A stretch of DNA of 64,000 bases. It comes from Prevotella sp. (GTDB lineage Bacteria; Bacteroidota; Bacteroidia; Bacteroidales; Bacteroidaceae). This document shows positions 1 to 64,000 of the stretch, piece after piece (positions within the stretch are counted from its first letter, which is position 1; every line of letters starts with the position of its first letter). Location of the stretch: NCBI GenBank assembly GCA_022781445.1, contig JALETQ010000018.1, positions 323 to 64,322 of the forward strand. The letters are read 5' to 3'. The notes under the pieces are model-generated. The model did no database searches, was not told where the DNA came from, and was given only the letters and a program-made list of their open reading frames with translations. The position numbers were made by a program, and so were the translations under genes.

Positions 1-182
1 TCTTTCTTGGCTACCTGCTTATCCAGCTTTTCACTATATACCATCTGGTAGCCAAAGTAGTAATCCAAAAACAAACTTTCCCTACCATCTGAAAGTATTT
101 TTGCCCCCAACTTTGGGTTGTCGGTGGTGTCTTGACTGATAATGTAGGTGTTATCGGTTCTTACATCTTTCTTGTTTGCCAT
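1..182 (-). CDS. Partial CDS running off the left edge; possible N-terminus (arm-binding region) of a tyrosine recombinase/integrase
   Basis: ATG at 182..180 opens a stop-free frame to position 1: MANKKDVRTDNTYIISQDTTDNPKLGAKILSDGRESLFLDYYFGYQMVYSEKLDKQVAKK. The DG.ESL(F/Y)LDYY pattern resembles N-termini of Bacteroidetes site-specific integrases as I recall them. The region is low in GC and a TATCTTTG box lies 29 nt upstream. The ORF is absent from the track because it is truncated. Confidence 0.35.
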   Translation of the reverse strand, partial: MANKKDVRTDNTYIISQDTTDNPKLGAKILSDGRESLFLDYYFGYQMVYSEKLDKQVAKK

Positions 183-210
183 TTCCCTTGCCCTTTGTTT
201 CTTTTATTTG

Positions 211-218
211 CAAAGATA
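211..218 (-). promoter_or_regulatory. Bacteroidetes -7 box (TAnnTTTG) for the partial integrase-like gene
   Basis: Plus strand reads CAAAGATA, which is TATCTTTG on the minus strand, about 29 nt upstream of the ATG at 182. Confidence 0.4.
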
Positions 219-236
219 AGAAAATATTTTTGTTTG

Positions 237-315
237 GGTAGCCAAAGGGTAGCCAAAAACGGCAAAATATAGTCTTTTTTATGAAACAAAGGGTTAATAT
301 ACCCTTTTGGCTACC
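237..315. repeat. Cluster of GGTAGCCAA(A) motifs: two abutting direct copies plus one inverted copy
   Basis: GGTAGCCAAAG at 237..247 and GGTAGCCAAAA at 248..258 are directly adjacent. The inverted copy TTTTGGCTACC is at 305..315. Two more copies sit inside the partial CDS (TTGGCTACC 7..15, GGTAGCCAAAG 47..57). Confidence 0.7.
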
Positions 316-488
316 TCTGATTATCTTGCACTTACATTCTTTTGAGTACACTTTGTTTGCTGGGTACTTTATCGGGTCTGGGTACAAAGAAAAAGTTAAG
401 TGATTGATTATTAATTACTTAGCTTTTTCTTGTTTTATAAGTGTTCCCCAATGTCCCCAATCATTCTTTCTTGATCTTTGCAGGTATC

Positions 489-530
489 ATAAAAAACATC
501 CCGAAAGCACGTCAATGCCTTCGGGATGTT
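489..530 (-). terminator. Rho-independent terminator of the EF-G paralog
   Basis: Perfect 11-bp stem, AACATCCCGAA (495..505) with TTCGGGATGTT (520..530). On the minus strand it is followed by a U-run (plus-strand A-run 489..496). It lies 20 nt downstream of the stop at 550. Confidence 0.7.
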
Positions 531-549
531 CATGAAAAGGGAAGCCCGA

Positions 550-2709
550 TTAGTCTTCTGCTGCAACTTCGGCCTCGTGTTCCTTGATGAGATTCTGTTG
601 GATATCGTTGGGAACAAGTTCGTAATTGGCAAATTTCGTGGTAAACGAAGCACGTCCTCCGGTAAGAGAACTGAGGGCAATCGAGTAGTTTGCCAGTTCC
701 TTCAACGGAATCTTGGCAACCAGTTTTTGATAGCCTGCCTCGCTGTCCATGCCCATGATGATGGCACGACGGCCCTGCAAGTCGCTCATGACATCTCCCA
801 TATAGTCGGCAGGTACGTACACTTCGAGGTCATAGATAGGCTCAAGAATCTTCGGGCCGGCTTCTTTGAACGCCATCGAGAAGGCATTGCGGGCTGCCAG
901 CATAAATGACAATTCGTTCGAATCTACCGGGTGCATTTTGCCGTCGTAAACCACCACGCGTACATCGCGGGCATAGCTTCCTGTCAAAGGACCTTGTTCC
1001 ATGCGTTCCATCACCCCCTTCAAGATGGCTGGCATGAAGCGTGTGTCAATGGCTCCGCCGACAACCGAGTTGAGGAAAATGAGCTTTCCGCCCCATTCCA
1101 AATCGACCTCTTCGCGGCTCTTGATATTCATTTTGAACTCTTGTCCGTTGAATTTGTAAACCGTCGGGTCTGGCATACCTTCGGTGTAAGGCTCAACGAT
1201 GAGGTGAACCTCACCGAACTGACCGGCACCACCCGACTGTTTCTTGTGGCGATAGTCGGCGCGCGCCGTCTTGGTGATAGTTTCGCGGTACGGGATCTTG
1301 GACTCTTCGTAGGTTACGCCGATTTTCTCGTTGTTCTCCATGCGCCATTTGAGGGTACGCAAGTGGAACTCTCCCTGTCCATGAACGATGGTTTGACGCA
1401 ATTCTTTCGACTGTTCGATGACCCATGTGGGGTCTTCCTGATGCATCTTCAGCAATGCAGCCATCATCTTTTCGGTATCTCCTTCATTGTTGGCCTTGAT
1501 GGCACGCGAGAATTTGGAGTTGGGATACTTGATGAAGTCGAACGTATGGTCGCATTCTTTGCCGTTGAGCGTGTTGCCGGTCTTGACATCCTTGAGTTTC
1601 ACGGTACAGCCGATGTCGCCCGCAACGAGTTCATCGACGGCAATACGGTTGGCTCCTGCACAGGCATATATCTGTCCCATGCGTTCTTTCGAGCCACGGT
1701 TGGCATTGGTAAGGTCGTCTCCGGCTTTCACTTTACCGCTCATCACCTTGAAATAAGACACTTCACCGATATGCGGTTCCATACCGGTTTTGAAGAAATA
1801 CACCGACTCCGGGCCTGCGCTGTCGGCAGCCACATCTTCGTTTTTGGTATTCTTTACCTGAGGCATGTCGGCAACAAACGGCACGACATTGCCCAAGAAT
1901 TCCATCAAACGGCGCACACCCATATCTTTACCTGCGCAAACACAGAACACGGGGAATATCGAACGGGTGATGAGACCTTTGCGAATACCCTCACGCATCT
2001 CGTCTTCCGTTAGTGATTCGCTCTCGAAGAACTTCTCCATCAGTCCTTCGTCGTTCTCGGCTGCGGCCTCGACCAAAGCGCGATGCATCTCCATGGCCTT
2101 GTCCATTTGGTCGGCAGGGATGTCCTCTATCGTGGGTACTCCACCCTCGGGCTTCCACGAATACTTCTTCATGAGCAGCACGTCGATGACGGCATTGAAG
2201 TCGGGTCCGGTGGCAATGGGATATTGAACCGGTACGCATTTGCCGCCATATATTTCGTGCATGCCTGCAAGCAGGTTGTCAAAATCGCAGTGTTCTTTAT
2301 CGAGTTGGTTCACAAGGAAAATCACAGGTTTGTTGATTTTCTCGGTATATCTGAAAGCGTTTTGCGTTCCGACCTCGGGTCCGTACTGTCCGTTGATGAG
2401 GATTACCGCCTGATCGGTGACATTCAGGGCTGTGATGGCACCGCCGACAAAGTCGTCAGAGCCGGGACAATCGATGATATTGAGTTTCTTGTTGTTCCAT
2501 TCTACATGGAAAACTGTCGGAAAAACAGAATAGCCGTACTCTTGTTCTACGGGGAAGTAGTCGCTCACGGTGTTCTTTGCCTCCACCGTACCGCGGCGTT
2601 TGATGATTCCGGCTTCGAAAAGCATACTCTCGGCAAGGGTGGTCTTGCCGCTGCCCGCACTACCGATGAGCGCAATGTTCTTGATTTCGTTCGTCTGATA
2701 AACTTTCAT
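550..2709 (-). CDS. Elongation factor G family GTPase (EF-G paralog)
   Basis: 719 aa. N-terminal G-domain P-loop IALIGSAGSGKTTLAES, DCPG and NQLD GTPase motifs, and EF-G domain II-V-like sequence through the C-terminus. Confidence 0.9.
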   Translation of the reverse strand: MKVYQTNEIKNIALIGSAGSGKTTLAESMLFEAGIIKRRGTVEAKNTVSDYFPVEQEYGYSVFPTVFHVEWNNKKLNIIDCPGSDDFVGGAITALNVTDQAVILINGQYGPEVGTQNAFRYTEKINKPVIFLVNQLDKEHCDFDNLLAGMHEIYGGKCVPVQYPIATGPDFNAVIDVLLMKKYSWKPEGGVPTIEDIPADQMDKAMEMHRALVEAAAENDEGLMEKFFESESLTEDEMREGIRKGLITRSIFPVFCVCAGKDMGVRRLMEFLGNVVPFVADMPQVKNTKNEDVAADSAGPESVYFFKTGMEPHIGEVSYFKVMSGKVKAGDDLTNANRGSKERMGQIYACAGANRIAVDELVAGDIGCTVKLKDVKTGNTLNGKECDHTFDFIKYPNSKFSRAIKANNEGDTEKMMAALLKMHQEDPTWVIEQSKELRQTIVHGQGEFHLRTLKWRMENNEKIGVTYEESKIPYRETITKTARADYRHKKQSGGAGQFGEVHLIVEPYTEGMPDPTVYKFNGQEFKMNIKSREEVDLEWGGKLIFLNSVVGGAIDTRFMPAILKGVMERMEQGPLTGSYARDVRVVVYDGKMHPVDSNELSFMLAARNAFSMAFKEAGPKILEPIYDLEVYVPADYMGDVMSDLQGRRAIIMGMDSEAGYQKLVAKIPLKELANYSIALSSLTGGRASFTTKFANYELVPNDIQQNLIKEHEAEVAAED

Positions 2710-2826
2710 AAGGGGATATTTTAAGGTTTATGATATGTGTATTGATTATGCCGCCTAAATTAACGAATATTCCACGAATGGCCAAAAGATTTCCAAAAAA
2801 AGTGCTGCTGCAAAGAAACATCTTCG

Positions 2827-2834
2827 TAATTTTG
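2827..2834 (+). promoter_or_regulatory. -7 box TAATTTTG upstream of hemW
   Basis: TAATTTTG matches TAnnTTTG and lies 21 nt before the ATG at 2855. Confidence 0.45.
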
Positions 2835-2854
2835 CGACCTCTACAGAGCAGACT

Positions 2855-4105
2855 ATGGCAGGAATATACATTCATATCCCTTTTTGTGCGTCGCGATGTT
2901 CGTATTGTGCGTTCTACTCGACTACCCGAAGCGATCTTCGGCCTCGCTATGTCGATGCCGTTTGTCGGGAATTGGCAGCACGCAAGAGCGAACTTCCGTC
3001 GGGCGAGGTCATCGAAACGGTATATTTCGGGGGCGGAACGCCTTCGCAACTCACCATCGGCGAATTGCAAAAAATTCTTCAACAAATCGGTGAGAGTTAC
3101 CCATCAGTGTCCGAAAGTTCTCCTTTCACAAGCGATAGTTGCTTGTTGGCAAACGAGCAAGGAAGTTTGACGACGCAGAATCATTCATCCGGGAGCAGAG
3201 AAGGCTCTTTTCAGCCACCGCAGGAGCTTACCCTTGAATGCAATCCCGACGATGTGACACCCACATGGTGCGATGCTTTGGTGCAGACGGGCATCAACCG
3301 CGTGAGTCTCGGAGCCCAATCGTTTTCCGACAGCAGGTTGAAAATCATCGGACGGCGTCATTCCCGACAACAGATTGATGATGCCATTGCCTGTCTTCGG
3401 AATGCCGGCGTGAAGAACATCAGCATCGACCTGATGTTTGGTTTCCCCGAAGAGACGATGGCAGAATGGGAGTACGACCTGCGACAAGCCATTGCTCTTG
3501 ATGTGGAACATATTTCGGCCTACAGCCTGACTTATGAAGAAGGAACCCCTCTGTCCGTCTTGCGGGCAAAAAAGCGCATTGCCGAAATCGACGAAAGTTT
3601 GTCGGTGGCTATGTACGACCGGCTCATCGACCGCCTTACGGCTGCCGATTACGAACATTACGAGGTCAGCAATTTTGCCCGAAAAGGATTCCGCTCGCGA
3701 CACAACTCGTCTTACTGGCATGGCATTCCCTACATAGGCGTGGGGGCTGCTGCCCATTCTTACAACCGCACTACTCGCCGATGGAACATTTCAGATGCCA
3801 ACCGTTATGCCGAAAGCGTCATGGAAGGCAGGTTCGATGATATTTTCGACTACGAAATCATAGATGAAACGACAGCCTACAACGACATCATCACAACCGC
3901 CTTGCGTACCTCCGACGGTATCGATCTTCAGGAGTTGGAAAACCGTTTGGGGAGGAAGTTCTGTCAATATCTTTCTGCCAATGCCCGCAAAGCGATTGCG
4001 GCAGGCACTCTCATATTTGAAAAAGGTCACTTGTCGCTCACGCGGAAAGGGCTTTTCGTCAGCGATGCCGTCATGACCGACCTCATCATGCTTCCCGAAT
4101 ACTGA
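2855..4105 (+). CDS. hemW: Radical SAM heme chaperone HemW / oxygen-independent coproporphyrinogen oxidase-like protein
   Basis: 416 aa. N-terminus MAGIYIHIPFCASRCSYCAFY carries the CxxxCxxC radical-SAM motif, followed by GGGTPS and a HemN_C-like C-terminus. There is a roughly 40-aa Ser-rich insertion (residues about 80-125). Confidence 0.85.
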   Translation: MAGIYIHIPFCASRCSYCAFYSTTRSDLRPRYVDAVCRELAARKSELPSGEVIETVYFGGGTPSQLTIGELQKILQQIGESYPSVSESSPFTSDSCLLANEQGSLTTQNHSSGSREGSFQPPQELTLECNPDDVTPTWCDALVQTGINRVSLGAQSFSDSRLKIIGRRHSRQQIDDAIACLRNAGVKNISIDLMFGFPEETMAEWEYDLRQAIALDVEHISAYSLTYEEGTPLSVLRAKKRIAEIDESLSVAMYDRLIDRLTAADYEHYEVSNFARKGFRSRHNSSYWHGIPYIGVGAAAHSYNRTTRRWNISDANRYAESVMEGRFDDIFDYEIIDETTAYNDIITTALRTSDGIDLQELENRLGRKFCQYLSANARKAIAAGTLIFEKGHLSLTRKGLFVSDAVMTDLIMLPEY

Positions 4106-4202
4106 ACCTTGTCGGCTCCCGAATCACTCTATCCCTTTGTCCCATTCCATTTTTCCGGTCGTCGGACTTGATGGTTACCCTGACGACCGATAGCCACGAC
4201 AA

Positions 4203-4229
4203 GGGGGAAACATTGTCGATGCTTCCCCC
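4203..4229 (+). terminator. Candidate terminator hairpin after hemW
   Basis: GGGGGAA (4203..4209) pairs with TTCCCCC (4223..4229), followed by T-rich CTGTATGTTTTCAGTTTT. Confidence 0.45.
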
Positions 4230-4273
4230 TCTGTATGTTTTCAGTTTTCGGTCGGTTCGTAACGAAGCTCTCA

Positions 4274-5782
4274 TTACCTCGACGAATGAAACGAGGCCAG
4301 ATTGACATACTTGCGTTTCATCATGCGTTTGTAGATGTTGCGCAGCCAAAGCGGATGCAATCCCATAAATGCCAATCCGATGAACATGACCATCAGGAAA
4401 CTCGTCGTTTCGGAAAAGAAAGTATCAAACAAGGCAACGATGGCTATCGGCAATGTGAACGAAGCCAAAGACAGAATGATTTGAAAATAATTGTTCTCCA
4501 TGCCTCCCTTCCCGATGAACTTCTCGTTGAGTGGCATCGTTACCTTGTTATATATGGCAAGCTGGAAAAGCATGAAGTAAGTGAAGCCGCCTGTGAACAC
4601 CAAGAGTGACAACAAACCGAGCAGACTGAACTTGCCGGTGTAAATCATGGGGAACATCAGCACGAGAGGCAGCAGCAACATCAGGGTGTAGAAGTAGTAT
4701 TTGGCGCGCAGAAGCGAGATGATGTTTTCACGATGCACCATCAGGCAGTCGATGTAATTACCCTCATAACACATCACTTTGTTGACAAAGACGTTGCCGA
4801 AGATGCTGTAATTATACATACACCAGAACAATGTCATGACCCGATTGTCATAAATGTTGGTAAACGACACCAACAAACTGAAGATGACCACGGTGATGAT
4901 GGCCGAAATGAACGACTTGCGGATGTTCTTGTTGCGCATGATGCTCTTGATTTCGAGTTTCAGATACTCGCCGGTGTCACCAAAGCGGTTGAGCGATTCG
5001 AGCTTGGTCACATGGCGCAATTTCGTATCTTCCGTCTTGCTCAGCTCCTTGTACGAAAGGTTGTATTGTACCTTGCGGTTGATGAACACTATCAACACAA
5101 TCACCGCCACGGCTGCCAGATATGCCAAGGGGTTGAAATGGGTGAACGCACGCCCCCAGTCGCCGTAGAAGTAGAACAGTTTTTCGATGTTGAAATCTTT
5201 GGCAAGGAGCCAAGGCAGGAACGCCAAGGCATAGAATGCCGCGGGTAATGCCCACCAGTACAGACGGGTATTGATCAGGGCACGCACCAGCATGTACCAA
5301 TAGCTGTTGAACACCAGCAACAGGAAGAAACCCAGCAGGAAGCCCACCATCGCCATGAAGCCGTAGCTGAACACCACCGACATGATGGCGTAAGGCAGGA
5401 AGAGGGCAAACCAGATGAAGCGCGTCGGGCTGATGAACGTCAGAAACAGGAAACTGTCCACGCATACATACTTGGACAATGGCATCAGTACATACGACTT
5501 GATTTGCTGCGAGGGTGTCTGCTGAACGGTAAACCGGACAAAGAAATCCAGCGCGAGGATGAACGGCAACAGGCCGTACATCAACTCATAGGAGGTGACC
5601 GAACCGCTTGAATTGGCAATCATTGCAAGCATGATGCTGATGAACATGAGGTACATCACGATGAATGCCATGCCGATATAGCCGAAAGCCTTCGCCCATT
5701 TGGCCTGTTCCATCGCCGGATGGCGATTGGCCGCCAGCTTCTGATGGCGTTTGATGGCGCGGAAAATATCCAATCTGTTCAT
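4274..5782 (-). CDS. Polytopic inner-membrane protein of unknown function (possibly DUF5687-type)
   Basis: 502 aa with at least 10 long hydrophobic segments. Its start overlaps the stop of the upstream LolA-like gene by 4 nt (5779..5782), implying co-transcription. The family name is from memory only. Confidence 0.6.
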   Translation of the reverse strand: MNRLDIFRAIKRHQKLAANRHPAMEQAKWAKAFGYIGMAFIVMYLMFISIMLAMIANSSGSVTSYELMYGLLPFILALDFFVRFTVQQTPSQQIKSYVLMPLSKYVCVDSFLFLTFISPTRFIWFALFLPYAIMSVVFSYGFMAMVGFLLGFFLLLVFNSYWYMLVRALINTRLYWWALPAAFYALAFLPWLLAKDFNIEKLFYFYGDWGRAFTHFNPLAYLAAVAVIVLIVFINRKVQYNLSYKELSKTEDTKLRHVTKLESLNRFGDTGEYLKLEIKSIMRNKNIRKSFISAIITVVIFSLLVSFTNIYDNRVMTLFWCMYNYSIFGNVFVNKVMCYEGNYIDCLMVHRENIISLLRAKYYFYTLMLLLPLVLMFPMIYTGKFSLLGLLSLLVFTGGFTYFMLFQLAIYNKVTMPLNEKFIGKGGMENNYFQIILSLASFTLPIAIVALFDTFFSETTSFLMVMFIGLAFMGLHPLWLRNIYKRMMKRKYVNLASFHSSR

Positions 5783-6390
5783 CGCAGGTCTATGATTTCG
5801 GCCTTGGGATAATCCTTGGCAGGGAAGTTGAAGAGTCTGTCGCTGAGGTTCTTGGCCTTGAAGTTACTGATGCGGATGGTCGTCCACTTGCCTTTCTGCA
5901 GCATTTTTACCTGTTTGGGCAGATAGCTCGCCTTGTCGATGGTCACCTGAATTTCTCTGATGTTGCTTTTCGTCGTCGTGGCTTTCATGGTGACAAGGTA
6001 GTTGTCGCTGCTCTCACTGACCCCCAAGGCATAGCCTTGCTTATAGAGGGTGATGAACTGGTAGGGATTCATCCGGGCCTGTGTACTTTGGTCGGGATTG
6101 GAAACATTGACCTCGCCCGACTTCGACAGGTAGGTCCATTGTGTCTTGCCGTTGAACCATGTGGCCCCCTTGGGGGTCTGTGCATAGAACTTACGCCCTT
6201 TGATGGCAATCGTTCCCGAAACCGGTTCGTAGTTGCCACCCTGTATGGAGAAGTTGGCCGAGGCTCCTCCCCGTCTGCCGACGATGGATGAGGTCTTGTC
6301 GAGTATCTGCTTGGCTCGCGCCAGATTCTGGGCATGGAGAGCCATTGCAAGGAACATCAGCCACGCCATGATGAATATTTTTCTGGTCAT
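5779..6390 (-). CDS. LolA-like outer-membrane lipoprotein carrier/chaperone family protein
   Basis: 203 aa. Signal peptide MTRKIFIMAWLMFLAMALHAQ. The remaining sequence pattern (FSIQGG...GTIAIKGRKFY...WFNGKTQWTY) is typical of LolA-like proteins in Bacteroidetes. Confidence 0.65.
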   Translation of the reverse strand: MTRKIFIMAWLMFLAMALHAQNLARAKQILDKTSSIVGRRGGASANFSIQGGNYEPVSGTIAIKGRKFYAQTPKGATWFNGKTQWTYLSKSGEVNVSNPDQSTQARMNPYQFITLYKQGYALGVSESSDNYLVTMKATTTKSNIREIQVTIDKASYLPKQVKMLQKGKWTTIRISNFKAKNLSDRLFNFPAKDYPKAEIIDLR

Positions 6391-6650
6391 TGTTTCGATA
6401 TTTTTACTTGTTCTTGGTCCACAAAGTTATAAAGAAATCATGAGAAGCACTGTTCTTTGCGGCCTTTTCTTGTTTTTTTGCAACTACAGGGGCGGTCGTT
6501 TGGCAGACCATCCGGCACAAAAGTTACCATCGTTTTCGCACATACAGTTTATCAATAGCTGTCACTCTAACCCTTCAGGCTGAAAAGACCAACCTGAACG
6601 GCATGGAGCAACGACAGAGCGGAAACGGTGTGAAGAGCCTTTATTTTTTA

Positions 6651-7025
6651 TCAATGCCACACCACGTCCTTGCCGAAAGGAGCGAGCGACAACCGTGCCA
6701 TCTTGAAATGCTGCCTGGAGAAGGGAATACCAATGATGCTCACAAAGAGCAGAAGACCGAAGAAGATGTGTACGAGCCACGCCCACAGCCCTCCGAAGAT
6801 AATCCACACGATATTCAGAAGCAAATTGAGGCATCCCATGGGGCTATCAGAATCGTTTACTTCGGTACCGAAAGGCCACAGACAGAGTACCCCTATTTTG
6901 AAAGTCTGGTATGCCCAAGGAATGCCCACGATGGTCAATGCCAAGGCCAAACTTCCCGTAAAATAACCGATGGCGGCTTCCAAGCCACCAAAAACCAACC
7001 ATAAGATGTTGCCAAGTAATTTCAT
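6651..7025 (-). CDS. yccF: YccF domain-containing inner-membrane protein
   Basis: 124 aa. MKLLGNILWLVFGGLEAAIGYF...IVGIPWAYQTFKI... shows a duplicated YccF-type motif (GIP...Q.FK). Confidence 0.8.
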   Translation of the reverse strand: MKLLGNILWLVFGGLEAAIGYFTGSLALALTIVGIPWAYQTFKIGVLCLWPFGTEVNDSDSPMGCLNLLLNIVWIIFGGLWAWLVHIFFGLLLFVSIIGIPFSRQHFKMARLSLAPFGKDVVWH

Positions 7026-7102
7026 AGTTCTTAGAATGATTAATCCCTGTCAGCCAAAGAGAGCCGACTTGGGAAGATGATTGAAAACGCGAGGACGTAC
7101 CG

Positions 7103-7396
7103 TCAGCAGCCCGTTCCGTCGAGACGGCATGCACTACCGGTTTCGATGTCCGAGAAATCAGCATCTGGGTGCGAAAAGGTTATCGAGCCGTCTTCCATGC
7201 AGAAGCAGGGAATGCCTATCCATCCGCCTTGCTTGGCCTCGTCGAATTCGGGACGGGCATCGCGCAAGCGAATAAACTCTTTGAGATTTGCCACGTGCTC
7301 ACCGATGTCGATGAGCTTGAAACGTGGGTCGGTCTGAGCGAGAGCCTTGACTGCACGACAGTCGGGACAGCTCTCCATGACATATACTTTGATCAT
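7103..7396 (-). CDS. Glutaredoxin/NrdH-like small thiol-disulfide protein
   Basis: Internal start MIKVYVMESCPDCRAVKAL (ATG at 7396) with a CPDC redox motif; 97 aa. The longer track ORF (to 7510) would overlap the upstream gene and has an Arg/Cys-rich, non-protein-like N-terminus. Confidence 0.65.
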   Translation of the reverse strand: MIKVYVMESCPDCRAVKALAQTDPRFKLIDIGEHVANLKEFIRLRDARPEFDEAKQGGWIGIPCFCMEDGSITFSHPDADFSDIETGSACRLDGTGC

Positions 7397-7472
7397 AGTG
7401 AATGATGTTGATGTTTGAGAAACCGGAGCAAAGCACCGGACAGATGCGCCATCGGCACATTTCTTGCGGAAA

Positions 7473-7772
7473 TCAGCGGTGCAGATCGAACAGATGCCTC
7501 CATGCCGCAAGCGGATGATAAAGCATCATGCGCGGGCCACACCAACGCATGACGCGACGTATGTCCTCGCGTTTCGCCCTACCGTAACAATGTACTGTAC
7601 ATCGTTTACAAGTGGGCTTGCCTTCACCAAACCTGCACGCGTCGAGCCGCCGATGGGCATAAGTGAGCAATTCGGCGTAGGCTTCGGGCATGACTTCAGC
7701 CTTGAGCTTACGACGACAGTACAGGCGGATCATCTGCGAGAGGAGCTTCTTTTCGTTTTCTATGCGACTCAT
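7473..7772 (-). CDS. Nitrous-oxide-stimulated promoter family (YgbA-like) Cys-rich protein
   Basis: 99 aa. MSRIENEKKLLSQMIRLYCRRK...CRFGEGKPTCKRCTVHCY... has the Cys pattern characteristic of the YgbA/NosP family. Confidence 0.65.
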   Translation of the reverse strand: MSRIENEKKLLSQMIRLYCRRKLKAEVMPEAYAELLTYAHRRLDACRFGEGKPTCKRCTVHCYGRAKREDIRRVMRWCGPRMMLYHPLAAWRHLFDLHR

Positions 7773-8033
7773 ATTATCTCAGATCGGTCTGTCAGACCGC
7801 TTGGTTCAACGTTTGATGATTCGGACTTTTCCGACCGTTTTCGTAGCTTTTCGCATCTTGTCCGCCGGTTGATGGTCGAACAAAAACCTATTCGGGATTG
7901 TTGATTGACAAGCGATGAATAGTGGAGTCGAAGCAACATGGTACGATCGAAACCGGTAGCTCGAAAGCATCGAAACTCGGCAGTCGATGTCTGAAAGGCG
8001 TTCGGCAGGAACATCTTTCTTCCGTCCGTTTTG

Positions 8034-8041
8034 CAAATATA
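8034..8041 (-). promoter_or_regulatory. -7 box TATATTTG; would give a leader of about 255 nt for the YgbA-like gene
   Basis: Plus strand CAAATATA equals minus-strand TATATTTG. It is the nearest TAnnTTTG match upstream of the start at 7772. Confidence 0.35.
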
Positions 8042-8721
8042 AAGATTTTAATCGAATGAATTTGGTATGTGGCTTTGTTTTTTACTCAAAACATCGCAGA
8101 CAGTCGAATCTGTTTGGTTAGATTGTCAGACAAAGGGCTTGTTTGTTCTGTAAAATGTGGCATGTCTCATCGAAAACAACGACAAACAAAATGTCGATAA
8201 CGGTTGAATGCCTGTGGGGGTAAAAAGATAAAAAAGAAAAATGTAACTAAACCCGGATCGGTCATGAGAGCGTTTTGTCCAACCTTTCATGCCGATGATG
8301 GCACTTGCCGTCCGGTATCGTTCACTTGCCGGCATCTTGTTTGTCGTTTTGTTTTGCCGTACTCCGATACGCCTGCAACGAACCGACAACCCGGATGGTC
8401 GACAATCAAACGGCATCAACTCGGACTCTAATGGTCGATTTGGGCTTAATGGCCTGATGGCTGATTGAGGATCAACGATAAGAGAGAAGCGATCCAAGCG
8501 GATGCTTCTCTCTCAATGTCGGTTGGTAAAAGACGGGCAGAACCTCACAGCCGATCCGTTGCGGACGGCATTCGGGCTTCCCTCTTTCGTATCATCCTTT
8601 GTTTTCCAACCTTTCAGACGAATGATGACGGCATGACCGAATCGTCACGCGAGGTATCGCATTCGTGTTGTGCGGGAGGAGTCCGCGCTTGTACCGCGCG
8701 TAAAGGATGATTTGTCGCTTC

Positions 8722-10002
8722 TTAATAGGCGAAGAGCGGATAATCTTTCATTGTTTCGTTGACCTTGGCTCTCACCTTTGCGATTACTTCTTCGTTCTCG
8801 GGGGCGTTCAGAACTTCCTCGATGAGGTCGGCGATGAGCGGCATCATGTCTTCTTTCACACCTCTGGTGGTGATGGCAGGTGTACCAAGACGGATACCCG
8901 AGGTTTGGAATGCGCTGCGCGAATCGAACGGAACCATATTCTTGTTGACGGTGATGTCGGCGGCAACGAGGGCGTTCTCGGCAACCTTACCGGTCAGATC
9001 GGGATATTTCGAACGCAGGTCTACCAACATGGAGTGGTTGTCGGTACCGCCACTGACGATGCCGAAGCCGCGCTTCACAAGTTCTTCTGCCAATACGGCG
9101 GCGTTTTTCTTCACCTGCTTGGCGTATTCTTTGAACTCCGGTTTGAGACATTCTCCGAAGGCAACAGCCTTGGCTGCGATGACATGTTCGAGCGGACCGC
9201 CTTGCTGTCCGGGGAATACGGCTGAGTTCAGGATGGTGCTCATCATCTTTACCTGACCCTTCGGAGTGGTGAGACCCCAAGGATTTTCGAAGTCTTTGCC
9301 CATCAAGATAATACCGCCGCGCGGACCACGGAGAGTCTTATGAGTGGTGGATGTCACGATGTGAGCGTATTTTACGGGGTTCTCCAGCAGTCCGGCTGCA
9401 ATCAGTCCGGCAGGGTGAGCCATGTCAATGAGCAGAATTGCGCCCACTTTGTCGGCAATTTCTCTCATGCGTTTGTAGTTCCATTCGCGGCTGTATGCCG
9501 AGCCACCGCCGATGATCAGTTTGGGTTTGTGTTCGAGAGCGAGTTTTTCCATCTCGTCATAGTCCACCATTCCAGTTTCCTTGTTGAGGTTGTAACCGAC
9601 GGGATTGTAGAGAATGCCGCTGGTGTTGACATGCGATCCGTGAGAAAGGTGACCGCCGTGGTCGAGGTTCAATCCCATAAATGTGTCGCCGGGCTTCAAC
9701 ACTGCCAAGAGTACGGCGGCATTGGCTTGTGCTCCCGAGTGGGGCTGTACGTTGGCATATTCGGCATCGAAGAGTTTGCAGATGCGCTCGATGGCGATGT
9801 TTTCCACTTGATCGACTACCTGACAGCCGCCGTAATAACGCTTGCCGGGGTAGCCTTCGGCGTATTTGTTGGTAAGATAAGAGCCCATGGCTTCCATCAC
9901 TTCATCGCTGACAAAGTTCTCTGACGCGATGAGTTCCATTCCTTTCAACTGTCTTTGATGTTCTTTTTCAATCAAATCAAAGATTACCTGATCTTTTTCC
10001 AT
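8722..10002 (-). CDS. glyA: Serine hydroxymethyltransferase
   Basis: 426 aa. [13 protein letters not shown] and the PLP-lysine region [14 protein letters not shown] are canonical SHMT motifs. Confidence 0.95.
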
Positions 10003-10030
10003 TGTATATTAGTTTGATGTTAATAGATAT

Positions 10031-10486
10031 TCAGCACAATTCTACTTCATCCATCTTTTGCTCGACATCGCAGTATCGGCATTTGAGGATGCCGGTTTCC
10101 TTGTCGACGATGGTGAAAACGGTGTTCATCGGCTCGTGGTTGGTCACGCAGTTGGGGTTGTTGCATTTCACGATGCCGCAAAGTTCGTCGGGTGTTTCAA
10201 CGGTTTTCTTCTCCACGACTTCGTAGTCCTTGATCACATTCAGCACCACTTTGGGAGCCACGACCGACAGTCTTGAAATCTCGTCGTCCGAGAAAAACTT
10301 GTCGGTCACTTTGATGATGCCCTTCTTTCCGACCTTTTGTGAGGGATAATTGTAGCCTATGGTGACGGGATTGGTCAGTTTCTCGAGTTCCAAAAGACTG
10401 ACTACCTGAAAGGTCTTTGATGCCGGAATGTGGTCGATGACAGTACCGTTTTTGATGGCGGTTACCAATATTTCTTTCTTATTCAT
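10031..10486 (-). CDS. pyrI: Aspartate carbamoyltransferase regulatory subunit
   Basis: 151 aa. [10 protein letters not shown] and the C-terminal Zn-binding CxxxxC...CxxC (CNNPNC...CRYC). Overlaps the pyrB stop by 8 nt. Confidence 0.9.
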
Positions 10487-11456
10487 TGGTGAAGGAGTTT
10501 TCGGAAGTTAGTTTGATAATGGTGTTGTCTTTCCTGATGTCATCGAGCGAGATGCCGAGTACGTCGCAAATGATGGCTTCTCGTGCGAAGAGACCGTTAC
10601 GTGCCTGCTGTATGTAGTAAGCGTGCGGGTTGTCGTCCACGTCGTATGTGATCTCATTGACCCTTGGAAGAGGGTGTAATATCTTCATGTTTTTCTTCAC
10701 CTTTCCGAGCATTGAACTTTTTAGGATGTAGGCATTCTTTACCTTTTCGTATTCCATGAGATCCGAAAAACGCTCCTTCTGCACGCGCGTCATATATATG
10801 ATGTCGGCATCCGCAATGACATTCTCATCGAAATCGGTATGCTCTTGATATTTGATGCCGTGGTTTGTGCAGTAGATTTTATATTCATTGGGCATTGCCA
10901 ACTCCTTGGGAGCGATGAAATGGAAGGTGGGATTGAAGTGGCGCATTGCCATCAGAAGCGAGTGAACCGTGCGTCCGTATTTCAAATCGCCTACCAAATA
11001 GATGTTCAGATTCTCAAGTGTGTCTTGCGTTTGGTAAATGGTGTAGAGGTCGAGCATGCACTGTGAAGGGTGCTGGTGTGCTCCGTCGCCGGCATTGACG
11101 ATGGGTACGGGAGCCACTTCTGACGCATATTGCGCCGCACCTTCGATGTAATGCCGCATCACGATGACATCGGCGTAGTTGGAAACCATGAGGATGGTGT
11201 CCTTCAGCGTTTCGCCTTTGGAGACGCTCGAAGCCTTGGCATCCGAGAATCCGATGACCCTTGCGCCCAATCTGTTGGCTGCCGTCTCGAAACTCAGCCT
11301 TGTCCGGGTCGATGGTTCGTAAAACAGCGTTGCCACAACTTTGCCTTTCAAGATTTCTCGATTGGGGTTTTTCTCAAACTCTTGTGCCATTTTTATCATG
11401 TAGAGAATCTTCTCTTTCGACAAGTCGGCTATTGTTACGAAGTTGCGTTTGTCCAT
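10479..11456 (-). CDS. pyrB: Aspartate carbamoyltransferase catalytic subunit
   Basis: 325 aa. STRTR carbamoyl-phosphate motif, HPSQ-like HQHPSQ and HPLPR motifs. Confidence 0.95.
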
Positions 11457-11754
11457 CTTTACTTGGTGTTATCGGTGATTCGGTTGCGAAGTTAAGCATA
11501 TTTTCGCAAATGGAAGCATGAAAATAGAACTTTTCATGTATTCAAGCCAAATCGGTCATCCGACTGTTTCGCTTGTCATTCCGCACAGTCCATGCCACTT
11601 TCCGTCCGGTTTCACCCGTCTATCCGACAATCGAACAAAACCGGCCCGGACTCTGATGACCGATCAGGGTGAAAAGTGAAAGCCTTTAGACGGCTCTTTA
11701 TTGGCTAAAAGTTTACATTTCTAATTAAAAAGCAGTTTTTTCATCCTTATTTTG

Positions 11755-11762
11755 TATCTTTG
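11755..11762 (+). promoter_or_regulatory. -7 box TATCTTTG upstream of the spt-like gene
   Basis: TATCTTTGCAG lies 40 nt before the ATG at 11802. Confidence 0.5.
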
Positions 11763-11801
11763 CAGCCAAAATTAGAGTAGTGCATATCTACGAATTACTA
11801 T

Positions 11802-12989
11802 ATGGGAATTTTACAAGAGAGGTTTAAACAATACCGAGAACCCCAAAAATACATGGAATTAGGGGTGTATCCTTATTTCCGCTCCATTTCGGGAAAGCAA
11901 GGAACCGAAGTCGAAATGGAAGGTCACAGAGTGCTGATGTTCGGATCAAACGCCTATACCGGTCTCACCGGTGATCAGCGGGTGATTGACGCGGCCAAAG
12001 CAGCTCTCGACAAATACGGTGCCGGTTGTGCCGGAAGTCGTTTCCTGAATGGTACCATCGACCTGCATGTTGAGTTGGAAAAAGAGTTGGCTGCCTTCGA
12101 AAGCAAGGATGATGCCCTGTGTTTCTCCACCGGTTTCTTTGCCAACTCGGGCGTGCTGCCGGTCATCTGTGGTCGCGAAGACTACATCATTTGCGACGAA
12201 CGTGACCATGCTTCCATCATCGATGGCCGAAGATTGTCATTTGCCAAGCAGCTCAAGTATCGCCACAATGACATGGAAGACTTGGAGAAACAGCTGCAAA
12301 AGTGTAATCCCGAGTCGGTCAAACTCATCGTTGTCGATGGTGTGTTCTCCATGGAAGGCGACATCTGTAACCTGCCTGAAATCATCAGACTGAAGCATAA
12401 GTACAACGCTTCGGTGATGGTCGATGAGGCACACAGCCTCGGTGTCTTCGGTCGTCAGGGAAGAGGAATCTGCGACCACTTCGGTCTGACCGATGATGTG
12501 GATATCATCATGGGTACGTTCAGTAAGAGTCTGGCAAGTATCGGTGGCTTCGTTGCTGCCGATTTCGATACCATCAACTATCTCCGCCATGCTTGTCGTA
12601 CCTACATTTTCAGTGCTTCCAATGCACCGGCTGCCACTGCCGCGGCACGTGAAGCCCTGCATATCATCCAGCGTGAGCCGGAGAGAATCGAGAAATTGTG
12701 GGATGTTACCAACTATGCCTTGCAGCGTTTCAGAGAAGAGAATTTCGAAATCGGCGACACCGCCAGTCCCATCATTCCTCTCTATGTGCGCGATGTCGAC
12801 AAGACTTTCATCGTCACCAAGCTGGCATTCGATAACGGTGTGTTCATCAATCCTGTCATACCGCCCGCATGTGCGCCCCAAGACACCCTTGTACGGTTTG
12901 CCCTCATGGCGACTCATACCAAAGAACAAGTCGAAAGAGGCGTGCAGATCCTCAAGAAAGTCTTTGTCGAACAAGGCATCATCAAGTAG
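11802..12989 (+). CDS. spt: Alpha-oxoamine synthase family enzyme, serine palmitoyltransferase-like (sphingolipid synthesis)
   Basis: 395 aa PLP enzyme with GTFSKSL lysine motif, DEAHSLG and SNAYTGL. The N-terminus MGILQERFKQYREPQKYMELGVYPYFR closely resembles Bacteroides/Porphyromonas SPT as I remember it. A BioF/Kbl-type function cannot be excluded without a search. Confidence 0.75.
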   Translation: MGILQERFKQYREPQKYMELGVYPYFRSISGKQGTEVEMEGHRVLMFGSNAYTGLTGDQRVIDAAKAALDKYGAGCAGSRFLNGTIDLHVELEKELAAFESKDDALCFSTGFFANSGVLPVICGREDYIICDERDHASIIDGRRLSFAKQLKYRHNDMEDLEKQLQKCNPESVKLIVVDGVFSMEGDICNLPEIIRLKHKYNASVMVDEAHSLGVFGRQGRGICDHFGLTDDVDIIMGTFSKSLASIGGFVAADFDTINYLRHACRTYIFSASNAPAATAAAREALHIIQREPERIEKLWDVTNYALQRFREENFEIGDTASPIIPLYVRDVDKTFIVTKLAFDNGVFINPVIPPACAPQDTLVRFALMATHTKEQVERGVQILKKVFVEQGIIK

Positions 12990-13065
12990 TCGTTATCCTT
13001 TCGCAATGGGGCGTGACAGGTCTAATTTAGCCCACGCTTTATTTGTCGGAATCAAAAAAAGTACA

Positions 13066-13073
13066 TACCTTTG
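13066..13073 (+). promoter_or_regulatory. -7 box TACCTTTG for tRNA-Pro
   Basis: TACCTTTG lies 28 nt upstream of the tRNA 5-prime end. A TTTG at 13042..13045 sits in a -33-like position. Confidence 0.5.
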
Positions 13074-13100
13074 CAGGCGCAAACCGGCAACGGTATGTCG

Positions 13101-13174
13101 CGGGGCGTAGCGCAGCCCGGTAGCGCGCCTGGTTTGGGACCAGGTGGTCGCAGGTTCGAATCCTGTCGCCCCGA
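13101..13174 (+). tRNA. tRNA-Pro (anticodon TGG)
   Basis: Hand-folded 74-nt cloverleaf: acceptor CGGGGCG/CGCCCCG, D-arm GCGC/GCGC, anticodon stem CCTGG/CCAGG with loop TTTGGGA, T-arm GCAGG-TTCGAAT-CCTGT, discriminator A. Confidence 0.9.
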
Positions 13175-13180
13175 CAGTTG

Positions 13181-13228
13181 AAGAAGCACGGCAGGTAATC
13201 CGAAAGCGGATTACCTGCCGTGCTTCTT
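13181..13228 (+). terminator. Terminator hairpin after tRNA-Pro
   Basis: 22-bp perfect stem AAGAAGCACGGCAGGTAATCCG / CGGATTACCTGCCGTGCTTCTT with loop AAAG. Confidence 0.75.
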
Positions 13229-13261
13229 GGCTTTATTCACTTCTGTTTTCGTGAACGATGA

Positions 13262-13324
13262 ACAACAAAAATAGTCCGAAGGCAGGTGTCAGCCGTGGGA
13301 GGTCTCTCATTCGCCGTCGGACTA
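13262..13324 (-). terminator. Candidate terminator of hsp20
   Basis: Stem TAGTCCGA (13272..13279) with TCGGACTA (13317..13324). On the minus strand it is followed by UUUUUGUUGUU (plus-strand A-rich 13262..13270). It lies 56 nt downstream of the stop. Confidence 0.45.
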
Positions 13325-13379
13325 TTACGATTAAAAATTAAACTAACTCATTTATGAAAAACTACTGACTGTTTGCTCG

Positions 13380-13805
13380 TTACTCTACGTTGATGATGCG
13401 AGAGGTTTCCACTTCGGCTTTGACAACCTTGGGAATGCTGATGGTCAGCACGCCGTCTGTCATCTTTGCGCCAATGTTTTGTCTTTCGACGTCATCGGGA
13501 AGAATCAGTGTTTGTTCGAACTTGGTATATGAAAATTCCCTTCTCAAGTAGTGAGCCTTTTCGTTTTTGTCTTCCTTTTCTCTCTTGCTCTCCATCTTGA
13601 TGTTGAGATCTCCGGACTGATTGATGCGGATGTCGAAATCTTCTTTCTTCATTCCGGGGGCAGCAAGTTCGACCAAATATTCTTTTTCAGTTTCAATTAC
13701 ATTGATGGCTGGTGCCGTCGCGTTTGCCTTTGACATGAAATCCGTGTTAAAGAAATCGTTGAATACTTCTGGCAACCAAGTGCTTCTGTGCATAACCGGT
13801 AACAT
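13380..13805 (-). CDS. Hsp20/alpha-crystallin family small heat-shock protein
   Basis: Start taken at MLPVMHRSTWLPEVFNDFF (ATG 13805, preceded by AGGAGG); 141 aa. Alpha-crystallin core: AINVIETEKEYLVELAAPGMKKEDF...RREFSYTKFEQTLILPDDV...DGVLTISIPK. Confidence 0.85.
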   Translation of the reverse strand: MLPVMHRSTWLPEVFNDFFNTDFMSKANATAPAINVIETEKEYLVELAAPGMKKEDFDIRINQSGDLNIKMESKREKEDKNEKAHYLRREFSYTKFEQTLILPDDVERQNIGAKMTDGVLTISIPKVVKAEVETSRIINVE

Positions 13806-13922
13806 AATTAATCCTCCTATATTTATGGTTTGTAATGTTATTGACGATCTTGTGCAACGTCTGATGCGTTGTTTCGATTGTTCACTTACCATCATCGCAA
13901 ACACCGTACCTTTACAAAATAG

Positions 13923-13958
13923 GCGACAAAATGTCGCTTGTTTATGACATTTTGTCGC
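13923..13958 (-). terminator. Terminator hairpin downstream of hutD (end of the cbi transcription unit)
   Basis: Perfect 13-bp inverted repeat GCGACAAAATGTC (13923..13935) with GACATTTTGTCGC (13946..13958). On the minus strand it is followed by CUAUUUUGU. It lies 72 nt after the hutD stop. Confidence 0.55.
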
Positions 13959-14029
13959 TTATTGGGGGCTGTTTCAAGCCGAAGAGTTTGTCTGTACTGT
14001 TGGTTTGAAGAGGCGGAAGGAAGGTTCTG

Positions 14030-14545
14030 TTAGGGCAAAGTGATGAAGACGGCCTTGCCGGTCACGTGCGTTTTCTTTTCGGTCACGAGGGTTTCGTGTC
14101 GGTGTAATATGATGCTGTCGATGCCGCAGTCGCCGAGTGCAAACACAATCGTCGTATGACCGGCATCGGTTTCGGCATCGCCTTCAACGATCTTTGTGCT
14201 GATTTCTATGTCTTTTCTGTGGATGATGTTGAAGTCTGTGGCTCCTTTCGAGTTGATGGAACTAATCTTTTCGCTACCGTCGAACCTGAAAAGACGGTCT
14301 TTTTCGAGGACGATGCGTTCACCGTTCCTCATCAATTGGATGTCACCTTCCAAAGGCATGATGTAGCGTGTAAACCCTGTGAAGTCCGAAAAGTCGCTCT
14401 CCGTGAGGTCAATGACGGCAGAAGAGATGCGCAAGGTGAAATTTCTTGCCGACAATGATGCTTCCTCGGGATGGATATAGAGTTGTCGAGTGATACCACC
14501 GGTCCATTCATTGGTGAGATAATCGCTTTGTCTGTATATTTTCAT
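14030..14545 (-). CDS. hutD: HutD-family protein
   Basis: 171 aa. MKIYRQSDYLTNEWTGGITRQLYIHPE...FSDFTGFTRYIMPLEG matches the HutD/Ves cupin-like pattern (W.GG.T..l). Confidence 0.6.
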   Translation of the reverse strand: MKIYRQSDYLTNEWTGGITRQLYIHPEEASLSARNFTLRISSAVIDLTESDFSDFTGFTRYIMPLEGDIQLMRNGERIVLEKDRLFRFDGSEKISSINSKGATDFNIIHRKDIEISTKIVEGDAETDAGHTTIVFALGDCGIDSIILHRHETLVTEKKTHVTGKAVFITLP

Positions 14546-14639
14546 GAGTAGGTTTTTGTAATTTGTTGGGTTTGACGTGATGGTGTGTTTCTGTAAAATT
14601 CTTCTTGTCTACTGTATGATTTGCTATCGACCGAAGCCT

Positions 14640-16463
14640 TTACGGAGTGGCTTCGGTATGGATTTTTCCGCTTTCTTCTATCAGGAAAATGTCCACTTTG
14701 CCATCGGGCAGTAACTTGCCGCAGTGCTTTTGGCAATGACGAATCACGGTTTGGCTGAACGGTTCGATCAGTTCCGGCGGAATGATGTCCCACAGTTCGC
14801 GTGCCAACGTCATGCTTCCGGTCCTTTCGATGACTTTTTCCGGACATCCGCTTTCCGCCAGTAGCGCGGTAATGAAGCCTTTGTCCATGAGTGATCGCCG
14901 GCTGTGGGTGTCGAGATGTCCTGCCGCCAGCTTCACGGCTTTGCCCAACATCACGCCCAGGATGACACGGGGGATGTTGATTTCGGCAGCCATCTTGATG
15001 GTCTCGCCGATGTAATTGCCATATTCCACAAATACTTGCGGTGGCAAGTCGGGACAATGTTGTTTGACGAACCGTTCGCTCTTGGCTCCCGAATTGATGA
15101 CCACGCAGTCGCTTCCGCTTGCCTTGGCCACCAGCATACATTTGCGGATGCTGTTCAAGAATCCCTCTTCGGAGAAAGGCTTGATGATGCCCGACACGCC
15201 GACGATGGAAATGCCGTCGCGTATTCCCAGACGGGGATTGAAGGTCTTGGCTGCCACTTCCTTGCCTTTCGGTACCGAGACGACCACTTGCAGGGCTTGT
15301 CGGGGATGGAAACGACGCATGATATTGTCGGTGATCATCTGCCTCGGTACGCGGTTGATGGCCGCTTCGCCCGGTTTGCTGTCAAACCCCGGCAAGGTCA
15401 CGATGCCCACCCCCTCACCTCCTTCGATGTAGATGGTGCCCGGAAGGGCATCGGGCAGGATGTTCACCGATGCACATATTTCGAGTCCGTTGGTAACATC
15501 GGGGTCATCGCCGCTGTCTTTCACCACGGTGGCATACCCTTCCCGACAAATGGTTTCCACCTCGATGGTCTCGCCGTTGGGCAGCATCACTGCCACTGTC
15601 TCCGACGATTTGTTTTCCAAAAGCATGCCTGCGGCAGCCAAGGCGGCGGCTGTGGCACAGGTACCGGTGGTCAGTCCGCTCTTCAAGGGGTAGAAGTCGG
15701 GCAGCAATCGTTCCACCATGCGCCTCAGCCCGTGTTCTCCGTCGACGCGGATGAAACTCTCCGGCAGCACCGGACGCTCGATGACAAACACCTTGACATG
15801 ATGTTCGAGGGCGGCTTTCACCTTTTCTTTGAAGCCGCCTGTCACACCGCTTTCTTTCAACAGCAAGGCATCGGGATGCCATGTGTCCAAGAGTGTGCCG
15901 TCGTTGTCGTTGCCTTCGTAAAAGCAAAGTTCGTCGTCGGTGGCTCCCTGTGCGTAAGCCAGCTGCAAGGAGCTGTCTCTCGGCAGGATGCGATGCCTGA
16001 TGTCAATGCCCGACTCCTTCAGAACCGCCAGCTTTCGGATGCTCTGCACTCCCGTCGTTGCCAACAGCCGGTAGGATTTCCCGGGTTGTCTTGCCCTGTC
16101 GTTGCGTATCATTTCCAAGGCTTCGGCATAGCTTTTACACCACACGGCATCGACTTCGTGGCGCGCAACATACAGTCTTTCAAACCTGATGACAGGGATT
16201 TCCAAGGCGGCCGACACCGCTTCGATGGTGCGATGCAGCCGTTCGGCGAATGGGTGGGCGGCATTCACCACCAGTTTGATGGCATGGTCGCGACAGAATT
16301 GCTGCATGGCCCGGGCATCCAAGGCCCCGTCAATCCGCACACCGTGGTGCAAAGTGATGTCCTGTTCGCCCGTCTTGGTGGAGTAATAGAAGATATTTCC
16401 CGATTCCTCCAACTCTTTCACGGCTTTCCGTCCTTCCGTCGTTCCTCCGAAAACCAATATCAT
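14640..16463 (-). CDS. cbiJD: Fused precorrin-6A reductase (CbiJ/CobK) and cobalt-precorrin-5B C1-methyltransferase (CbiD)
   Basis: 607 aa. The N-terminus MILVFGGTTEGRKAV is CbiJ-type. From about residue 255, LKSGLTTGTCATAAALAAA...KDSGDDPDVTNG is CbiD-type. Confidence 0.85.
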   Translation of the reverse strand: MILVFGGTTEGRKAVKELEESGNIFYYSTKTGEQDITLHHGVRIDGALDARAMQQFCRDHAIKLVVNAAHPFAERLHRTIEAVSAALEIPVIRFERLYVARHEVDAVWCKSYAEALEMIRNDRARQPGKSYRLLATTGVQSIRKLAVLKESGIDIRHRILPRDSSLQLAYAQGATDDELCFYEGNDNDGTLLDTWHPDALLLKESGVTGGFKEKVKAALEHHVKVFVIERPVLPESFIRVDGEHGLRRMVERLLPDFYPLKSGLTTGTCATAAALAAAGMLLENKSSETVAVMLPNGETIEVETICREGYATVVKDSGDDPDVTNGLEICASVNILPDALPGTIYIEGGEGVGIVTLPGFDSKPGEAAINRVPRQMITDNIMRRFHPRQALQVVVSVPKGKEVAAKTFNPRLGIRDGISIVGVSGIIKPFSEEGFLNSIRKCMLVAKASGSDCVVINSGAKSERFVKQHCPDLPPQVFVEYGNYIGETIKMAAEINIPRVILGVMLGKAVKLAAGHLDTHSRRSLMDKGFITALLAESGCPEKVIERTGSMTLARELWDIIPPELIEPFSQTVIRHCQKHCGKLLPDGKVDIFLIEESGKIHTEATP

Positions 16464-16541
16464 TTTCTTCTTATGTGCTGTATTTGATGATTGGCGGCAC
16501 GATTCCGCCTACTGCTTGGGGTGTGTCCCAACATCTTGGAA

Positions 16542-18350
16542 TCAGTCTTCGATGCCTTTTCTGAACAGATGCGTGAAGTGCCTGTCGTATAATGCCGAGT
16601 TGCCCCTGCGGTTGTCGATGGCATCACCCACCACCAGCATGGTCGTGAGGGTCAGTTTGTTGCCTTTCACGATGCTCGCCAGATCCTTGAGCTTGCCTCT
16701 GTAGATGCGTTGGTCGCGCCAAGTGAGGTGATAACAGGCCGCCACCGGTGTGTCTTCGGGGTATTCTTGGAGCAGCTGTTGTTGCACGTCGTCGACGATG
16801 GATGCGCTCAAGAAGATGCACATCGTGCTGCGGCTGCGTGCCAGCAGGTGCAGTTTCTCTCTCTCGGGCATGGGAGTCCGTCCTTCACCGCGTGTGAGAA
16901 TGATGGTCTGAACGCGTTCGGGAATGGTGAATTGGCTGCGCAATTCGGCCGCCGCGGCCAGAAATGACGAGATGCCCGGGGTAATATGATAACTCATGTG
17001 ATATTCGTCGAAGAATGCCATCTGTTCCTGTATGGCTCCGAATATGCACGGATCGCCCGTGTGCAGTCGGACGATGAACTTGCCTCGGTCGTAAAACTCC
17101 TTCATCAGCCGGCACTGTTCTTCGATTGCCATCGATGCAGAGGAGCGCACGACTGCCCCTTCTTTGGCACATTCGGTCAGTTCGCGCGGCACCAGACTGC
17201 CCGCATAGAGAATCAGATCGGCCTTTTCGAGCATTCTGCGTCCGCGAACCGATACCAGTTCGGGGTCGCCCGGTCCGGCACCCACAATCTCGATGTGTCC
17301 TTGTCGGAGGTATTTTCGGTCAACGGCCACGGCCACCGTGAAGTCCTTCCCTTTCTGTTTGGGGAGCAGCAGCACGCCGTTTTCGGATGCGAGGATGGCC
17401 GCCGGTTCGCAGACACCCGGTGTCCCGACGTGTTTCTCGACCGTTTCGCTCGGCGTGGGAGCCTCTGTCGCTGCCAGTTCGCGGGCGGTATAGAACCTCA
17501 CGGGGATGCCTTCGCTCTGCCATTGTCTGATGACGGGTTCGTCGGCCTTCACGTCGATGGTGCAAATCTGACGGGGAGCGAAATGCAAACCGTGTTGTCG
17601 TTCGAGCATGTCGATGATGTTGCGGATGATTTCGGCTGCCGGCTGTGCCTGTCTTGCCAGTCCGATACCGATGTCGAAGATGCGCGGAACGAACTGAAGC
17701 GTGAGTACCCCGGCCAGTTTGCGGTACACTTTGGGCGACACGATCAATGCCAGCTTGAAGCGTGTGGCGTCGATTTCGTCCCATGAGCTTACCACCGTTA
17801 CATGGTCGGGCAGGCTTTCTTCGAGTTCCTCCGTGCCTCTGTCCCTGATGTCGAGCAGCAAGGCTGTCGGTTCACGGTTCACGAAAGCGAAGACGATGTC
17901 GTTCATCTTGTCGTCCGTATGTTCAGTCCATCCGTTTTCTTTTGCCAGCCGGTCGACAGCCCAGAGGTTGCTGTTGTCGCTCAATGTCGTCACCACAGGA
18001 TGCGCACCCAGTGCCGATGCCACTTCACGGGTAAGCCGGTTGGCACCTCCCGCATGGCCGCTGACCACGCTGATGACGTTCTTTCCCGTGGCATCGGTAC
18101 ACACTACGGCAGGGTCTTGGTGCTTGTCGGCAATGAAAGGGGCAATGCTCCTGACACAGATGCCCAAGGCACCGATGAAGATAAAGGCTTCGCGCTGTTC
18201 CCATTCTGCCTTGAGCAGGCTGTCAATGCTCTCGATATGGGTGGCGTTCGGTTCGTAGTGAAGGGAAAAGAGGTCGTAGCCGAATTCCTTTTGCAGGATG
18301 GTTGCCACGCTGTTTCCGGCTTCGGATATGAGTATGATGGCTGTTTTCAT
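16542..18350 (-). CDS. cbiGF: Fused cobalt-precorrin-5A hydrolase (CbiG) and precorrin-4 C11-methyltransferase (CbiF)
   Basis: 602 aa. The N-terminal CbiG-like half has GALGICVRSIAP and SVVSGHAGGAN. The C-terminal half IEIVGAGPGDPELVSVRG...LHTGDPCIFGA...PGISSF is a tetrapyrrole methylase of CbiF type. Confidence 0.85.
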   Translation of the reverse strand: MKTAIILISEAGNSVATILQKEFGYDLFSLHYEPNATHIESIDSLLKAEWEQREAFIFIGALGICVRSIAPFIADKHQDPAVVCTDATGKNVISVVSGHAGGANRLTREVASALGAHPVVTTLSDNSNLWAVDRLAKENGWTEHTDDKMNDIVFAFVNREPTALLLDIRDRGTEELEESLPDHVTVVSSWDEIDATRFKLALIVSPKVYRKLAGVLTLQFVPRIFDIGIGLARQAQPAAEIIRNIIDMLERQHGLHFAPRQICTIDVKADEPVIRQWQSEGIPVRFYTARELAATEAPTPSETVEKHVGTPGVCEPAAILASENGVLLLPKQKGKDFTVAVAVDRKYLRQGHIEIVGAGPGDPELVSVRGRRMLEKADLILYAGSLVPRELTECAKEGAVVRSSASMAIEEQCRLMKEFYDRGKFIVRLHTGDPCIFGAIQEQMAFFDEYHMSYHITPGISSFLAAAAELRSQFTIPERVQTIILTRGEGRTPMPEREKLHLLARSRSTMCIFLSASIVDDVQQQLLQEYPEDTPVAACYHLTWRDQRIYRGKLKDLASIVKGNKLTLTTMLVVGDAIDNRRGNSALYDRHFTHLFRKGIED

Positions 18351-19561
18351 GGTATGGTTGCTTTGAGAATGTCTATCGGATTATAATTGTCGAGGACGAT
18401 ATGGATGGGGTTATGGGCGGTAAGACCGTATTTTGCAACGGCTTCTTCAAACAGTTCTCGGCTTTGGAGGCTCACCGCGTTCATCACGATGATACCCCCC
18501 GAGGGCATGATGGCGGTCAGTTTGCCGATGATATCGATGAGTTTGCCCCCGTGACCGCCGATGAATGCCGCGTCGGGGATGGGGAAAGTCGATACGTCGG
18601 TGGCCAAAAAGTCGCCGATGACGGCTCTGATGCCCGGTGCATGGAAGCGTCTGGAGTTGGTTTCCATCAGCTCCGCGCCTTCATTTCGGATTTCAAACGA
18701 CACGATGTTGAGGTGTGGAAACTGCAGTTTGGCTTCGATCGACACCGAGCCCGTGCAGAATCCCACGTCCCACATCACGCTTCGTCGTTGCAACTCCAAG
18801 GCTTGGAGCGACAACAGTCGTATGGGCATCTTGGTAATCATGCGCTCCCTGCTGTCGAGCAAGGCAAATTCGTGGTCGGGAATGCCGAAACGGCGACGGT
18901 TCCTTGCTCCCGTTTTTCTCTTGAGAATGAGGTTGTTGGGATGTGAAGCCTCATAAAGAGCCGCCTCTTCGAGCGTCATCCGGGTCACTTTCTCGCACGA
19001 AGGATTGCCGAGATGCTCGCCCACGACCATGTCATAGTCGTCAAATCCGTAGTCGAGCAGGTGCCGGGCAATGGCGGCAGGCGTGTTTTCGCGGTCTGTG
19101 AGTACCCCCATCTTGTCGGTTTGCTCGATGATGGCGCGGTCAAACTCGTGCCACGGGCGGCCGGTCAGCGACACGATGCGCATGTCATGGTAGGGCATGA
19201 CCAGCCGATGTGCCAAGGTTTGCAACGAGTTGAATGCCGGATGAATGCGAATGTCGGCATGGGGCATCTTGCGGCGGATGGTGTTGGCGAAGCCGAAAAA
19301 CAGCGGATCGCCCGAGGCAAAGACCACGATGGATGGTTCACCTTGGTCAAACACCTCTCTGTATTGGTCGAATACGGCATCCAGCGGAACGGTGATGTCT
19401 ATCCATCGGGCTTGCTCCGGCAACTTGTCGCGCATGATTTCGTGGTGACGCCTGCCACCCGAGAACACGCGGGCAGCGTTGATTTCATCGGTGATGTCGG
19501 GCGGAAACCAAGGGTGGGGGGCATCGCTGATGCCGATGACGGTGAAGGAAGAATGATTCAT
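18347..19561 (-). CDS. cbiET: Precorrin-6Y C5,15-methyltransferase (decarboxylating), CbiE-CbiT fusion (CobL-like)
   Basis: 404 aa. The N-terminal tetrapyrrole methylase fold has VFASGDPLFFG. The C-terminal SAM-MTase has DVGFCTGSVSIEA. A 4-nt overlap links it to cbiGF. Confidence 0.85.
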   Translation of the reverse strand: MNHSSFTVIGISDAPHPWFPPDITDEINAARVFSGGRRHHEIMRDKLPEQARWIDITVPLDAVFDQYREVFDQGEPSIVVFASGDPLFFGFANTIRRKMPHADIRIHPAFNSLQTLAHRLVMPYHDMRIVSLTGRPWHEFDRAIIEQTDKMGVLTDRENTPAAIARHLLDYGFDDYDMVVGEHLGNPSCEKVTRMTLEEAALYEASHPNNLILKRKTGARNRRRFGIPDHEFALLDSRERMITKMPIRLLSLQALELQRRSVMWDVGFCTGSVSIEAKLQFPHLNIVSFEIRNEGAELMETNSRRFHAPGIRAVIGDFLATDVSTFPIPDAAFIGGHGGKLIDIIGKLTAIMPSGGIIVMNAVSLQSRELFEEAVAKYGLTAHNPIHIVLDNYNPIDILKATIP

Positions 19562-19670
19562 GGAGTTGATTGTCGTGCGGAAGAACGGGCGAACCGCACG
19601 GGTATCGCTCGTCTTCGCGGGTGGATGGGAGCCGTGCCGGCCTTGTCAAACGGCAACGATTCCGAAGTGT

Positions 19671-21080
19671 TTACAGGTCTCTGCCGGGACGTAATGCCTC
19701 TGCATCGTCATAGCAAAGTACGGCGTTACAGAGCGTTGCGGCAAGGTTGCTGCCTCCCTTTCTGCCCTCCACGATGATTTTGGGTATGTGAACGAAAGGT
19801 TTGGTCATGTGTTTCGACTCACGGACGTGGACAAATCCCACGGGTGCGGCAACGATGCCGGCAGGTCTCGCCTTGCCCTTGCGGATGAGTTCGCACAGCT
19901 CCATGAGTGCCGTCGGGGCATTGCCGAAAGCGAAAAGTGCATCGGGATGCTCTTCGACGGCCAGCCTGATGCCGGCCTGCGTGCGTGTGATGTTTTGCGA
20001 GGCGGCCAGTTCTGCCACGCGTTCGTCGGCCAGATAGCATTTCGCGTCGATGCCCAATCGTTCCAAAGCACCTTTGCGGATGCCGCTCCTGACCATGGTC
20101 ACATCGGTCACGATGGTTTTCAGCGAGCCGTCTTTTACCTTATTATATAATCTTTCGACTGCCTTGTCGTCGGTGTGCAGAATGTTTTCCATGTCAAAAT
20201 CGGCGGTGGTGTGGATGGCATGGAGCAAGGCCCATTTGTGATCGAGGGGATAATCGTGGCGTGACAGTTCCTTCTCGATGGTCCTGAAGCTCTCGATCAT
20301 GATGCTCTGTCCGGGCTTTTCGCCCTCACCGGCGGCCTCGTTGTAGTATCCGCGCGGGGTAATCATCTTGCCGTTGCGGATGAATGTCTGCGAGTTTCCG
20401 ATGATGACAACCGTAAACATGTCGGTGTCTTCGGGGTCGAAGTCGGCAAGTGAAGTAATCTTCACTTCCTGTTCGTCGCGTCCCGCCTGACGGACGTAGC
20501 CCACGGGCGTGCTTTCGGCTCTGCCGTTTTGCAGCAACAGCTCTTTCATGCGGCACAACTGCCAGTAGCGGCCGTGGCTCTTGGGGTTGTAGACCGCTGT
20601 GATGAAGTCGCCGACGGCAGCGGCCGTGATGCGTTTTTCGATTCTTTCCCAAGGTGTCATGAGGTCGCTGAGCGAGATGATGCACAGGTCGTGACCGATG
20701 GGTGCGCCCAGCAGTGAGGCCGCTTTTTGGAAAGCCGAGATGCCCGGCAGGCAGATGATCTCGACATCGGTACCCCTTTCCTCTGCCATTTCGAAGATGA
20801 GGGGAGCCATGCCGTATATGCCGGCATCGCCCGAGCTGATCACTGCCACGCACTTTCCGCCTTCAGCCTGCTCGAAAGCCTGCCTTGCGCGGTCGCGCTC
20901 GCGGGTCATTCCCGTTGCCACCTGTTCGGCTTCGGGCTTCATGTAAGTTTCGATGAATTGGAAGTAATACTTGTATCCCACCACGACATCTGCCTCTCTG
21001 ATGGCTTCGATGGCAGCGGGGGTGATGTCTTCCCTGCTGCCCGGTCCGATGCCGACAATGGTTATCTTTGATTTTTTCAT
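19671..21080 (-). CDS. cbiHC: Fused precorrin-3B/cobalt-factor-III C17-methyltransferase (CbiH) and precorrin-8X methylmutase (CbiC)
   Basis: 469 aa. The N-terminus KITIVGIGPGSREDITPAA...SSGDAGIYGMA...PGISAF is CbiH-type. The C-terminal part, about 200 aa, HTTADFD...FGNAPTAL...GGS is CbiC-type. Confidence 0.85.
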   Translation of the reverse strand: MKKSKITIVGIGPGSREDITPAAIEAIREADVVVGYKYYFQFIETYMKPEAEQVATGMTRERDRARQAFEQAEGGKCVAVISSGDAGIYGMAPLIFEMAEERGTDVEIICLPGISAFQKAASLLGAPIGHDLCIISLSDLMTPWERIEKRITAAAVGDFITAVYNPKSHGRYWQLCRMKELLLQNGRAESTPVGYVRQAGRDEQEVKITSLADFDPEDTDMFTVVIIGNSQTFIRNGKMITPRGYYNEAAGEGEKPGQSIMIESFRTIEKELSRHDYPLDHKWALLHAIHTTADFDMENILHTDDKAVERLYNKVKDGSLKTIVTDVTMVRSGIRKGALERLGIDAKCYLADERVAELAASQNITRTQAGIRLAVEEHPDALFAFGNAPTALMELCELIRKGKARPAGIVAAPVGFVHVRESKHMTKPFVHIPKIIVEGRKGGSNLAATLCNAVLCYDDAEALRPGRDL

Positions 21081-21117
21081 GTGAATCGGGTTTTATATAA
21101 CCATGCAAAGGTAGTCA

Positions 21118-21245
21118 TTTTCTGCCGTTTGCAGGTGCTGTTTGTCATGTTTTTTGATTGGATTCCACCGTGTTCTCTCCGCCTTCTTGCACCGATGACC
21201 CACGGTTCGGGAGCGTCGGATTCCCATGGTTCCGACAACCGTTTT
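21118..21245 (-). promoter_or_regulatory. Candidate divergent cobalamin riboswitch in the cbiHC leader
   Basis: The minus-strand RNA contains GGAACCAUGGGAAUCCGACGCUCCCGAACCGUGGG (compare GGUG.AA.UCC...CCCGC..CUGU), AGAAGGCG (compare GGGAAGG) and GACAAACAGCACCUGCAAACGG (partial B12 box ..CAG.A.ACCUGCC), ending 40 nt before the ATG at 21080. GCCACUG is missing and a second GGUGGAAUCC is present, so the assignment is tentative. Confidence 0.4.
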
Positions 21246-21327
21246 TCAAAACCTGCCCTTTCGCCTTTCAAAACCTGCCCTTTTGTTGGCTGAAAGTTGC
21301 CCTTTAACTTCACAAAACTTACCCTTT
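21245..21327. repeat. Three copies of a 17-bp motif (TTCAAAACCTGCCCTTT x2, CACAAAACTTACCCTTT) at 22- and 44-bp spacing
   Basis: Copies at 21245..21261, 21267..21283 and 21311..21327, immediately upstream of the candidate cbi riboswitch. Confidence 0.7.
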
Positions 21328-21569
21328 TGTCCTAACATCAGTTCGGGCTGACGACGGTTTCGTTTCGATATTGGTGTATGTTGTTATATATATGGTTGTT
21401 GGGTGGTTGTCAAATTTGTCTTTGCTTTGCCCGTTCCTGCTTGTCGTTTTGTGACCCTCGCAACGATATTCCTCTCCGAATGGTGAAGTCAAGCGTGCTT
21501 AATAAGTTAATAAATATAAAACAATTGCGTTTTATTTCGCATTTATTTGGTTTATGATATAAACTACAT

Positions 21570-21577
21570 TATATTTG
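21570..21577 (+). promoter_or_regulatory. -7 box TATATTTG facing the duplicated membrane-protein gene
   Basis: TATATTTGCAA on the plus strand, about 105 nt upstream of duplication copy 1. Confidence 0.4.
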
Positions 21578-21674
21578 CAACCGTAATCGATCATGAAGCC
21601 GAAGCTTGTCGATGGCACTGGCGGTCGGCACGTTCGTCCTCACGGGATATGGGGAAGCGCGCATCCGGTATGGC

Positions 21675-22289
21675 GGCAGAGGACGATCAATGACGGCCGA
21701 TAAAGAAGCGGCCGTCAGCAACAGGATCAGTAAACTTAAAAAATTGCAGAACAAATGGAAACAACCAATGAAATGACTGCCGGGCGCAGTCTTGAAATTA
21801 TCAGTCGAACCATCGGGCAAAGTCGTCGCTCGATGAAAAGAATGCAGGTATGCCGATGGTGATATGGAGCTTGCCGGTGGCACTCACAGTCTTGACCGTG
21901 AGTCATCTTTGGCAGCACAATGGCGGCCCGGTATGGAATTTTTTGTGGGGCGTGTTTTGGATCTTCGGAATGATTGCCGAGGCAGAGGATGATCAATGAC
22001 GGCCGATGAAGAAGCGGCTGTCGGCAAACAAGAATAGTAAACTTAAAAAATTGCAGAACAAATGGAAACAACCAATGAAATGACTGCCGAGCGCAGTCTT
22101 GAAATTATCAGTCGAACCATCGAGCAAAGTCGTCGCTCGATGGAAAAGAATGCAGGTATGCCGATGGTGATATGGGGCGTGCTGGTGGCACTCACAGCCT
22201 TGATTGTGGGTCATCTTTGGCAGCACAATGGCGGCCCGGTATGGAATTTTTTGTGGGGCGTGTTTTGGATCTTCGGAATGATTGCCGAG
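21675..22289. repeat. Tandem duplication, 307 + 308 bp, diverged by roughly 20 substitutions plus a 1-bp indel
   Basis: Copy 1 is 21675..21981 and copy 2 is 21982..22289. Each starts GCAGAGGA(C/T)GATCAATGACGGCCGAT and ends GGAATGATTGCCGAG. Each contains 80 bp of upstream sequence plus the first 228 bp of the METTNEMTA... ORF. Confidence 0.9.
21755..21981 (+). pseudogene. Frameshifted 5-prime fragment (duplicate) of the downstream membrane-protein gene
   Basis: ATG at 21755 encodes METTNEMTAGRSLEIISRTIGQSRRSM. A 1-bp deletion (GATG-AAAAG versus GATGGAAAAG in copy 2) then shifts the frame into a TGA after about 34 codons. Confidence 0.6.
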
Positions 22290-22703
22290 AAACTGCTCGT
22301 CCGTCATAAAGAAAAAGTACCCGTTTCGTTCGTCGGCAAGACCATCTCTCACGTGTGGCTCACGTTCGGAATCTTCTGTATGTTCATCGGTTTGGGACTC
22401 GGTCTCGTGGCGGGCGGTTTCTTTCACCTGCCCATATCTGTTCCCCATACCCGTCTCTTTGTGCCTGTCACGTCTTTCATCATTGCCATGTTCGGTCTGG
22501 GCAGTGCAATCACCGGATTCATCTTGCGCAACTACTGGATCGTGGGTTGCGGCTTGGTGAGCGGCGTCATAGGCTTCTATGTTGCCTTGATCTGTCCCGG
22601 AGCCTCCCAAATGGTGGTGCTTGCCTGCGTGTCGGTGGTGGGACTGGTCATTCCGGGTATCATCGTCAATCTTCAAACGCATTCGTCATGTTCAAATCTT
22701 TAG
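22062..22703 (+). CDS. Integral membrane protein of unknown function (partner of the downstream wHTH regulator)
   Basis: 213 aa with about 5 hydrophobic helices. It overlaps the start of the regulator gene by 16 nt. Confidence 0.6.
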   Translation: METTNEMTAERSLEIISRTIEQSRRSMEKNAGMPMVIWGVLVALTALIVGHLWQHNGGPVWNFLWGVFWIFGMIAEKLLVRHKEKVPVSFVGKTISHVWLTFGIFCMFIGLGLGLVAGGFFHLPISVPHTRLFVPVTSFIIAMFGLGSAITGFILRNYWIVGCGLVSGVIGFYVALICPGASQMVVLACVSVVGLVIPGIIVNLQTHSSCSNL

Positions 22704-22981
22704 ACCCTTTGCTTCACAGTGAGCTTCGTTTGGCGGTGATGTCGTTGCTTCTCGATACCGAGGAAGCCGACTTCGTGTATCTCAAGGAGCAGACGAAAGC
22801 CACGGCAGGCAATCTCAGTGTGCAGCTCGACAAACTGTCGGCGGCGGGCTATATCACGGTCGCCAAGACCTTCAGCGGCAAGAAACCGCGTACCGTCTGT
22901 CGCATCACGTCCGAAGGATTTGCCGCATTTGAACAATATGTCGAGGCTTTGAAAACCTATCTTGTACACGACAAGAAATAG
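22688..22981 (+). CDS. Small winged-helix transcriptional regulator
   Basis: 97 aa from the ATG at 22688: MFKSLDPLLHSELRLAVMSLLLDTEEADFVYLKEQTKATAGNLSVQLDKLSAAGYI... This is a typical wHTH pattern. The track ORF starting at 22355 is an out-of-gene extension. Confidence 0.7.
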   Translation: MFKSLDPLLHSELRLAVMSLLLDTEEADFVYLKEQTKATAGNLSVQLDKLSAAGYITVAKTFSGKKPRTVCRITSEGFAAFEQYVEALKTYLVHDKK

Positions 22982-23036
22982 AAAGGTGCGGCAGATTGCT
23001 TCGGCCGGCTCGCCTTCGACCATCCGTTCTTTCTGT

Positions 23037-23120
23037 CGGGGAACATCTTTGTCCGGTAGTCCGAGGTCGCTTGCCGACCGGACGACAAGCGGGGCAGGAT
23101 GTTCCCCGATGGTTTTCTTT
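23037..23120 (+). terminator. Nested hairpin between convergent genes (regulator gene and btuC-like gene)
   Basis: Outer stem CGGGGAACATC (23037..23047) with GATGTTCCCCG (23098..23108). Inner stem GTCCGGT/ACCGGAC. Followed by GGTTTTCTTTCC. Confidence 0.45.
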
Positions 23121-23140
23121 CCGTCGGTCGACGGAGACGG

Positions 23141-24181
23141 TCATTCGCGGAAATCGTCCTTGCGCCTTCTGAACAGCACCGAGGCAATGATGGGGGCACC
23201 CACGAGGGCGGTCACGCTGTTGACCGGTAAGGCTCCGTCGAATCCCGGCATACGGGCGAGGAGGTTGCACAGCAATGCCAGCGACGTGCCTACGAGCATG
23301 GTGCCCGGCAAAAGGATGCGATGATCCGACGTTCTGAACAGCGCACGGGCGAGATGAGGCACAGCCAGACCGATGAACATCACCGGGCCGCAGTAGGCGG
23401 TAACGATGGCTACGAGGATGCCCGAGCTGCCGATGACCATCCAGCGGGCGCGCCTGAGGTTCAGGCCGAGGTTGCGTGCATAGGCATCTCCCAGCAAAAG
23501 GAGGTTCAGCATCTTCACGGTGAGCATGCTCAACGGCAGCAGCACAACCAGCATCAGGACGATGAAGAGAATCATCTGGTCGCCCGATACCCTCGAAAAA
23601 CTGCCCAGTCCCCACACGACGTATGCCTTGACATCTTCCTCGGAGCTGAAAAACTTGAGGACACCGATGACGGCATTGGCCAAATAGCCTATCATCACAC
23701 CGATGATGAGCAGCGTGACATTGCCCTTCACCTTGCTCGAAATGTAGACGATGAGTGCCAGAATGGCAAACGAACCGCCCACGGCGGCTATCGAAATGGC
23801 TGCATCGCCAAGGTAACCGAGCTTGCTGAGCGTGACACCACCCAGCGAACCCGACAGCAAGACGACGAACGCCACGCCGAGGCAGGCTCCGTTGGAAATG
23901 CCGAGTACCGACGGTCCGGCCAGCGGATTGCGGAAGAAAGTCTGCATTTGCAGTCCGCTCACCGCCAGTCCGGCACCGGCTGCCACGGCTGTAAGGGCCT
24001 GCGGCACCCTCGAAGAGAGGATGATGTTGCTCCAAACCTCATTGTCGTGATAGATTCCCATCAGGATGCGACACACGACAGTGGCGGGAATGGAGATGGT
24101 GCCGAGCAGTAAGTTGAGTACAAACAACACGACCGTCGAGACGGCGAGCAGGATAAATAAAGGAAAGAAGCGCACGCTCAT
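23141..24181 (-). CDS. FecCD/BtuC-family ABC transporter permease
   Basis: 346 aa, about 9-10 TM helices, FecCD-type sequence (LLLGTISIP..., GVALSGLQMQ-like region, LPVNSVTALVGAPI). A 4-nt overlap links it to the upstream binding-protein gene. Confidence 0.85.
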   Translation of the reverse strand: MSVRFFPLFILLAVSTVVLFVLNLLLGTISIPATVVCRILMGIYHDNEVWSNIILSSRVPQALTAVAAGAGLAVSGLQMQTFFRNPLAGPSVLGISNGACLGVAFVVLLSGSLGGVTLSKLGYLGDAAISIAAVGGSFAILALIVYISSKVKGNVTLLIIGVMIGYLANAVIGVLKFFSSEEDVKAYVVWGLGSFSRVSGDQMILFIVLMLVVLLPLSMLTVKMLNLLLLGDAYARNLGLNLRRARWMVIGSSGILVAIVTAYCGPVMFIGLAVPHLARALFRTSDHRILLPGTMLVGTSLALLCNLLARMPGFDGALPVNSVTALVGAPIIASVLFRRRKDDFRE

Positions 24182-25401
24182 TTCATTAAATGGTAGTACT
24201 TCGGACGGTAATCGCGCGGCATGACTTCGGGATGGAAGATGAATACCAAGTCGGCGAGCAGCGCATCGGGTTCGACGGGCGACGATTCGTAATAGGGAGT
24301 GTACTTCATGTTGCAGTAGATGACCCCTTTCTTCTTGAAAGCGTCGAAGAGGGCATAGCGCGGTTCGGCACTTTTCAGAGCCTCGTAGCTGAACTTCCCG
24401 GGATACGAATTGAGTATTCGCCAGTAGTCGGCATGAGCTGCTGCTGCATAAAGGGCTTCAAATTCCATCTGAATCGTTCCGGTGTTGTGGTCGCTGATGA
24501 CGTAGTTGGCACCGGCATCGCGGAAGATCTGGGCGAGGAAATTCTGCGAACCGATGGCCGACCAGTTGCCTCCGTGCATCTCTCCGCTGAAAATCGTGGG
24601 ACGGTTGGTGGTGGCTTTCACTTGCTCCTTGAGGTTGTTGTAACGTTCTTCTATGGCTTTGAAACGGCTGTTGGCTTCTTTCTCCTTGCCGACGAACATG
24701 CCTACGAGCTTTAACCATTCGGCCTGGCCGAGCGGATGCAGCTCTTTACTGCCCAGATGGGGAATGAGCGTGATGCCCGTTTCTTTCAAAACGTCATATC
24801 CTCCGCGCTTGAACGGCGAGATGAAGATGACGTCGGGCTGTGCTGCCATGATGAGTTCGGGGTCGCAGTTGCCTTCCATGCCAATCTTGACGATGCCCCC
24901 CCGTTTCACACCTTCGAGGATTTCCTTGTTGAAAAGGTTCTTCGTTCCGGTGATGCCCTTCACCACATCGAGTGAATGGAGGGCGGTGAAGTTCGACAAT
25001 TGGATGGCGGTCATGACGATGGTGCGCCTGATGGGCACTTCCACCCGGGTGTATCCGGCAGGCACTTCTGCCTTGACGCCGCGCGGAACGAGGGCAAAGC
25101 GGTAGTTGTCGGCCATGTAATTGGACTTGATGGTGCCTTTTTTGTTTTCCGTCGGAGTACCGTCTTTCTTATGGTGTCGCTTGACGTGCTTCTGCGGGTC
25201 GGCTATTTCGACCAGCCGGACACCGTTGTCGAGGTATTTCACTTTGAAGCCTTGTGCGTAGACCGGGGCGATGCGGGCTGCCGAATCCATGATGGCCGCC
25301 ACGTCGGCTTTACCTTCAGCTCCCTTGTCGGCACTGTGTCGGCAGGCCGTCGTGCCCAGCAGAAGGGCTGTCGAGAGCAGAGTGAGAATGATTTTCTTCA
25401 T
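24178..25401 (-). CDS. BtuF/FhuD-type periplasmic substrate-binding lipoprotein of an ABC importer
   Basis: Start taken at MKKIILTLLSTALLLGTTAC (lipobox, ATG 25401); 407 aa. Cluster-A SBP features: RIVMTAIQL...LD.VKGITG, PDVIFISPF. Confidence 0.8.
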   Translation of the reverse strand: MKKIILTLLSTALLLGTTACRHSADKGAEGKADVAAIMDSAARIAPVYAQGFKVKYLDNGVRLVEIADPQKHVKRHHKKDGTPTENKKGTIKSNYMADNYRFALVPRGVKAEVPAGYTRVEVPIRRTIVMTAIQLSNFTALHSLDVVKGITGTKNLFNKEILEGVKRGGIVKIGMEGNCDPELIMAAQPDVIFISPFKRGGYDVLKETGITLIPHLGSKELHPLGQAEWLKLVGMFVGKEKEANSRFKAIEERYNNLKEQVKATTNRPTIFSGEMHGGNWSAIGSQNFLAQIFRDAGANYVISDHNTGTIQMEFEALYAAAAHADYWRILNSYPGKFSYEALKSAEPRYALFDAFKKKGVIYCNMKYTPYYESSPVEPDALLADLVFIFHPEVMPRDYRPKYYHLMK

Positions 25402-25411
25402 GATGAGTAGG

Positions 25412-26893
25412 TTAATGTGTGGATGATTGTCTGTTTTTCCGAAAGCGTTTGCCGACTTTTCGCCGCAGGTATTTCCACCCCAAGACGGTGCCTGTGAGGG
25501 TGACGACGGCACCTCCGATGCACAAAATCCAGATGACGACCGTCCAAAGCACGGGGCGCGACGTGAGAAAATGGATGTTCAGGTAATGTATTCCGCTGAA
25601 TACCCATTTGCGGACACGCTTGTTGTTGTCGAACATACGGGTGCTGCCGTTCTTCGGATTGACATAATACGTGGTATGGTCTTCATCGTTTACATCGATG
25701 CGATACACCGGCAAGGCCATCATGCCGTGGCGAGACAGATAGTAGTTGTCGTAATCGTGCATCAACTCTACGGCCATCGTGGTTTGCGGTCCGTGCAGAC
25801 GCTTGACGTTATCCATGATGAGTTGCTTGTCGAGCGACAGCTCTTTGGGCTGTGAACCCCTTGCGTCGATGTAACGTTCTTTCTTGCCTTCGGCGATGAT
25901 ATACACCGGAATGGTGTCCACACCCGACCATTCGACCGACTTCAAGTCGGGATAGGCCGAGCGCAACTGGCGGTAGTCCAGCCGGTATTCGTTCAGCGGC
26001 CGCATGGATTGAACCAGCAAATCCTCGTCGGAATCCTTGTGAACGGCTTTCACCGGTACCAGCCAACGGGGAATTTTCTGCATGGCCATCATGCCGCTCA
26101 GTCCCCATGCGATGACAAAAATGCCGAAGACAAGCCCGAACCAATAGTGCCATCGGTGGGAAAAGGTCTTGTAGGGACATCCTCCCCGGCGGTTGCGGCG
26201 ACGGTGTCTGAGCCATATCGAGATGCCCACATACAACCCGCTGAGGGCTGCCAGCAGACAAAAGGCGCCTCCGACGGTGATGGTCCACTTCCACACGTCG
26301 GCATCTTTGCGGATGAACGGGAAGTATAGTTTATGCGGAATGGCCCCCACCCATGCCCACATACGTTGCGAACGGGTGGTGGACTGCAGCACTTCGGCGG
26401 TGCGCGACGACACGAATATCTGATGTCTTTCGTCGTCGTCGAAGCTGAAACGGTAAATGGGCAGCTCCCTTTCGTAGCGGCTGTAGAGTACCCATTGCGC
26501 CCTTTCGCGGAGCGTGTCGACGGCCATGATGTTGCCTTTGCTCCATCGGCGGGCCTCGTTTTCGGCAAGGGCGAAGTCGACCGGCAACGGACGAAGGGCC
26601 GTGTCGGCACAGAAGGTATAGGACGAGTCGCCCTTGGCAACGCTGAACACAGCCCTGCCACCCTTCATCGACAGCGAGAGCCGGGTACAGGTGTCGGGCA
26701 AGTGCGACGACAAGCCGGCTATATCGGGCAGCGATGCAGGCAGGACTTCGAGGTGACTTCTCAGGTCGCGATCCGAAACTTTGGGATAATCATGGTATAG
26801 AAGTACCAATCCCGTGACAAACCACATGAAGAACAAGGCGGCTGCCGCGACACCGGTGATGCGGTGAAGGCTACTCATGAATCGTTTGAACAT
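25412..26893 (-). CDS. PepSY-associated TM-helix protein (PiuB/FoxB-like)
   Basis: 493 aa. N-terminus LHRITGVAAAALFFMWFVTGLVL, further HKL/HRW-containing TM helices and large periplasmic loops, typical of the PepSY_TM family. Confidence 0.8.
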   Translation of the reverse strand: MFKRFMSSLHRITGVAAAALFFMWFVTGLVLLYHDYPKVSDRDLRSHLEVLPASLPDIAGLSSHLPDTCTRLSLSMKGGRAVFSVAKGDSSYTFCADTALRPLPVDFALAENEARRWSKGNIMAVDTLRERAQWVLYSRYERELPIYRFSFDDDERHQIFVSSRTAEVLQSTTRSQRMWAWVGAIPHKLYFPFIRKDADVWKWTITVGGAFCLLAALSGLYVGISIWLRHRRRNRRGGCPYKTFSHRWHYWFGLVFGIFVIAWGLSGMMAMQKIPRWLVPVKAVHKDSDEDLLVQSMRPLNEYRLDYRQLRSAYPDLKSVEWSGVDTIPVYIIAEGKKERYIDARGSQPKELSLDKQLIMDNVKRLHGPQTTMAVELMHDYDNYYLSRHGMMALPVYRIDVNDEDHTTYYVNPKNGSTRMFDNNKRVRKWVFSGIHYLNIHFLTSRPVLWTVVIWILCIGGAVVTLTGTVLGWKYLRRKVGKRFRKNRQSSTH

Positions 26894-27014
26894 ATATTAC
26901 GATGGCTGAACGGATGAAAAATGACGGGGTGTTTCGTTGTGAACGATGATGTGACGAAAGGAAAGAAAGGAAGCGACACCCCAGGGGGCATCCCTTCCTT
27001 CCGAACCTTTGATT

Positions 27015-28319
27015 TTATTGGTTGTTCACATATACGATACGGTTGAACTCATATCCTTCGGCGATGGTGGCTCCCTTGACGGTCTTGCCGGTACGGCTGT
27101 CGTACACATAGATGCAGGGATTGCCTTTTTTGGGGTTCACGCCGATGAACACCTTGCCTCCCAATACGAACGAACGCTGTGAGAACGTGCCGCTGCTGAA
27201 CGGCAGAAGCGTGCCTTGACATTCTATTTCGCTGAGGCGATCGGTGGCGATGTCATAGATGGCATAGTAGCAGTTGTAGTCGTTTCCCCATCCTTTCTTC
27301 AGTTTGGGGTCGCTGCTGAGTCCCGTCTTCACGGGGTCTTGGATGTAGAGAATGGCTTTGTTGTTGCCGATGTAGTCGCAGGTGACGATCTTGCCGGTGA
27401 ACTCTGTCATCTTGAAGCCGGTGTAAGCGGTGTCGAATTCCTTGCTTCCGGCTTTGATGCGGACGATGCGGCTGTAGGCACAGGTCGACGTTTCGCTGCC
27501 GGGAATCCGGCTCACCAGCGGCACATACAGGTTGTCTTGGTCGTCGAAGAAGGCTTTGCTTTGCAGCAATTCGCCGTAGGCCGAGCCTGCAAGGTCTTCA
27601 CCTACGGTGGTGGAGGTCACGTTTTCGACCTTCATGTCGGCAGGGTTGATGAGGGCGGCATAGACTCTCTTTTCGCCGTTTTTGTGCTTTTCGCTGTAGA
27701 GATAGATGATCTTGTTGTCCTTACTGCGGTATTTGGCAATGCCCGAGGTGCTGTAGGTTTTCACTTGCGGAGTCTTCTCGGGCAGTCCCAGCGCGCCTTC
27801 GGCAATGATGCTCATGTCATCGGTGTTGATCTTTGTCCAGATCACGTCGTTCTTGTCGCCGTTGGCCGCCATGATGACGAGCGTGTTGCCATTGATGAAA
27901 GTGTGCGTGTAGCGGCGGTCGAGATAGGTGTTCTTGGCAAAAGGACGCTCGGCAACGGTGACGATATTGCCGTTCTCGATGGTGTATTTGCCGAATCTGT
28001 CTTTCTCGCGGGGTATCTGATAGTAGTAGCGGCCTTTGATGATCGATTCCTGATAGAGCTTGGCCGTCACGTCGGCACCTTGGTTCTTGAAGTCGATGAT
28101 GCCTTCGTCCGACAGCGAGGGCACGTTCTTGACCACAAGGGCTGCTCCCGAGCCCATGCCGCCCGATTCGCCTACGCTCACCCAAACGTCGAAATGGACT
28201 TTCGAGAATACGTCGTCCGTACCGGGTGTGGGGTTGTCGTTGTTGTCCGAACAGGCGGAGAAGTTGAGGCATGTCAGCATGGCCATGGAGGCAAGCAGCA
28301 TTGATTTGATTGTTTTCAT
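27015..28319 (-). CDS. Surface lipoprotein, beta-propeller-like (DUF4374/XusB-position protein; family tentative)
   Basis: 434 aa. Lipoprotein signal MKTIKSMLLASMAMLTCLNFSACSDNNDN. Repetitive beta-strand-rich sequence. It sits between a TonB receptor and a PepSY protein, as DUF4374 proteins do in Bacteroides. Confidence 0.55.
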   Translation of the reverse strand: MKTIKSMLLASMAMLTCLNFSACSDNNDNPTPGTDDVFSKVHFDVWVSVGESGGMGSGAALVVKNVPSLSDEGIIDFKNQGADVTAKLYQESIIKGRYYYQIPREKDRFGKYTIENGNIVTVAERPFAKNTYLDRRYTHTFINGNTLVIMAANGDKNDVIWTKINTDDMSIIAEGALGLPEKTPQVKTYSTSGIAKYRSKDNKIIYLYSEKHKNGEKRVYAALINPADMKVENVTSTTVGEDLAGSAYGELLQSKAFFDDQDNLYVPLVSRIPGSETSTCAYSRIVRIKAGSKEFDTAYTGFKMTEFTGKIVTCDYIGNNKAILYIQDPVKTGLSSDPKLKKGWGNDYNCYYAIYDIATDRLSEIECQGTLLPFSSGTFSQRSFVLGGKVFIGVNPKKGNPCIYVYDSRTGKTVKGATIAEGYEFNRIVYVNNQ

Positions 28320-28337
28320 GATGTTGATGGTTTGTTG

Positions 28338-30479
28338 TTAGTGTATGAATAATCTGAATTTGCACATGATTTGTCTGCCGGGCTTCTGCATTCTGAAGTT
28401 GTCGAAGGCGGTCCGGTCGAAGAGATTGTCGCATTCGAGCGAGAGGTTGTAGCGCATTTGTTTCCACGAATAGGTGATGGAAGCCGTATGGATGTGCTGC
28501 GTGGGGATGCGGTCCTTGGACGACAGGGTGCCGTATCCTTCCCATGTGAGGAAAAACCAATGGGTGTAATGGTAGTTGTAGTCGAAGCGCAAGGCGGTGC
28601 CGGCGATGCCGAAGAGGTCGCGGCGGGTAATGCTCAACTCGGCATTGCCGAAGAGCCACGGACGGTTGGGTACGTCGTTGCGGTAGGTCACCGAGGGTTT
28701 GCCGTCGGCCTTGTACCGGTTTTGGTCGACCGACTTCTGATAGGTGAGGTTGGTCGTCAGCTCGATGAAGTCCCTGTAGCGGTATTTCAGTTCGCCCTCC
28801 ACGCCCTTCATGTCGACGTTGCGCACGTTGTCGTACTGCAGCATGCCTTCCGATGCCGACAGGACGGGATAGATGAAATCCTTGACATGGCGGTAGAAAG
28901 CCGACAGGTCGTAGCCGATGCTGTGGTCGTCGCCGCCGAAACGCATCTCGCCATACAGACCTGCATTGATGTTGTTTCCCGTTTCGGGGCGCAGGGCGAG
29001 GTTGGCGTAGACGGTGGTTCCGTTGCCCAGCAGCTCGCGGGCGAGCGGAAGGCGTGCCGTATGCTCGAACGATGCCTTGAGCGAGAGTAGGGGAGAGAAG
29101 GTGAAGCGGCTGCCGATGCCATAGCCCGGATAGTGCTTGGTGGCCTGACGGTCGATCGTTCCGGCGTTGGTGATCCACGAAAGGTCGTTCTGGTGTATGT
29201 TCACGTGGTTGATATAGTCCTTCAGAAACACCATGTTCACCCATCTGCCGTCCATGAGTTGTTGGTCGAACGAAAGTCCGATGACGTGTTTGGTCAGCCG
29301 GTCGTCGGTCGGGACGAAGTCGGCATCGAGGTCATCGCGCCGTCGGTTGCCCTGACGGGTCATCACATAGTTGAGGTTGAGGGAGCGGGTGGCCGAGAAC
29401 TTGTAGTTCCAGTTGGTGCGCAGCAGCAGCAGGGGGCGTTCGATGTGGCGCAGCTGGCGTGCCCTGCCGGTAATCTCGTTGCGCGTGGTGGTGATGTAAG
29501 TGCGGTCCCAGCGGTATTTGCGGTATGCCGAATCGACCACCAGACTGTGGTCGTGGGTGAACGACACGAAGGCGTTCAAGGCAAGGCGCGGCAGCAGGAA
29601 TCCCTCTTTCCGGTAGCGTGCCGACACACTCCAGCGGTCTTGCCGGCGTTCGGCTTCGCCATACACCACGCTTTGGGTCTGCCCGGTCTGCAGTTCCTTG
29701 CGCACCCCGTTGTAGTAGAACGACACGAAGCAGGCGTCTGTCCAAGACTTGTTTTCAAAGCCGGCCTCCAGCTGTCCGCTCCACGAACGGTAGGCATCGT
29801 GGAAGCGTTTGACCTGCCGGTTGACATACCTGCCCGTCTCCTCGTCCCACAGCTCGATGTCTTTCATCGTGTAGTTGTTCTTCGAATAGTCGGCGCGGAA
29901 CGACGGCTGAAGCACGAGTCCCGAACCTTGAAGCACGAAGCGGCCCGAGAAGTCGCCGCACAGGGTGTTGAACGAGCCGCCCGTCACCGAGGCGTCGACG
30001 AAATTGTTTCTTGATTTCTTGGTCACGATGTTGACGGCCCCGCCCAGGGCATCGGTGCCCAGATAGGCAGGGACGACGCCTTTGTAGACCTCGACGTGGT
30101 GGATGATGTTGACGGGAATGGTTGAAAGGGCCGATTCGGCGCCACGCGTTTCCAGCGGCACCCCGTCGATGAAGTAGCGGACGGCATTGCCCGACAGGCC
30201 GTTGATGGACAAGTCGATGTCGGCACCCAGCCCTCCCTCGCGACGCACACGCACGCCCGTCGAGCGGTCGAGCAGGGTGTTGAGGTCGGTGAGGGTGTTT
30301 GCCTGCGCGCCGATGCGGATGGCATTGACGTTGAAGGCACCGTCGTGGACGCGTCTGACACGGTTCTTGCCATACACGTGAACCGACTTGAGGGTGATGG
30401 TGTCCGGCATTTCGGCTTGCGGAAATGCGGCGACGGGCATAATGAAGAATGCCAGCCCGAGTAAGAATGAACGTACCAT
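28338..30479 (-). CDS. TonB-dependent outer-membrane receptor (riboswitch-controlled, BtuB-like role)
   Basis: 713 aa. Signal peptide, plug domain (GVRVRREGGLGADIDLSINGLSGNAVRYFIDGVPL), barrel, C-terminal ...CKFRLFIH. Directly preceded by a cobalamin riboswitch. Confidence 0.85.
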   Translation of the reverse strand: MVRSFLLGLAFFIMPVAAFPQAEMPDTITLKSVHVYGKNRVRRVHDGAFNVNAIRIGAQANTLTDLNTLLDRSTGVRVRREGGLGADIDLSINGLSGNAVRYFIDGVPLETRGAESALSTIPVNIIHHVEVYKGVVPAYLGTDALGGAVNIVTKKSRNNFVDASVTGGSFNTLCGDFSGRFVLQGSGLVLQPSFRADYSKNNYTMKDIELWDEETGRYVNRQVKRFHDAYRSWSGQLEAGFENKSWTDACFVSFYYNGVRKELQTGQTQSVVYGEAERRQDRWSVSARYRKEGFLLPRLALNAFVSFTHDHSLVVDSAYRKYRWDRTYITTTRNEITGRARQLRHIERPLLLLRTNWNYKFSATRSLNLNYVMTRQGNRRRDDLDADFVPTDDRLTKHVIGLSFDQQLMDGRWVNMVFLKDYINHVNIHQNDLSWITNAGTIDRQATKHYPGYGIGSRFTFSPLLSLKASFEHTARLPLARELLGNGTTVYANLALRPETGNNINAGLYGEMRFGGDDHSIGYDLSAFYRHVKDFIYPVLSASEGMLQYDNVRNVDMKGVEGELKYRYRDFIELTTNLTYQKSVDQNRYKADGKPSVTYRNDVPNRPWLFGNAELSITRRDLFGIAGTALRFDYNYHYTHWFFLTWEGYGTLSSKDRIPTQHIHTASITYSWKQMRYNLSLECDNLFDRTAFDNFRMQKPGRQIMCKFRLFIH

Positions 30480-30520
30480 AAGAATATTATATTGAGGCTC
30501 TTGACCCGAGAACCCATTAT

Positions 30521-30690
30521 CGTTGAACCGGCAGGTCTTCTGACTCGCTCTATCATCAACGCCTTCCCGTCAATAGGACAGTGGCCGTGTGGTCGATGAA
30601 ACAAAGAGCTTACAGCAGCGGGTACTGTTCAGGATTTGCACCTGATTCCCTTTTTCTCCCTGTCGGTTGGCAACCGGCAGGAACCAAATT
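30521..30690 (-). promoter_or_regulatory. Cobalamin (B12) riboswitch
   Basis: The minus-strand RNA carries all core elements in order: AGGGAAUCAGGUGCAAAUCCUGAACAGUACCCGCUGCUGUAA, GGCCACUG, GGGAAGG and the B12 box GAGUCAGAAGACCUGCC (plus-strand 30530..30546). It ends about 40 nt before the receptor ATG at 30479. Confidence 0.85.
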
Positions 30691-30951
30691 CGGCCGCAAA
30701 GGTAATCATTCTTTCCTTGACAATCAAATATTTTGACGTGTTTTCCCTTACTGTTGTCCGTCTTCCGCCTCGAATCCGGTGTAGCTTGCCTGCGTCTTCC
30801 GCTTGTTCTTTCCCGACAAATCCCACTTGTTTTGCTCATGTTCCCATTCTCTTGGTTGTCAGAGCCTGTCGGACACTGCAAGGCAGATGCGTTATTGGTT
30901 GCGGTGTCGGCAGATATTCCTCAGGGTTTCAGGGCACGTTACATTGCGTCG

Positions 30952-31309
30952 GCACTATATCAATGGTATGGACTGACACTATAGCAATAGTGTGGATTGA
31001 CACTATAGCAATAGTATGGATTGACACTATAGCAATAGTATGGATTGACACTATAGTAATAGTATGGATTGACACTATAGCAATAGTATGGATTGACACT
31101 ATAGCAATAGTATGGATTGACACTATAGCAATAGTATGGATTGACACTATAGCAATAGTATGGATTGATACTATAGGAATAGTATGGATTGACACTATAG
31201 GAATAGTATGGACTGACACTATATCAATAGTATGGATTGACACTATAGCAATAGTATGGACTGACACTATAGCAATAGTATGGATTGACATCATAGAATA
31301 GTGTGGATT
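30952..31309. repeat. Intergenic tandem array: 24-bp unit GATTGACACTATAGCAATAGTATG, 14 full copies plus partial ends
   Basis: Units phase exactly every 24 bp from 30971 to 31305. Variants occur at a few positions (GACTGA, GATACT, TAGTAA, TAGGAA, TATCAA). Each unit contains the mini-palindrome ACTAT-AGCA-ATAGT. No spacers are present. Confidence 0.95.
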
Positions 31310-31353
31310 CCTGTTATGGTGTGGCATCGGTTGCCCCCATCGGCTTCGGGCAT

Positions 31354-31392
31354 AAAAAAAGGAATGCGCCTTGTTTGCACTTGGCACATTCC
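31354..31392 (-). terminator. Rho-independent terminator of the lipoprotein gene
   Basis: 10-bp stem GGAATGCGCC (31361..31370) with GGCACATTCC (31383..31392). On the minus strand it is followed by U7 (plus-strand A-run 31354..31360). It lies 24 nt after the stop. Confidence 0.75.
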
Positions 31393-31415
31393 CCGGTGAT
31401 GATAAAGGATGCAGG

Positions 31416-32945
31416 TTATCGATAGTCGGCATGTTGCGGATCGAACTCGGTCCATCCGTCGAGCCAGTTGTCGCCGGCATGGAAGGCTCCGATATAGGGC
31501 ACTTTCGTGAACCAGCCGTTGAGCAGGGTGTGGTTGAAGGCGGCTGCCGTGAGCAGGGGGCTTCCTTGGGCGGGCATGAACCCGTTGAGCAGCAGCTGGC
31601 CGAGGTCTTCGACGTAGCGGTTGCCGCTTTGGGCGAGGAAGTAGGTCGAGGAGAACGAGCGTTGGCTGTAGTCGAAGACGTTGGGCTTGCCGTATTCGAT
31701 GAGGAGCGCGTCTTCATAGACTTTGTTGCCGTCGGTTCCCACCACGTCCATGTCGGCAAACCAGATGTTGTTGAGGGTCATGTTGCCGTCTTTTGCGTTG
31801 CCCTGCGTATTGCCTTTCTCGTTGTCGAGAATCAGGCCGACGGGGAATCCGGCGGCAACGGAGTTGAAGCAGTTCAGGCGCGTGTTGCGACGCAGGTGCA
31901 TGGCGGCCTGGAACTTGCCGAGGGCCGAGCCGTTGTTGGGGAAGAGGTCACCGCCGTTGATGTAGTCGGTGTTGTTCTGGAACGAGGGATCCGCCTTGGG
32001 GCCGATGAAGGTGATGTTTGAGAAAGTGGCAGCGGTGAAGGGCAGGATGTTGCTGCCGTCGGCACTGTTGTCGCTTTCGAAGCCGTTGCTTTGCGAACCG
32101 TCGGCGATGCGCGGGTCGCGGATCACGAGGCCGAACTGCACTTTGCCCGAGTAGCCGTTGTCGGTGTCGAAGTCGTCATCCCATCCTTTGTATGCCACGA
32201 GATATTTGGCATTGACCGTACCGCCGAACCATTCGTAGGAGTCGTCGTTGGAGTAGCTCACCTGTATGTGGTCGACCGTTGTGCCGCTGCCGACGCTTCC
32301 GAAGGTGAGCCCGTTGATTTCCTTGTCCTTCTGGAAGGGATAGCCGGCAAACTCGATACGGACGTAGCTCAGCACACCCGAGTTGTCCTGGTCGTCGTTT
32401 CCGCCGTGCTTGGTGCGCGGACCGCCTTCGATCTGCATTTCCTTCTGGTTGTTGAGGGCGTTGCCGCAGAGGATGATTCCGCCCCAGTCGCCGGGCTTGC
32501 GCTGTCCCTTCTCCTGTTCGGAGGTGAAGACGATGGGTTGGGTGGGTGTACCTTGAGCGAAGAGCTTGCCGCCCCGTTCGACGATGAGTGCGGCCTTGGT
32601 GTCTTTGTCGCCTTTGATGACGGTACCGGGTTCGATGGTCAGTTCGGCACCTTTACCCACATAGACCCATCCTTTGAGGAGATAAGTGCCTTTCTTGAGG
32701 GTTTGCTTGCCGGTGAAGACGATTTCCTGGTCACCGTTTCCGATTTCTTTTCCGTTGGGGTCTGCTTTACCGTCGGTGAACAATATGCGGTTGCAGGCCT
32801 TGATTCCCGCATCGGTCGACCACACATATTCGTCGCCGGGCTTGACCGAAGGGGTGTCGGTGTCGTTGTTGTCGTCACTGCATGCTACCACCGTCAGTGC
32901 GATGGCGAGAAGCCCGAGGGCTTTCCATTGGTTCATTTTTTTCAT
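31416..32945 (-). CDS. Surface lipoprotein of unknown function, beta-helix-like repeats, partner of the upstream TonB receptor
   Basis: Start at MKKMNQWKALGLLAIALTVVACSDDNN (lipobox, ATG 32945); 509 aa. Contains GDWGGIILCG, VDHIQVSYSNDDSYEWFGG and DDDFDTDNGYSG. No family name could be confidently recalled. Confidence 0.6.
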   Translation of the reverse strand: MKKMNQWKALGLLAIALTVVACSDDNNDTDTPSVKPGDEYVWSTDAGIKACNRILFTDGKADPNGKEIGNGDQEIVFTGKQTLKKGTYLLKGWVYVGKGAELTIEPGTVIKGDKDTKAALIVERGGKLFAQGTPTQPIVFTSEQEKGQRKPGDWGGIILCGNALNNQKEMQIEGGPRTKHGGNDDQDNSGVLSYVRIEFAGYPFQKDKEINGLTFGSVGSGTTVDHIQVSYSNDDSYEWFGGTVNAKYLVAYKGWDDDFDTDNGYSGKVQFGLVIRDPRIADGSQSNGFESDNSADGSNILPFTAATFSNITFIGPKADPSFQNNTDYINGGDLFPNNGSALGKFQAAMHLRRNTRLNCFNSVAAGFPVGLILDNEKGNTQGNAKDGNMTLNNIWFADMDVVGTDGNKVYEDALLIEYGKPNVFDYSQRSFSSTYFLAQSGNRYVEDLGQLLLNGFMPAQGSPLLTAAAFNHTLLNGWFTKVPYIGAFHAGDNWLDGWTEFDPQHADYR

Positions 32946-33031
32946 ACTTGTTCTGGTTAATAACATCCTGATTGTTCCTTTTATGTGTTCCTCTTGGCGA
33001 GGCTGCTTGTTGATGGAATGGGCAGTGGGTA

Positions 33032-35824
33032 TCAGAAGTTGTAGGTAACGCTGAATCCCATGTTCCTGCCCGGTTTGTACTGACGCGTTATCTGGTCGAT
33101 TTCCTTCTGCCGTCCGTCGGGATAGCTCACTTCGGCAATCTGTTTGTAGGTCACTTTCTGCGCGAAGAGGTCTTTGATGTAGGCTTTGGCTTCCCAGTGC
33201 CTGCCGAACTTCTTGGAGACGGTGATGTCGATCATGTCGCGGGGCATTTCGTAGCTGTCGGGAATGCGGGCGTTTTCATCGCTGCCGGTGGTGCCTTCCG
33301 AACGTCCCACACCGATGATGCGCTTGCCGATGCGGTTATAGAGCAAGGCTATGCTGAGTTGTTGGGGGTCGTTGCGGTAGAAGAGTCCGGTGTTGATCAG
33401 ATAGGGGCTTTGTCCCTGCATGGGGCGGTTGCTCTCCTTTGCTCCGGCGGGGAAATTGACGCGGCTGTGAATCAGCGAGCCGTTGAACGACCAGCTGAGG
33501 AAGGGCAGGCCGATGAAGTCGAGGTTCTTGCGCACGTCGAGTTCCAGTCCGATGGCGTTCGCACTCTGTGCATTCTTGTACGAGTAGATGAGGTCGGTTC
33601 CGCCGGCGACGGTGTAAGTCCATTCGATGGGCGAATCGAAGTGCTTGAAGAAGGCAGCGAGCGACACCGTTTCGCCTTTGGAGGGATAGAATTCGTAGCG
33701 CAGGTCGATGTTGTGGATGTAGCTCGGCTTGAGCTCGGTGTTGCCCTGCACGCTCGAAGCGAGGTCGAAGTCGTAGTAAACGCTCGAGGATACTTCTCGA
33801 AACTCGGGCCGGTTGATGCTCTTGCCGTAGGAGAAACGCACCTGATGCCTGTCGTCGGCACGGTAATTGGCACTGACGGAAGGGAAGAGGTCGTTGTAGG
33901 TGTAGAACGTGCTGAGCGGACTCTTCTCGTAGTCTCGTGTGTTGGAGATGAGTTCCATGCGGCTATGCTCGAAGCGTATGCCGGCATGGATGTCGAATTT
34001 GCCGAGGGGAAGCGAGGTCGTGACATAGCCGGCACCCATACGGTTGTTGCCTTCGTAGTGGTTTCTGTAGCGCACCTGTTCGAGCATGTAGAGCTTGTCC
34101 TCTCCGAAGAAATCATCGGTGGAGAGCAGCTCGGTGATGTCGATGTGGCGGAAGTCGTATGGAAGACTGTTGTTCACCGCGTTCCAGTTGTAGATGAATT
34201 CGCGGGTTTTGTACCTGCGGGTGCGGTATTCGCCATAAGCACCGAATCGGATGGTGGGATCGAAGCTCTTGAAATGTAGGTCGTAACGATGGCTGACGTT
34301 GAGCGAGATGATGTGTTCGTCGAGCTTTGTCCATTCGCGCGAAATGTCGTTTCCTGTCGAAAGTCCCATCACACCGGCCTCGAGGGCGTCGTCTTGGAGG
34401 TAACGCCGGCGGTCGGGCAGGTGACGGTTGGCGTAGGCATAGCCCACGCTCCAGTCGGTTTCATGGTCTTCCGTGGTGTGCTTGCCGCTGATTTGGGTGT
34501 TGATGGTGGTGCGGCTGCGGTAATAGTATTCGGCACTCTGTTCGCTGTCCGACTGGGCATTGACCCCTTTTCGCCATGTGTAGCGGTTGTTGCCCAACTG
34601 ATTGAAGATGTTTTTCCACTCCACTTTGTGCATGCCGTTGCCCGAAAGCCATGTGAGGTTGGCCATCGCACCGATGCGGGAGTTGTGGTTGTACTGGTTG
34701 TCGATGCTGTGGCGGAGGTACACGCTGCGGTCGTTCACCACGTCATAGATGCCGAAGAGATTGTTGGCCATGTCGGTGTGGCTCCGATAGTCGTTGCTGT
34801 AGTTCATCAGGGCGATGAGTCCGAGCTTGCTCCCCTTGATGTCCCAACGCCAGTTCCAGCTCAGGGTGAGCTTCATGTCGGGCAGAGCCTTGTTCTTGTT
34901 CACCTTCCAGTCGTTGTTCAAACCGTTGTCCAGCAGGTTTACACCACTGTTGGTAAAGGTGTTGAGACGGCTGTCGATGCCGCCGTCGAGAGATCTCTTG
35001 CCGTTGTCGAAGCCGAGGAAGTCGGTTCCCGAGCCGCTCGAATAACGGAAGTCCTTCGATGTGGTGACATCATTCCAGTTACCGCCCAGACTGATGTTGA
35101 AAGCGTTTTGCGAGGGAATGTCTTTGGTTCTGATGAGGATGAAGCCGCCGCTGTAGTCGGCAGGGTATTCGGCCGACGGTGTCTTGATGATGGTGAGCCG
35201 GTCGATTTGTCCCGATGGAATGATGTCGAAGGAGAAGGCTCGGCTGTCGGCTTCCGAACTCGGCACGGCTCCACCGTTGATCCATACGTTGTTGTACCGT
35301 TGCGACAGGCCACGCACCATGACGAATTTGTCGTCAATGAGGCTCACGCCCGGCACGCGACGGATGACTTCGCCGGCATTGGAGTCTTGCGAGCGTTGGA
35401 TTTCCTGTGCCGAGATGTTGCTCACGATGAAGTTGCTGCGTTGCAACTCTTCAATCATCGCGGTCTGCGTGTTGGCTTTTTTCATGCCAGTTACCGATAC
35501 TTCGCCGATGCTCTTGCTGTCGGGTTGCAACGCGAAAGTCACCGTTTGGGGCGACTTGGAAGCCACGATGCCTTTGAGTGTGAGGGGCAGGTAGCCGATG
35601 TATTTGATGGTGACGGCATATTTCCTGCCTTCGGTCAGTCCGCTCATCCTGAAGTTGCCGTCGAGGTCGGTCACACCGAGTGCCTGAATTTCGTCGATCG
35701 AGACGGTGGCACCGATGAGCGTCTCGCCCGTTTGTTTGTCGATTACTTTTCCTGCAATGTCTTGGGCTTGGGCTGCCGTCATGCCGGCGAGCAACGCCAA
35801 GGCTGTCAATCCTTTTTTCATCAT
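33032..35824 (-). CDS. TonB-dependent receptor with N-terminal carboxypeptidase-regulatory-like domain
   Basis: About 930 aa. Signal MMKKGLTALALLAGMTAAQAQ, then DIAGKVIDKQTGETLIGATVSI...DLDGNF (CarbopepD_reg-like), a plug (GVSLIDDKFVMVRGLSQRYNNVWINGG), a barrel, and C-terminal ...GFSVTYNF. The track ORF start at 35851 lies only 5 nt from the -7 box, so Met10/11 is preferred. Confidence 0.85.
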   Translation of the reverse strand: MMKKGLTALALLAGMTAAQAQDIAGKVIDKQTGETLIGATVSIDEIQALGVTDLDGNFRMSGLTEGRKYAVTIKYIGYLPLTLKGIVASKSPQTVTFALQPDSKSIGEVSVTGMKKANTQTAMIEELQRSNFIVSNISAQEIQRSQDSNAGEVIRRVPGVSLIDDKFVMVRGLSQRYNNVWINGGAVPSSEADSRAFSFDIIPSGQIDRLTIIKTPSAEYPADYSGGFILIRTKDIPSQNAFNISLGGNWNDVTTSKDFRYSSGSGTDFLGFDNGKRSLDGGIDSRLNTFTNSGVNLLDNGLNNDWKVNKNKALPDMKLTLSWNWRWDIKGSKLGLIALMNYSNDYRSHTDMANNLFGIYDVVNDRSVYLRHSIDNQYNHNSRIGAMANLTWLSGNGMHKVEWKNIFNQLGNNRYTWRKGVNAQSDSEQSAEYYYRSRTTINTQISGKHTTEDHETDWSVGYAYANRHLPDRRRYLQDDALEAGVMGLSTGNDISREWTKLDEHIISLNVSHRYDLHFKSFDPTIRFGAYGEYRTRRYKTREFIYNWNAVNNSLPYDFRHIDITELLSTDDFFGEDKLYMLEQVRYRNHYEGNNRMGAGYVTTSLPLGKFDIHAGIRFEHSRMELISNTRDYEKSPLSTFYTYNDLFPSVSANYRADDRHQVRFSYGKSINRPEFREVSSSVYYDFDLASSVQGNTELKPSYIHNIDLRYEFYPSKGETVSLAAFFKHFDSPIEWTYTVAGGTDLIYSYKNAQSANAIGLELDVRKNLDFIGLPFLSWSFNGSLIHSRVNFPAGAKESNRPMQGQSPYLINTGLFYRNDPQQLSIALLYNRIGKRIIGVGRSEGTTGSDENARIPDSYEMPRDMIDITVSKKFGRHWEAKAYIKDLFAQKVTYKQIAEVSYPDGRQKEIDQITRQYKPGRNMGFSVTYNF

Positions 35825-35855
35825 AGTCATTTCTTGCACTTTTGTTTTCACGCTG

Positions 35856-35863
35856 CAAAGGTA
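35856..35863 (-). promoter_or_regulatory. -7 box TACCTTTG for the TonB receptor/lipoprotein pair
   Basis: Plus-strand CAAAGGTA equals minus-strand TACCTTTG, 32 nt upstream of the preferred ATG at 35824. Confidence 0.5.
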
Positions 35864-36099
35864 TGATAGTATTGTTACAGGATTTTTGCTATCGTGTGAT
35901 GAAGCCGTGACAAGAAAGTTTCAATGCCGTTACACGTCCGAACGTCCTACGGTCATCATCTCTTCTGCCGATTCAACTCACATGGCAACATATATATAAT
36001 GGTATCCTCATACAAGGTTCATGGATGCAGAACCGGGTGGTATGGTGACGGATTGGGGCTAAATCCGGCTCGATATTTGGCAGGTTAGCCGAAAGTTCC

Positions 36100-36107
36100 T
36101 ATTTTTG
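36100..36107 (+). promoter_or_regulatory. -7 box TATTTTTG upstream of the secreted-protein gene
   Basis: TATTTTTGCAG lies 29 nt before the ATG at 36136. Confidence 0.45.
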
Positions 36108-36135
36108 CAGCGGTTAATTTACTCACAAATCAAAT

Positions 36136-36957
36136 ATGAACGACTCATTTTCACTTCCCGTCTCCATGCGTCCCCGCAGCCGATTCGCCCTGCGATGCTT
36201 TCTTCCGGCAGTCATCTTGCTGCTCGGCGGCTTCTCAAGCGCGCTGAGGGCAGACAATCCTCCCTCGCTGCGTTGTGCCGGTGTCGAAATCGATTTGTCG
36301 CGTTCGGGCGAAGTTCTCTCACCCCACATCAGTGGCTCGGTCACCTTCGACGCCCCGTCGCGCACCCTTACCCTCCGCGATGCCGTCATTGAAGACTGCG
36401 GCATCCGAAGTGAAGGCCTCGACGACCTCACCATCGTTCTCGAAGGCACCAACCGCATGAACTGTCCCAAAGGTTCCTTCTACCTCCTTTCGCGCACCAC
36501 CGTCAGTGGCAAAGGGTCGGTCGAATGCAAGGGCGACGGCTCTGCCAGCGACCTCTATCACGAAGCCGCCTTGACACTGAAAGACTGTAGGATGAAGATG
36601 GATTGCTTCAGAGGGGTGTTCAACGCTTTTCTCGAAATAAACGGTGCGTCGCTCGAGTCGAAGCGCGGTGTGTTCTGGGAAAACGGCATCGTTCTCACCG
36701 GCAGCCGCATCGTCGTGCCGGCCGATGCCGCGTATGACGAAAAGGAACGGGCCATATCGAGGTTCGGAAAATTCTATGACGGGCTCGTTGTCATCCAAAG
36801 CGATTCTGCCGCCGGCATAGCTTCCCCGACAAACGCGGCCGACCGGCATCCCGAAGCCTTCTTCTCCGTTGACGGAACTCAAGCCGATGCCATGCGACGG
36901 GGGCTGAACGTGGTGCGCATGAGCGACGGAACCGCCGTCAAGGCATGGCTTCCCTGA
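36136..36957 (+). CDS. Secreted hypothetical protein, possible short T9SS-type C-terminal tail
   Basis: 273 aa. The N-terminal hydrophobic segment FALRCFLPAVILLLGGFSSALRA looks like a signal peptide. The C-terminus FFSVDGTQADAMRRGLNVVRMSDGTAVKAWLP resembles the last strands of Bacteroidetes Por/T9SS sorting domains. Confidence 0.45.
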   Translation: MNDSFSLPVSMRPRSRFALRCFLPAVILLLGGFSSALRADNPPSLRCAGVEIDLSRSGEVLSPHISGSVTFDAPSRTLTLRDAVIEDCGIRSEGLDDLTIVLEGTNRMNCPKGSFYLLSRTTVSGKGSVECKGDGSASDLYHEAALTLKDCRMKMDCFRGVFNAFLEINGASLESKRGVFWENGIVLTGSRIVVPADAAYDEKERAISRFGKFYDGLVVIQSDSAAGIASPTNAADRHPEAFFSVDGTQADAMRRGLNVVRMSDGTAVKAWLP

Positions 36958-37021
36958 CCGTCATTTCCCTGAGGAAGGACTCTTCGGGGACGGACAAACA
37001 ATCAAAAAAGCACAGATTATC

Positions 37022-37528
37022 ATGACGAAACTTTACTTGGTGCGACACGGCGAAACGGTCGACAACGTCAATCAGGTGTTGCAAGGACAGACACAAGGCC
37101 GGCTCAATGACAACGGCAGGGAGCAGGCACGACAGTTGAGCCGTTCGGTGGAGAAGATGCCCATCGACGTGTTCATGTCGAGCGACCTCGACCGTGCCGT
37201 CGAAACCTGCGGTATCTTGGCTGCACCGCATGGCACTGATGTGGTGACCACACCGCTGCTGCGCGAACGCGACTGGGGCGACTTCACCGGTGCCTTCATT
37301 CCCGACCTGAAAGACAAGGTGTGGCCCTCCAACGTCGAATCGCTCGAAAGCCTCAAGGAACGTGCCCGACGCTTCCTCGACCTCCTTCGCTCCCGCTATC
37401 CCGACAAAACCATCCTTGCCGTCGGGCACGGCATCATCAACAAAGCCATACAGTCTGTCTTTTACGACAAGCCGATGCACGAGATACAGAAAATGGGCAA
37501 CGCCGAGATGCGATTGCTCGAATGGTGA
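37022..37528 (+). CDS. Histidine phosphatase family protein (phosphoglycerate-mutase-like)
   Basis: 168 aa. The LVRHGET catalytic RHG motif is at the N-terminus and VGHG is near the C-terminus. Confidence 0.85.
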   Translation: MTKLYLVRHGETVDNVNQVLQGQTQGRLNDNGREQARQLSRSVEKMPIDVFMSSDLDRAVETCGILAAPHGTDVVTTPLLRERDWGDFTGAFIPDLKDKVWPSNVESLESLKERARRFLDLLRSRYPDKTILAVGHGIINKAIQSVFYDKPMHEIQKMGNAEMRLLEW

Positions 37529-37753
37529 GTAGGAGAAAAGGTTTCTGTTATGGCGGTTGTTTCTTCAAATATACGAAAAGAACATCCGTCATGACGCCTC
37601 TTGTATGCAATGATCTATGTCAGCGAGCTGCCTGAAAGAGGTGGCGACGATAATCGTATGGATTGATGGAGATGACGTAGTAGGAATCTTCCTTTGAGCA
37701 TGATGATAACATCTGTCGGCTCCTACATCAAATGAGATGACCATCTACTCCAT

Positions 37754-38506
37754 TCAGATATATTCGCGAAGTAGCTGATTACGACACATGACATTATATT
37801 GGATAGAGATATCTTCATAGGATTTGAATCCTATTCTGCCCCTGATGTCCTTGAAAACCGTCCGGTTGATGACCTTCTCATATTGCTCTCGTCTGTTCAG
37901 TGGTGCTACTATCAAAAAACGGCTGTGAAAATCTTGCAGGTCGCAGAACTTGATGATGGAGTTCTGGATGTCAGTGGAGTGTTCTACCTCAAAAAAGCTG
38001 TCGGGCATATTTCGCTCATTGAACCATATCACATCAACCGTTTTTGCTCTTTGTGTCAGTTGTTTGTATGAAAAGTCGGGAAGATGTATGGTCGTACAAA
38101 CGTCAATCAAAGGTCTTTCGAGAAATTTTCGGTTCTGGTCTTGGGCAGGAACGTATGTGGTGAAATGTTTCATGTTGCCGATTTCTACAATCAGTCCTTG
38201 ATAGAAACCGTGCGTGAAGCGTTCTTCCGATTTTGGGTCATTCCCTTCAATCTCAAATTTGTGTAACACTTCTTGACGACATTCTTCCAAAGCCCAAAGT
38301 CCCGGCTTTATTCTGAATATCTCTTTCGAATTCTGAACAATCCTACGGATGGACTCATTGGGAGTGTTTGTCTTCCATTGAGAAGTATCGACAAGATGAT
38401 ACAGGCTGCCAAGGGTGGCATAACCGCCTTGTGCCCGTAGGGTGTCTACGACCTGATCGGTCTGGGTATATTTTTTGGTCATCATGCTTTTTGTTCTCAT
38501 AATCAT
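37754..38506 (-). CDS. Orphan hypothetical protein: N-terminal winged-helix (Mrr_N/HARE-HTH-like) plus C-terminal PD-(D/E)xK-like nuclease fold (tentative)
   Basis: 250 aa (alternative starts at M3, M8 or M9). N-terminus ...GGYATLGSLYHLV...SIRRIVQNSKEIFRIKPGLWAL. C-terminus ...VDVIWFNERNMPDSFFEVEHSTDI... has a D...E.E/H pattern. Visibly lower GC than both flanks. Confidence 0.5.
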   Translation of the reverse strand: MIMRTKSMMTKKYTQTDQVVDTLRAQGGYATLGSLYHLVDTSQWKTNTPNESIRRIVQNSKEIFRIKPGLWALEECRQEVLHKFEIEGNDPKSEERFTHGFYQGLIVEIGNMKHFTTYVPAQDQNRKFLERPLIDVCTTIHLPDFSYKQLTQRAKTVDVIWFNERNMPDSFFEVEHSTDIQNSIIKFCDLQDFHSRFLIVAPLNRREQYEKVINRTVFKDIRGRIGFKSYEDISIQYNVMCRNQLLREYI

Positions 38507-38539
38507 GTGTCACAAAGGTCTTTTTGATGTTCTTCCCGC

Positions 38540-39301
38540 TTATTCCATGCAGAAGACGGGTTTGTCGTCGGTGCTGTCTATGGCACTGTATCTGAAGCCC
38601 TCGTATTCGAAATAGCGGAGGTCGGCAGGGTTGGTGATGCCGTTTTCGACGACGAAACGGGTCATGGCGCCGCGGCACATCTTGGCATATACCACGACGG
38701 TCTTGAGCCTGCCGCCTTTGCGCACCATGAATTCGGGCTCAATGCTTCTGATTTCCTTCCTCACGCGCTTTCGGTCGAAGAGGCTTTTCATCTCTTCGCT
38801 TGCCACGTTGAGCAAGATGCCGTCGTCGGCCTTGACGCTGTCGATGAGCGTGTCGGTGAGCAGTGGCTGCCAATAGTCGAACATGCGAAGGTGGTCATGG
38901 CCGGGCAACCGCACATAACCTTCCAGCCGGTAGTTCTTGATGCGGTCCAAGGGACGCAGCAAACCGTAGAGGAACGAGGTGATCCACAAGTGTTGCTGTG
39001 CGAAGTCGAGTTGGCGTCGGTTCAACGTCGGGGCATCGAGATGCTTGTAGGCGATGCCGGTGTACGAAAGGACGGCAGGTCCTTGGGGTGAGGGTTCCAT
39101 GAAAGCATTGTAGCGTTTGAAGTTGAGCAATGCCAGCTGTCGGTTGATTTTCAGCATCTCCTGCAGTTCGTCGACCGAATAGCGCATCATCTGCAGTGCG
39201 ATGTCTCGTGCCTCCTTTTCAAATCTCGGTGTCGTGGTGCCTTGAATGCCGTCGTTGCTGACGGGTGTCATGTCCTTGGCGCAGGCGAGTAGTATCTGCA
39301 T
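38540..39301 (-). CDS. yaaA: YaaA family peroxide-stress protein (UPF0246)
   Basis: 253 aa. MQILLACAKDM..., YTGIAYKHLD, LWITSFLYGLLRPLD and the RGAMTRF motifs typical of YaaA. Confidence 0.85.
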   Translation of the reverse strand: MQILLACAKDMTPVSNDGIQGTTTPRFEKEARDIALQMMRYSVDELQEMLKINRQLALLNFKRYNAFMEPSPQGPAVLSYTGIAYKHLDAPTLNRRQLDFAQQHLWITSFLYGLLRPLDRIKNYRLEGYVRLPGHDHLRMFDYWQPLLTDTLIDSVKADDGILLNVASEEMKSLFDRKRVRKEIRSIEPEFMVRKGGRLKTVVVYAKMCRGAMTRFVVENGITNPADLRYFEYEGFRYSAIDSTDDKPVFCME

Positions 39302-39673
39302 CGTTGTTGTTCTTTCTTTGTTGTTGGTTCGTCAGGTGTCATTCGGTTGCCATTCCGGCGGTTCTTGCCGCTGCCTGTCACCGTTGTGGGACGTCGCTCC
39401 CGGCCGATGACATGCGTCGAAATGGTGTGCAAATCTTTTTCCGTAAAGCATCCCATGCCTTTGTGAGGGCCGGCTGTGAAGGGTTGCATTTCGTGCAGGC
39501 AAATATACGCATTTTCCCCGACATCCTACGGGGGCTTTTTCGGTTTTTTCTTTGTGACGGTCGGTGGCGGCAGCATGAAATCTGTCGGGCTATACTGCTG
39601 CTTCTTGGGTGGTTGTCTCGTGGGTGTCAATCCCCGGAAGCCGTTCTTCTGATTCCCGTAACCCGTACTGTTG

Positions 39674-39786
39674 CAATTTCCCAACACGTTGGGAAATATT
39701 TTTCAACCTGTTGGGAAATATTTCTCAACCCGTTGGGAAATAATTCTCAACCCGTTGGGAAATAATTCTCAACGTGTTGGGAATTC
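39674..39786. repeat. Iteron-like array: 4 full plus 1 partial direct copies of a 22-bp unit whose core is a 20-bp imperfect palindrome
   Basis: GTTGGGAAATATTTTTCAACCT (39688..39709), GTTGGGAAATATTTCTCAACCC (39710..39731), GTTGGGAAATAATTCTCAACCC (39732..39753), GTTGGGAAATAATTCTCAACGT (39754..39775) and GTTGGGAA (39776..). They are preceded by the inverted half ATTTCCCAAC (39676..39685). Confidence 0.9.
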
Positions 39787-40075
39787 GCCTTTCTGCCGGT
39801 TTGGACGATTGCCGGTACACAATGCGGTTGATGAAGGGGCATCTGTGGGCGGATGATATGATAAGGGAGTGGAGGATGTGAAGTGGATAAAGAAGGCCGC
39901 CGGTAGGGCCTCGAACGGAAAAAGCAGGGGCGGGGAGTGACGGAATCAACACGAACGTTAATTCCTGCCGCCCGGTGACCGGTGCGGGATTGTACCGAAG
40001 CGGTCACGAAATGACTTGTGGGAAGTGGAATGAACGGCATGAGATGTACCGGATGCTCTCATGGCCGATGCGGGA

Positions 40076-41308
40076 CTATTGGCTGAAACGGTGACGCTTC
40101 GTGGCCCTCTGCGGCATGCGGCTGCCCGCCGATACGCCATAGCTGCCGCTGCCGTGTGCCACACCGCTGTAACGGTCGTAGCGCATCCGTATGCTCCGCA
40201 CGTAGTCGAAGGTCTCGTCGCCGCGCATATAGCCGTGGCGTACCTCCGGTCGTCGGTAGTATTCGGGCCGCGACAGCATGAGGATGTAGTGCGACACGTC
40301 GTCCCAGCGTTGCGGATTCCGGCCCTCGCCGGCTGCCAGTTTCCGGGCATCCTGCACATGACCGTAGCCGGCGTTGTAGGCAGCGAGGATGAAGCTGGTG
40401 CGCTCTTCGGGATGACGGATGTCGGCAAAGAGGCTGTTGAGATATGCCAGATGGCGTGCGGCCGCTTCGACATTGGCTTCGGGCTGATAGATCTGTGCCG
40501 TCGGCAGGCCGTGGCGTGTGGCCGTGGCCGGCATGAGCTGCATGAGTCCGCAAGCCCCTGCCCACGACTGGGCTCCGGGGTCGAATGCCGATTCCTGATA
40601 ACACTGTGCTGCCAGCAGTCGCCAGTCCATGCCTGCCAAGGGTGCATAGCGCATGAACAAGGCGTCGTAGTCGGAGATGATGCCCTTTCCGGCATTGCGG
40701 ATGGGGCTGTAGACGCGACGGCGGATGTATCGGCCGACCGCCATTTGCTGTTCCTCTTTCCTTGCCTTCGCGTAGAGATCGGGCTTGTACCACCGGTTGA
40801 GAGCGGCAGCCAGTTCGGCATTATGTGATGCCACGGCCCATGCCGTTGATTGGCGGCCGTCTTCCGACTGTGCCCCGCAGGCTGTCAGTCCGTTCTCGGC
40901 AATGAGGCGTCGGGGCAGCTGGAAGACGATGACATCGCCGTCGCCCTTTCGCAGCCGGTTCACCATCTCGGCCGTATCCTTGCACAGTTCGGCACGCACG
41001 GAAACGCCCATTTGACGGGCAAATTGACGGAACATCACGTATTGCAGACCCCTGCCCTCGTCGCGATAGTCGTAGTAGGTGTCGGGACCCGAGAGCGTGA
41101 GCATGATGATTTCACCGTTGGCAACGATTTCGTCGAGCGTATAGACGGTGGTGCGTTTCACGGTGTCGTCCACGAGCGTACCCCACGGTGTCTTCTCGCG
41201 TGCCTCTTTCGTGCCGCATGCCCCAAGACACATGATTGAGGCTGCCAGAAATGACAGCCATGTCACCCGGATGAAGTGAGGGGATGAAGGGGGAAGGACG
41301 TGTTTCAT
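40076..41308 (-). CDS. mltF: Membrane-bound lytic murein transglycosylase F-like protein (SBP_bac_3 domain plus SLT domain)
   Basis: 410 aa. Lipoprotein-like N-terminus (LAASIMCLGACG), a solute-binding-like domain, then the SLT catalytic region AAQCYQESAFDPGAQSWAGACGLMQLMPATA and AYNAGYGHV. Confidence 0.8.
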   Translation of the reverse strand: MKHVLPPSSPHFIRVTWLSFLAASIMCLGACGTKEAREKTPWGTLVDDTVKRTTVYTLDEIVANGEIIMLTLSGPDTYYDYRDEGRGLQYVMFRQFARQMGVSVRAELCKDTAEMVNRLRKGDGDVIVFQLPRRLIAENGLTACGAQSEDGRQSTAWAVASHNAELAAALNRWYKPDLYAKARKEEQQMAVGRYIRRRVYSPIRNAGKGIISDYDALFMRYAPLAGMDWRLLAAQCYQESAFDPGAQSWAGACGLMQLMPATATRHGLPTAQIYQPEANVEAAARHLAYLNSLFADIRHPEERTSFILAAYNAGYGHVQDARKLAAGEGRNPQRWDDVSHYILMLSRPEYYRRPEVRHGYMRGDETFDYVRSIRMRYDRYSGVAHGSGSYGVSAGSRMPQRATKRHRFSQ

Positions 41309-41324
41309 GGAAAGGAGGTATCGG

Positions 41325-42326
41325 TTATCGGTGTTCGCCTTTCACCCAAGCCGCCGCCTTGGCACGGTCGGGTTTGCCGGTGGCGGTGAGGGGCAGCGTG
41401 TCGATGTGGAAATATTGGCGCGGCTGCCAGTATTTGGGCAACAGCTTTCGACAGCTTGCTTCTGTTTCGGCGAGGTCGTCGGATTCGGTGAGCATGACCA
41501 CGATTTCGCCGAAACGGACATCGCTCCGACGGGTAATCATGAAGGGGTGTGGCAAGTGGGGACGCAGCAGCTTCTCGACTTCTTCGGCCTGAATCTTGAT
41601 GCCGCCGCTGCAGATGACGTTGTCCTTCCGACCCAAAATGCGGAAACGGAAGCCGTCGTCGGCAATGGTTGCCAAGTCGTTGGTAACGACGGTCTGTTCG
41701 GCAACGTCGGGCGCGTCGATGACCAGACAGCCTTCATCGTTCAACGACACCTCCACCCGGTCGAGAGGTGTGTACCACTCGTCAGCGTCGGGTCCGTTCA
41801 ACCGTCGCAAGGCAATGTGCGAAAGGGTTTCGGTCATGCCGTATGTACTCCACACGGCATTGGGAAACGACCGCAAAGCCTGTTCAAGTGAAGGATCGAC
41901 GGCACCTCCGCCGATGATGAGATGACGGATGTTCATGAGCCGCTGCCGCTCTTGGGGCACCTGCAGGGTGTTGTAGACCTGCATGGGAATCATGGCCGCC
42001 AGCGCGATGGGGGGTGAGAAGGGGCATGAGGTGTCGGCTTCTTCATGTCGAAGGGGATGTCCGTCGGAAGTCACTTCGATGAGGTTCAGACCGCATTCGA
42101 AGGCACGCACGGCCATCATCTTGCCGGCAATGAAGTCGAGCGGCAGGCACAGCAGGGAATGGTCTCCGGGCTGCAGTCCGAGGTAGGCACAGGTCTTGCG
42201 GGCACTGGCGGCCATGCGGCTTTTCTCCACCCACAGAAGTTTGGGGGCACCGGTCGAACCGCTGGTGTGTACCGGCAGTCGGCTGTCGTCATTGTACCAT
42301 TCGTTTCGGAAATCGTCGAGTGTCAT
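41325..42326 (-). CDS. menE: O-succinylbenzoate-CoA ligase (short AMP-binding enzyme)
   Basis: 333 aa. The HTSGSTGAPK AMP-binding motif is near the N-terminus, followed by YGMTET. Last gene of the men cluster. Confidence 0.8.
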   Translation of the reverse strand: MTLDDFRNEWYNDDSRLPVHTSGSTGAPKLLWVEKSRMAASARKTCAYLGLQPGDHSLLCLPLDFIAGKMMAVRAFECGLNLIEVTSDGHPLRHEEADTSCPFSPPIALAAMIPMQVYNTLQVPQERQRLMNIRHLIIGGGAVDPSLEQALRSFPNAVWSTYGMTETLSHIALRRLNGPDADEWYTPLDRVEVSLNDEGCLVIDAPDVAEQTVVTNDLATIADDGFRFRILGRKDNVICSGGIKIQAEEVEKLLRPHLPHPFMITRRSDVRFGEIVVMLTESDDLAETEASCRKLLPKYWQPRQYFHIDTLPLTATGKPDRAKAAAWVKGEHR

Positions 42327-42513
42327 GATTCGTGTGATGAGGGGTGATAAAGAGAGATGCTTGATAAACTATGGGAAGTGGTGGCGTCAGGACCGTCCGG
42401 GACTTCCTGTCCGAAGCGTTCGGGAGAGGACAAGTCCCGTTTCGCCGGGGTGCGGGGAATCGATACGGAACGGACAAGGCTGGGCGGTCCCGATGGAGCG
42501 GATTACTGCACGG

Positions 42514-43563
42514 TTATCCCACAAACCACATCCTGTCGCCCCGCAGTTCGATGGGCACTGGGTGGTTCTCGGTGAAGAGGGCTCCCGTACCCAATCCCTG
42601 GGGCATGGTGATGTTGTCGCCGTAAAGTTTGGCGGCAAGATGTGCCACGGCATTCAGGCCGATGTTGCTTTCGAGGGCACTGGTCATCCATGTGCCGATG
42701 TTGCGCTTGCGGGCTTCTTCGACCCACTCGGTGACACCTTGCATACCACCGTGCAAAGAGGGCTTCAGCACAAGGTATTGCGGGCGGACGGCATCGAGGA
42801 GTTCTTGCTTTTGCTGCAGTCGGCTGGCACCGATCAGTTCTTCGTCCAGTGCCACGGGGACGGGACTTTCGCGGCAGATTCTTGCCATGTCGTCCCACGG
42901 TCGGGCGGCATTGTCATCGCGCCACGTGGGACGGATGGGCTGTTCGATGGAATGGATGGCAAATGGATGCAGGGCTTCCAGCTTGCCGAGAGCTTCTTCG
43001 GGCGTGAAAGCACCATTGGCATCGACCCTTATCTCGACCTCCTCGGGCGTGAATCGGTTGCGGACATGGCGCAACAGGCGAAGTTCGTCGTCGAAGTCGA
43101 TGGCACCGATCTTGAACTTGATGCAGCGGAAGTCTTGCCGCAGCTTCTCTTCCAGCCGGCGTTGCATCTCGTCGAAGCGGCCCATCCATACCAGGCCGTT
43201 GATGGGGATGCCGGCTTCGCCTCGTCCGAATGCCGTGTCGAACAGGCGAAAAGAACCGGCTTCGAGATGCCTGACGGCGGTTTCCAGACCGAAAGTCATC
43301 GACGGATAGGGCCGCATTTCGTCAAAGTCTGTCCGTCCCGTGACGCAGACGAGGTTGCAGCAGTCTTTCAGGATTTCTTCATAGTCGGGCAAAGCATCGC
43401 ACGAAAGGCCGGGTAAGGGTGAACATTCACCCAAGCCGCGCCGGCCTGCATCGTCGGTGAGTTCGACAATATAGCTTTTTTTCTCGAGGTAGACACCGCG
43501 TGAGGTGCCTGCCGGTTCCTTGAAACGGAAGGTCTGACGGTATATATGGCAGTGGTACTTCAT
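42514..43563 (-). CDS. menC: O-succinylbenzoate synthase (enolase superfamily)
   Basis: Start taken at MKYHCHIYRQTFRFKEPAGTSRGVY (ATG 43563); 349 aa. Contains FKIG(A), RVDANGAF and ALDEEL metal-ligand motifs. Confidence 0.8.
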   Translation of the reverse strand: MKYHCHIYRQTFRFKEPAGTSRGVYLEKKSYIVELTDDAGRRGLGECSPLPGLSCDALPDYEEILKDCCNLVCVTGRTDFDEMRPYPSMTFGLETAVRHLEAGSFRLFDTAFGRGEAGIPINGLVWMGRFDEMQRRLEEKLRQDFRCIKFKIGAIDFDDELRLLRHVRNRFTPEEVEIRVDANGAFTPEEALGKLEALHPFAIHSIEQPIRPTWRDDNAARPWDDMARICRESPVPVALDEELIGASRLQQKQELLDAVRPQYLVLKPSLHGGMQGVTEWVEEARKRNIGTWMTSALESNIGLNAVAHLAAKLYGDNITMPQGLGTGALFTENHPVPIELRGDRMWFVG

Positions 43564-43647
43564 GATTGTTTGATGTTTATGGGAGCATGAGCGGTTCAAA
43601 ATCCATCATGTCGCCCGATGAAGTTGGGCGGAGAACTCCGTGTGGCT

Positions 43648-44469
43648 TCAGGGCATCTTGGGATATTTCTTGAAATCGGGTTTGCGTTTTTCGAGGAAAG
43701 CCTTGCCGCCTTCTTGTGCTTCGTCGAGGAAGTAGTAGAGCATGGTGGCATCACCGGCAAGTTCCTGTATGCCTGCCTGACCGTCGAGTTCGGCATTCAA
43801 TCCCGCTTTAATCATGCGGAGAGCCATGGGGGAACGTTCCATCATGGTCTCTGCCCATGCCACACACTCGTCTTCGAGTTGTCCGGGAGGCACTACTTTG
43901 TTGACCAATCCCATCTTTTCGGCTTCGGCAGCCGAGTATTGGCGGCAGAGGAACCATATCTCGCGTGCCTTCTTCTGGCCTACGATGCGGGCGAGGTAGC
44001 TCGAGCCGAAGCCTGCATCGAACGAGCCCACTTTCGGTCCCGTCTGTCCGAAGACGGCATTCTCGGAGGCTATCGAAAGGTCGCAGACCACATGAAGCAC
44101 ATGACCGCCACCGATGGCGTAGCCGTTGACCATGGCGATGACGGGCTTGGGCAATCGGCGTATCTGCATCTGCACGTCGAGGACGCTGAGCCGGGGGATG
44201 CCCTGTTCGTCGACATAGCCGCCCCGTCCCTTGACGTGCATGTCACCGCCGGCACAGAACGCCTTGTCACCGGCACCGGTGAGGATGACGACGCTGATGT
44301 CCTGCATCTCGCGGCACATTGCAAACGCCTGCGACAGTTCCCATGTGGTCTTGGGCGTGAAGGCGTTGCGATAGCGCGGACGGTTGATGGTAATCTTGGC
44401 AATGCCGTTGTATTCTTCAAAAAGGATTTCTTCAAACTCCTTGATGGTTTTCCATTCTCTTTTGTTCAT
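43648..44469 (-). CDS. menB: 1,4-dihydroxy-2-naphthoyl-CoA synthase
   Basis: 273 aa crotonase fold. [24 protein letters not shown] and [14 protein letters not shown] are highly conserved MenB sequence. Confidence 0.95.
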
Positions 44470-44507
44470 GATATGTCGGATTGTTGGTTGTTGCGAAGTG
44501 AGGGAGG

Positions 44508-46172
44508 TCAGGCAGGGTGTCTGTTCAGCCGGTGGTAATACTGTCTGAAGGCACGAGTGTCAGTTTCGGCGTCGGTGAAGACTTCCAGCAGCACCGGACG
44601 GTCGCTCTCGTCGCGGAAGATACGGTCGAGGCACCTGCAGCATTCGTCGGCCGTGCGGGCCGCCATATAGCCGATGTCGTGGGTACGGCACAGGCCTTCG
44701 GCCGAGGTGTGGTGGCAGGCAGCCACGAAAGCATCCCTTGCGGGCGAGGCATCGAGTCCGGGAAGTTGGCTGAAAATGCCTCCTCCGCCGTTGTTGAGCA
44801 GCACGATGCGGAAGTTGCCGCGAAGGTCGCGGTTCCAAAGGGCATTGCCGTCGTAGAAGAAGCTGAGGTCGCCAATGACGCAGAAAACCCGTCGGGAGGT
44901 GGCAAGCGAGGCACCGGCGGCAGTGGAGAGGGAACCGTCGATGCCGTTGACGCCACGGTTGCAGTGGACGGCATGACGTGAATAGATGTTGGCAAGGCGG
45001 ATGGCGTTGCTGTTGGCATAATGTACCAGGGGCGTTTCCGCCATTCTTTCGATACGTTCCTCGAAGGCCTTGACGGCAAACATCTGCGAAAAATCGGGTT
45101 CGTGGCGTTCTACCATCGAACCCGCTTCTTGCAGCAAGGCCGTCCAGCGGTCGATGAAAGGCTTGGATGCGGAGGGGGCTGAATGACGGGCAAGTGCCTG
45201 TAAGAACGTGAGGGGATTGCCGGTGAGGACACCTTGCAGGTTTGCAAAGGTGTCGTAGACCTCTCCACGCGGATTGACAATCCATGTCTGGGCTTCGGCC
45301 GAACGGCGCAGCAGGGAGCGGAGCCGCTTGCTTACGAGGTCGCCGCCGAGGTAGACCACGAAGTCGGGACGATAGCCGGTATCGTCGGCGAGCATATAGA
45401 GAGCCTCGTCGATGTGGGTCAATCCGGGCAGACTCGTCAGGCTTTCGCGCACCACCACCGCTTTTCCGGCGATGTCGTCCATGAGTTTCGGGCAGGCTTC
45501 GAAAGAATCCGTGGTTTGTCCGATGACAATCATGGGGCGTTGGGAACGGTCTGTCAGATCGCACAGATGTTCGATGGCAGCAGTGTCGGTTATGCCGTCG
45601 AACACACGGATGCGACGCTCGTCGGGCAGGCTTTCGGCCGAAAAGTCGAAGAGGGGCTCGCTGATGGGTACGTTGATGTGTATCGGAGCATCGTTGCGAC
45701 GTGTACATTCTATCAAAGCCTCGTTGATGAGTCGGTTGGTATACCACCTTTGTTCATCATTGACTGGCTCGGGCAAAGTGACCGACTTACGTACAAAGCG
45801 ACCGAGTGCATGAGGTTGAGGCAGGGTTTGTCCTTCCTGCTGGTCAATGCGTGAGGCAGGACGGTCGGCAGAAATGACGATGAGGGGTTGATGCAGGTAG
45901 AAGGCTTCGGCAACAGCCGGTGAGAGGTTGAGCAATGCTGTGCCCGAAGTGACGCATACGACTGTGGGAAGATGGGTCTGAAGGCACAGGCCGAGTGCAT
46001 AAAAACCGGCACTCCTCTCATCGACTGCCGAATGACAGGTAATGTCGGGGTGCATGACGAGGTTGTGGGTGACGGGCGCGTTGCGGCTGCCGGGACAGAC
46101 CACGGCGTTGCGAATGCCATACTTGACGAGCAATGCCGTGAGCTGGTTGACATTTTCTTTCCTGCTATACAT
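44508..46172 (-). CDS. menD: 2-succinyl-5-enolpyruvyl-6-hydroxy-3-cyclohexene-1-carboxylate synthase
   Basis: 554 aa ThDP enzyme. [15 protein letters not shown] and GDLSFFYD...NNGGGGIF motifs. Confidence 0.9.
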
Positions 46173-47196
46173 ATAATAAGGATTTCATGGTCTGCATTTT
46201 TGCTGCCGTTTCTTCCCACTCCTGCTCCTCACGGCTGTCGTCGAGGAGTCCGCCGCCGGCATAAAGGCGGCACGAGTCAGCGAAGAGTTCCATGCAGCGC
46301 AACGAAACATACAAGGCCGTGGAATTTTCTACTTCGAGCGGACCGGTAAAGCCTGCATAATATCGACGGTCACTCTGCTCGTGGGTCAATATAAATTCTC
46401 TTGCCGGCTCTTTGGGCAGTCCGCAGACGGCAGGGGTGGGGTGAAGCGTTTCCAACAGGTCGCCGACGGGTGTGGCGGGAGAAAGGGTAAACCGGAAGTC
46501 GGATTGCAGGTGCTTCACACTGCCTGCCCTGACGGTGTGGGGGGGACTCTCGCGGATGTCGGTGGCGCGTTTTTGGAGTATGTCACGGATGAAAGCTGTC
46601 ACATACTGTTGTTCGCGGATGTTCTTCTCGGACCATTCCGAACATTGTCCGGCAGGCATCGTACCTGCCAGTGCCATGGTTTGCCAGTCGTGACCGTCCT
46701 GTCGCAGGAGTATCTCGGGTGTTGCCATCAGCCACGTGCCGCCCACGGGTGTTGCCACGAGTGCGACAAACTGCTGGGGATAGGCGCGGCAGGCTCGTTC
46801 GAAGAGTGCAAAGGGGTGTGTCGCATGAGTGTTGGGTATCGACATGGATCTCGACAGCACCAGCTTCTCGAACGTGTGGTCGGTGAGAGCATGGTGAAAC
46901 GTTTGGAAGTCGTCGGCATAGGATTGCCGTGAGGATTCGGGACGGTCGTTGTCGCGCAGGCAGACTTCGAGGTCGCGGGCGGCCATAGCCAGATCCTTTT
47001 CGGAGGGTGCCGGCCGGGGCGTTCCTTCAATGAGCAGCAGGGGGGTGGTACGGGTGATGTTGAAAGGGGCAAAGACAAAACCACGCTCACCGGTGAGGGT
47101 AGCGTAAGTATGGAGCGCACGAGGCGATCCTTCGTGTTGGCGGAGGAGGATGGGACTGTCTTTACCCGGCTCTCTATATAGCGCAAATCCCGACAT
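46165..47196 (-). CDS. menF: Isochorismate synthase
   Basis: Start at MSGFALYREPG (ATG 47196, overlapping the upstream stop as TGATG); 343 aa. The chorismate-binding C-terminus has HPTPAVCG, RRYYAG and YAGGGL. Confidence 0.8.
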   Translation of the reverse strand: MSGFALYREPGKDSPILLRQHEGSPRALHTYATLTGERGFVFAPFNITRTTPLLLIEGTPRPAPSEKDLAMAARDLEVCLRDNDRPESSRQSYADDFQTFHHALTDHTFEKLVLSRSMSIPNTHATHPFALFERACRAYPQQFVALVATPVGGTWLMATPEILLRQDGHDWQTMALAGTMPAGQCSEWSEKNIREQQYVTAFIRDILQKRATDIRESPPHTVRAGSVKHLQSDFRFTLSPATPVGDLLETLHPTPAVCGLPKEPAREFILTHEQSDRRYYAGFTGPLEVENSTALYVSLRCMELFADSCRLYAGGGLLDDSREEQEWEETAAKMQTMKSLLYV

Positions 47197-47615
47197 CAGT
47201 GTTCTTTCTTGGGCGTGACGATGTAATTCGTGACGTGGACGGTGGAGATGATGTCGCCTGCCGAGTCGGTGATGTCCACATTCCATACGTGGAGCTTTCG
47301 TCCCTTCTGTACCAGTTGGGCGACGGCTGTCACGGTGTCACCCTCGGCAACGGCTTTGACGTGGGAGCCGCTGACATTGATGCCTACACAAATTTTGGTG
47401 GGGCAGAGACAGGACGAGCCAACGCCTGCCAGGTTCTCTGCCAGTGCCAACGATGCTCCTCCGCTAAGAAAGCCGAAAGGCTGTCGGTTGCGTTCGTCGA
47501 CTTTCATGGTCGCCATGCACAAATCTTCATCGGGGGTGGAGATGAACTCCATTCCCAAGGCGGTGGAGAGGTTGGGCTGGCTTTCTATGATTTCTTTGAT
47601 TCTGTCTACATTCAT
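47196..47615 (-). CDS. PaaI/hotdog-fold thioesterase (probable 1,4-dihydroxy-2-naphthoyl-CoA hydrolase)
   Basis: 139 aa. ...NRQPFGFLSGGASLALAENLAGVGS... is the PaaI-type motif. First gene of the men operon. Confidence 0.75.
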   Translation of the reverse strand: MNVDRIKEIIESQPNLSTALGMEFISTPDEDLCMATMKVDERNRQPFGFLSGGASLALAENLAGVGSSCLCPTKICVGINVSGSHVKAVAEGDTVTAVAQLVQKGRKLHVWNVDITDSAGDIISTVHVTNYIVTPKKEH

Positions 47616-47977
47616 CGGTGGGTTCTCCTGTAATCAATAGGTTATGACGGTATGGCAAGGATTTCTTCCCGTCTTCGTAGGGGTGAATTGCGACAAGTCT
47701 GTCCGATGCCTCGGGCCGCATCTCATGTGACGGTTGGCAGGAACGGACTTGTAATTTGGTACAAAGGTACAACAAAGAAATGAAAAACGTATATCATTCT
47801 TCCTGCATCATCTGAATACGGACTATGGACAGCGACAGGAAAGCCCGGCGGAAGGGCTTTGCACACATACGTGAATTTGGCGCAGTCGCATCGGGAAGTT
47901 ATACCTGATACAATCGTTGTATCGTCATTCAATGGGAGAGAAACCGGAAAACCGGTACGCTTTACACAAAAAAAGAC

Positions 47978-47985
47978 TACCTTTG
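47978..47985 (+). promoter_or_regulatory. -7 box TACCTTTG upstream of the fumarase gene
   Basis: GACTACCTTTGCAAC lies about 115 nt before the ATG at 48100. Confidence 0.45.
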
Positions 47986-48099
47986 CAACATGATACGAGC
48001 CGAGACGTCCTCGACGGTCGTCCGAAAGGACTGCTGCAATGTTTCATCGTCGGCAACGTGAACGGTAAAGAAAAAACTATCATCAATCAATAAAACATT

Positions 48100-49749
48100 A
48101 TGGCTACAACACCGGAATTTAAGTATGCGCCCATGTTCCAAACCGGAAAGGACGACACGGAGTATTATTTGCTGACCAAAGAGGGTGTCAGCATGAGTGA
48201 GTTTGAGGGGAAACCCATCCTGAAGGTAACTCCCGAAGCCCTCACCCTGATGGCTCAAACCGCTTTCAGGGATGTCTCTTTCCTCTTGCGCCGTTCGCAC
48301 AACGAACAGGTTGCCAAGATTCTGAACGATCCCGAAGCCTCCGACAACGACAAATATGTGGCGCTGACCATGCTCCGCAACGCCGAAGTGGCTGCTGCCG
48401 GTCAGCTTCCTTTGTGCCAGGACACCGGAACCGCCATCATTCATGGCGAGAAAGGACAACGCGTCTGGACCGACTTCTGTGACGAAGAAGCTTTGTCGAG
48501 AGGCGTTTACAACACCTATACGCAAGAGAACCTGCGCTATTCGCAGAATGCCCCCCTCACCATGTATGACGAGGTGAACACCCGTTGCAACCTCCCGGCA
48601 CAGATAGACATCGAAGCCACCGAAGGAACGGAATATCATTTCCTCTGTGTGACCAAGGGCGGCGGCTCGGCCAACAAGAGCTATCTGTATCAGGAAACCA
48701 AGGCGCGCATCCAAAACCCGTCGACACTTGTGCCTTTCCTCGTTGAAAAGATGAAGACACTCGGCACGGCAGCCTGTCCTCCCTATCACATCGCTTTCGT
48801 TATCGGCGGTACGAGTGCAGAGCGCAATTTGCTGACAGTCAAGTTGGCTTCCACACACTTCTACGACAACCTGCCTACCACCGGCGATGAAACCGGAAGG
48901 GCATTCAGAGACATCGGACTCGAGGAGACACTGCTCGACGAGGCTCACAGGATAGGCCTCGGGGCCCAGTTCGGCGGAAAGTACATCGCCCACGACATCC
49001 GCGTCGTGCGCCTGCCGCGTCATGGTGCCTCGTGCCCCATCGGCATGGGTGTGAGTTGCTCGGCGGACCGCAACATCAAAGCCAAGATCAATCAGGACGG
49101 TATCTGGATAGAGAAGATGGACGACCACCCCGGCGACCTCATTCCCGAGGCCTATCGCAACCAAGGTGAAGGCGACGCGGTACGCATCGACCTCAACCAG
49201 CCCATGAGCGAAGTGTGCCGCATCTTGTCGCAATATCCCGTCAGCACGAGAGTGAGTCTCAACGGTACCATCATCGTGGCACGCGACATCGCCCATGCCA
49301 GGCTCAAGGCCCGGCTGGACAATGGCGAGGGACTTCCCGAATATTTCAAGAACCATCCCGTACTCTATGCCGGGCCGGCAAAGACTCCTGAAGGAATGCC
49401 GTGCGGCTCGATGGGACCCACGACGGCACAGCGTATGGACCCGTATGTCGACGAGTTCCAAGCCAACGGCGGATCTATGGTGATGATTGCCAAGGGTAAC
49501 CGAACCCAACAGGTGACCGATGCCTGCAAGAAACACGGCGGCTTCTATCTCGGATCTATCGGCGGACCGGCGGCCGTACTCGCCATGAACAACATCAAGT
49601 CCATCGAATGTGTGGAATATCCCGAGCTGGGAATGGAAGCCGTATGGAAGATTGACGTGGTTGACTTCCCGGCATTCATCCTCGTCGACGACAAAGGAAA
49701 CGATTTTTTCCAACAGCTCAAGCCTTGGTGCCCGGGGTGTAAAGCATAA
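48100..49749 (+). CDS. fumB: Class I (Fe-S) fumarate hydratase
   Basis: 549 aa. CQDTGTAI, an N-terminal catalytic domain and a C-terminal beta domain ([13 protein letters not shown]) are typical of single-chain class I fumarases. The 648-aa antisense ORF is a shadow ORF. Confidence 0.9.
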
Positions 49750-49785
49750 GATGAAGCGTCGCCGCAAGACGTGCGGTACATCGAC

Positions 49786-49862
49786 AAGGTTGTCGCCAAA
49801 GACAAATGCCTTCTTCCTGCCTGTCAGGCGGAGGATCGTTGTCTCCGGCGACAACCTTTTTT
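49786..49862 (+). terminator. Candidate fumB terminator (long-loop hairpin plus T-run)
   Basis: AAGGTTGTCGCC (49786..49797) pairs with GGCGACAACCTT (49847..49858), followed by TTTTTTG. Confidence 0.5.
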
Positions 49863-50163
49863 GTGCCATGACGGCTTGCCGATACTGTCTTCGGATTCTG
49901 GCAAGCCGGGCATGTCGGAACACAGGTCTTGCAATAAGGACACGGACTGCAAGGTGGTTCGTGCCTTCCGTCCGGTTTCGTTCGGCCGCTTTGGGATGGA
50001 CCCGGAACTACTTGAAGGAGTTGAAGGATGTGGCGTTTACCCGCAGCGCGGAGAACGGCGGCATGAGGACAATCGACATCAGGCAAGGCGGCAAGACGCC
50101 GGGCGACATCCGGATCATCGCCGGATCCCCGCACCGGGGCGACATCGGCCGCCGACAAGACCA

Positions 50164-50234
50164 CACTTGTGGGGTATGTCCGTACCCACAAGTGCCCCCT
50201 TGCGATACCCCACTCGCGGGGTATCGCAAGGGGG
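50164..50234. other. Two abutting strong hairpins sharing a GGGGTAT/ATACCCC core
   Basis: Hairpin 1 is CACTTGTGGGGTA / TACCCACAAGTG (50164..50194, one bulge). Hairpin 2 is a perfect 17-bp stem CCCCCTTGCGATACCCC (50195..50211) with GGGGTATCGCAAGGGGG (50218..50234). Confidence 0.7.
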
Positions 50235-50442
50235 TATCAGACAACAAGAACGGTAACCCGTCAGGTGACAGAAAAGAGGATGGAATTTGAAGTGAAACCA
50301 AGGGTGACGGACATCGGCAGGCCCTCTTCCGCGCGCCGGCGAAGAGTAGACGGCTCACCGGCAAGATGGCGGTGGATCGCATCGTGCGCGAGACTCCGCT
50401 CCCGGCCGGTTGCCTGAATGTACGGCCGGCCATCCCGGCCGT

Positions 50443-51321
50443 TCAGATGTCGTAGTCGAAGGTCGTGGTATTCCAGTCGCCGCTCTCAAAGCCTTTTTTG
50501 AGCCAGTACATACGTTGTTCGGAAGTGCCGTGTGTGAATGTTTCGGGATTGGCATGGCCTTGTGCCTGTTTCTGCAGGTAGTCGTCGCCTATCTTCCTGG
50601 CGGCATCGATGGCCTCGCGCAGGTCGGCATCGGTAAGACTCCTGTACTTCTCGTTTTCGTAGTGTGCCCAGCAGCCGGCGTAGTAGTCGGCCAGCAGCTC
50701 GAGTTGGACGCTTATCTTGTTTGCCTCCTCCCGGCTTGTCCGGTTCATGGCCGCGTGTGCCTTGCCGAGTATGCCGCGTAGATTTTCCACATGATGGCCC
50801 ACCTCATGGGCGATGACATAGGCATAGGCAAACGAATTCCTGTCGTTGATGTCGATGCCTAACTTGTTCTTCATGTCGGCAAAGAAACTGAGGTCAAGGT
50901 ATAATTTCTGATCGGCACTGCAATAGAACGGCCCCATCTGTGAAGATCCTGCTCCGCAAGCCGTCGACACGGAACCTGTGAAAAGTACCATTGTGGGATA
51001 TTCGTAGTTGAGTCCGTTTTGGCTGAACTGGCTTGTCCACACCTCTTCAAGACTTCCGAGGACCTGTTTCGAGAACGTGGCTGCCTCTTCTTCGTCGGCC
51101 GTGAAGGTGTGATGGCCGTTGCCGGCCTGCTCGGATACCTGCCCTTGCAGTTGCTGTTGGAATACATTTCCTACCACATCCGACAGGCTTCCGCCCTGTG
51201 CCAACGTGATGAGTGCAACAATAATAATCGCTCCCAGTCCGCCCATTCCGGCTTTGGCTCCTCCGCCCATGCCGCGGCGATCCTCTACGTGGTTACTCTC
51301 TCTGCGTCCGTTCAGTTTCAT
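50443..51321 (-). CDS. ypfJ: YpfJ-family neutral zinc metallopeptidase
   Basis: 292 aa. N-terminus MKLNGRRESNHVEDRRGMGGG, one TM segment, and a HEVGHH zinc motif. Confidence 0.8.
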   Translation of the reverse strand: MKLNGRRESNHVEDRRGMGGGAKAGMGGLGAIIIVALITLAQGGSLSDVVGNVFQQQLQGQVSEQAGNGHHTFTADEEEAATFSKQVLGSLEEVWTSQFSQNGLNYEYPTMVLFTGSVSTACGAGSSQMGPFYCSADQKLYLDLSFFADMKNKLGIDINDRNSFAYAYVIAHEVGHHVENLRGILGKAHAAMNRTSREEANKISVQLELLADYYAGCWAHYENEKYRSLTDADLREAIDAARKIGDDYLQKQAQGHANPETFTHGTSEQRMYWLKKGFESGDWNTTTFDYDI

Positions 51322-51669
51322 ATACTAATGTTTTTGGTTTCTGTTCTCTGTTGGTTTCCCGGCCGGATGAATGTATGAGTATGCCAGAAGTCGCACATTC
51401 CGTAAAGTCCGGGCTTGGGTTCAACCGTCAATGTCAGGGACAAAGGTGGGAAAAATCATTGGTATCTGCAAGCAATTTGCAGGAAATCAAATCGGGATGA
51501 AGATAAAAAGACATGACATCGTGTTGCACTTCACCACTCATCGTTCGTCATTTTCCGATTCGGCATTCTCTTGTCGGTTACTTTTTGCAGCAGGTTGGGC
51601 GATCATTTGTCATGATGTCCGAACCCAACTGTAGCGGGACTTCATCATTTACATCCGTCGAAGGTGGGG

Positions 51670-52992
51670 TTATTCCCTGTCATCGGTTTCCGAAGGTTGG
51701 GTGGTGATACCGAAGGAGGAAGGGATATTGAGGAAAAGCGTCACGAGGAAAACAGCGGGTGTGGTAGCCATCACAACGAGATAGAAGGTGCGATAGCCGA
51801 AATTGTCGATCAGGAAGCCAGAGCAGATGCCCGACAGCCACAGCGAGAATGACATCAGTGCCACTGCGATGCCGTAGTGGGCCGCCGCTCTGTCGCCTCT
51901 TGCATGATATACCATGAACATGAGGCAGGCAGCCATGCCGATTCCCACGCCGCCTTGCTCGATCAACAGGCACAGCGATACCGGCAGCAAACTGTCGGGC
52001 ATCGTGTAGGCAAGGTACAGAAGGGCTGCCTTGGGAAGGGTGAAGAGGGCAAGCATGGGCAGCATGAGGCGTTTGAGACCGTATCGGCCGATGAGCAGAT
52101 TGCCCGCCAGTCCGCCTACAACCATGGCCAACACGCCGACGGTGCCTTGTGCAAAGCCGAACTCTTGTGGTGAAAGTCCCAGTCCTCCGATGCTGGTCTT
52201 GTCGATGAGGAACAGCGGAGTCACCCTTGCCGTCATGCCTTCGGTGAGCATACAGACCGCCATGAACGCCACGGCCACCTTGGCATGGGGCTTACGCAAG
52301 AAAGTATTGAGGTTGGCTCTGAACATTCGCCGCAAACGTGCCGACGAGATTTCTCCCAAACGTAGCGGATGGTCGTCGGGACGGGGCAGGAACAGGGCGT
52401 TGAAGAAGAAGAGCAGGGCCATCACGGCTGCCACCGTCCATACCACCATGCTCCATGAAGAGGCCACGCTGCGCGTCAGCACCTCGAGGTTGCCGGCTAC
52501 CATGACGAATATGCCCTGCACCCACACGAAGGTGATCCGGTAGAAAAACCGTCGCACGGAAATCATCGGGATGGATCGGTCGCTCCCGATGCCCAAGTGA
52601 TAGAATCCGTCGACGGCGGTGTCGTGGGTCGAAGCGGCGATGGCCAGCAGCCAGAAGAAGGCGGTGATGGTGTTCAGACCCATACGCGTCTCGACGGCAC
52701 GTGCCACCCCCATGACGGCAATCACTATCAGGGCTTCAGACAGGAGAATCCAGAAGCGGCGCGTGCGATACAGGTCGATATAGGGACGCCACAGCGGCTT
52801 GACGATCCAAGGCAGGAGAAAGAAGGACGTTTGCCAAACGATGGCGGCATTGTCCATGCTCAAACGCTTGTAGATGAACATCGACAAGGTCATCAGCACC
52901 GCGAAAGGCATGCCCTTGGCGGTATAGAGCAACGGAAGCCATGTCCAAGGGTTCCGGTGTGTCGGGCGTGATGTGCGGAGGTGTTTGAGCAT
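51670..52992 (-). CDS. AmpG-family MFS transporter (paralog 2)
   Basis: Start taken at MLKHLRTSRPTHRNPWTWLPLLYTAKGMPF (ATG 52992); 440 aa, about 12-14 TM helices. The longer track ORF (to 53292) overlaps the upstream gene. Confidence 0.8.
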   Translation of the reverse strand: MLKHLRTSRPTHRNPWTWLPLLYTAKGMPFAVLMTLSMFIYKRLSMDNAAIVWQTSFFLLPWIVKPLWRPYIDLYRTRRFWILLSEALIVIAVMGVARAVETRMGLNTITAFFWLLAIAASTHDTAVDGFYHLGIGSDRSIPMISVRRFFYRITFVWVQGIFVMVAGNLEVLTRSVASSWSMVVWTVAAVMALLFFFNALFLPRPDDHPLRLGEISSARLRRMFRANLNTFLRKPHAKVAVAFMAVCMLTEGMTARVTPLFLIDKTSIGGLGLSPQEFGFAQGTVGVLAMVVGGLAGNLLIGRYGLKRLMLPMLALFTLPKAALLYLAYTMPDSLLPVSLCLLIEQGGVGIGMAACLMFMVYHARGDRAAAHYGIAVALMSFSLWLSGICSGFLIDNFGYRTFYLVVMATTPAVFLVTLFLNIPSSFGITTQPSETDDRE

Positions 52993-53006
52993 AGGTAGTC
53001 GGTTCG

Positions 53007-54332
53007 TTATCCTTGCGCGTCTTTCTTGCCGAAGTCGGCATCGATGTGTATGAAGTGGGTCACGGCAAAGGTGATGAGGCACAAGAACATCACCATGATG
53101 AAGAACGAACGGTAGCCCATCGCGTCTTTCAGAAAGCCCGACAACATGCCCGGCAGCATCAGTCCCAAGTAGGTGATGCCGGTACAGATGGCGTAGTGCG
53201 AGGTTTTGAACATGCCGCGGCTGAAGTAGAGCATGTAGAGCGTGAGGGCGGTGAAGCCGAGTCCGTAGCCGAATTGTTCGATGAAGAGGCACGAACTGAT
53301 GACCCAGAGGTTGGTGGGCAGTTCAAAACTCATGTACACGTAAACGATATCGGGCAGGGTGATGGCCCACACCATCGGCCAAAGCCATCGCTTGAGCCCG
53401 TCGCGACCGGCAAGCATACCGCCCGCGATGCCTCCGAGCAGCAGCCCGATGAGACCCACCGTGCCGTTGGCAAGTCCGTATTGGGCTGTCGTGAGCCCCA
53501 ATCCTCCTTCCTCGTTGGGACGCAACAGGAAGGTTTCGGTCATTTTCGACAACATCGCCTCGGGAAAACGATAGAGGAGCATGAACGCCAAGGCAAAGAA
53601 CATCTGTTTGGCAGGCAGCTTGCGGAAAAAGGTGGAGAACATTTCGAGGATGCCTTCCATCACCTCGCGTGCATTCTTGTCGGTCCTTCCGTCGGCAGGA
53701 TGCGGCATGGCGACACCGTGGAAGAGCCATAGGGTAATGAACACGGCAGCAAGTCCGTAGAAAACGAGGCTCCATGCAAACGCCTTGTCGTTGCCCCACC
53801 ACGTGGCAAACAGCCCTGCCACGGGTACAAGCAGTCCTTTTCCGATGATGACGGCAATGCGATAGAATGTGTTGCGGATGCCTACGAACCATGCCTGGTC
53901 GTGGGCCGACAGTTCGATCATGTAGAACCCGTCGGCGGCAATGTCGTGGGTGGCACTGCTGAACGCCATGAGGAAGAAGAAGAACATCGTGCCTTGAAAC
54001 CACCAGTCGGTTTGCAACGTGAATGCCACACCCGCCAATGACGAGCCGAGCAGCACCTGCATGGCAAGCACCCACCATCGTTTGGTCTTGCACAAATCCA
54101 CAAAGGGACTCCAAAAGGGCTTGATGACCCACGGCAGTCCCAGCCATGCGGTATAATATCCGATTTCGGTGTCGGTGAGTCCGAGCTGCATATACATCAC
54201 CACGGCGACAGTCATCACCAACACATTGGGCAGTCCTTCGGCAAAATAGAGAGTTGGTATCCATGCCCAAGGATTTCGGCTTTGCTTCTTATGGTTATCG
54301 GTAGCGTTCATTCTTGATGGGTTTGGCTTCAT
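53007..54332 (-). CDS. AmpG-family MFS transporter (paralog 1)
   Basis: 441 aa. ...RNPWAWIPTLYFAEGLPNVLVMTV...LPWVIKPFWSPFVD... is AmpG/muropeptide-permease-like. About 40% identical by eye to the downstream paralog. Confidence 0.8.
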   Translation of the reverse strand: MKPNPSRMNATDNHKKQSRNPWAWIPTLYFAEGLPNVLVMTVAVVMYMQLGLTDTEIGYYTAWLGLPWVIKPFWSPFVDLCKTKRWWVLAMQVLLGSSLAGVAFTLQTDWWFQGTMFFFFLMAFSSATHDIAADGFYMIELSAHDQAWFVGIRNTFYRIAVIIGKGLLVPVAGLFATWWGNDKAFAWSLVFYGLAAVFITLWLFHGVAMPHPADGRTDKNAREVMEGILEMFSTFFRKLPAKQMFFALAFMLLYRFPEAMLSKMTETFLLRPNEEGGLGLTTAQYGLANGTVGLIGLLLGGIAGGMLAGRDGLKRWLWPMVWAITLPDIVYVYMSFELPTNLWVISSCLFIEQFGYGLGFTALTLYMLYFSRGMFKTSHYAICTGITYLGLMLPGMLSGFLKDAMGYRSFFIMVMFLCLITFAVTHFIHIDADFGKKDAQG

Positions 54333-54381
54333 TCTTTATCTGTCATATTTCATTCGGGAAGTTTCGTCGGTCACCGGCCGG

Positions 54382-57300
54382 TCATTGGTAGGCTTGCCTG
54401 ATGTCGGCATGGCGGTAGTAATGCAGGAGGATGTCGCGATAGGCATATCCTTGTTCGCCCATCACGGCGGCACCGATTTGGCATAGCCCCACGCCATGTC
54501 CCCATCCGGCACCATAGAGACGGAAATGCTGCGGCACACCGTCAACGATGTCGGACTTCTCGGTATCGAAAGCCGAACTGTAGAGATGGCTCTCGCTCAG
54601 GACGCGTCTTATCTCGAGTTCTTTGCCGATGGTGAACGTGCGCTTCGTTCCCACAATCCTGAGTCGGGATATGCGACCGCTCCTGCCTCGCTCTTCTGCC
54701 ACGAGGTCAAGGATGTCACCGAAGTCCATTTTCATTTTCCTGCCGATGAGTTCTGTCAGCTCTGCCTGTGTGTAGTCCACTGTCCAGCGGTAAAAGTCGG
54801 GCGTCTCTTGATCGTAGTCGTTGAGTACCTGTTGCAGAACGTGCCGGTCGGCAGTGTTGCAGAAGGCATCTGGCGCGGAGCGCACCCATCGTTGCCAATC
54901 GTGGGGATTCTCTCCTTCCTCGCCGGCCACATCTCTCAGTGCCACAAGATAGGGTTTGGGCTTGTTTTCCCAGCAGAACTGAAACTCTTCGGTCATGCCA
55001 CCACAGCATTTGCTGTAGCGTGCATCGCATATTTCATCGCCATAAACCAATATCTGACCTCTTGTTTGTTTCACGGCATCGACCACATGGGTGTTGGCCG
55101 CCTTGGTGATTCCCTGATAGCGTTGGCAATGATCGTCGGCACAGACATCAAAGATGCCGTGGTCTTCGCGGTCGTACCAGCGGATGAAAGTATCTTCCGA
55201 CTTAATGAAGGAGAAGAAATTGTTTTCACCTTCGGCATTCATTCGCCGCTTGGCAAGTTGGGCCAGCAGCCAGCTGCGCGACACTACGGCATGGGCTTTG
55301 AGTAGCTCGGGCGATGACGTGGCATTCATTTCGCTGGAGATGACGCTCATGAGATAACGCTCCACGGGCAGCCGGTTGATGGCACATATCTTGCCTTCGT
55401 AGACCACGAGCGACAAGATGCCGTTGAATGTCTGGGTCTCTTGTCGTTCCCAGTGGAAGTTCACGCCGATGGTTACTTCGCGAAGTGAGAAGGATGCCTC
55501 GCCGGACAGTGGCTCAAAGTTGAGTTCGGAATAGATGTTCCCGTTCCAAAGGATGCCTCCTTCTGCCAGTTCTACCTTTTGCTCGCCCTCTGCCACCTCG
55601 CCTTTGGCACGGTAGGGACTGTTGAGATCGAAGACCAACTGTTCACCGCTCACGATGCCTACGCTTACGGTGGGTTCGGTTTTGGGCAGCGATGATGTCA
55701 GCGCACAAGTGCGTTCGTCGGCTTTTGCTCTGATGCGTGCGGTCAGATTCTCCACATCTTCCCATGATAAGGATACCTCTTGCAGGATGTCGCCGGCCTT
55801 GTCATCGATGCGATCGAAGTCGGTTTGGCGTGGTGTGATGAGTAATCCGCCCATGTCGATGGCACCGGGACTGACCATCAGACGCCGGTCTTCGGGTACT
55901 CCGTAGCAGTCGGGACGGTGCTTGCGACGCGGAAATACCACCACGAGATCTTCGTCGTTTTCGTGCCATCCGATGAGATTGATCATCGGCTCGGTGTCGC
56001 CTTCTGCCACATCGAGCGACCGATGCAGGTATGTGAGCAGCCGGGCACCTATTTCTTTGTGTCTGCTCTTGATGACAAATGCCGGACATACATAACCGTG
56101 GATAAGGAAAATGCCTTCGCGGTCGTTGACCGTCAGCACCGTTTCGAGGTTGCGGCTCAGTCTTTTCCAACTCTTCTGGATGGGCAATATGCCACTTGTG
56201 CCGAGCTGGAAATGAAGATGGTCGGGTGCCGAAGCTCCGCAGCGCGGGCCGTTGTAGAACACCATGCGTTGACGATACTGTCGCAGTAACCTGTAGAACG
56301 CACGTTCGTTACCCTCGATTTGTTGTGGACGATGCTCGTCATGGGCGATGGTGAAGTGCATGGGCAGAATGGGGAAGGGATTGACCAGCAATTGCCAATG
56401 ATGCTCCACCCGACGGAATGTTTGGCACTCCGGACGGTTGGCTTGGCAGAGGAAGCACGGTCGTTTTGCCACACTGCCCGGGTCAATCTTGGCAGTGGTC
56501 GAGGCGATGCGTCCCTCATTGTATTGTACCATGAGCTCGGTTTCGCCCGCATGAACGGTTTTTGTCTTCACGTCGGCAAGTCGGCGATAGTTGTCGGCAG
56601 CATCTTTCCAACTTGACAGCTGATGGTGGAAGAAGCGCAAAATACTCTCATCGGCCTCATCCGGCACATCATCGGATGTCACTTGTTGGCGAACTGCAAT
56701 TTCGATGGTTCGCAAGCGGTCTTTATACAGATTGTTGGCATTGATCTTTTCGACGCTCAGCGCGGCATCGCTGTTGCCTTCCCATCTACGGCATAGATAC
56801 AGTTCGTCGTAGATGCGTCCGATCTTGTATCGACGACTGAACGCCAGACCGGCGGCATAGTCCTCACCGTAGCTCGTGTTGGGAAGGGGCATGGCACGCA
56901 GCAACGGAGTATAGAAAGCCCGAGGAGCTCCAAGCCCGTTGATGCGGAGGGCATTGTTGGCTCCATTGTCGGTAGTCCATTCGCGGTGGTCGATGATGCC
57001 GGGAGGCAGTGTTTGCAAACTGAAGTCGCACATCCGGTAGGAGCCGATGACCATCGCAGCCCTTTCCTGACGGAAGCAATCTACGATATGTTGCAGGGTT
57101 AAAGGCGAAGAATAGAGGTCATCGCTATCGAGTTGAACAGCGAAGCGTCCGCATCGGTCATCTTCGACGGCTGTATTCCAGCATCCACCGATACCGAGGT
57201 CGCGACGTTGGGGGATGATATGGATGAGTTTTCCCTTCGTGGCGGGGTCGCTGTCAAGGCGCGCTTTCATCTCGTTTAGTACCTCGGTGGTACCATCGGT

Positions 57301-58212
57301 CGAATGGTTGTCGACAACGATGACATTATAATTGAAAGCGGTTTCTTGTTGCAAGGCCGAAGTTACGGCATCAGCGATGGTTTTGCAACGGTTGAATACG
57401 GGAATGATGACCGAGGCTTCATGGGCAAAAATATCCTCATCGAGATCTGGTTCGATAACGCCCGACATATCCACTTTCGCACCGATGGCTTCGAGATGGG
57501 CGGTGGCTACGAGTTCCATTTCCACTTGAACCTCGCGGTTTCGGGGATTAACGTAATCAAATTGCTTTTCACCGCTTGCCCGCAAGTCGAGTTCGACCTC
57601 GGTATATAGGTATTCGTTGAGATGAAACAGTTTTCCTTTTCTACTGAGATACAGTCGCAAATCATACCATCCGGCATAATGGTAAGCCGGCAACGAGGCT
57701 GCCGAGGCGTAATCGCGCAGATGTTCGGAGCGAATCAATACGAGCGAACCGAAGTCGAAGTCGTCACGGATGCTGCCTTTCTGGTAGTCGATGACAGGAT
57801 GAGGCTTGCGTGTTCCAACGGTCAAGGCGTCGTCGATGATACCCGTTTCGGGTATCGTAGTACACTCGAGGCAATGACGATCGGCATAAATCATAGCTGC
57901 CTGGGTGGCATCGGCTACTCCGATGAGGCGCTCGAGGGCTGCTTCTCCAAGTAGCAACGGTGTGGACTTGAGGCATAAAACGGCATATTCGGCAGCTGCC
58001 TCTCGTGCCATGTTGAGCATGGTCTGCGACGATTGTAGGCGGTCGGTTACCAGCCATCGGCAGCCATCGGGCAACTCATGACCGGCAATGAAAGCCTCAT
58101 TGACCATCAAAAATATATGTCTGACACTGACCGAGTGGCGTAATTGAGCCACAAGGTGACGAGCAACGGATAGGTCGTTGCACGGCAAAAAGATATCTGT
58201 TTTATGCCACAT
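54382..58212 (-). CDS. Large multidomain protein: N-terminal GT-A-like region plus family-2 glycosyltransferase plus HIT/GalT-like (DUF4922-type) nucleotidyltransferase/phosphorylase plus SpoIID/LytB domain
   Basis: 1276 aa, single uninterrupted ORF. GT2 region: aa about 265-510 (SVIIPVFNR, VVDNHSTDGT, LDSDD). HIT-like region: aa about 525-815 (NPFPILPMHFTI, APDHLHFQ). SpoIID region: aa about 850-1276 (ERYLMSVISSEM, AHAVVSRSW, CADDHCQRYQG, ARYSKCCGG, GHGVGLCQIGA). No signal peptide or TM helix is apparent. Confidence 0.8.
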   Translation of the reverse strand: MWHKTDIFLPCNDLSVARHLVAQLRHSVSVRHIFLMVNEAFIAGHELPDGCRWLVTDRLQSSQTMLNMAREAAAEYAVLCLKSTPLLLGEAALERLIGVADATQAAMIYADRHCLECTTIPETGIIDDALTVGTRKPHPVIDYQKGSIRDDFDFGSLVLIRSEHLRDYASAASLPAYHYAGWYDLRLYLSRKGKLFHLNEYLYTEVELDLRASGEKQFDYVNPRNREVQVEMELVATAHLEAIGAKVDMSGVIEPDLDEDIFAHEASVIIPVFNRCKTIADAVTSALQQETAFNYNVIVVDNHSTDGTTEVLNEMKARLDSDPATKGKLIHIIPQRRDLGIGGCWNTAVEDDRCGRFAVQLDSDDLYSSPLTLQHIVDCFRQERAAMVIGSYRMCDFSLQTLPPGIIDHREWTTDNGANNALRINGLGAPRAFYTPLLRAMPLPNTSYGEDYAAGLAFSRRYKIGRIYDELYLCRRWEGNSDAALSVEKINANNLYKDRLRTIEIAVRQQVTSDDVPDEADESILRFFHHQLSSWKDAADNYRRLADVKTKTVHAGETELMVQYNEGRIASTTAKIDPGSVAKRPCFLCQANRPECQTFRRVEHHWQLLVNPFPILPMHFTIAHDEHRPQQIEGNERAFYRLLRQYRQRMVFYNGPRCGASAPDHLHFQLGTSGILPIQKSWKRLSRNLETVLTVNDREGIFLIHGYVCPAFVIKSRHKEIGARLLTYLHRSLDVAEGDTEPMINLIGWHENDEDLVVVFPRRKHRPDCYGVPEDRRLMVSPGAIDMGGLLITPRQTDFDRIDDKAGDILQEVSLSWEDVENLTARIRAKADERTCALTSSLPKTEPTVSVGIVSGEQLVFDLNSPYRAKGEVAEGEQKVELAEGGILWNGNIYSELNFEPLSGEASFSLREVTIGVNFHWERQETQTFNGILSLVVYEGKICAINRLPVERYLMSVISSEMNATSSPELLKAHAVVSRSWLLAQLAKRRMNAEGENNFFSFIKSEDTFIRWYDREDHGIFDVCADDHCQRYQGITKAANTHVVDAVKQTRGQILVYGDEICDARYSKCCGGMTEEFQFCWENKPKPYLVALRDVAGEEGENPHDWQRWVRSAPDAFCNTADRHVLQQVLNDYDQETPDFYRWTVDYTQAELTELIGRKMKMDFGDILDLVAEERGRSGRISRLRIVGTKRTFTIGKELEIRRVLSESHLYSSAFDTEKSDIVDGVPQHFRLYGAGWGHGVGLCQIGAAVMGEQGYAYRDILLHYYRHADIRQAYQ

Positions 58213-58807
58213 TCCTTTTCTTGATTATGCTTTGAGGCAGGTTCTGTCAGTACCCGCCTTACCGGTTGTCTTCGAATTACAGATTCCGTTTTGTCTTTTT
58301 TCGGCTTTTTGTCGGTGCTGAACGCAGGTTTTTTCAGTCGCAATGCTTCACATTGCTTTTTCAAAAACGTACACATTCACCCTTGGTTAAAAGCTCATCA
58401 TCAGACAAAGCAATTTTAAGAACCTGCCTTTATTCTTCATCTGCCGAAGAAGAGGGACACTCGAACCCTTTTTTCAAACTGATGCAAATGTACGAATAAC
58501 CGTCTGAATACCCAAATTTTCACGGCCTTTCGTAAGGTCTCTCCCCTGTAACATACAGCTTTGATGGCGTGAAGCCACAAGACACAGCATTCGTTGTGCC
58601 GATTTGTTCACTATGGTCGAAAGAGTTTGATGTGAATGGTTGGGTTAGTCGATAGTTTTTTCGTTGGTATGATGTGTGCCGGGTTGGTTAATTTTGTTCA
58701 TTGAACCCTCTAAAAAAGCAACATTCCGAAGTGCTGTGATGGCACGAGAATGTTGCTCGGTGTTGTTGGCCATGGGGCGTAAGTGGCTTGTCATCGCCGT
58801 TGACCTA

Positions 58808-58898
58808 TGGCGGAAGGTGAGGGATTCAAACCCCCGATACCCGAAGAGGGTATACCGGATTTCGAGTCCAGCGCGATCGTTCACTCTGCCAACCTTCC
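58808..58898 (-). tRNA. tRNA-Ser (anticodon CGA), type II with long variable arm, CCA encoded
   Basis: Minus strand: GGAAGGT acceptor paired with ACCTTCC, anticodon stem CTGGA/TCCGG with loop CTCGAAA, variable arm ATACCC-TCTTC-GGGTAT, T-arm GGGGG-TTTGAAT-CCCTC, then G-CCA. The D-loop lacks GG and the T-loop has T at the C56 position (see findings). Confidence 0.8.
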
Positions 58899-58911
58899 TC
58901 AAATGTGTCTG

Positions 58912-58919
58912 CAAAAGTA
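58912..58919 (-). promoter_or_regulatory. -7 box TACTTTTG for tRNA-Ser
   Basis: Plus-strand CAAAAGTA equals minus-strand TACTTTTG, 14 nt upstream of the tRNA 5-prime end. Confidence 0.5.
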
Positions 58920-59276
58920 ATGAATTTTGTTGGATAAGACAAACATTCGTGCAAAAAATAAGATGGTCTTTTCCAAAAATAAGTCCTTGAATGCTTCTAC
59001 CCCAATTGGATGTGAGAGCATTTTGTATTACATTTCATACCGTCACGACATTTTCAGCGTGGTATTTCCATTTTCCAACCTATGAGCATAGGATTACAAG
59101 TTTATGCCTATGATGGCAACATCTGTTCGCCATGACACCTTGTCGGCATTTTTTAGCCGGTTGATATGGGTGAAGTTCGCACCGCTCATATGAAAACGGC
59201 AGTCATATTACCCGAAAAATCCAATAAATCCTACTCCGACTTTTTTTCGTGAACGGATGTGACGAGGGCCTTGATG

Positions 59277-59867
59277 TCATTCGCCGAACGATAGTTTTGC
59301 GAGTCGTTCTCGTAGTTGTTCGGCTTCAGACTTCCTGATCGACAGCGTGATGGAACAATTGGTTTCGAATGTCTGGCTGACGATGCGGGGTGACATTTCC
59401 TTGACGATGCGCATCACATCGTTCATCATGGGGTAGGTGAAGTTGTATTCCACCTGCTCTTCGACCTGACGGGTGATGACTTCGGCGTTATCGAGTGCTT
59501 CTCTTGCCGCCTGTCTGTATGCCACTACAAGTCCGCCTGTTCCGAGGTTGATGCCACCGTAATATCTCACAACAATGACGAGTACGTTGGTGAGTTCGAG
59601 TGCATTGATTTGTCCGAGGATAGGTTTACCGGCCGTACCTCCCGGTTCGCCGTCGTCGTTGGCTCTGTAGTCTTTGCGCTCATGTCCCAGCATATAGGCG
59701 TAGCAAACGTGTCTTGCGTCGTAGTAGCGTTTGCGATAGTCTTGAACCAACTGTTTGATGTCGTCGACGTTTTCGACAAAATGAGAAAAGGCGAGGAACT
59801 TACTCCTTTTCTCGGTGTAAATTCCCTCGCCGATATGATGACTGATCGTTTTGTATTCGTCAATCAC
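59277..59867 (-). CDS. yigZ: YigZ / IMPACT-family protein
   Basis: 196 aa. ...EKRSKFLAFSHFVENV...DARHVCYAYMLG...DDGEPGGTAGKPIL... are canonical UPF0029 motifs. Confidence 0.8.
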   Translation of the reverse strand: MIDEYKTISHHIGEGIYTEKRSKFLAFSHFVENVDDIKQLVQDYRKRYYDARHVCYAYMLGHERKDYRANDDGEPGGTAGKPILGQINALELTNVLVIVVRYYGGINLGTGGLVVAYRQAAREALDNAEVITRQVEEQVEYNFTYPMMNDVMRIVKEMSPRIVSQTFETNCSITLSIRKSEAEQLRERLAKLSFGE

Positions 59868-59872
59868 AAGTG

Positions 59873-61120
59873 TTACGACAGTTTGTGGATAACCAAGCCA
59901 CTGCGCAGTTTAGGTTCGAACCATGTAGCCTTGGGAGGCATGATGTTGCCACTGTCGGCAATGTCCATGATTTGTTGCATCGAAACGGGATAGAGGGCCA
60001 AAGCCATCTTCATCTCGCCGTTGTCTACTCTTCTCTTGAGTTCTTCGAGTCCGCGCAGACCACCAACGAAGTCGATGCGCTTGTCCGAACGGAGGTCTTT
60101 GATACCCAGCAGATCATCGAGGATGAGACGGCTGGAGATGTCTACGTCGAGCACACCGATGGGATCGGCATCGTTGAATGTGCCTTCTTTGGCCACGAGG
60201 CTGTACCAGCGACCGTCAACGTAGAGGGAGAACTCGTGGAGTTTGGCGGGTTTGTAAGCTTCGGTGCCTTTATCGGTCACGGTGAAGTTTTTCTTCAGGG
60301 CTTCGAGGAACTGCTCGGTGGTCATGCCGTTGAGATCCTTCACCACGCGGTTGTAGTCCAAAATGGTGAGTTGTGATGCTTGGAAGCACACAGCCATGAA
60401 GTAGTTATATTCTTCGTCGCCTTTGTGGTTGGGGTTTTGTTGTTGTTTTTCGGCACCCACGAGGGCAGCGGCAGCTGAACGGTGATGGCCGTCGGCGATG
60501 TAGAGGCTGGGCATCTTGGCAAATTCGTCGGTAATCAGCTTGATGTCGTTATCGTCGGAGATGACCCACAGCTGATGACGGAATCCGTCGATGGGAGCGA
60601 TAAAGTCATACTCGGGAGCTGTGGCGGCATAGCGCATGATGAGGGTGTCGAGCGTGGTGTTGTCGGGATAGGCGAAGAACACGGGTTCGATGTTGGCATT
60701 GTTTACGCGAACATGCTTCATGCGGTCTTCTTCCTTGTCGCGACGGGTCAGCTCATGTTTTTTGATGACACCGGTCATGTAGTCGTTCACATAGGCACCC
60801 ACGACGAGACCATATTGTGTTTTGCCGTTCATGGTTTGGGCATAGATATAATATTGGTCTTTGTCGTCTTGCTTGAGCCAGCCTTTGTCTTGGAACATCT
60901 GGAAGTTCTCGGCAGCCTTTTCATACACGCGGGGATCGTATTCACTGGTACCCGGTTCGAAGTTGATTTCGGGTTTGATGATACGATAGAGACTCATCTC
61001 GTTGTCGCCTGCCTCGGCGCGTGCTTCTTCAGAATCCAACACGTCGTAGGGACGAGACTCTACTCTCTCCACATATTCTTTGGGAGGTCTGATACCTTTG
61101 AATGGTTTGATGATTGCCAT
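59873..61120 (-). CDS. DUF1015 domain-containing protein
   Basis: 415 aa. MAIIKPFKGIRP...SRPYDVL...YIADGHHRSAAA... is characteristic of DUF1015. Confidence 0.8.
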   Translation of the reverse strand: MAIIKPFKGIRPPKEYVERVESRPYDVLDSEEARAEAGDNEMSLYRIIKPEINFEPGTSEYDPRVYEKAAENFQMFQDKGWLKQDDKDQYYIYAQTMNGKTQYGLVVGAYVNDYMTGVIKKHELTRRDKEEDRMKHVRVNNANIEPVFFAYPDNTTLDTLIMRYAATAPEYDFIAPIDGFRHQLWVISDDNDIKLITDEFAKMPSLYIADGHHRSAAAALVGAEKQQQNPNHKGDEEYNYFMAVCFQASQLTILDYNRVVKDLNGMTTEQFLEALKKNFTVTDKGTEAYKPAKLHEFSLYVDGRWYSLVAKEGTFNDADPIGVLDVDISSRLILDDLLGIKDLRSDKRIDFVGGLRGLEELKRRVDNGEMKMALALYPVSMQQIMDIADSGNIMPPKATWFEPKLRSGLVIHKLS

Positions 61121-61127
61121 GGCTTTC

Positions 61128-62045
61128 TTATTTGTTTACTTGGAACTTGGTGCATCCGTCTTTGAAGAATGCGTTGATTTGTTGCGCGGCAGCGATGCCT
61201 GCATTGATGTTGGCTTCCGCGGTCTGGGCACCCATTTTCTTGGGAGTGCTGAAATAGCGTCCTTCAAACTTGGCAAACTCGGCGTCGGCATCGGGCTTGA
61301 TGTCGGTCATGTATTTCAAGTCTTCGCGTTCGCTCATGAGTTTGATGAGTTCGGGCTCGTTGATGACTTCTTTGCGAGCCGTGTTGACAACGATACCGCC
61401 TTTTTTCATCTGTCCTACCGTAGCGTAGTTGATGCTTTCTTTGGTTTCGGGTGTGGCAGGGATGTGGAGCGAAACGATGTCGCAGGTCTTGAAGAGTTCA
61501 TCTTGGTTGGCCACAGCGTGAACACCTGCTTCTTCGATGGCGCTTGCAGGGCAGAAGGCATCATAGGCATAAACGTCCATGCCAAAACCTTTGGCGATGC
61601 GAGCCACGTTGCGTCCCACGTTACCGAACGCGAGGATGCCCAGTTTCTTGCCCATCAGCTCGGTGCCGGCTTTGCCGTTGAAGAGATTTCTGACAGCATA
61701 AACGAGCATACCGAACACGAGTTCGGCCACAGCGTTGGAGTTTTGGCCGGGAGTGTTCTCTGCCACAACATTGTGTGCGGTGGCGGCAGCGAGATCGATG
61801 TTGTCGTATCCGGCACCTGCGCGAACAACGATTTTGAGTTCCTTGGCAGCATCGAGGACTTCGGCATCGACCTTGTCCGAACGGATAATCATGGCATTGG
61901 CATCTTTCACTGCTTCGAGAAGCTGAGCTTTCTCGGTATATTTTTCGAGCAGAACGAGTTCGTGTCCGGCTCCTTCAATTTCTTTTCTGATACCGTCGAT
62001 AGCAACTGCTGCGAACGGTTTTTCTGTTGCAACTAATACTTTCAT
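61128..62045 (-). CDS. serA: D-3-phosphoglycerate dehydrogenase (short form, no ACT domain)
   Basis: 305 aa 2-hydroxyacid dehydrogenase. GILAFGNVGRNVAR NAD motif and an ...HIPATPETK... region. Sits between serC and the DUF1015 gene. Confidence 0.8.
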   Translation of the reverse strand: MKVLVATEKPFAAVAIDGIRKEIEGAGHELVLLEKYTEKAQLLEAVKDANAMIIRSDKVDAEVLDAAKELKIVVRAGAGYDNIDLAAATAHNVVAENTPGQNSNAVAELVFGMLVYAVRNLFNGKAGTELMGKKLGILAFGNVGRNVARIAKGFGMDVYAYDAFCPASAIEEAGVHAVANQDELFKTCDIVSLHIPATPETKESINYATVGQMKKGGIVVNTARKEVINEPELIKLMSEREDLKYMTDIKPDADAEFAKFEGRYFSTPKKMGAQTAEANINAGIAAAQQINAFFKDGCTKFQVNK

Positions 62046-62085
62046 GGGTTGAATGGTTTAATAATATAATGTGTAATGATGATTG

Positions 62086-62121
62086 AAAGACCAATCTCCG
62101 ACACGTCGAAAATTGGTCTTT
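62086..62121 (-). other. 10-bp perfect hairpin in the serC-serA intergenic spacer (attenuator or processing site?)
   Basis: AAAGACCAAT (62086..62095) pairs with ATTGGTCTTT (62112..62121). No U-run follows on the minus strand. Confidence 0.3.
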
Positions 62122-62142
62122 CGTCGATAACCTGCTGAAGGG

Positions 62143-63210
62143 TTAGTGTTTGGCTTCGAAGTCTTTCATGCACTGAACGAGGGCGTTGCATCCTTCAATG
62201 CTCATGGCGTTGTAGCAGCTTGCACGGAATCCACCTACCGAACGGTGTCCCTTCAAGCCTACCATTCCGCGTTCTGTTGCGAAATCGAAGAATTCTTTTT
62301 CGAGTTCTTTGTACTCGTCTTTCATCACGAAGCAGATGTTCATGAGTGAACGGTCTTCTTCTGCAACGGTTCCACGGAACAATTTGTTGCGATCGATTTC
62401 ACCGTAAACGATTTCACCGCGTTCTCTAGCAATCTTATCCATGGCAGCTACACCGCCATTGGCTTTGAGCCAGCGGAGAGTTTCGAGTGCGCAGTAGATG
62501 GGAACCACGGGAGGAGTGTTGAACATCGAGCCTTTTTCTACGTGTGTGCGATAGTCGAGCATGGTGGGGATTTCGCGGGGAGCGAGGCCGAGCTTGTCGT
62601 TCTTGACAATCACGAAAGTAACACCTGCCATGGCAAGGTTCTTCTGTGCACCACCATAGATAGCGTCATATTTGGATACGTCGATAGGACGGCTGAAAAT
62701 GTCGGACGACATATCGGCAATCATCGGAACGTTAACATCGTATTCTTTTCTAACTTCGGTTCCGTAAATGGTGTTGTTGGTCGTGATGTGAAGGTAGTCC
62801 ACATCAGCAGGGCATGTCCAATCTTTGGGGATGTAGGTGTAATTGGCTTCAGCAGAAGAAGCTAATTCGATAACATCGCCTACCAATTTGGCTTCCTTCA
62901 TGGCTTTCTTTGCCCAGACACCGGTGTTGAGGTAGGCAGCCTTCTTGATGAGGAAGTTGAGGGGAATCATGTAAAATTGGAGCGAAGCACCACCACCGAG
63001 GAATATAACGGAGTATCCTTCGGGGATTTCAAGCAGTTCCTTGAAGAGGGCTACAGCCTCATCGACAACAGGCTGGAAGTTCTTGGCACGGTGGCTCATT
63101 TCCATCAAGGAAAGACCCGAGCCTTCAAAATCTAAACATTGTTTGGCTGTGTTTTCAATCACTTCGCGCGGAAGAATTGAAGGACCCGCATTGAAATTGT
63201 ACTTTTTCAT
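62143..63210 (-). CDS. serC: Phosphoserine aminotransferase
   Basis: 355 aa. [28 protein letters not shown](L) with the PLP lysine, and FRASCYNA are canonical SerC sequence. Confidence 0.95.
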
Positions 63211-63784
63211 GTTGGCTATAAATTTAAAGTATTGATAAATATGTTTTCATGTTTTACGCAGCGAAATTACGCTTTTATTTTGAACTAAACAAATATTTGA
63301 ACATAAAAAAGGCGAAAACCCGCAGGAATGGGACGGGTGTGAATATAAATTGCGGGAAATGACCGATTTATATTCATTTCCGGTGAGCTTCTGATGACAC
63401 GGAAGAGGGTTTGTAAAGGTGTTTTCCAACCTTCGATTGTCTTCCTCTTCGGAAGGCGCCCGGGATCTTTGTTCAATTCCAATGTTCATGAAACGGCAAG
63501 CCGGATGGGTTCGATGCCGGATGGGTGAATTGTCGGTTTTTGTGGGTGTATCGTATTGTGGAGCAAAAACCGGTGAAGTTTTATTTGTCAGGCTATCGAG
63601 CCAACGGTCGGAAATCGTCATTAACTGCATGAATCGGGTATCTTGCATACCAAAAACCGAGACAGGTCGGCTGTCGAATGTGGCTGTAAAAAGGAGGCTA
63701 CGCAAATGCAGATAAAGGTAGGTTGATGGGCATGTAAAGAGAATAAAGACGAGGAAAAGGAATGGTAATTCGACAGAAAATCCG

Positions 63785-63792
63785 TAATTTTG
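63785..63792 (+). promoter_or_regulatory. -7 box TAATTTTG upstream of the GNAT gene
   Basis: TAATTTTGACAC lies about 76-91 nt before the candidate ATGs at 63868/63883. Confidence 0.4.
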
Positions 63793-63882
63793 ACACATGA
63801 ATGACTACAGCCCTCGTTGTTACGAAAGAATATCATATGGAGAGAGAGTCGTTCTCACATCAGAAATATGGAAACGGAAAAC

Positions 63883-64000
63883 ATGAAAATGAAAATCACA
63901 CAGGCAAGCCCGCATGATTCGGCTGTCATAGCCCGACTCATCATGCTGGCGATGAACCATGATTGTTGTCAATATTTTGCAGGCGAACATCACACGCTTG
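63883..64000 (+). CDS. GNAT-family N-acetyltransferase, 5-prime partial (runs off the right edge)
   Basis: MKMKITQASPHDSAVIARLIMLAMNHDCCQYFAGEHHTL... has a start typical of a small GNAT family in Bacteroidetes. In-frame alternative ATGs are at 63868 and 63889. Confidence 0.5.
   Translation, partial: MKMKITQASPHDSAVIARLIMLAMNHDCCQYFAGEHHTL

Follow-up and report, generated by a model that had tools for sequence, protein, structure and literature searches.

A Xus-type uptake module headed by a cobalamin riboswitch in Prevotella and other Bacteroidales

The closest described relative of the locus analyzed here is the xenosiderophore system XusABC of Bacteroides (BT2065/2064/2063; B. fragilis XusB), in which the genes for a TonB-dependent receptor, a surface lipoprotein and a PepSY_TM protein follow one another. 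BT2063-65 are induced 489-676-fold by iron depletion (PMC10434189), and the system has no ABC importer, the metal being released in the periplasm (PMC13142918). FoxB of P. aeruginosa is another PepSY_TM protein whose gene adjoins that of a TonB-dependent receptor (FoxA) within an iron regulon. Corrinoid uptake in Bacteroidales normally proceeds via BtuB-BtuG, found as BtuB-BtuG(-BtuFCD) in Bacteroides and Prevotella, where B12-linked control is combined with a receptor and a propeller lid. In B12 producers, B12 riboswitches commonly control cobalt transporters as well, and TonB-dependent Co/Ni receptors under such riboswitches have reportedly been predicted through comparative genomics by Rodionov and colleagues. 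The periplasmic CbiK of Desulfovibrio has been linked to haem or iron. The IhtABCDE system of P. gingivalis, which comprises a receptor, the CbiK-like surface lipoprotein IhtB and an ABC importer, has been interpreted as serving haem/iron uptake, and no riboswitch is mentioned for it (PMC12094164). Just 0.6% of Bacteroidetes are predicted to synthesize cobamides in full (PMC6461909).

In a 64-kb stretch of Prevotella DNA (hereafter the window), the same three genes in the same order as XusABC are followed by a binding protein and a permease, and the control element found is a cobalamin riboswitch, whereas the canonical system responds to iron limitation. The module is a Xus-type set for capture, import and putative reduction that was recruited to the B12 regulon; a literature search retrieved no published description of an import-and-reduce module of this type in that regulon. 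Membership of the module in the B12 regulon, as opposed to an iron system, is in our view very probable, and its contribution would most likely be to the making of B12 and not to the supply of iron.

The riboswitch, the operon and its neighbourhood

The Rfam search returned a cobalamin riboswitch as the sole riboswitch in the window, matching RF00174 with 98.2 bits (E 2.6e-23; gathering threshold 31.5 bits) over model positions 1-189, which is the full aptamer. The textbook B12 riboswitch seen in an earlier sequence-only reading was thereby confirmed, as was its location upstream of the receptor, with small corrections to its span (30513..30690 instead of 30521..30690) and to its spacing, as the receptor ATG at 30479 lies 33 nt past the aptamer on the same strand instead of about 40 nt. 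Judged from its sequence, the riboswitch is proposed to permit operon expression when adenosylcobalamin is scarce. Scanning the leader gave no intrinsic terminator 3' of the aptamer that would define an expression platform, and the leader fold is not distinctive (z = -0.42). A putative promoter box lies just 5' of the aptamer (Table 1); a -7 motif of the same TAccTTTG type also precedes cbiH/C in the window and in its closest relative (L001).

An ORF check of the window recovered five minus-strand genes (23141..30479), placed exactly as in the sequence-only reading and separated, from receptor to permease, by gaps of 18, 121, 10, and -4 nt. Terminator-like matches around the operon are no more numerous than in shuffled sequence. 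Downstream, a linked block of anaerobic corrin-ring genes runs on the same strand and is parted from the permease gene by an insert of ~2 kb, which holds two plus-strand genes and an internal 307-bp duplication; the cbi genes described as adjacent to the operon are thus present and linked, but not contiguous with it. The closest relative lacks this insert, and there, as well as in L040, L042, L032, L038, and L029, uptake genes and then ring genes form a single cluster in one orientation. Neither CbiK, CbiL, a second receptor nor an ABC ATPase (in the operon or anywhere else) was found in the 64-kb window.

Table 1 Features of the operon and its neighbourhood (window coordinates)
Feature	Coordinates	Strand	Basis
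Bacteroidetes-type -7 promoter box TAccTTTG (putative function)	30697..30704	-	Sequence reading
Cobalamin riboswitch	30513..30690	-	RF00174
XusA-family TonB-dependent receptor	28338..30479	-	Plug domain, full-length homology to B. thetaiotaomicron XusA
XusB-like DUF4374 beta-propeller surface lipoprotein	27015..28319	-	PF14298
GC-rich hairpin, possible attenuator (weak evidence)	26975..26992	-	Terminator-like consensus match in the 121-nt lipoprotein-PepSY gap
PepSY_TM inner-membrane protein	25412..26893	-	PF03929
Class-III (Peripla_BP_2) substrate-binding lipoprotein	24178..25401	-	PF01497
FecCD-family type-II ABC permease	23141..24181	-	PF01032
HTH_34 regulator (insert)	22688..22981	+	Pfam
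Membrane protein (insert)	22062..22703	+	Gene annotation
cbiH/C	19671..21080	-	Pfam, NCBIfam
cbiE/T	18347..19561	-	Pfam, NCBIfam
cbiG/F	16542..18350	-	Pfam, NCBIfam
cbiJ/D	14640..16463	-	Pfam, NCBIfam
Linked anaerobic corrin-ring block (cbiH/C to cbiJ/D)	14640..21080	-	Pfam, NCBIfam

Homology of the five gene products

The receptor (713 aa) aligns with XusA (9gbc_A) over residues 33-711 in a PDB sequence search (E 8.7e-91), at an identity of roughly one third as estimated by eye from the alignment. It has a Plug domain and, unlike XusA, no N-terminal CarboxypepD_reg domain (Pfam). The best NCBIfam match was an MxcH-type model (460 bits, below its cut-off). An assignment to BtuB was ruled out, as the BtuB models TIGR01779 and PRK10641 match the plug alone with 70 and 64 bits (cut-offs of 600 and 836 bits, respectively), and BtuB chains in the PDB align to residues 64-158 only.

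The lipoprotein, the presumed lid and ligand catcher, belongs to the DUF4374/XusB family (PF14298, 28.3 bits vs. a cut-off of 25), and its family profile matches XusB 9hqe with E 9e-10. In Foldseek, its AF2 model (pLDDT 85.4) best matches 9hqk, the ferrichrome-bound XusB of B. fragilis, which is of the hook-less form (E 9.5e-18, TM 0.69/0.78), while the TM values against BtuG1 are just 0.52/0.38. An assignment to BtuG was hence rejected as well, BtuG being of the DUF5074/YncE type, and a canonical BtuG with an already described PepSY partner is not what the operon encodes; the true BtuG of a Prevotella BtuB-BtuG locus (L074) matches 8blw_B and 8ptf by sequence, whereas the lid family profile does not. 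The lipobox Cys23 is followed by SDNNDN, an acidic export signal for surface location that is kept in 67 of the 73 orthologues from related loci. Sequence identity between lid and XusB is just 16-17%, and where B. fragilis XusB contacts ferrichrome, the aligned positions of the lid hold different residues that are invariant in the clade (W344, G377-T-F-S-Q-R382), which is suggestive of a ligand other than ferrichrome. Across the orthologue alignment, the invariant lid residues are rich in Tyr, Trp, Arg, and Lys.

The third protein (493 aa) scores 75 bits against PF03929 (cut-off 28.8), the Pfam family of FoxB. Its AF2 model (pLDDT 85.8) combines long membrane-spanning helices with two beta domains of the PepSY type in the periplasm, and FoxB (7abw) is the sole significant fold match of this model in the PDB (E 3.8e-6, probability 1.00). 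Global TM values are low (0.33/0.43), the window protein is larger than FoxB, and no sequence match between the two was detectable even with the family profile, so that its histidines could not be mapped to the haem ligands of FoxB. H187, H249, and H436 are invariant in the family alignment and H10 and H34 nearly so; conserved histidines in or near the membrane helices would be a trait in common with FoxB. We class the protein as a putative FoxB-like, haem-dependent periplasmic reductase, with a regulon of B12 where that of FoxB is iron. These three homologies bear out the XusABC architecture and the DUF4374 lid that had been recognized from the sequence.

The label BtuF/BtuC given to the last two genes turned out to be partly an over-reading. 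By family, they probably encode a BtuF/FhuD-like binding protein (PF01497, 70.8 bits) and a BtuC-like permease (PF01032, 226.7 bits), but neither passes a curated cut-off: the binding protein has no curated BtuF match and its best PDB matches are weak ones to siderophore-binding proteins (E 5e-7), while the best NCBIfam match of the permease, BtuC PRK03784, reaches 187 bits vs. a cut-off of 334, and the ATPase is absent. In favour of the label, the two proteins are 65% and 76% identical to the second binding protein and the second permease of the L074 locus, which carries two such pairs; these orthologues directly follow BtuB-BtuG in Prevotella, and a standalone orthologue of the binding protein has its own riboswitch.

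Conservation across Bacteroidales

The comparison set consisted of 73 related loci, one per Bacteroidales species, 65 of which retain the region 5' of the receptor. A same-strand B12 riboswitch lies upstream of the receptor in every one of these 65 loci (confirmed with RF00174 at 14 loci), and within about 260 nt of it in 60; just CbiK, a second receptor type (TBDR2) with CobN or CbiK, or NrdDG stands between the two in the remaining five. Because the same arrangement is present in all loci with the receptor upstream region, the link between riboswitch and receptor is not due to chance, and it goes far beyond it. The arrangement is conserved across several Bacteroidales families, and the B12 link proposed from a single locus therefore holds more widely than could have been known from the window.

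PepSY is kept in 60 of the 73 loci. Unlike XusABC, the module sits within corrin-ring gene clusters: in 17 of the 35 loci with complete flanks, ring genes (cbiH/C, E/T, G/F, J/D, L, and A) were found at ≤10 kb, frequently sharing an operon with the module. CbiL is present in these clusters, while cobA, sirC or a known cobalt transporter was not seen in them. A further difference from XusABC lies in the genes downstream of the module, which frequently encode a type-II ABC importer and an exported CbiK. PepSY followed by exported CbiK is a frequent gene order, and 25 of the 26 CbiK homologues in related loci (including those heading cbiH/C-E/T-G/F-J/D operons and one in L077) have either a signal peptide or, together with an acidic export signal, a lipobox; the one homologue with neither is a 116-aa fragment. 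This exported CbiK presumably resembles the periplasmic one of Desulfovibrio. The second receptor type is paired with an exported or lipidated CbiK, with an ABC importer and, in many cases, with another PepSY_TM, and it also has CobN/HmuS-like and CbiK-like partners, all of them under B12 riboswitches; such loci resemble Iht, from which the window differs in having neither CbiK nor the second receptor. The receptors heading ring operons are XusA-like or TBDR2, not BtuB. In one locus (L002), receptor and lid precede cbiA, a pduO-type adenosyltransferase gene, cobQ, cobD, and cbiB.

A chelate-type ABC importer comes next in the same operon in the window and in about 20 other loci, and an ATPase follows the permease in 15 related loci. 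No ABC importer lies nearby in about 50 of the 73, where the module would act as a self-contained unit, by analogy with XusABC (PMC13142918).

Possible cargo and route

Cargo, reduction and a possible hand-over to CbiK or the ABC importer are matters of inference, and the route may be pictured as follows. At low adenosylcobalamin the riboswitch would allow expression of the operon, the XusB-like surface lid would capture a small metal chelate and pass it to the XusA-like barrel, and the FoxB-like PepSY_TM protein would, in the periplasm, pass electrons to the metal that the cargo carries. The product could then reach the B12 pathway either as Co(II) freed from the cargo or, by way of the BtuF/BtuC-like ABC transporter, as an imported cobalt chelate or cobalt tetrapyrrole. 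The ring-operon and exported-CbiK context, the many loci free of ABC importers and the usual reliance of this order on BtuB-BtuG for corrinoids suggest cobalt or a tetrapyrrole/early corrin precursor at least as strongly as a corrinoid. Our preference goes, tentatively, to a cobalt chelate, i.e., Co(III) on a foreign metallophore that would be made labile by reduction, a "cobalt piracy" in the service of ring synthesis. This possible cargo is favoured by the riboswitch control, the Xus and FoxB homologies, the linkage to ring genes and exported CbiK in a phylum where complete cobamide synthesis is rare, the clusters in which no known cobalt transporter was seen, and the loci free of ABC importers. 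The module shares B12-riboswitch logic and cbi-operon placement with the cobalt transporters CbiMNQO/CbtAB and the predicted Co/Ni receptors; it has no sequence relationship to CbiMNQO/CbtAB, which move the free ion across the inner membrane, in contrast to an outer-membrane chelate receptor equipped with a lid and a putative reductase. Several points count against a cobalt chelate. We know of no cobalt metallophore in the gut or mouth, and cobalt in anoxic habitats is mostly Co(II), for which no reductase is needed. An ABC importer in the same operon suggests that the chelate or tetrapyrrole reaches the cytoplasm intact, a corrinoid locus of Prevotella contains orthologues of the binding protein and of the permease, and an exported cobaltochelatase is better explained if the tetrapyrrole is also periplasmic. 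The aromatic and basic residues of the lid would fit many anionic organic ligands, not a cobalt complex specifically.

Corrinoid uptake, as put forward in the sequence-only reading, is rather unlikely in our estimate. The lid would capture cobamides or incomplete corrinoids in the role of BtuG, the XusA-like barrel would let them in, and PepSY_TM would reduce Co(III) to Co(II), perhaps so as to free the ligand from the lid or strip an upper ligand, with uptake completed by the BtuF/BtuC-like importer. Control by a B12 riboswitch is a hallmark of corrinoid transporters, the window operon, taken as a whole, would span the envelope from receptor and lid to binding protein and permease in a complete route, the best curated match of the permease is BtuC, its orthologue and that of the binding protein occur behind BtuB-BtuG or, for the latter, alone with a riboswitch, and beta-propeller lids can bind corrins, as BtuG does. 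The gene order of L002 would likewise fit the uptake of a cobyrinate-like early corrinoid. Against this, receptor and lid are not BtuB and BtuG, BtuBG loci have no PepSY_TM, and most related loci have no adjacent ABC importer. The strong tie to ring-synthesis genes and exported CbiK, with ring operons headed by XusA-like and TBDR2 receptors, is unexpected for a corrinoid scavenger. No precedent is known for the reduction of corrinoids in the periplasm. The searchable literature yielded neither a PepSY partner in B12 uptake nor any paper linking PepSY to B12, in line with the caution of the sequence-only reading that such a role is not an established one.

Salvage of a tetrapyrrole with periplasmic cobalt insertion, which we also regard as somewhat improbable, would instead make use of the exported CbiK. 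Haem-auxotroph Bacteroidales unable to make uroporphyrinogen III would import an external tetrapyrrole; in the steps that one could, with reservation, assign to it, receptor and lid take up a compound such as sirohydrochlorin, siroheme or an early cobalt-corrin, whose metal (or else cobalt) is reduced by PepSY_TM, CbiK exchanges or inserts cobalt, and the BtuFC-like importer delivers the product to CbiL, CbiH and the enzymes after them. The near-universal export of CbiK, also at the head of ring operons, is consistent with such a route, as are the chelate-type ABC importers between triad and ring genes, the CobN/HmuS-like and CbiK-like partners of the second receptor under the same riboswitches, and clusters with CbiL in which cobA and sirC were not seen. 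Most Bacteroidota are without hemA/L/B/C (PMC13096392). P. gingivalis, as cited in PMC6461909, has the genes from precorrin-2 to B12 and, to the extent quoted there, none for making precorrin-2, and therefore some outer-membrane importer for a ~0.8 kDa precursor would have to exist. The lack of CbiK, CbiL, and a second receptor in the window speaks against tetrapyrrole salvage, which also presumes that carrier genomes have neither a cytoplasmic chelatase nor the genes for early tetrapyrrole steps. Judged by homology, the XusA/XusB pair is of siderophore type, the chelatase-associated second receptor being the more natural tetrapyrrole carrier, and sirohydrochlorin and precorrins are labile, with an uncertain supply in gut and plaque. 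The exported CbiK may have another role, given the haem or iron link of the Desulfovibrio enzyme; IhtB is linked to haem/iron too (PMC12094164). Far less credible is an ordinary ferric-xenosiderophore XusABC wired to B12 status, e.g., to supply iron for Fe-S pathway enzymes or B12-independent isozymes. Homology to XusABC and FoxB extends over the whole triad, the best curated match of the receptor is a siderophore receptor and the binding protein has siderophore binders as its best PDB matches, but the riboswitch in 65 of 65 informative loci stands against the iron control of BT2063-65 (PMC10434189), the module is embedded in cbi operons, and the lid differs at the ferrichrome contacts through clade-invariant residues. 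A chance juxtaposition or a decaying locus, with riboswitch and genes not functional together, is hardly credible at all. The missing ATPase, the insert with its duplication that has split the cluster, and the frameshifted genes in a few related loci (e.g., L072 and L068) could be read in this way, against which stand the match to the full riboswitch model, the conservation across several families, and the five intact ORFs, all of which have copies 99-100% identical in independent metagenomes.

Riboswitch operon and its proteins

The Rfam cobalamin model was matched over its whole length upstream of the five-gene operon (98.2 bits vs. a gathering threshold of 31.5, E = 2.6e-23), bearing out the B12 riboswitch claimed from sequence alone; it is the sole riboswitch that Rfam finds in the 64-kb window, and 33 nt separate the end of its aptamer from the first ATG (30479). 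All five open reading frames proposed earlier were found, each with a Pfam domain (Table), and they follow one another with gaps of 18, 121, 10, and -4 nt, while an ABC ATPase is absent from the operon and from the whole 64-kb window. A scan of the riboswitch leader returned no expression-platform terminator, and the leader fold was not distinctive. Within the 121-nt gap between the lipoprotein and PepSY_TM genes lies a GC-rich hairpin (26975-26992, minus strand) with a run rich in T behind it. Shuffled sequence gives at least as many hits of this kind as the region does; the hairpin could make the inner-membrane genes less strongly expressed than the outer-membrane pair.

The receptor is a full-length homologue of Bacteroides thetaiotaomicron XusA (PDB 9gbc_A, E = 8.7e-91, residues 33-711), without the CarboxypepD_reg domain found at the N-terminus of XusA and of most orthologues; an assignment as BtuB was rejected, as BtuB chains and models align to the plug only. 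The lipoprotein has a surface-export signal, SDNNDN, after Cys23, and its family profile matches XusB structures in a PDB profile search (9hqe, E = 9e-10). Its AlphaFold model (pLDDT 85.4, pTM 0.85) has B. fragilis XusB with ferrichrome as best fold match (E = 9.5e-18, TM 0.69/0.78), far above BtuG1 (TM 0.52/0.38). The HMM comparison of DUF4374 with BtuG also came out for DUF4374, and the identification as BtuG was rejected, since Pfam, PDB profile and fold searches all lead to XusB. The ferrichrome contacts of B. fragilis XusB (W323, D352-G354; PMC13142918) align with W344 and G377-T-F-S-Q-R382 of the lipoprotein, which are invariant in the clade but not the same as in XusB, a pattern that points to a XusB-equivalent site probably used for a different ligand.

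The PepSY_TM protein (PF03929, 75 bits) has three invariant histidines (H187, H249, H436) and two nearly invariant ones (H10, H34), and in its model (pLDDT 85.8) long helices span the membrane, with two beta domains on the periplasmic side. The siderophore reductase FoxB (7abw) was its sole significant fold match (E = 3.8e-6, TM 0.33/0.43), while neither sequence nor family profile matched any PDB entry; Pfam and this fold match, with its weak TM-scores, suggest a relationship to FoxB. Alignments for structure prediction were built from database homologues. Taken together, the XusA, XusB, and FoxB matches agree with the triad of receptor, DUF4374-like lipoprotein (lid), and PepSY_TM protein of XusABC type that the sequence-only reading had described. 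The binding protein, also a lipoprotein, matches siderophore binders best in the PDB, though weakly (E = 5e-7), and the best curated match of the permease is BtuC, under the cut-off.

Table. Features of the window and, where a locus handle (L) is given, of related Bacteroidales loci; TBDR2, second TonB-dependent receptor type of related loci
Feature	Position	Strand	Assignment
Bacteroidetes -7 box TAccTTTG	30697..30704
Cobalamin riboswitch	30513..30690	-	Rfam
Receptor	28338..30479	-	Plug
Lipoprotein (lid)	27015..28319	-	DUF4374
PepSY_TM protein	25412..26893	-	PepSY_TM
Binding protein	24178..25401	-	Peripla_BP_2
Permease	23141..24181	-	FecCD
HTH_34 regulator gene of insert	22688..22981	+
Membrane-protein gene of insert	22062..22703	+
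cbiH/C	19671..21080		Pfam, NCBIfam
cbiE/T	18347..19561		Pfam, NCBIfam
cbiG/F	16542..18350		Pfam, NCBIfam
cbiJ/D	14640..16463		Pfam, NCBIfam
TonB receptor of upstream pair	33032..35851	-	CarboxypepD_reg + OMP_b-brl_3
Beta-helix protein of upstream pair	31416..32966	-	PF28492 (in identical contig L079)
tRNA gene	13101-13174	+
tRNA gene	58811-58898	-
TBDR2 locus	L077 4209-16286
TBDR2 locus	L085 9493-18517
TBDR2 locus	L053 13854-18207
CbiK genes with export signal	L006-L008, L011, L015, L018, L033, L036, L053, L063, L065, L069, L077, others

Related loci in the Bacteroidales

Alignment of lipoprotein homologues was used to retrieve 73 loci, one per species, from a genome collection. The closest Prevotella among them is a MAG with 71% identity and a gene order identical to that of the window; the set also includes Bacteroides gallinarum, B. 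propionicigenes, Parabacteroides distasonis, Tannerella forsythia ATCC 43037, and Porphyromonas macacae, as well as Dysgonomonas, Proteiniphilum, Odoribacter, Alistipes, Muribaculaceae, Marinilabiliaceae, and Breznakibacter. The window itself thus probably comes from a member of the Prevotellaceae. A profile made from riboswitches that Rfam had confirmed was run against all loci, and seven further loci were rechecked by Rfam. Eight of the 73 were uninformative, being degenerate or cut in or before the receptor. Every locus that keeps the upstream region of the receptor (65/65) has a same-strand B12 riboswitch, at most about 260 nt from the receptor in 60 of them and separated from it in the other five only by CbiK, by TBDR2 with CobN or CbiK, or by NrdDG. 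The nrdD and nrdG genes were also seen behind their own B12 riboswitch beside the triad (L006/L007, 13066-15948; L054, 4673-7588), in L054 between riboswitch and receptor; this arrangement is usual for a B12-independent isozyme controlled by a riboswitch.

A PepSY_TM gene follows the lid in 60/73 loci, a binding protein, permease, or ATPase is found nearby in 22/73, and genes for anaerobic corrin-ring synthesis (cbiH/C, E/T, G/F, J/D, L) lie within 10 kb in 24/73, or in 17/35 of the fully flanked loci; complete cobamide synthesis is predicted in only 0.6% of Bacteroidetes (PMC6461909). Many loci read as a single operon, such as L040 (riboswitch, receptor, lid, PepSY, binding protein, permease, ATPase, cbiH/C, E/T, G/F, J/D) and L002 (riboswitch, receptor, lid, cbiA, adenosyltransferase, cobQ, cobD, cbiB). 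A cluster of TP_methylase proteins (c34) was considered as CobA/SUMT and rejected, as NCBIfam assigns CbiL. Between the ABC ATPase and cbiH/C of four loci (L042, 16107-17153; L045, L046, L065), an apgM-like 'proposed homoserine kinase' gene (TIGR02535-type) was seen, whose product might take the place of the aminopropanol-branch L-threonine kinase.

Homologues of the cobaltochelatase CbiK in related loci, including those heading ring operons, carry a signal peptide (e.g., MKTYLL...ICKA followed by HEG) or a lipobox and, behind it, an acidic export signal (SDDDD) in 25 of 26 cases, the sole exception being a 116-aa fragment. These N-termini suggest that cobalt chelation, or chelatase-like binding, may take place outside the cytoplasm in the Bacteroidales concerned. 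TBDR2, a receptor family unrelated to XusA and BtuB and under its own B12 riboswitch, is partnered by exported CbiK or by a CobN/HmuS-like protein (1,400 aa in L033 and L046), often together with a second PepSY_TM protein. It heads ring-synthesis operons with or without exported CbiK and the PepSY_TM paralogue: in an abundant gut species the order is riboswitch, TBDR2, exported CbiK, PepSY_TM, cbiH/C, E/T, G/F, J/D, and in one Prevotella TBDR2 immediately heads the ring genes. No BtuB-type receptor was seen heading ring genes in the loci examined.

The window's binding protein and permease have orthologues (65% and 76%) in the second of two pairs that follow BtuB-BtuG in Prevotella, and also a standalone orthologue with its own riboswitch. 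This Prevotella BtuB-BtuG locus (L074 / L081, 4762-12180) has its two binding-protein/permease pairs in tandem and without an ATPase, with 29% and 51% identity from one pair to the other. It borders on leu genes, a lone cbiJ/D gene is convergent with it, and a riboswitch was not detectable.

Probable place in the B12 regulon and candidate cargo

BtuB-BtuG is the known B12 uptake machinery of Bacteroidales, and B12 and its precursors are among the main goods for which members of gut and oral communities compete. The triad is a second conserved outer-membrane module under a B12 riboswitch, present in more than 65 species, such as Tannerella forsythia, Parabacteroides distasonis, and species of Prevotella and Bacteroides; iron piracy is so far the only context from which its parts were known, and the module goes together with the corrin-ring genes, which are rare in Bacteroidales. 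Full-text literature searches returned no description of a B12-linked PepSY/DUF4374 system, and PepSY is not mentioned in reviews of Bacteroides B12 uptake. The structural paper on XusAB calls DUF4374 neighbours of receptors and PepSY proteins 'likely genuine xenosiderophore systems' (PMC13142918), and one paper described hmu-like operons preceded by a riboswitch, the triad not included. Parts and architecture are thus already known; new are the regulon and, by implication, the cargo.

The module is very probably a Xus-type capture, import, and reduction unit of the B12 regulon and not of iron homeostasis. For canonical XusABC, iron depletion raises expression several hundred-fold (PMC10434189); that the present module is an ordinary iron system is highly improbable, and a non-functional juxtaposition still less probable. 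We infer cargo and mechanism throughout from homology and gene context, and three options were weighed. The one we tentatively favour is that the cargo could be a cobalt chelate, which would require the smallest change from known chemistry (reductive metal release from a chelate) and would explain why the reductase is retained, why the module is tied to the only pathway using free cobalt, why PepSY is followed by CbiK, and how about 50 loci manage without an ABC importer; no known cobalt transporter was seen in the related clusters, and on this reading the module would fill that role. A corrinoid, as the sequence-only reading had it, is a rather unlikely cargo: it agrees with the B12 riboswitch, with a window operon that makes up a complete route across the envelope, and with ABC parts whose orthologues accompany BtuBG, but would duplicate BtuBG and leave the association with ring genes and exported CbiK unexplained.

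Salvage of a tetrapyrrole or early-corrin precursor best accounts for the exported chelatases, for the chelate-type ABC importer between triad and ring genes, and for the known pathway gap in Bacteroidota, most of which lack hemA/L/B/C (PMC13096392), with Porphyromonas gingivalis cited as unable to make precorrin-2 (in PMC6461909); it is, however, also rather unlikely for the triad. By homology, the chelatase-associated TBDR2 would be the more natural tetrapyrrole carrier, and no CbiK is present in the 64-kb window. A wider scheme, which we consider distinctly unlikely, would move B12 ring synthesis, at its first committed step, out of the cytoplasm of haem-auxotrophic Bacteroidales: riboswitch-controlled TonB receptors, namely the XusA/XusB-like pair and TBDR2 with its CbiK- or CobN-like partners, would import cobalt and an external tetrapyrrole, PepSY_TM would provide electrons, exported CbiK would make cobalt-sirohydrochlorin in the periplasm, and the BtuFC-like importer would deliver it to CbiL, CbiH, and later enzymes. 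If true, this would solve a puzzle that has stood for 25 years, namely that P. gingivalis and relatives have retained the steps leading from precorrin-2 to B12 although they cannot make precorrin-2, and PepSY_TM proteins and XusB-like lids would gain a function beyond iron. Whatever the cargo, annotation as DUF4374/'XusB' or as PepSY_TM cannot be read as 'iron', nor a riboswitch-linked receptor as 'BtuB', and the module, carried by culturable strains, is a candidate for the route, so far missing, by which B12 producers and 'precursor salvagers' among the Bacteroidales obtain cobalt or precursors.

The cbi genes and surroundings of the operon

The adjacency to cbi genes noted earlier holds only in part: four cbi genes lie nearby, but they are not contiguous with the operon, as an insert of ~2 kb (21080-23141) separates the permease from cbiH/C. 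The insert carries a ~307-bp tandem duplication (21675-21981 / 21981-22289, 91-95% identical) of the 5' end of its membrane-protein gene; in the closest relative (L001), only a 350-bp spacer occupies this position. With the insert in place, the cbi genes may no longer be coupled to the riboswitch; they have their own TAccTTTG box near 21110, without a riboswitch. About 170-250 nt upstream of cbiH/C, three direct repeats with 22-nt spacing were seen (AAACCTGCCCTTT..., 21249-21330), and L001 has another pair of direct repeats at the equivalent place (about 15330-15385); both may be regulator-binding sites.

Apart from two tRNA genes, the remaining window is housekeeping (EF-G-like GTPase, SHMT, aspartate/ornithine carbamoyltransferase-family protein, lytic transglycosylase, and others), with no B12-related genes in this remainder. 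Directly upstream of the riboswitch operon, a further minus-strand pair without a riboswitch (31416-35851) encodes a TonB receptor and a beta-helix protein, and is similar to BT4055/BT4056, a receptor-lid pair in Price et al. 2023.

Follow-up and report, generated by a model that had tools for sequence, protein, structure and literature searches.

A single Prevotella gene encodes a predicted cytoplasmic protein that joins a family-2 glycosyltransferase, a nucleotide-sugar phosphorylase-like HIT domain and a SpoIID/LytB domain of a type normally found outside the cell. The gene lies next to AmpG-like permease genes, and this arrangement points to an uncharacterised route for the recycling of imported cell-wall sugars. 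We analysed a window of 64,000 nt (Prevotella sp., GCA_022781445.1, contig JALETQ010000018.1, positions 323 to 64,322), and all coordinates refer to it.

A four-module open reading frame

The gene is one uninterrupted ORF followed by two AmpG-family MFS genes on the same strand:

54382..58212 (-), whole ORF, 1276 aa plus stop, a four-module fusion (NCBI MCI6702440.1, DUF4922 domain-containing protein [Prevotella sp.])
57427..58212 (-), module 1, aa 1-262, degenerate GT-A (GT2-like) domain, predicted
56665..57426 (-), module 2, aa 263-516, family-2 glycosyltransferase
57118..57129 (-), GT2 DxD motif, D362-S-D-D365
55720..56652 (-), module 3, aa 521-831, HIT-superfamily GDPGP1-like domain (DUF4922 plus GDPGP1_C), predicted NDP-sugar/dinucleotide phosphorylase
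56206..56220 (-), HIT catalytic motif H665-L-H667-F-Q669
54385..55692 (-), module 4, aa 841-1276, SpoIID/LytB domain, a lytic-transglycosylase type
55330..55332 (-), E961, aligned with the catalytic Glu of SpoIID
55126..55161 (-), H1018-x5-C1024-x3-H1028-C1029, followed by Q-R-Y, resembling a Zn site
53007..54332 (-), AmpG-like MFS permease 1, 441 aa, after a 49-nt gap
51670..52992 (-), AmpG-like MFS permease 2, 440 aa from the internal ATG, overlapping the end of permease 1 by 16 nt
58485..58492 (-), candidate Bacteroidota-type -7 promoter box TACATTTG, about 273 nt upstream of the ATG, a consensus match only

The first-pass annotation, made from sequence alone, had described this ORF as a fusion of the three recognisable domains behind a roughly 260-aa N-terminal region of unclear fold, with no export signal and with two AmpG-type permeases directly downstream, and this observation is confirmed. 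The domain calls, which had been set beforehand as a test, all exceed their curated cut-offs: Pfam Glycos_transf_2 (PF00535; aa 267-400, 71 bits against 23), DUF4922 (PF16269; aa 527-671, 197 bits against 23.6), SpoIID (PF08486; aa 938-1057, 85.5 bits against 23) and NCBIfam TIGR02669 SpoIID_LytB (aa 944-1272, 167.6 bits against 83.3). The DSDD and HLHFQ motifs and VISSEM, which contains E961, sit where they had been placed. The highest 19-aa Kyte-Doolittle mean in the protein is 1.17, compared with at least 1.6 for six or seven segments in each neighbouring MFS protein; thus, there is no TM helix and no signal-peptide core.

The N-terminal region is one point of refinement. An AF2 model (pLDDT 87.8, pTM 0.86) has as its top Foldseek hits K4CP, SpsA and other GT2 enzymes (TMq 0.5-0.6), and an hhalign comparison with the protein's own GT2 domain aligns the two in register (probability 58%, E 1e-4). 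The region is therefore read as a GT-A domain that has lost its DxD motif, the corresponding position being K82-S-T-P85, and it has conserved motifs of its own, DYQxGSxRDDFDFG and SGEKQFDYVNPRNR. The intact GT2 domain carries SVIIPVFNR, DNHSTDGT and YGEDY in addition to DSDD, and its best PDB sequence match is the chondroitin polymerase K4CP.

The HIT domain is closest to the GDPGP1/Ap4A-phosphorylase group and not to GalT itself, which corrects its earlier description as GalT-like. PF26216 (GDPGP1_C) is precomputed on homologues, and a profile search against the PDB returned yeast Apa2 (4I5T, E 7e-9). H667 aligns with the histidine that is Ala in Apa2 entry 4I5V; this is the nucleotidyl-accepting His of HIT enzymes. 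The SpoIID/LytB domain matches PDB entries 4RWR, 5I1T and 5TXU. E961 aligns with C. difficile E101, whose role is given in PMC6221140, and the His/Cys cluster resembles the Zn site of C. difficile SpoIID (H134, C140, H145, C146; PMC6221140).

The two permeases are 36% identical. Permease 1 scores 155 bits against TIGR00901, below the AmpG cut-off of 350, and the MFS proteins score below this NCBIfam cut-off. However, the MFS proteins match AmpG structures best, and the best PDB hits of permease 1 are the AmpG structures 8ZGZ and 9C3F (E 5e-18 over the full length). Rfam found no known RNA element in the leader of the fusion gene.

Conservation of the fusion and its neighbourhood

The same full-length architecture was returned in at least 120 non-redundant proteins and is a single ORF in 75 of 80 species-representative Prevotellaceae genomes, including cultured type strains. 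The identical protein is in NCBI from several independent MAGs, and conservation runs through the linkers. Split versions exist in P. pallens, P. falsenii, P. disiens and P. histicola, and some callers start the gene at Met36, but an assembly or frameshift artefact joining two or three genes is all but excluded by these data.

Catalytic motifs are almost invariant in the homologues retrieved: the GT2 DxD is present in 347/347, HxHxQ in 377/379, the SpoIID Glu motif in 469/472 and the Zn-type motif in 466/467; the GHGVG(L/M)xQ motif of the SpoIID domain is likewise almost invariant. A signal peptide or TM helix was found in 0/120 and 0/117 fused homologues, and nearly all of 119 stand-alone SpoIID-type proteins, which begin right at the domain start, also lack one.

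Outside the full fusion, the modules occur as [N+GT2][HIT][SpoIID], [N+GT2+HIT][SpoIID] or [N+GT2][HIT+SpoIID], nearly always in that order. Among the best 150 representatives at 50% identity there are 46 HIT+SpoIID fusions, 33 N+GT2+HIT, 25 N+GT2, 25 SpoIID alone and 12 full fusions, and every fused protein has the modules in the same order. A survey of gene neighbourhoods, proposed in the first-pass annotation, showed that the domains do occur as separate adjacent genes with an AmpG-like gene, for example in P. pallens and in Maribellus comscasis, where GT2, DUF4922, SpoIID and MFS are four separate genes.

An AmpG-like MFS gene lies directly downstream on the same strand in 64 of 70 loci that could be assessed, while the other neighbours vary. 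In the locus of one relative (L089) the operon continues into a kinase-like gene, encoding a NagK-like 310-aa protein, and a bona fide MurQ that scores above its curated cut-off; in a second locus (L086) a MurQ-like gene and a BadF-type kinase lie within 10 kb. The AmpG link is frequent but not universal. In L086 a GH9+CE4 protein takes the place of the MFS, SpoIID-type proteins of this subfamily also occur alone in Ignavibacteria, and in locus L092 the HIT and SpoIID genes are adjacent with no GT2 or MFS nearby.

A model for processing of imported cell-wall sugars

The first-pass annotation had proposed an uncharacterised cytoplasmic pathway that processes imported muropeptide or glycan fragments and couples them to nucleotide-sugar chemistry; everything in this interpretation that could be checked holds, and it is supported, although the function itself remains inferred. 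What the analysis establishes is the four-module architecture, the conservation of the catalytic motifs, the lack of export signals, the recurrence of the same modules as separate or differently fused genes, and the tight linkage to AmpG-like genes and occasionally to MurQ and a sugar kinase. The activities, the direction of flux and the nature of the sugar and nucleotide belong to the inferred part.

We favour, with moderate confidence, a model in which the ORF is a cytoplasmic multi-enzyme that, together with the one or two AmpG-family permeases encoded directly downstream, processes peptidoglycan-derived amino-sugar saccharides (GlcNAc-MurNAc, GlcNAc-1,6-anhydroMurNAc) after their import. 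In this view, the permease would deliver a muro-disaccharide or short denuded glycan, and the SpoIID domain would carry out water-free transglycosylation at MurNAc C1, either making the 1,6-anhydro bond from a MurNAc-beta-1,4-GlcNAc linkage or, run in reverse, opening it onto an acceptor. The inverting GT2 would interconvert the beta-glycoside with an alpha-NDP-sugar, and the HIT domain would interconvert that NDP-sugar plus phosphate with sugar-1-phosphate plus NDP. GT2 and HIT together would thus act as a phosphorylase that uses a catalytic nucleotide. The glycosidic or anhydro bond energy would be kept as MurNAc-1-P or UDP-MurNAc, or MurNAc would be released for the MurK/MurQ route, without the ATP-dependent kinase AnmK. 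The degenerate GT-A domain probably binds substrate or a nucleotide, or forms a pseudo-dimer with the GT2, as in two-domain polymerases such as K4CP.

The model draws on Tannerella forsythia, in which AmpG, in an operon annotated gtf-gtf-lytB-ampG-namZ-murTKQ, imports GlcNAc-MurNAc and GlcNAc-anhMurNAc; this organism has no predicted AnmK, leaving its cytoplasmic route unknown (PMC5388701, PMC7670621, bioRxiv 10.1101/2021.12.02.470905). It also has difficulties. An imported GlcNAc-MurNAc disaccharide has no MurNAc-to-GlcNAc bond for a conventional SpoIID reaction, so the model needs longer imported oligomers, reverse catalysis or a GT2-made substrate. Neither reverse action of a lytic transglycosylase nor physiological reversal of an inverting GT-A enzyme is known to have been demonstrated.

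A biosynthetic role is possible but less likely. The GT2, helped by the degenerate GT-A domain, would build a short glycan or glycoconjugate in the cytoplasm from an NDP-sugar that the HIT domain supplies or proof-reads, as the quality-control enzyme GDPGP1 does for the GDP-hexose pool; the SpoIID domain would trim or release the product with an anhydro end, and the MFS would export it or the product would feed protein or cell-surface glycosylation. The tandem GT-A layout resembles K4CP in both sequence and structure, one relative's locus (L087) carries extra GT2 and ATP-grasp genes after the MFS, the T. forsythia operon was first described as glycosylation-related and is down-regulated in a gppX mutant with altered glycosylation (PMC5388701), and the only DUF4922 papers found concern GDP-hexose phosphorylases. 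However, the one AmpG homologue tested in such an operon is an importer (PMC5388701, PMC7670621), the L089 operon extends into MurQ, a catabolic enzyme, the N-terminal domain is probably not a second transferase because it lacks DxD, and no flippase, polyprenyl-phosphate or Wzx/Wzy-type genes are conserved nearby in the loci inspected.

It is more doubtful that the SpoIID-type domain is not a lytic transglycosylase here but a glycan- or sugar-binding or activating module, as with the B. subtilis "amidase enhancer" LytB, or that it works directly on an NDP-sugar or sugar-1-phosphate made by the HIT domain, for example cyclising it to a 1,6-anhydro sugar or running the reverse reaction, with the GT2 as an accessory. 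HIT and SpoIID form the tightest pair, as the HIT+SpoIID fusions and L092 show, the domain scores well below the equivalog cut-off for true SpoIID (121 against 235 bits), and the subfamily has extra conserved Cys residues and an insertion; yet the near-invariant Glu, Zn-type and GHGVG(L/M)xQ motifs argue for catalysis of the SpoIID type rather than binding alone. Export of the protein, or of its SpoIID end, by a non-classical route to act on the sacculus or on foreign peptidoglycan is very unlikely. All characterised SpoIID/LytB proteins are extracytoplasmic (PMC6221140), and a few stand-alone homologues (P0255, P0361 and P0367) have hydrophobic N-terminal extensions, but these look like miscalled starts, as an internal Met restores the family N-terminus. 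No signal peptide, lipobox or TM helix is present in the query or in about 240 fusions, and the GT2 and HIT domains need cytoplasmic nucleotides.

Relation to characterised systems

The closest described arrangement is the T. forsythia ampG/MurNAc-utilisation operon Tanf_08345-08385 (xanthan-lyase-like, gtf, gtf, lytB, ampG, namZ1, murT, murK, murQ). The order of glycosyltransferase(s), SpoIID/LytB-type protein and AmpG-type permease is the same, both are from Bacteroidota, and MurQ is linked as in L089. There the parts are separate genes, the functions of gtf and lytB are stated to be unknown, and no HIT/DUF4922 domain or cytoplasmic location of LytB is mentioned; the apparent equivalence rests on the published annotation only.

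In the proteobacterial AmpG-NagZ-AmpD-AnmK-MurQ pathway, anhydro-muropeptides are likewise imported by an AmpG-type MFS and processed in the cytoplasm toward MurNAc-6-P and MurQ. None of NagZ, AmpD or AnmK is encoded in the module described here; their place is taken by GT2, HIT and SpoIID-type activities, inferred from sequence, which implies a different chemistry.

SpoIID of Bacillus and Clostridioides, a lytic transglycosylase of spore engulfment (PDB 4RWR, 5I1T, 5TXU), shares the catalytic Glu, the GHGVG motif and, in the C. difficile type, the H/C/H/C zinc motif. It is membrane-anchored and extracytoplasmic and acts on denuded sacculus glycan together with SpoIIP, whereas the domain here lacks an export signal, is fused to cytoplasmic enzymes, fails the SpoIID equivalog cut-off and belongs to non-sporulating Bacteroidota. 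The GDPGP1/VTC2 GDP-hexose phosphorylases and yeast Apa1/2 Ap4A phosphorylase, in the GalT branch of the HIT superfamily, share DUF4922, GDPGP1_C and HxHxQ. The known members are stand-alone eukaryotic enzymes acting on GDP-L-Gal, GDP-Glc or Ap4A, and no characterised bacterial DUF4922 protein was found in the literature that could be searched. E. coli K4CP, the best structural match for the N-terminal domain, has a similar tandem GT-A layout; both of its domains are active, each with its own DxD, and the enzyme polymerises a capsule, whereas the first domain here has K-S-T-P in place of DxD.

A single ORF joins GT2, HIT and SpoIID-type domains without an export signal

The minus-strand ORF is uninterrupted and encodes 1276 aa. 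Two AmpG-like MFS genes follow on the same strand, and the intervals used below are:
54382..58212 (-), four-module fusion ORF
53007..54332 (-), first AmpG-like MFS gene, starting after a 49-nt gap
51670..52992 (-), second AmpG-like MFS gene, from an internal ATG, overlapping the first by 16 nt
50443..51321 (-), YpfJ-type HExGHH zinc metallopeptidase, 348 nt downstream of the second MFS gene

A Pfam-A search of the protein found three domains above their gathering scores: Glycos_transf_2 (PF00535; aa 267-400, 71.2 bits against a cut-off of 23.3), DUF4922 (PF16269; aa 527-671, 197.3 bits against 23.6, covering the full model 1-145) and SpoIID (PF08486; aa 938-1057, 85.5 bits against 23). NCBIfam adds the SpoIID_LytB domain model TIGR02669 over aa 944-1272 (167.6 bits, cut-off 83.3). 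In contrast, the protein fails the equivalog model for sporulation SpoIID (TIGR02870, 120.9 bits against 234.75), and neither the lack of a signal peptide or TM helix nor the host, a Prevotella, fits the membrane-anchored, extracytoplasmic sporulation protein. The most hydrophobic 19-residue window scores 1.17 on the Kyte-Doolittle scale, whereas each neighbouring MFS protein has six or seven windows at 1.6 or above; thus, there is no TM helix and no signal-peptide core. The DSDD, HLHFQ and VISSEM (with E961) motifs lie where the first-pass annotation placed them, and its observation of one ORF that joins a family-2 glycosyltransferase, a HIT-superfamily domain and a SpoIID/LytB domain with no export signal is confirmed.

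The two MFS proteins are 36% identical to each other. Their best and only relatives in the PDB are AmpG structures, with an E-value of 5e-18 over the full length. However, they score 154.9 and 100.7 bits against the NCBIfam AmpG cut-off of 350 (TIGR00901), and we therefore call them AmpG-like.

The fusion is real and common

A search of 5.8 billion proteins returned only full-length (about 1280 aa) proteins with the same Pfam set among its best 120 hits, at 59-98% identity. The exact protein is NCBI MCI6702440.1, "DUF4922 domain-containing protein [Prevotella sp.]", and near-identical copies come from other MAGs. A scan of one genome per GTDB species with a HIT-domain profile confirmed at least 596 relatives, from 600 pattern matches. 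The best 80 loci are essentially all labelled Prevotellaceae and include P. multiformis, P. pallens, P. histicola, P. disiens, P. falsenii, Segatella buccae, Xylanibacter, Palleniella and Paraprevotella. In 75 of these 80 loci the four modules are one ORF, and conservation runs through all modules and linkers. As only these 80 loci were retained, and a further homologue search with a profile of N+GT2+HIT proteins returned mostly Prevotella fusions, the wider taxonomic spread and the orthology to Tannerella forsythia genes are under-sampled. Four loci (L020, L047, L048 and L061) that carry Prevotella-like fusions at 46-50% identity are on contigs labelled Clostridium sp. CAG:302, Sphaerochaetaceae, Alistipes and Lachnospiraceae; these are probably mis-binned MAG contigs rather than horizontal transfer.

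The N-terminal region is predicted to be a degenerate GT-A domain

Pfam finds nothing in the N-terminal 262 aa. A first AF2 model built from 10 sequences was poor (pLDDT 58) and gave ambiguous nucleotidyltransferase/GT-A hits. With a 38-sequence alignment the model reached a pLDDT of 87.8 and a pTM of 0.86, with an alternating beta/alpha pattern. Foldseek against the PDB then placed family-2 glycosyltransferases first: K4CP chondroitin polymerase at TMq 0.55-0.61, followed by SpsA, TarP and AvpGT. A profile-profile comparison (hhalign) of 89 N-terminal domains with the GT2 domains of the same proteins aligned 174 columns in register (probability 58%, E 1e-4). We rejected a sugar-1-phosphate nucleotidyltransferase identity because there is no glycine-rich loop, GT2 enzymes became the top hits and hhalign matches the protein's own GT2 domain.

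The N-terminus is therefore a duplicated, degenerate GT-A domain. Its DxD position reads K82-S-T-P85, and it is probably not a metal-dependent transferase, but it has strongly conserved motifs of its own, DYQxGSxRDDFDFG and SGEKQFDYVNPRNR. Some gene callers, and many database entries (homologue P0001 and cluster members), start the protein at Met36, giving 1241 aa. Residues 1-35 (58108-58212, the first 35 codons) are conserved and form the first strand and helix of the modelled GT-A fold, so the 1276-aa start is right.

Predicted active sites

In the GT2 domain the DxD motif, which in this family binds metal and nucleotide and follows the beta4 strand, is intact (QLDSDD, D362-D365), YGEDY is present, and the DxD motif occurs in 347/347 homologues.

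For the HIT domain, a 20-sequence profile found yeast Ap4A phosphorylase Apa2 (4I5T) as the closest solved structure (E 7e-9). H667 aligns with the histidine that is Ala in entry 4I5V; in HIT enzymes this is the nucleophilic His. The motif H665-L-H667-F-Q669 is invariant in the alignment examined and occurs in 377/379 homologues. The domain thus belongs with the phosphorylase-type members of the GalT branch (NDP-X + Pi gives NDP + X-phosphate), rather than with GalT itself. The C-terminal half, GDPGP1_C, was not reported by Pfam for the query; PF26216 is precomputed for nearly all homologues and for separate-gene versions, and the conserved PRxKHRP...SPGxxDMxG block is present.

In the SpoIID-type domain, E961 aligns with the catalytic Glu of B. 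anthracis (SEM motif) and C. difficile SpoIID (E101; PMC6221140). The stretch H1018-x5-C1024-x3-H1028-C1029-Q-x-Y mirrors the C. difficile zinc site (H134, C140, H145, C146). The Glu motif occurs in 469/472 homologues and the Zn-type motif in 466/467.

The modules occur in different combinations

A sensitive search of 1.84 billion cluster representatives, in which aa 77-1276 served as the query, gave 1571 hits below 1e-30. We parsed the domains of the best 150.

Table. Architectures among the best 150 cluster representatives
HIT+SpoIID: 46
N+GT2+HIT: 33
N+GT2: 25
SpoIID alone: 25
Full four-module fusion: 12
Fragments: 9

Every fused protein has the modules in the order N-GT2-HIT-SpoIID. Split arrangements also exist. 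Maribellus comscasis has four separate adjacent genes, GT2 (487 aa), DUF4922/GDPGP1_C (331 aa), SpoIID (447 aa) and MFS (430 aa); P. pallens, P. falsenii and P. disiens have three genes plus the MFS, and P. histicola has [N+GT2][HIT+SpoIID] plus the MFS. This classic Rosetta-stone pattern argues that the three activities act in one pathway.

Absence of an export signal is a family trait

Stand-alone SpoIID-type members, which are found in Bacteroidota and in Ignavibacteria, begin at the domain boundary ("M..EP.I.VGI..."), leaving no room for a signal peptide. A hydropathy screen found TM-like segments in 0/120 and 0/117 fusions. Only two or three of 119 stand-alone proteins have a hydrophobic N-terminal extension, and these look like miscalled starts. 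A cytoplasmic location is thus predicted for the family as a whole.

Genomic context

Of the 70 loci with at least 1.5 kb of sequence downstream, 64 have an AmpG-like MFS gene directly downstream on the same strand, and five of those have two in tandem, as here. The other neighbours vary. The YpfJ-type peptidase has no homologue in any of the 83 related loci and is not part of the module.

In one relative (locus L089) the operon reads [N+GT2+HIT] - [SpoIID] - [AmpG-like] - [310-aa weakly NagK-like protein] - [MurQ], and the MurQ gene scores above the curated cut-offs (TIGR00274, 312 bits against 302). In L086, from a Bacteroidota genome, a MurQ-like gene and a BadF-type kinase gene lie within 10 kb, and an 819-aa fusion of a GH9 domain with a CE4 polysaccharide deacetylase (L086 11340-13799) takes the place of the MFS after GT2-HIT-SpoIID; PdaA-, NodB- and PgdA-like models match it weakly. 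In a third related locus (L087 11542-17041) the module is followed by a long (613 aa) MFS, a "sugar-transfer associated" ATP-grasp protein, a second GT2 and a 492-aa protein with no family match.

The association has exceptions. Ignavibacteria carry the SpoIID-type gene alone. In locus L092 (8001-10386) the gene order is reversed, with SpoIID first, then DUF4922, then a separate GDPGP1_C ORF (possibly a frameshift), and no GT2 or MFS is nearby. Four Prevotellaceae loci have no MFS within 8.7 kb. HIT-SpoIID is thus the tightest pair, and the AmpG link is strong but not obligatory.

We also examined the region upstream of the fusion:
58213-58807, 595-nt non-coding gap
58485-58492, TAnnTTTG box within the gap
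58808-58898 (-), tRNA-Ser(cga) gene, between the fusion and the upstream IMPACT/YigZ gene
58912-58919, Bacteroidota-type -7 box (TACTTTTG), 14 nt upstream of the tRNA gene

The single box in the gap would imply a leader of about 270 nt. Rfam found nothing in the gap except the tRNA. A sigma-70 promoter and terminator scan, which does not suit Bacteroidota, showed no enrichment over shuffled sequences.

Related operons in the literature

In Tannerella forsythia the operon Tanf_08345-08385 is annotated as xanthan lyase, gtf, gtf, lytB, ampG and ybbC (namZ1), followed by murT, murK and murQ, and is one transcript under GppX control (PMC5388701). A later preprint states that the functions of the two Gtf genes are unknown, calls Tanf_08360 a putative lytic transglycosylase and notes a similar cluster in B. 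fragilis (bioRxiv 10.1101/2021.12.02.470905). T. forsythia AmpG is needed for growth on GlcNAc-MurNAc and GlcNAc-anhMurNAc, no AnmK orthologue is predicted, and the authors say that the cytoplasmic route for anhMurNAc "remains to be explored" (PMC7670621). The equivalence of these genes to the modules described here rests on the published annotations. The only papers found that mention DUF4922 concern eukaryotic GDP-hexose phosphorylases, and our literature searches found no paper characterising this fusion or a cytoplasmic SpoIID-type enzyme.

A possible route for recycling imported muro-saccharides

The sequence data establish that a GT2, a HIT phosphorylase-type site and a SpoIID-type site, each with intact motifs, reside in one signal-less protein that is coupled to AmpG-like permeases and sometimes to MurQ. 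That the module processes imported muro-saccharides in the cytoplasm is inferred, as are the enzymatic activities themselves, including sugar transfer from an NDP-sugar by the GT2 with its donor and acceptor, the nucleotide and the direction of flux. The first-pass annotation had proposed a cytoplasmic pathway that processes imported muropeptide or glycan fragments and couples them to nucleotide-sugar chemistry, and this interpretation is supported as far as sequence analysis can take it.

The most economical chemistry that we can propose has three steps. The SpoIID domain would perform water-free transglycosylation at MurNAc C1, making the 1,6-anhydro bond or, in reverse, opening it onto a sugar acceptor, which keeps the beta configuration. 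The inverting GT2 would interconvert that beta-glycoside with an alpha-NDP-sugar, and the HIT domain would exchange the NDP-sugar plus Pi for sugar-1-P plus NDP. GT2 and HIT together would then act as a phosphorylase that uses a catalytic nucleotide. The output could be UDP-MurNAc or MurNAc-1-P for wall synthesis, or MurNAc for the MurK/MurQ route. Such a scheme would explain why the fusions are favoured, since intermediates could be channelled, and how Bacteroidota could manage without AnmK. However, the imported GlcNAc-MurNAc disaccharide lacks the MurNAc-to-GlcNAc bond that SpoIID normally cuts, and, to our knowledge, reverse lytic-transglycosylase activity and reversed GT-A activity are unproven.

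We consider the general recycling model about as likely as not. A more specific version, in which Bacteroidota use the module as a previously unrecognised, ATP-independent route for salvaging 1,6-anhydro-MurNAc, is not excluded but remains doubtful. In this view, a lytic-transglycosylase fold works in the cytoplasm and in reverse to open the anhydro ring onto an acceptor, and a reversed inverting GT2 and an NDP-sugar phosphorylase convert the resulting beta-glycoside into UDP-MurNAc or MurNAc-1-phosphate, amounting to a nucleotide-catalysed "phosphorolysis" of the anhydro bond. This would be of interest because at least T. forsythia has no predicted AnmK. Among the alternatives, a biosynthetic or export role, or a role in glycosylation, is possible but unlikely, and a non-canonical or non-catalytic role for the SpoIID-type domain, paired mainly with HIT, slightly less likely still. 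Non-classical export is improbable, and an assembly artefact is all but excluded.

The gene is already annotated as a DUF4922 protein, and, going by published annotations, its split relatives have been noted, uncharacterised, next to ampG in T. forsythia; it is therefore not an unknown gene. The inferred system, a cytoplasmic SpoIID-type enzyme working with a GT2 and a GDPGP1-like phosphorylase behind an AmpG-type importer, has no characterised counterpart in the literature searched, and we view it as a variant of peptidoglycan-fragment recycling. Such recycling has been worked out mainly in Proteobacteria and Firmicutes, and the fusion ties three enzyme activities to a gap in Bacteroidota, including Prevotella, Tannerella and Bacteroides, namely the cytoplasmic steps after AmpG import; T. 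forsythia grows on GlcNAc-anhMurNAc yet has no predicted AnmK (PMC7670621). The fusion implies that a SpoIID-type lytic transglycosylase fold works inside the cell, would give DUF4922/GDPGP1-like proteins their first proposed role in bacteria and yields a single-gene target in cultivable species (P. melaninogenica, P. multiformis, S. buccae) for genetics and biochemistry. Muropeptide release versus recycling by gut and oral Bacteroidota also affects the pool of immune-active peptidoglycan fragments that reaches the host.

Other genes in the window

Three further regions of the window carry recognisable genes:
59873-63210 (-), DUF1015, a D-2-hydroxyacid dehydrogenase (SerA-like) and a class-V aminotransferase (SerC-like), together upstream of the fusion
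40076-41308 (-), ORF with an SLT-domain lytic transglycosylase
14640-21080 (-), run of fused cobalamin-synthesis genes

DUF1015 and Aminotran_5 are also adjacent in L085, an Ignavibacteriae locus. The SLT-domain protein is a conventional peptidoglycan-cleaving enzyme. The cobalamin-synthesis run comprises CbiJ+CbiD, CbiG+tetrapyrrole methylase, a methylase, and methylase+CbiC.
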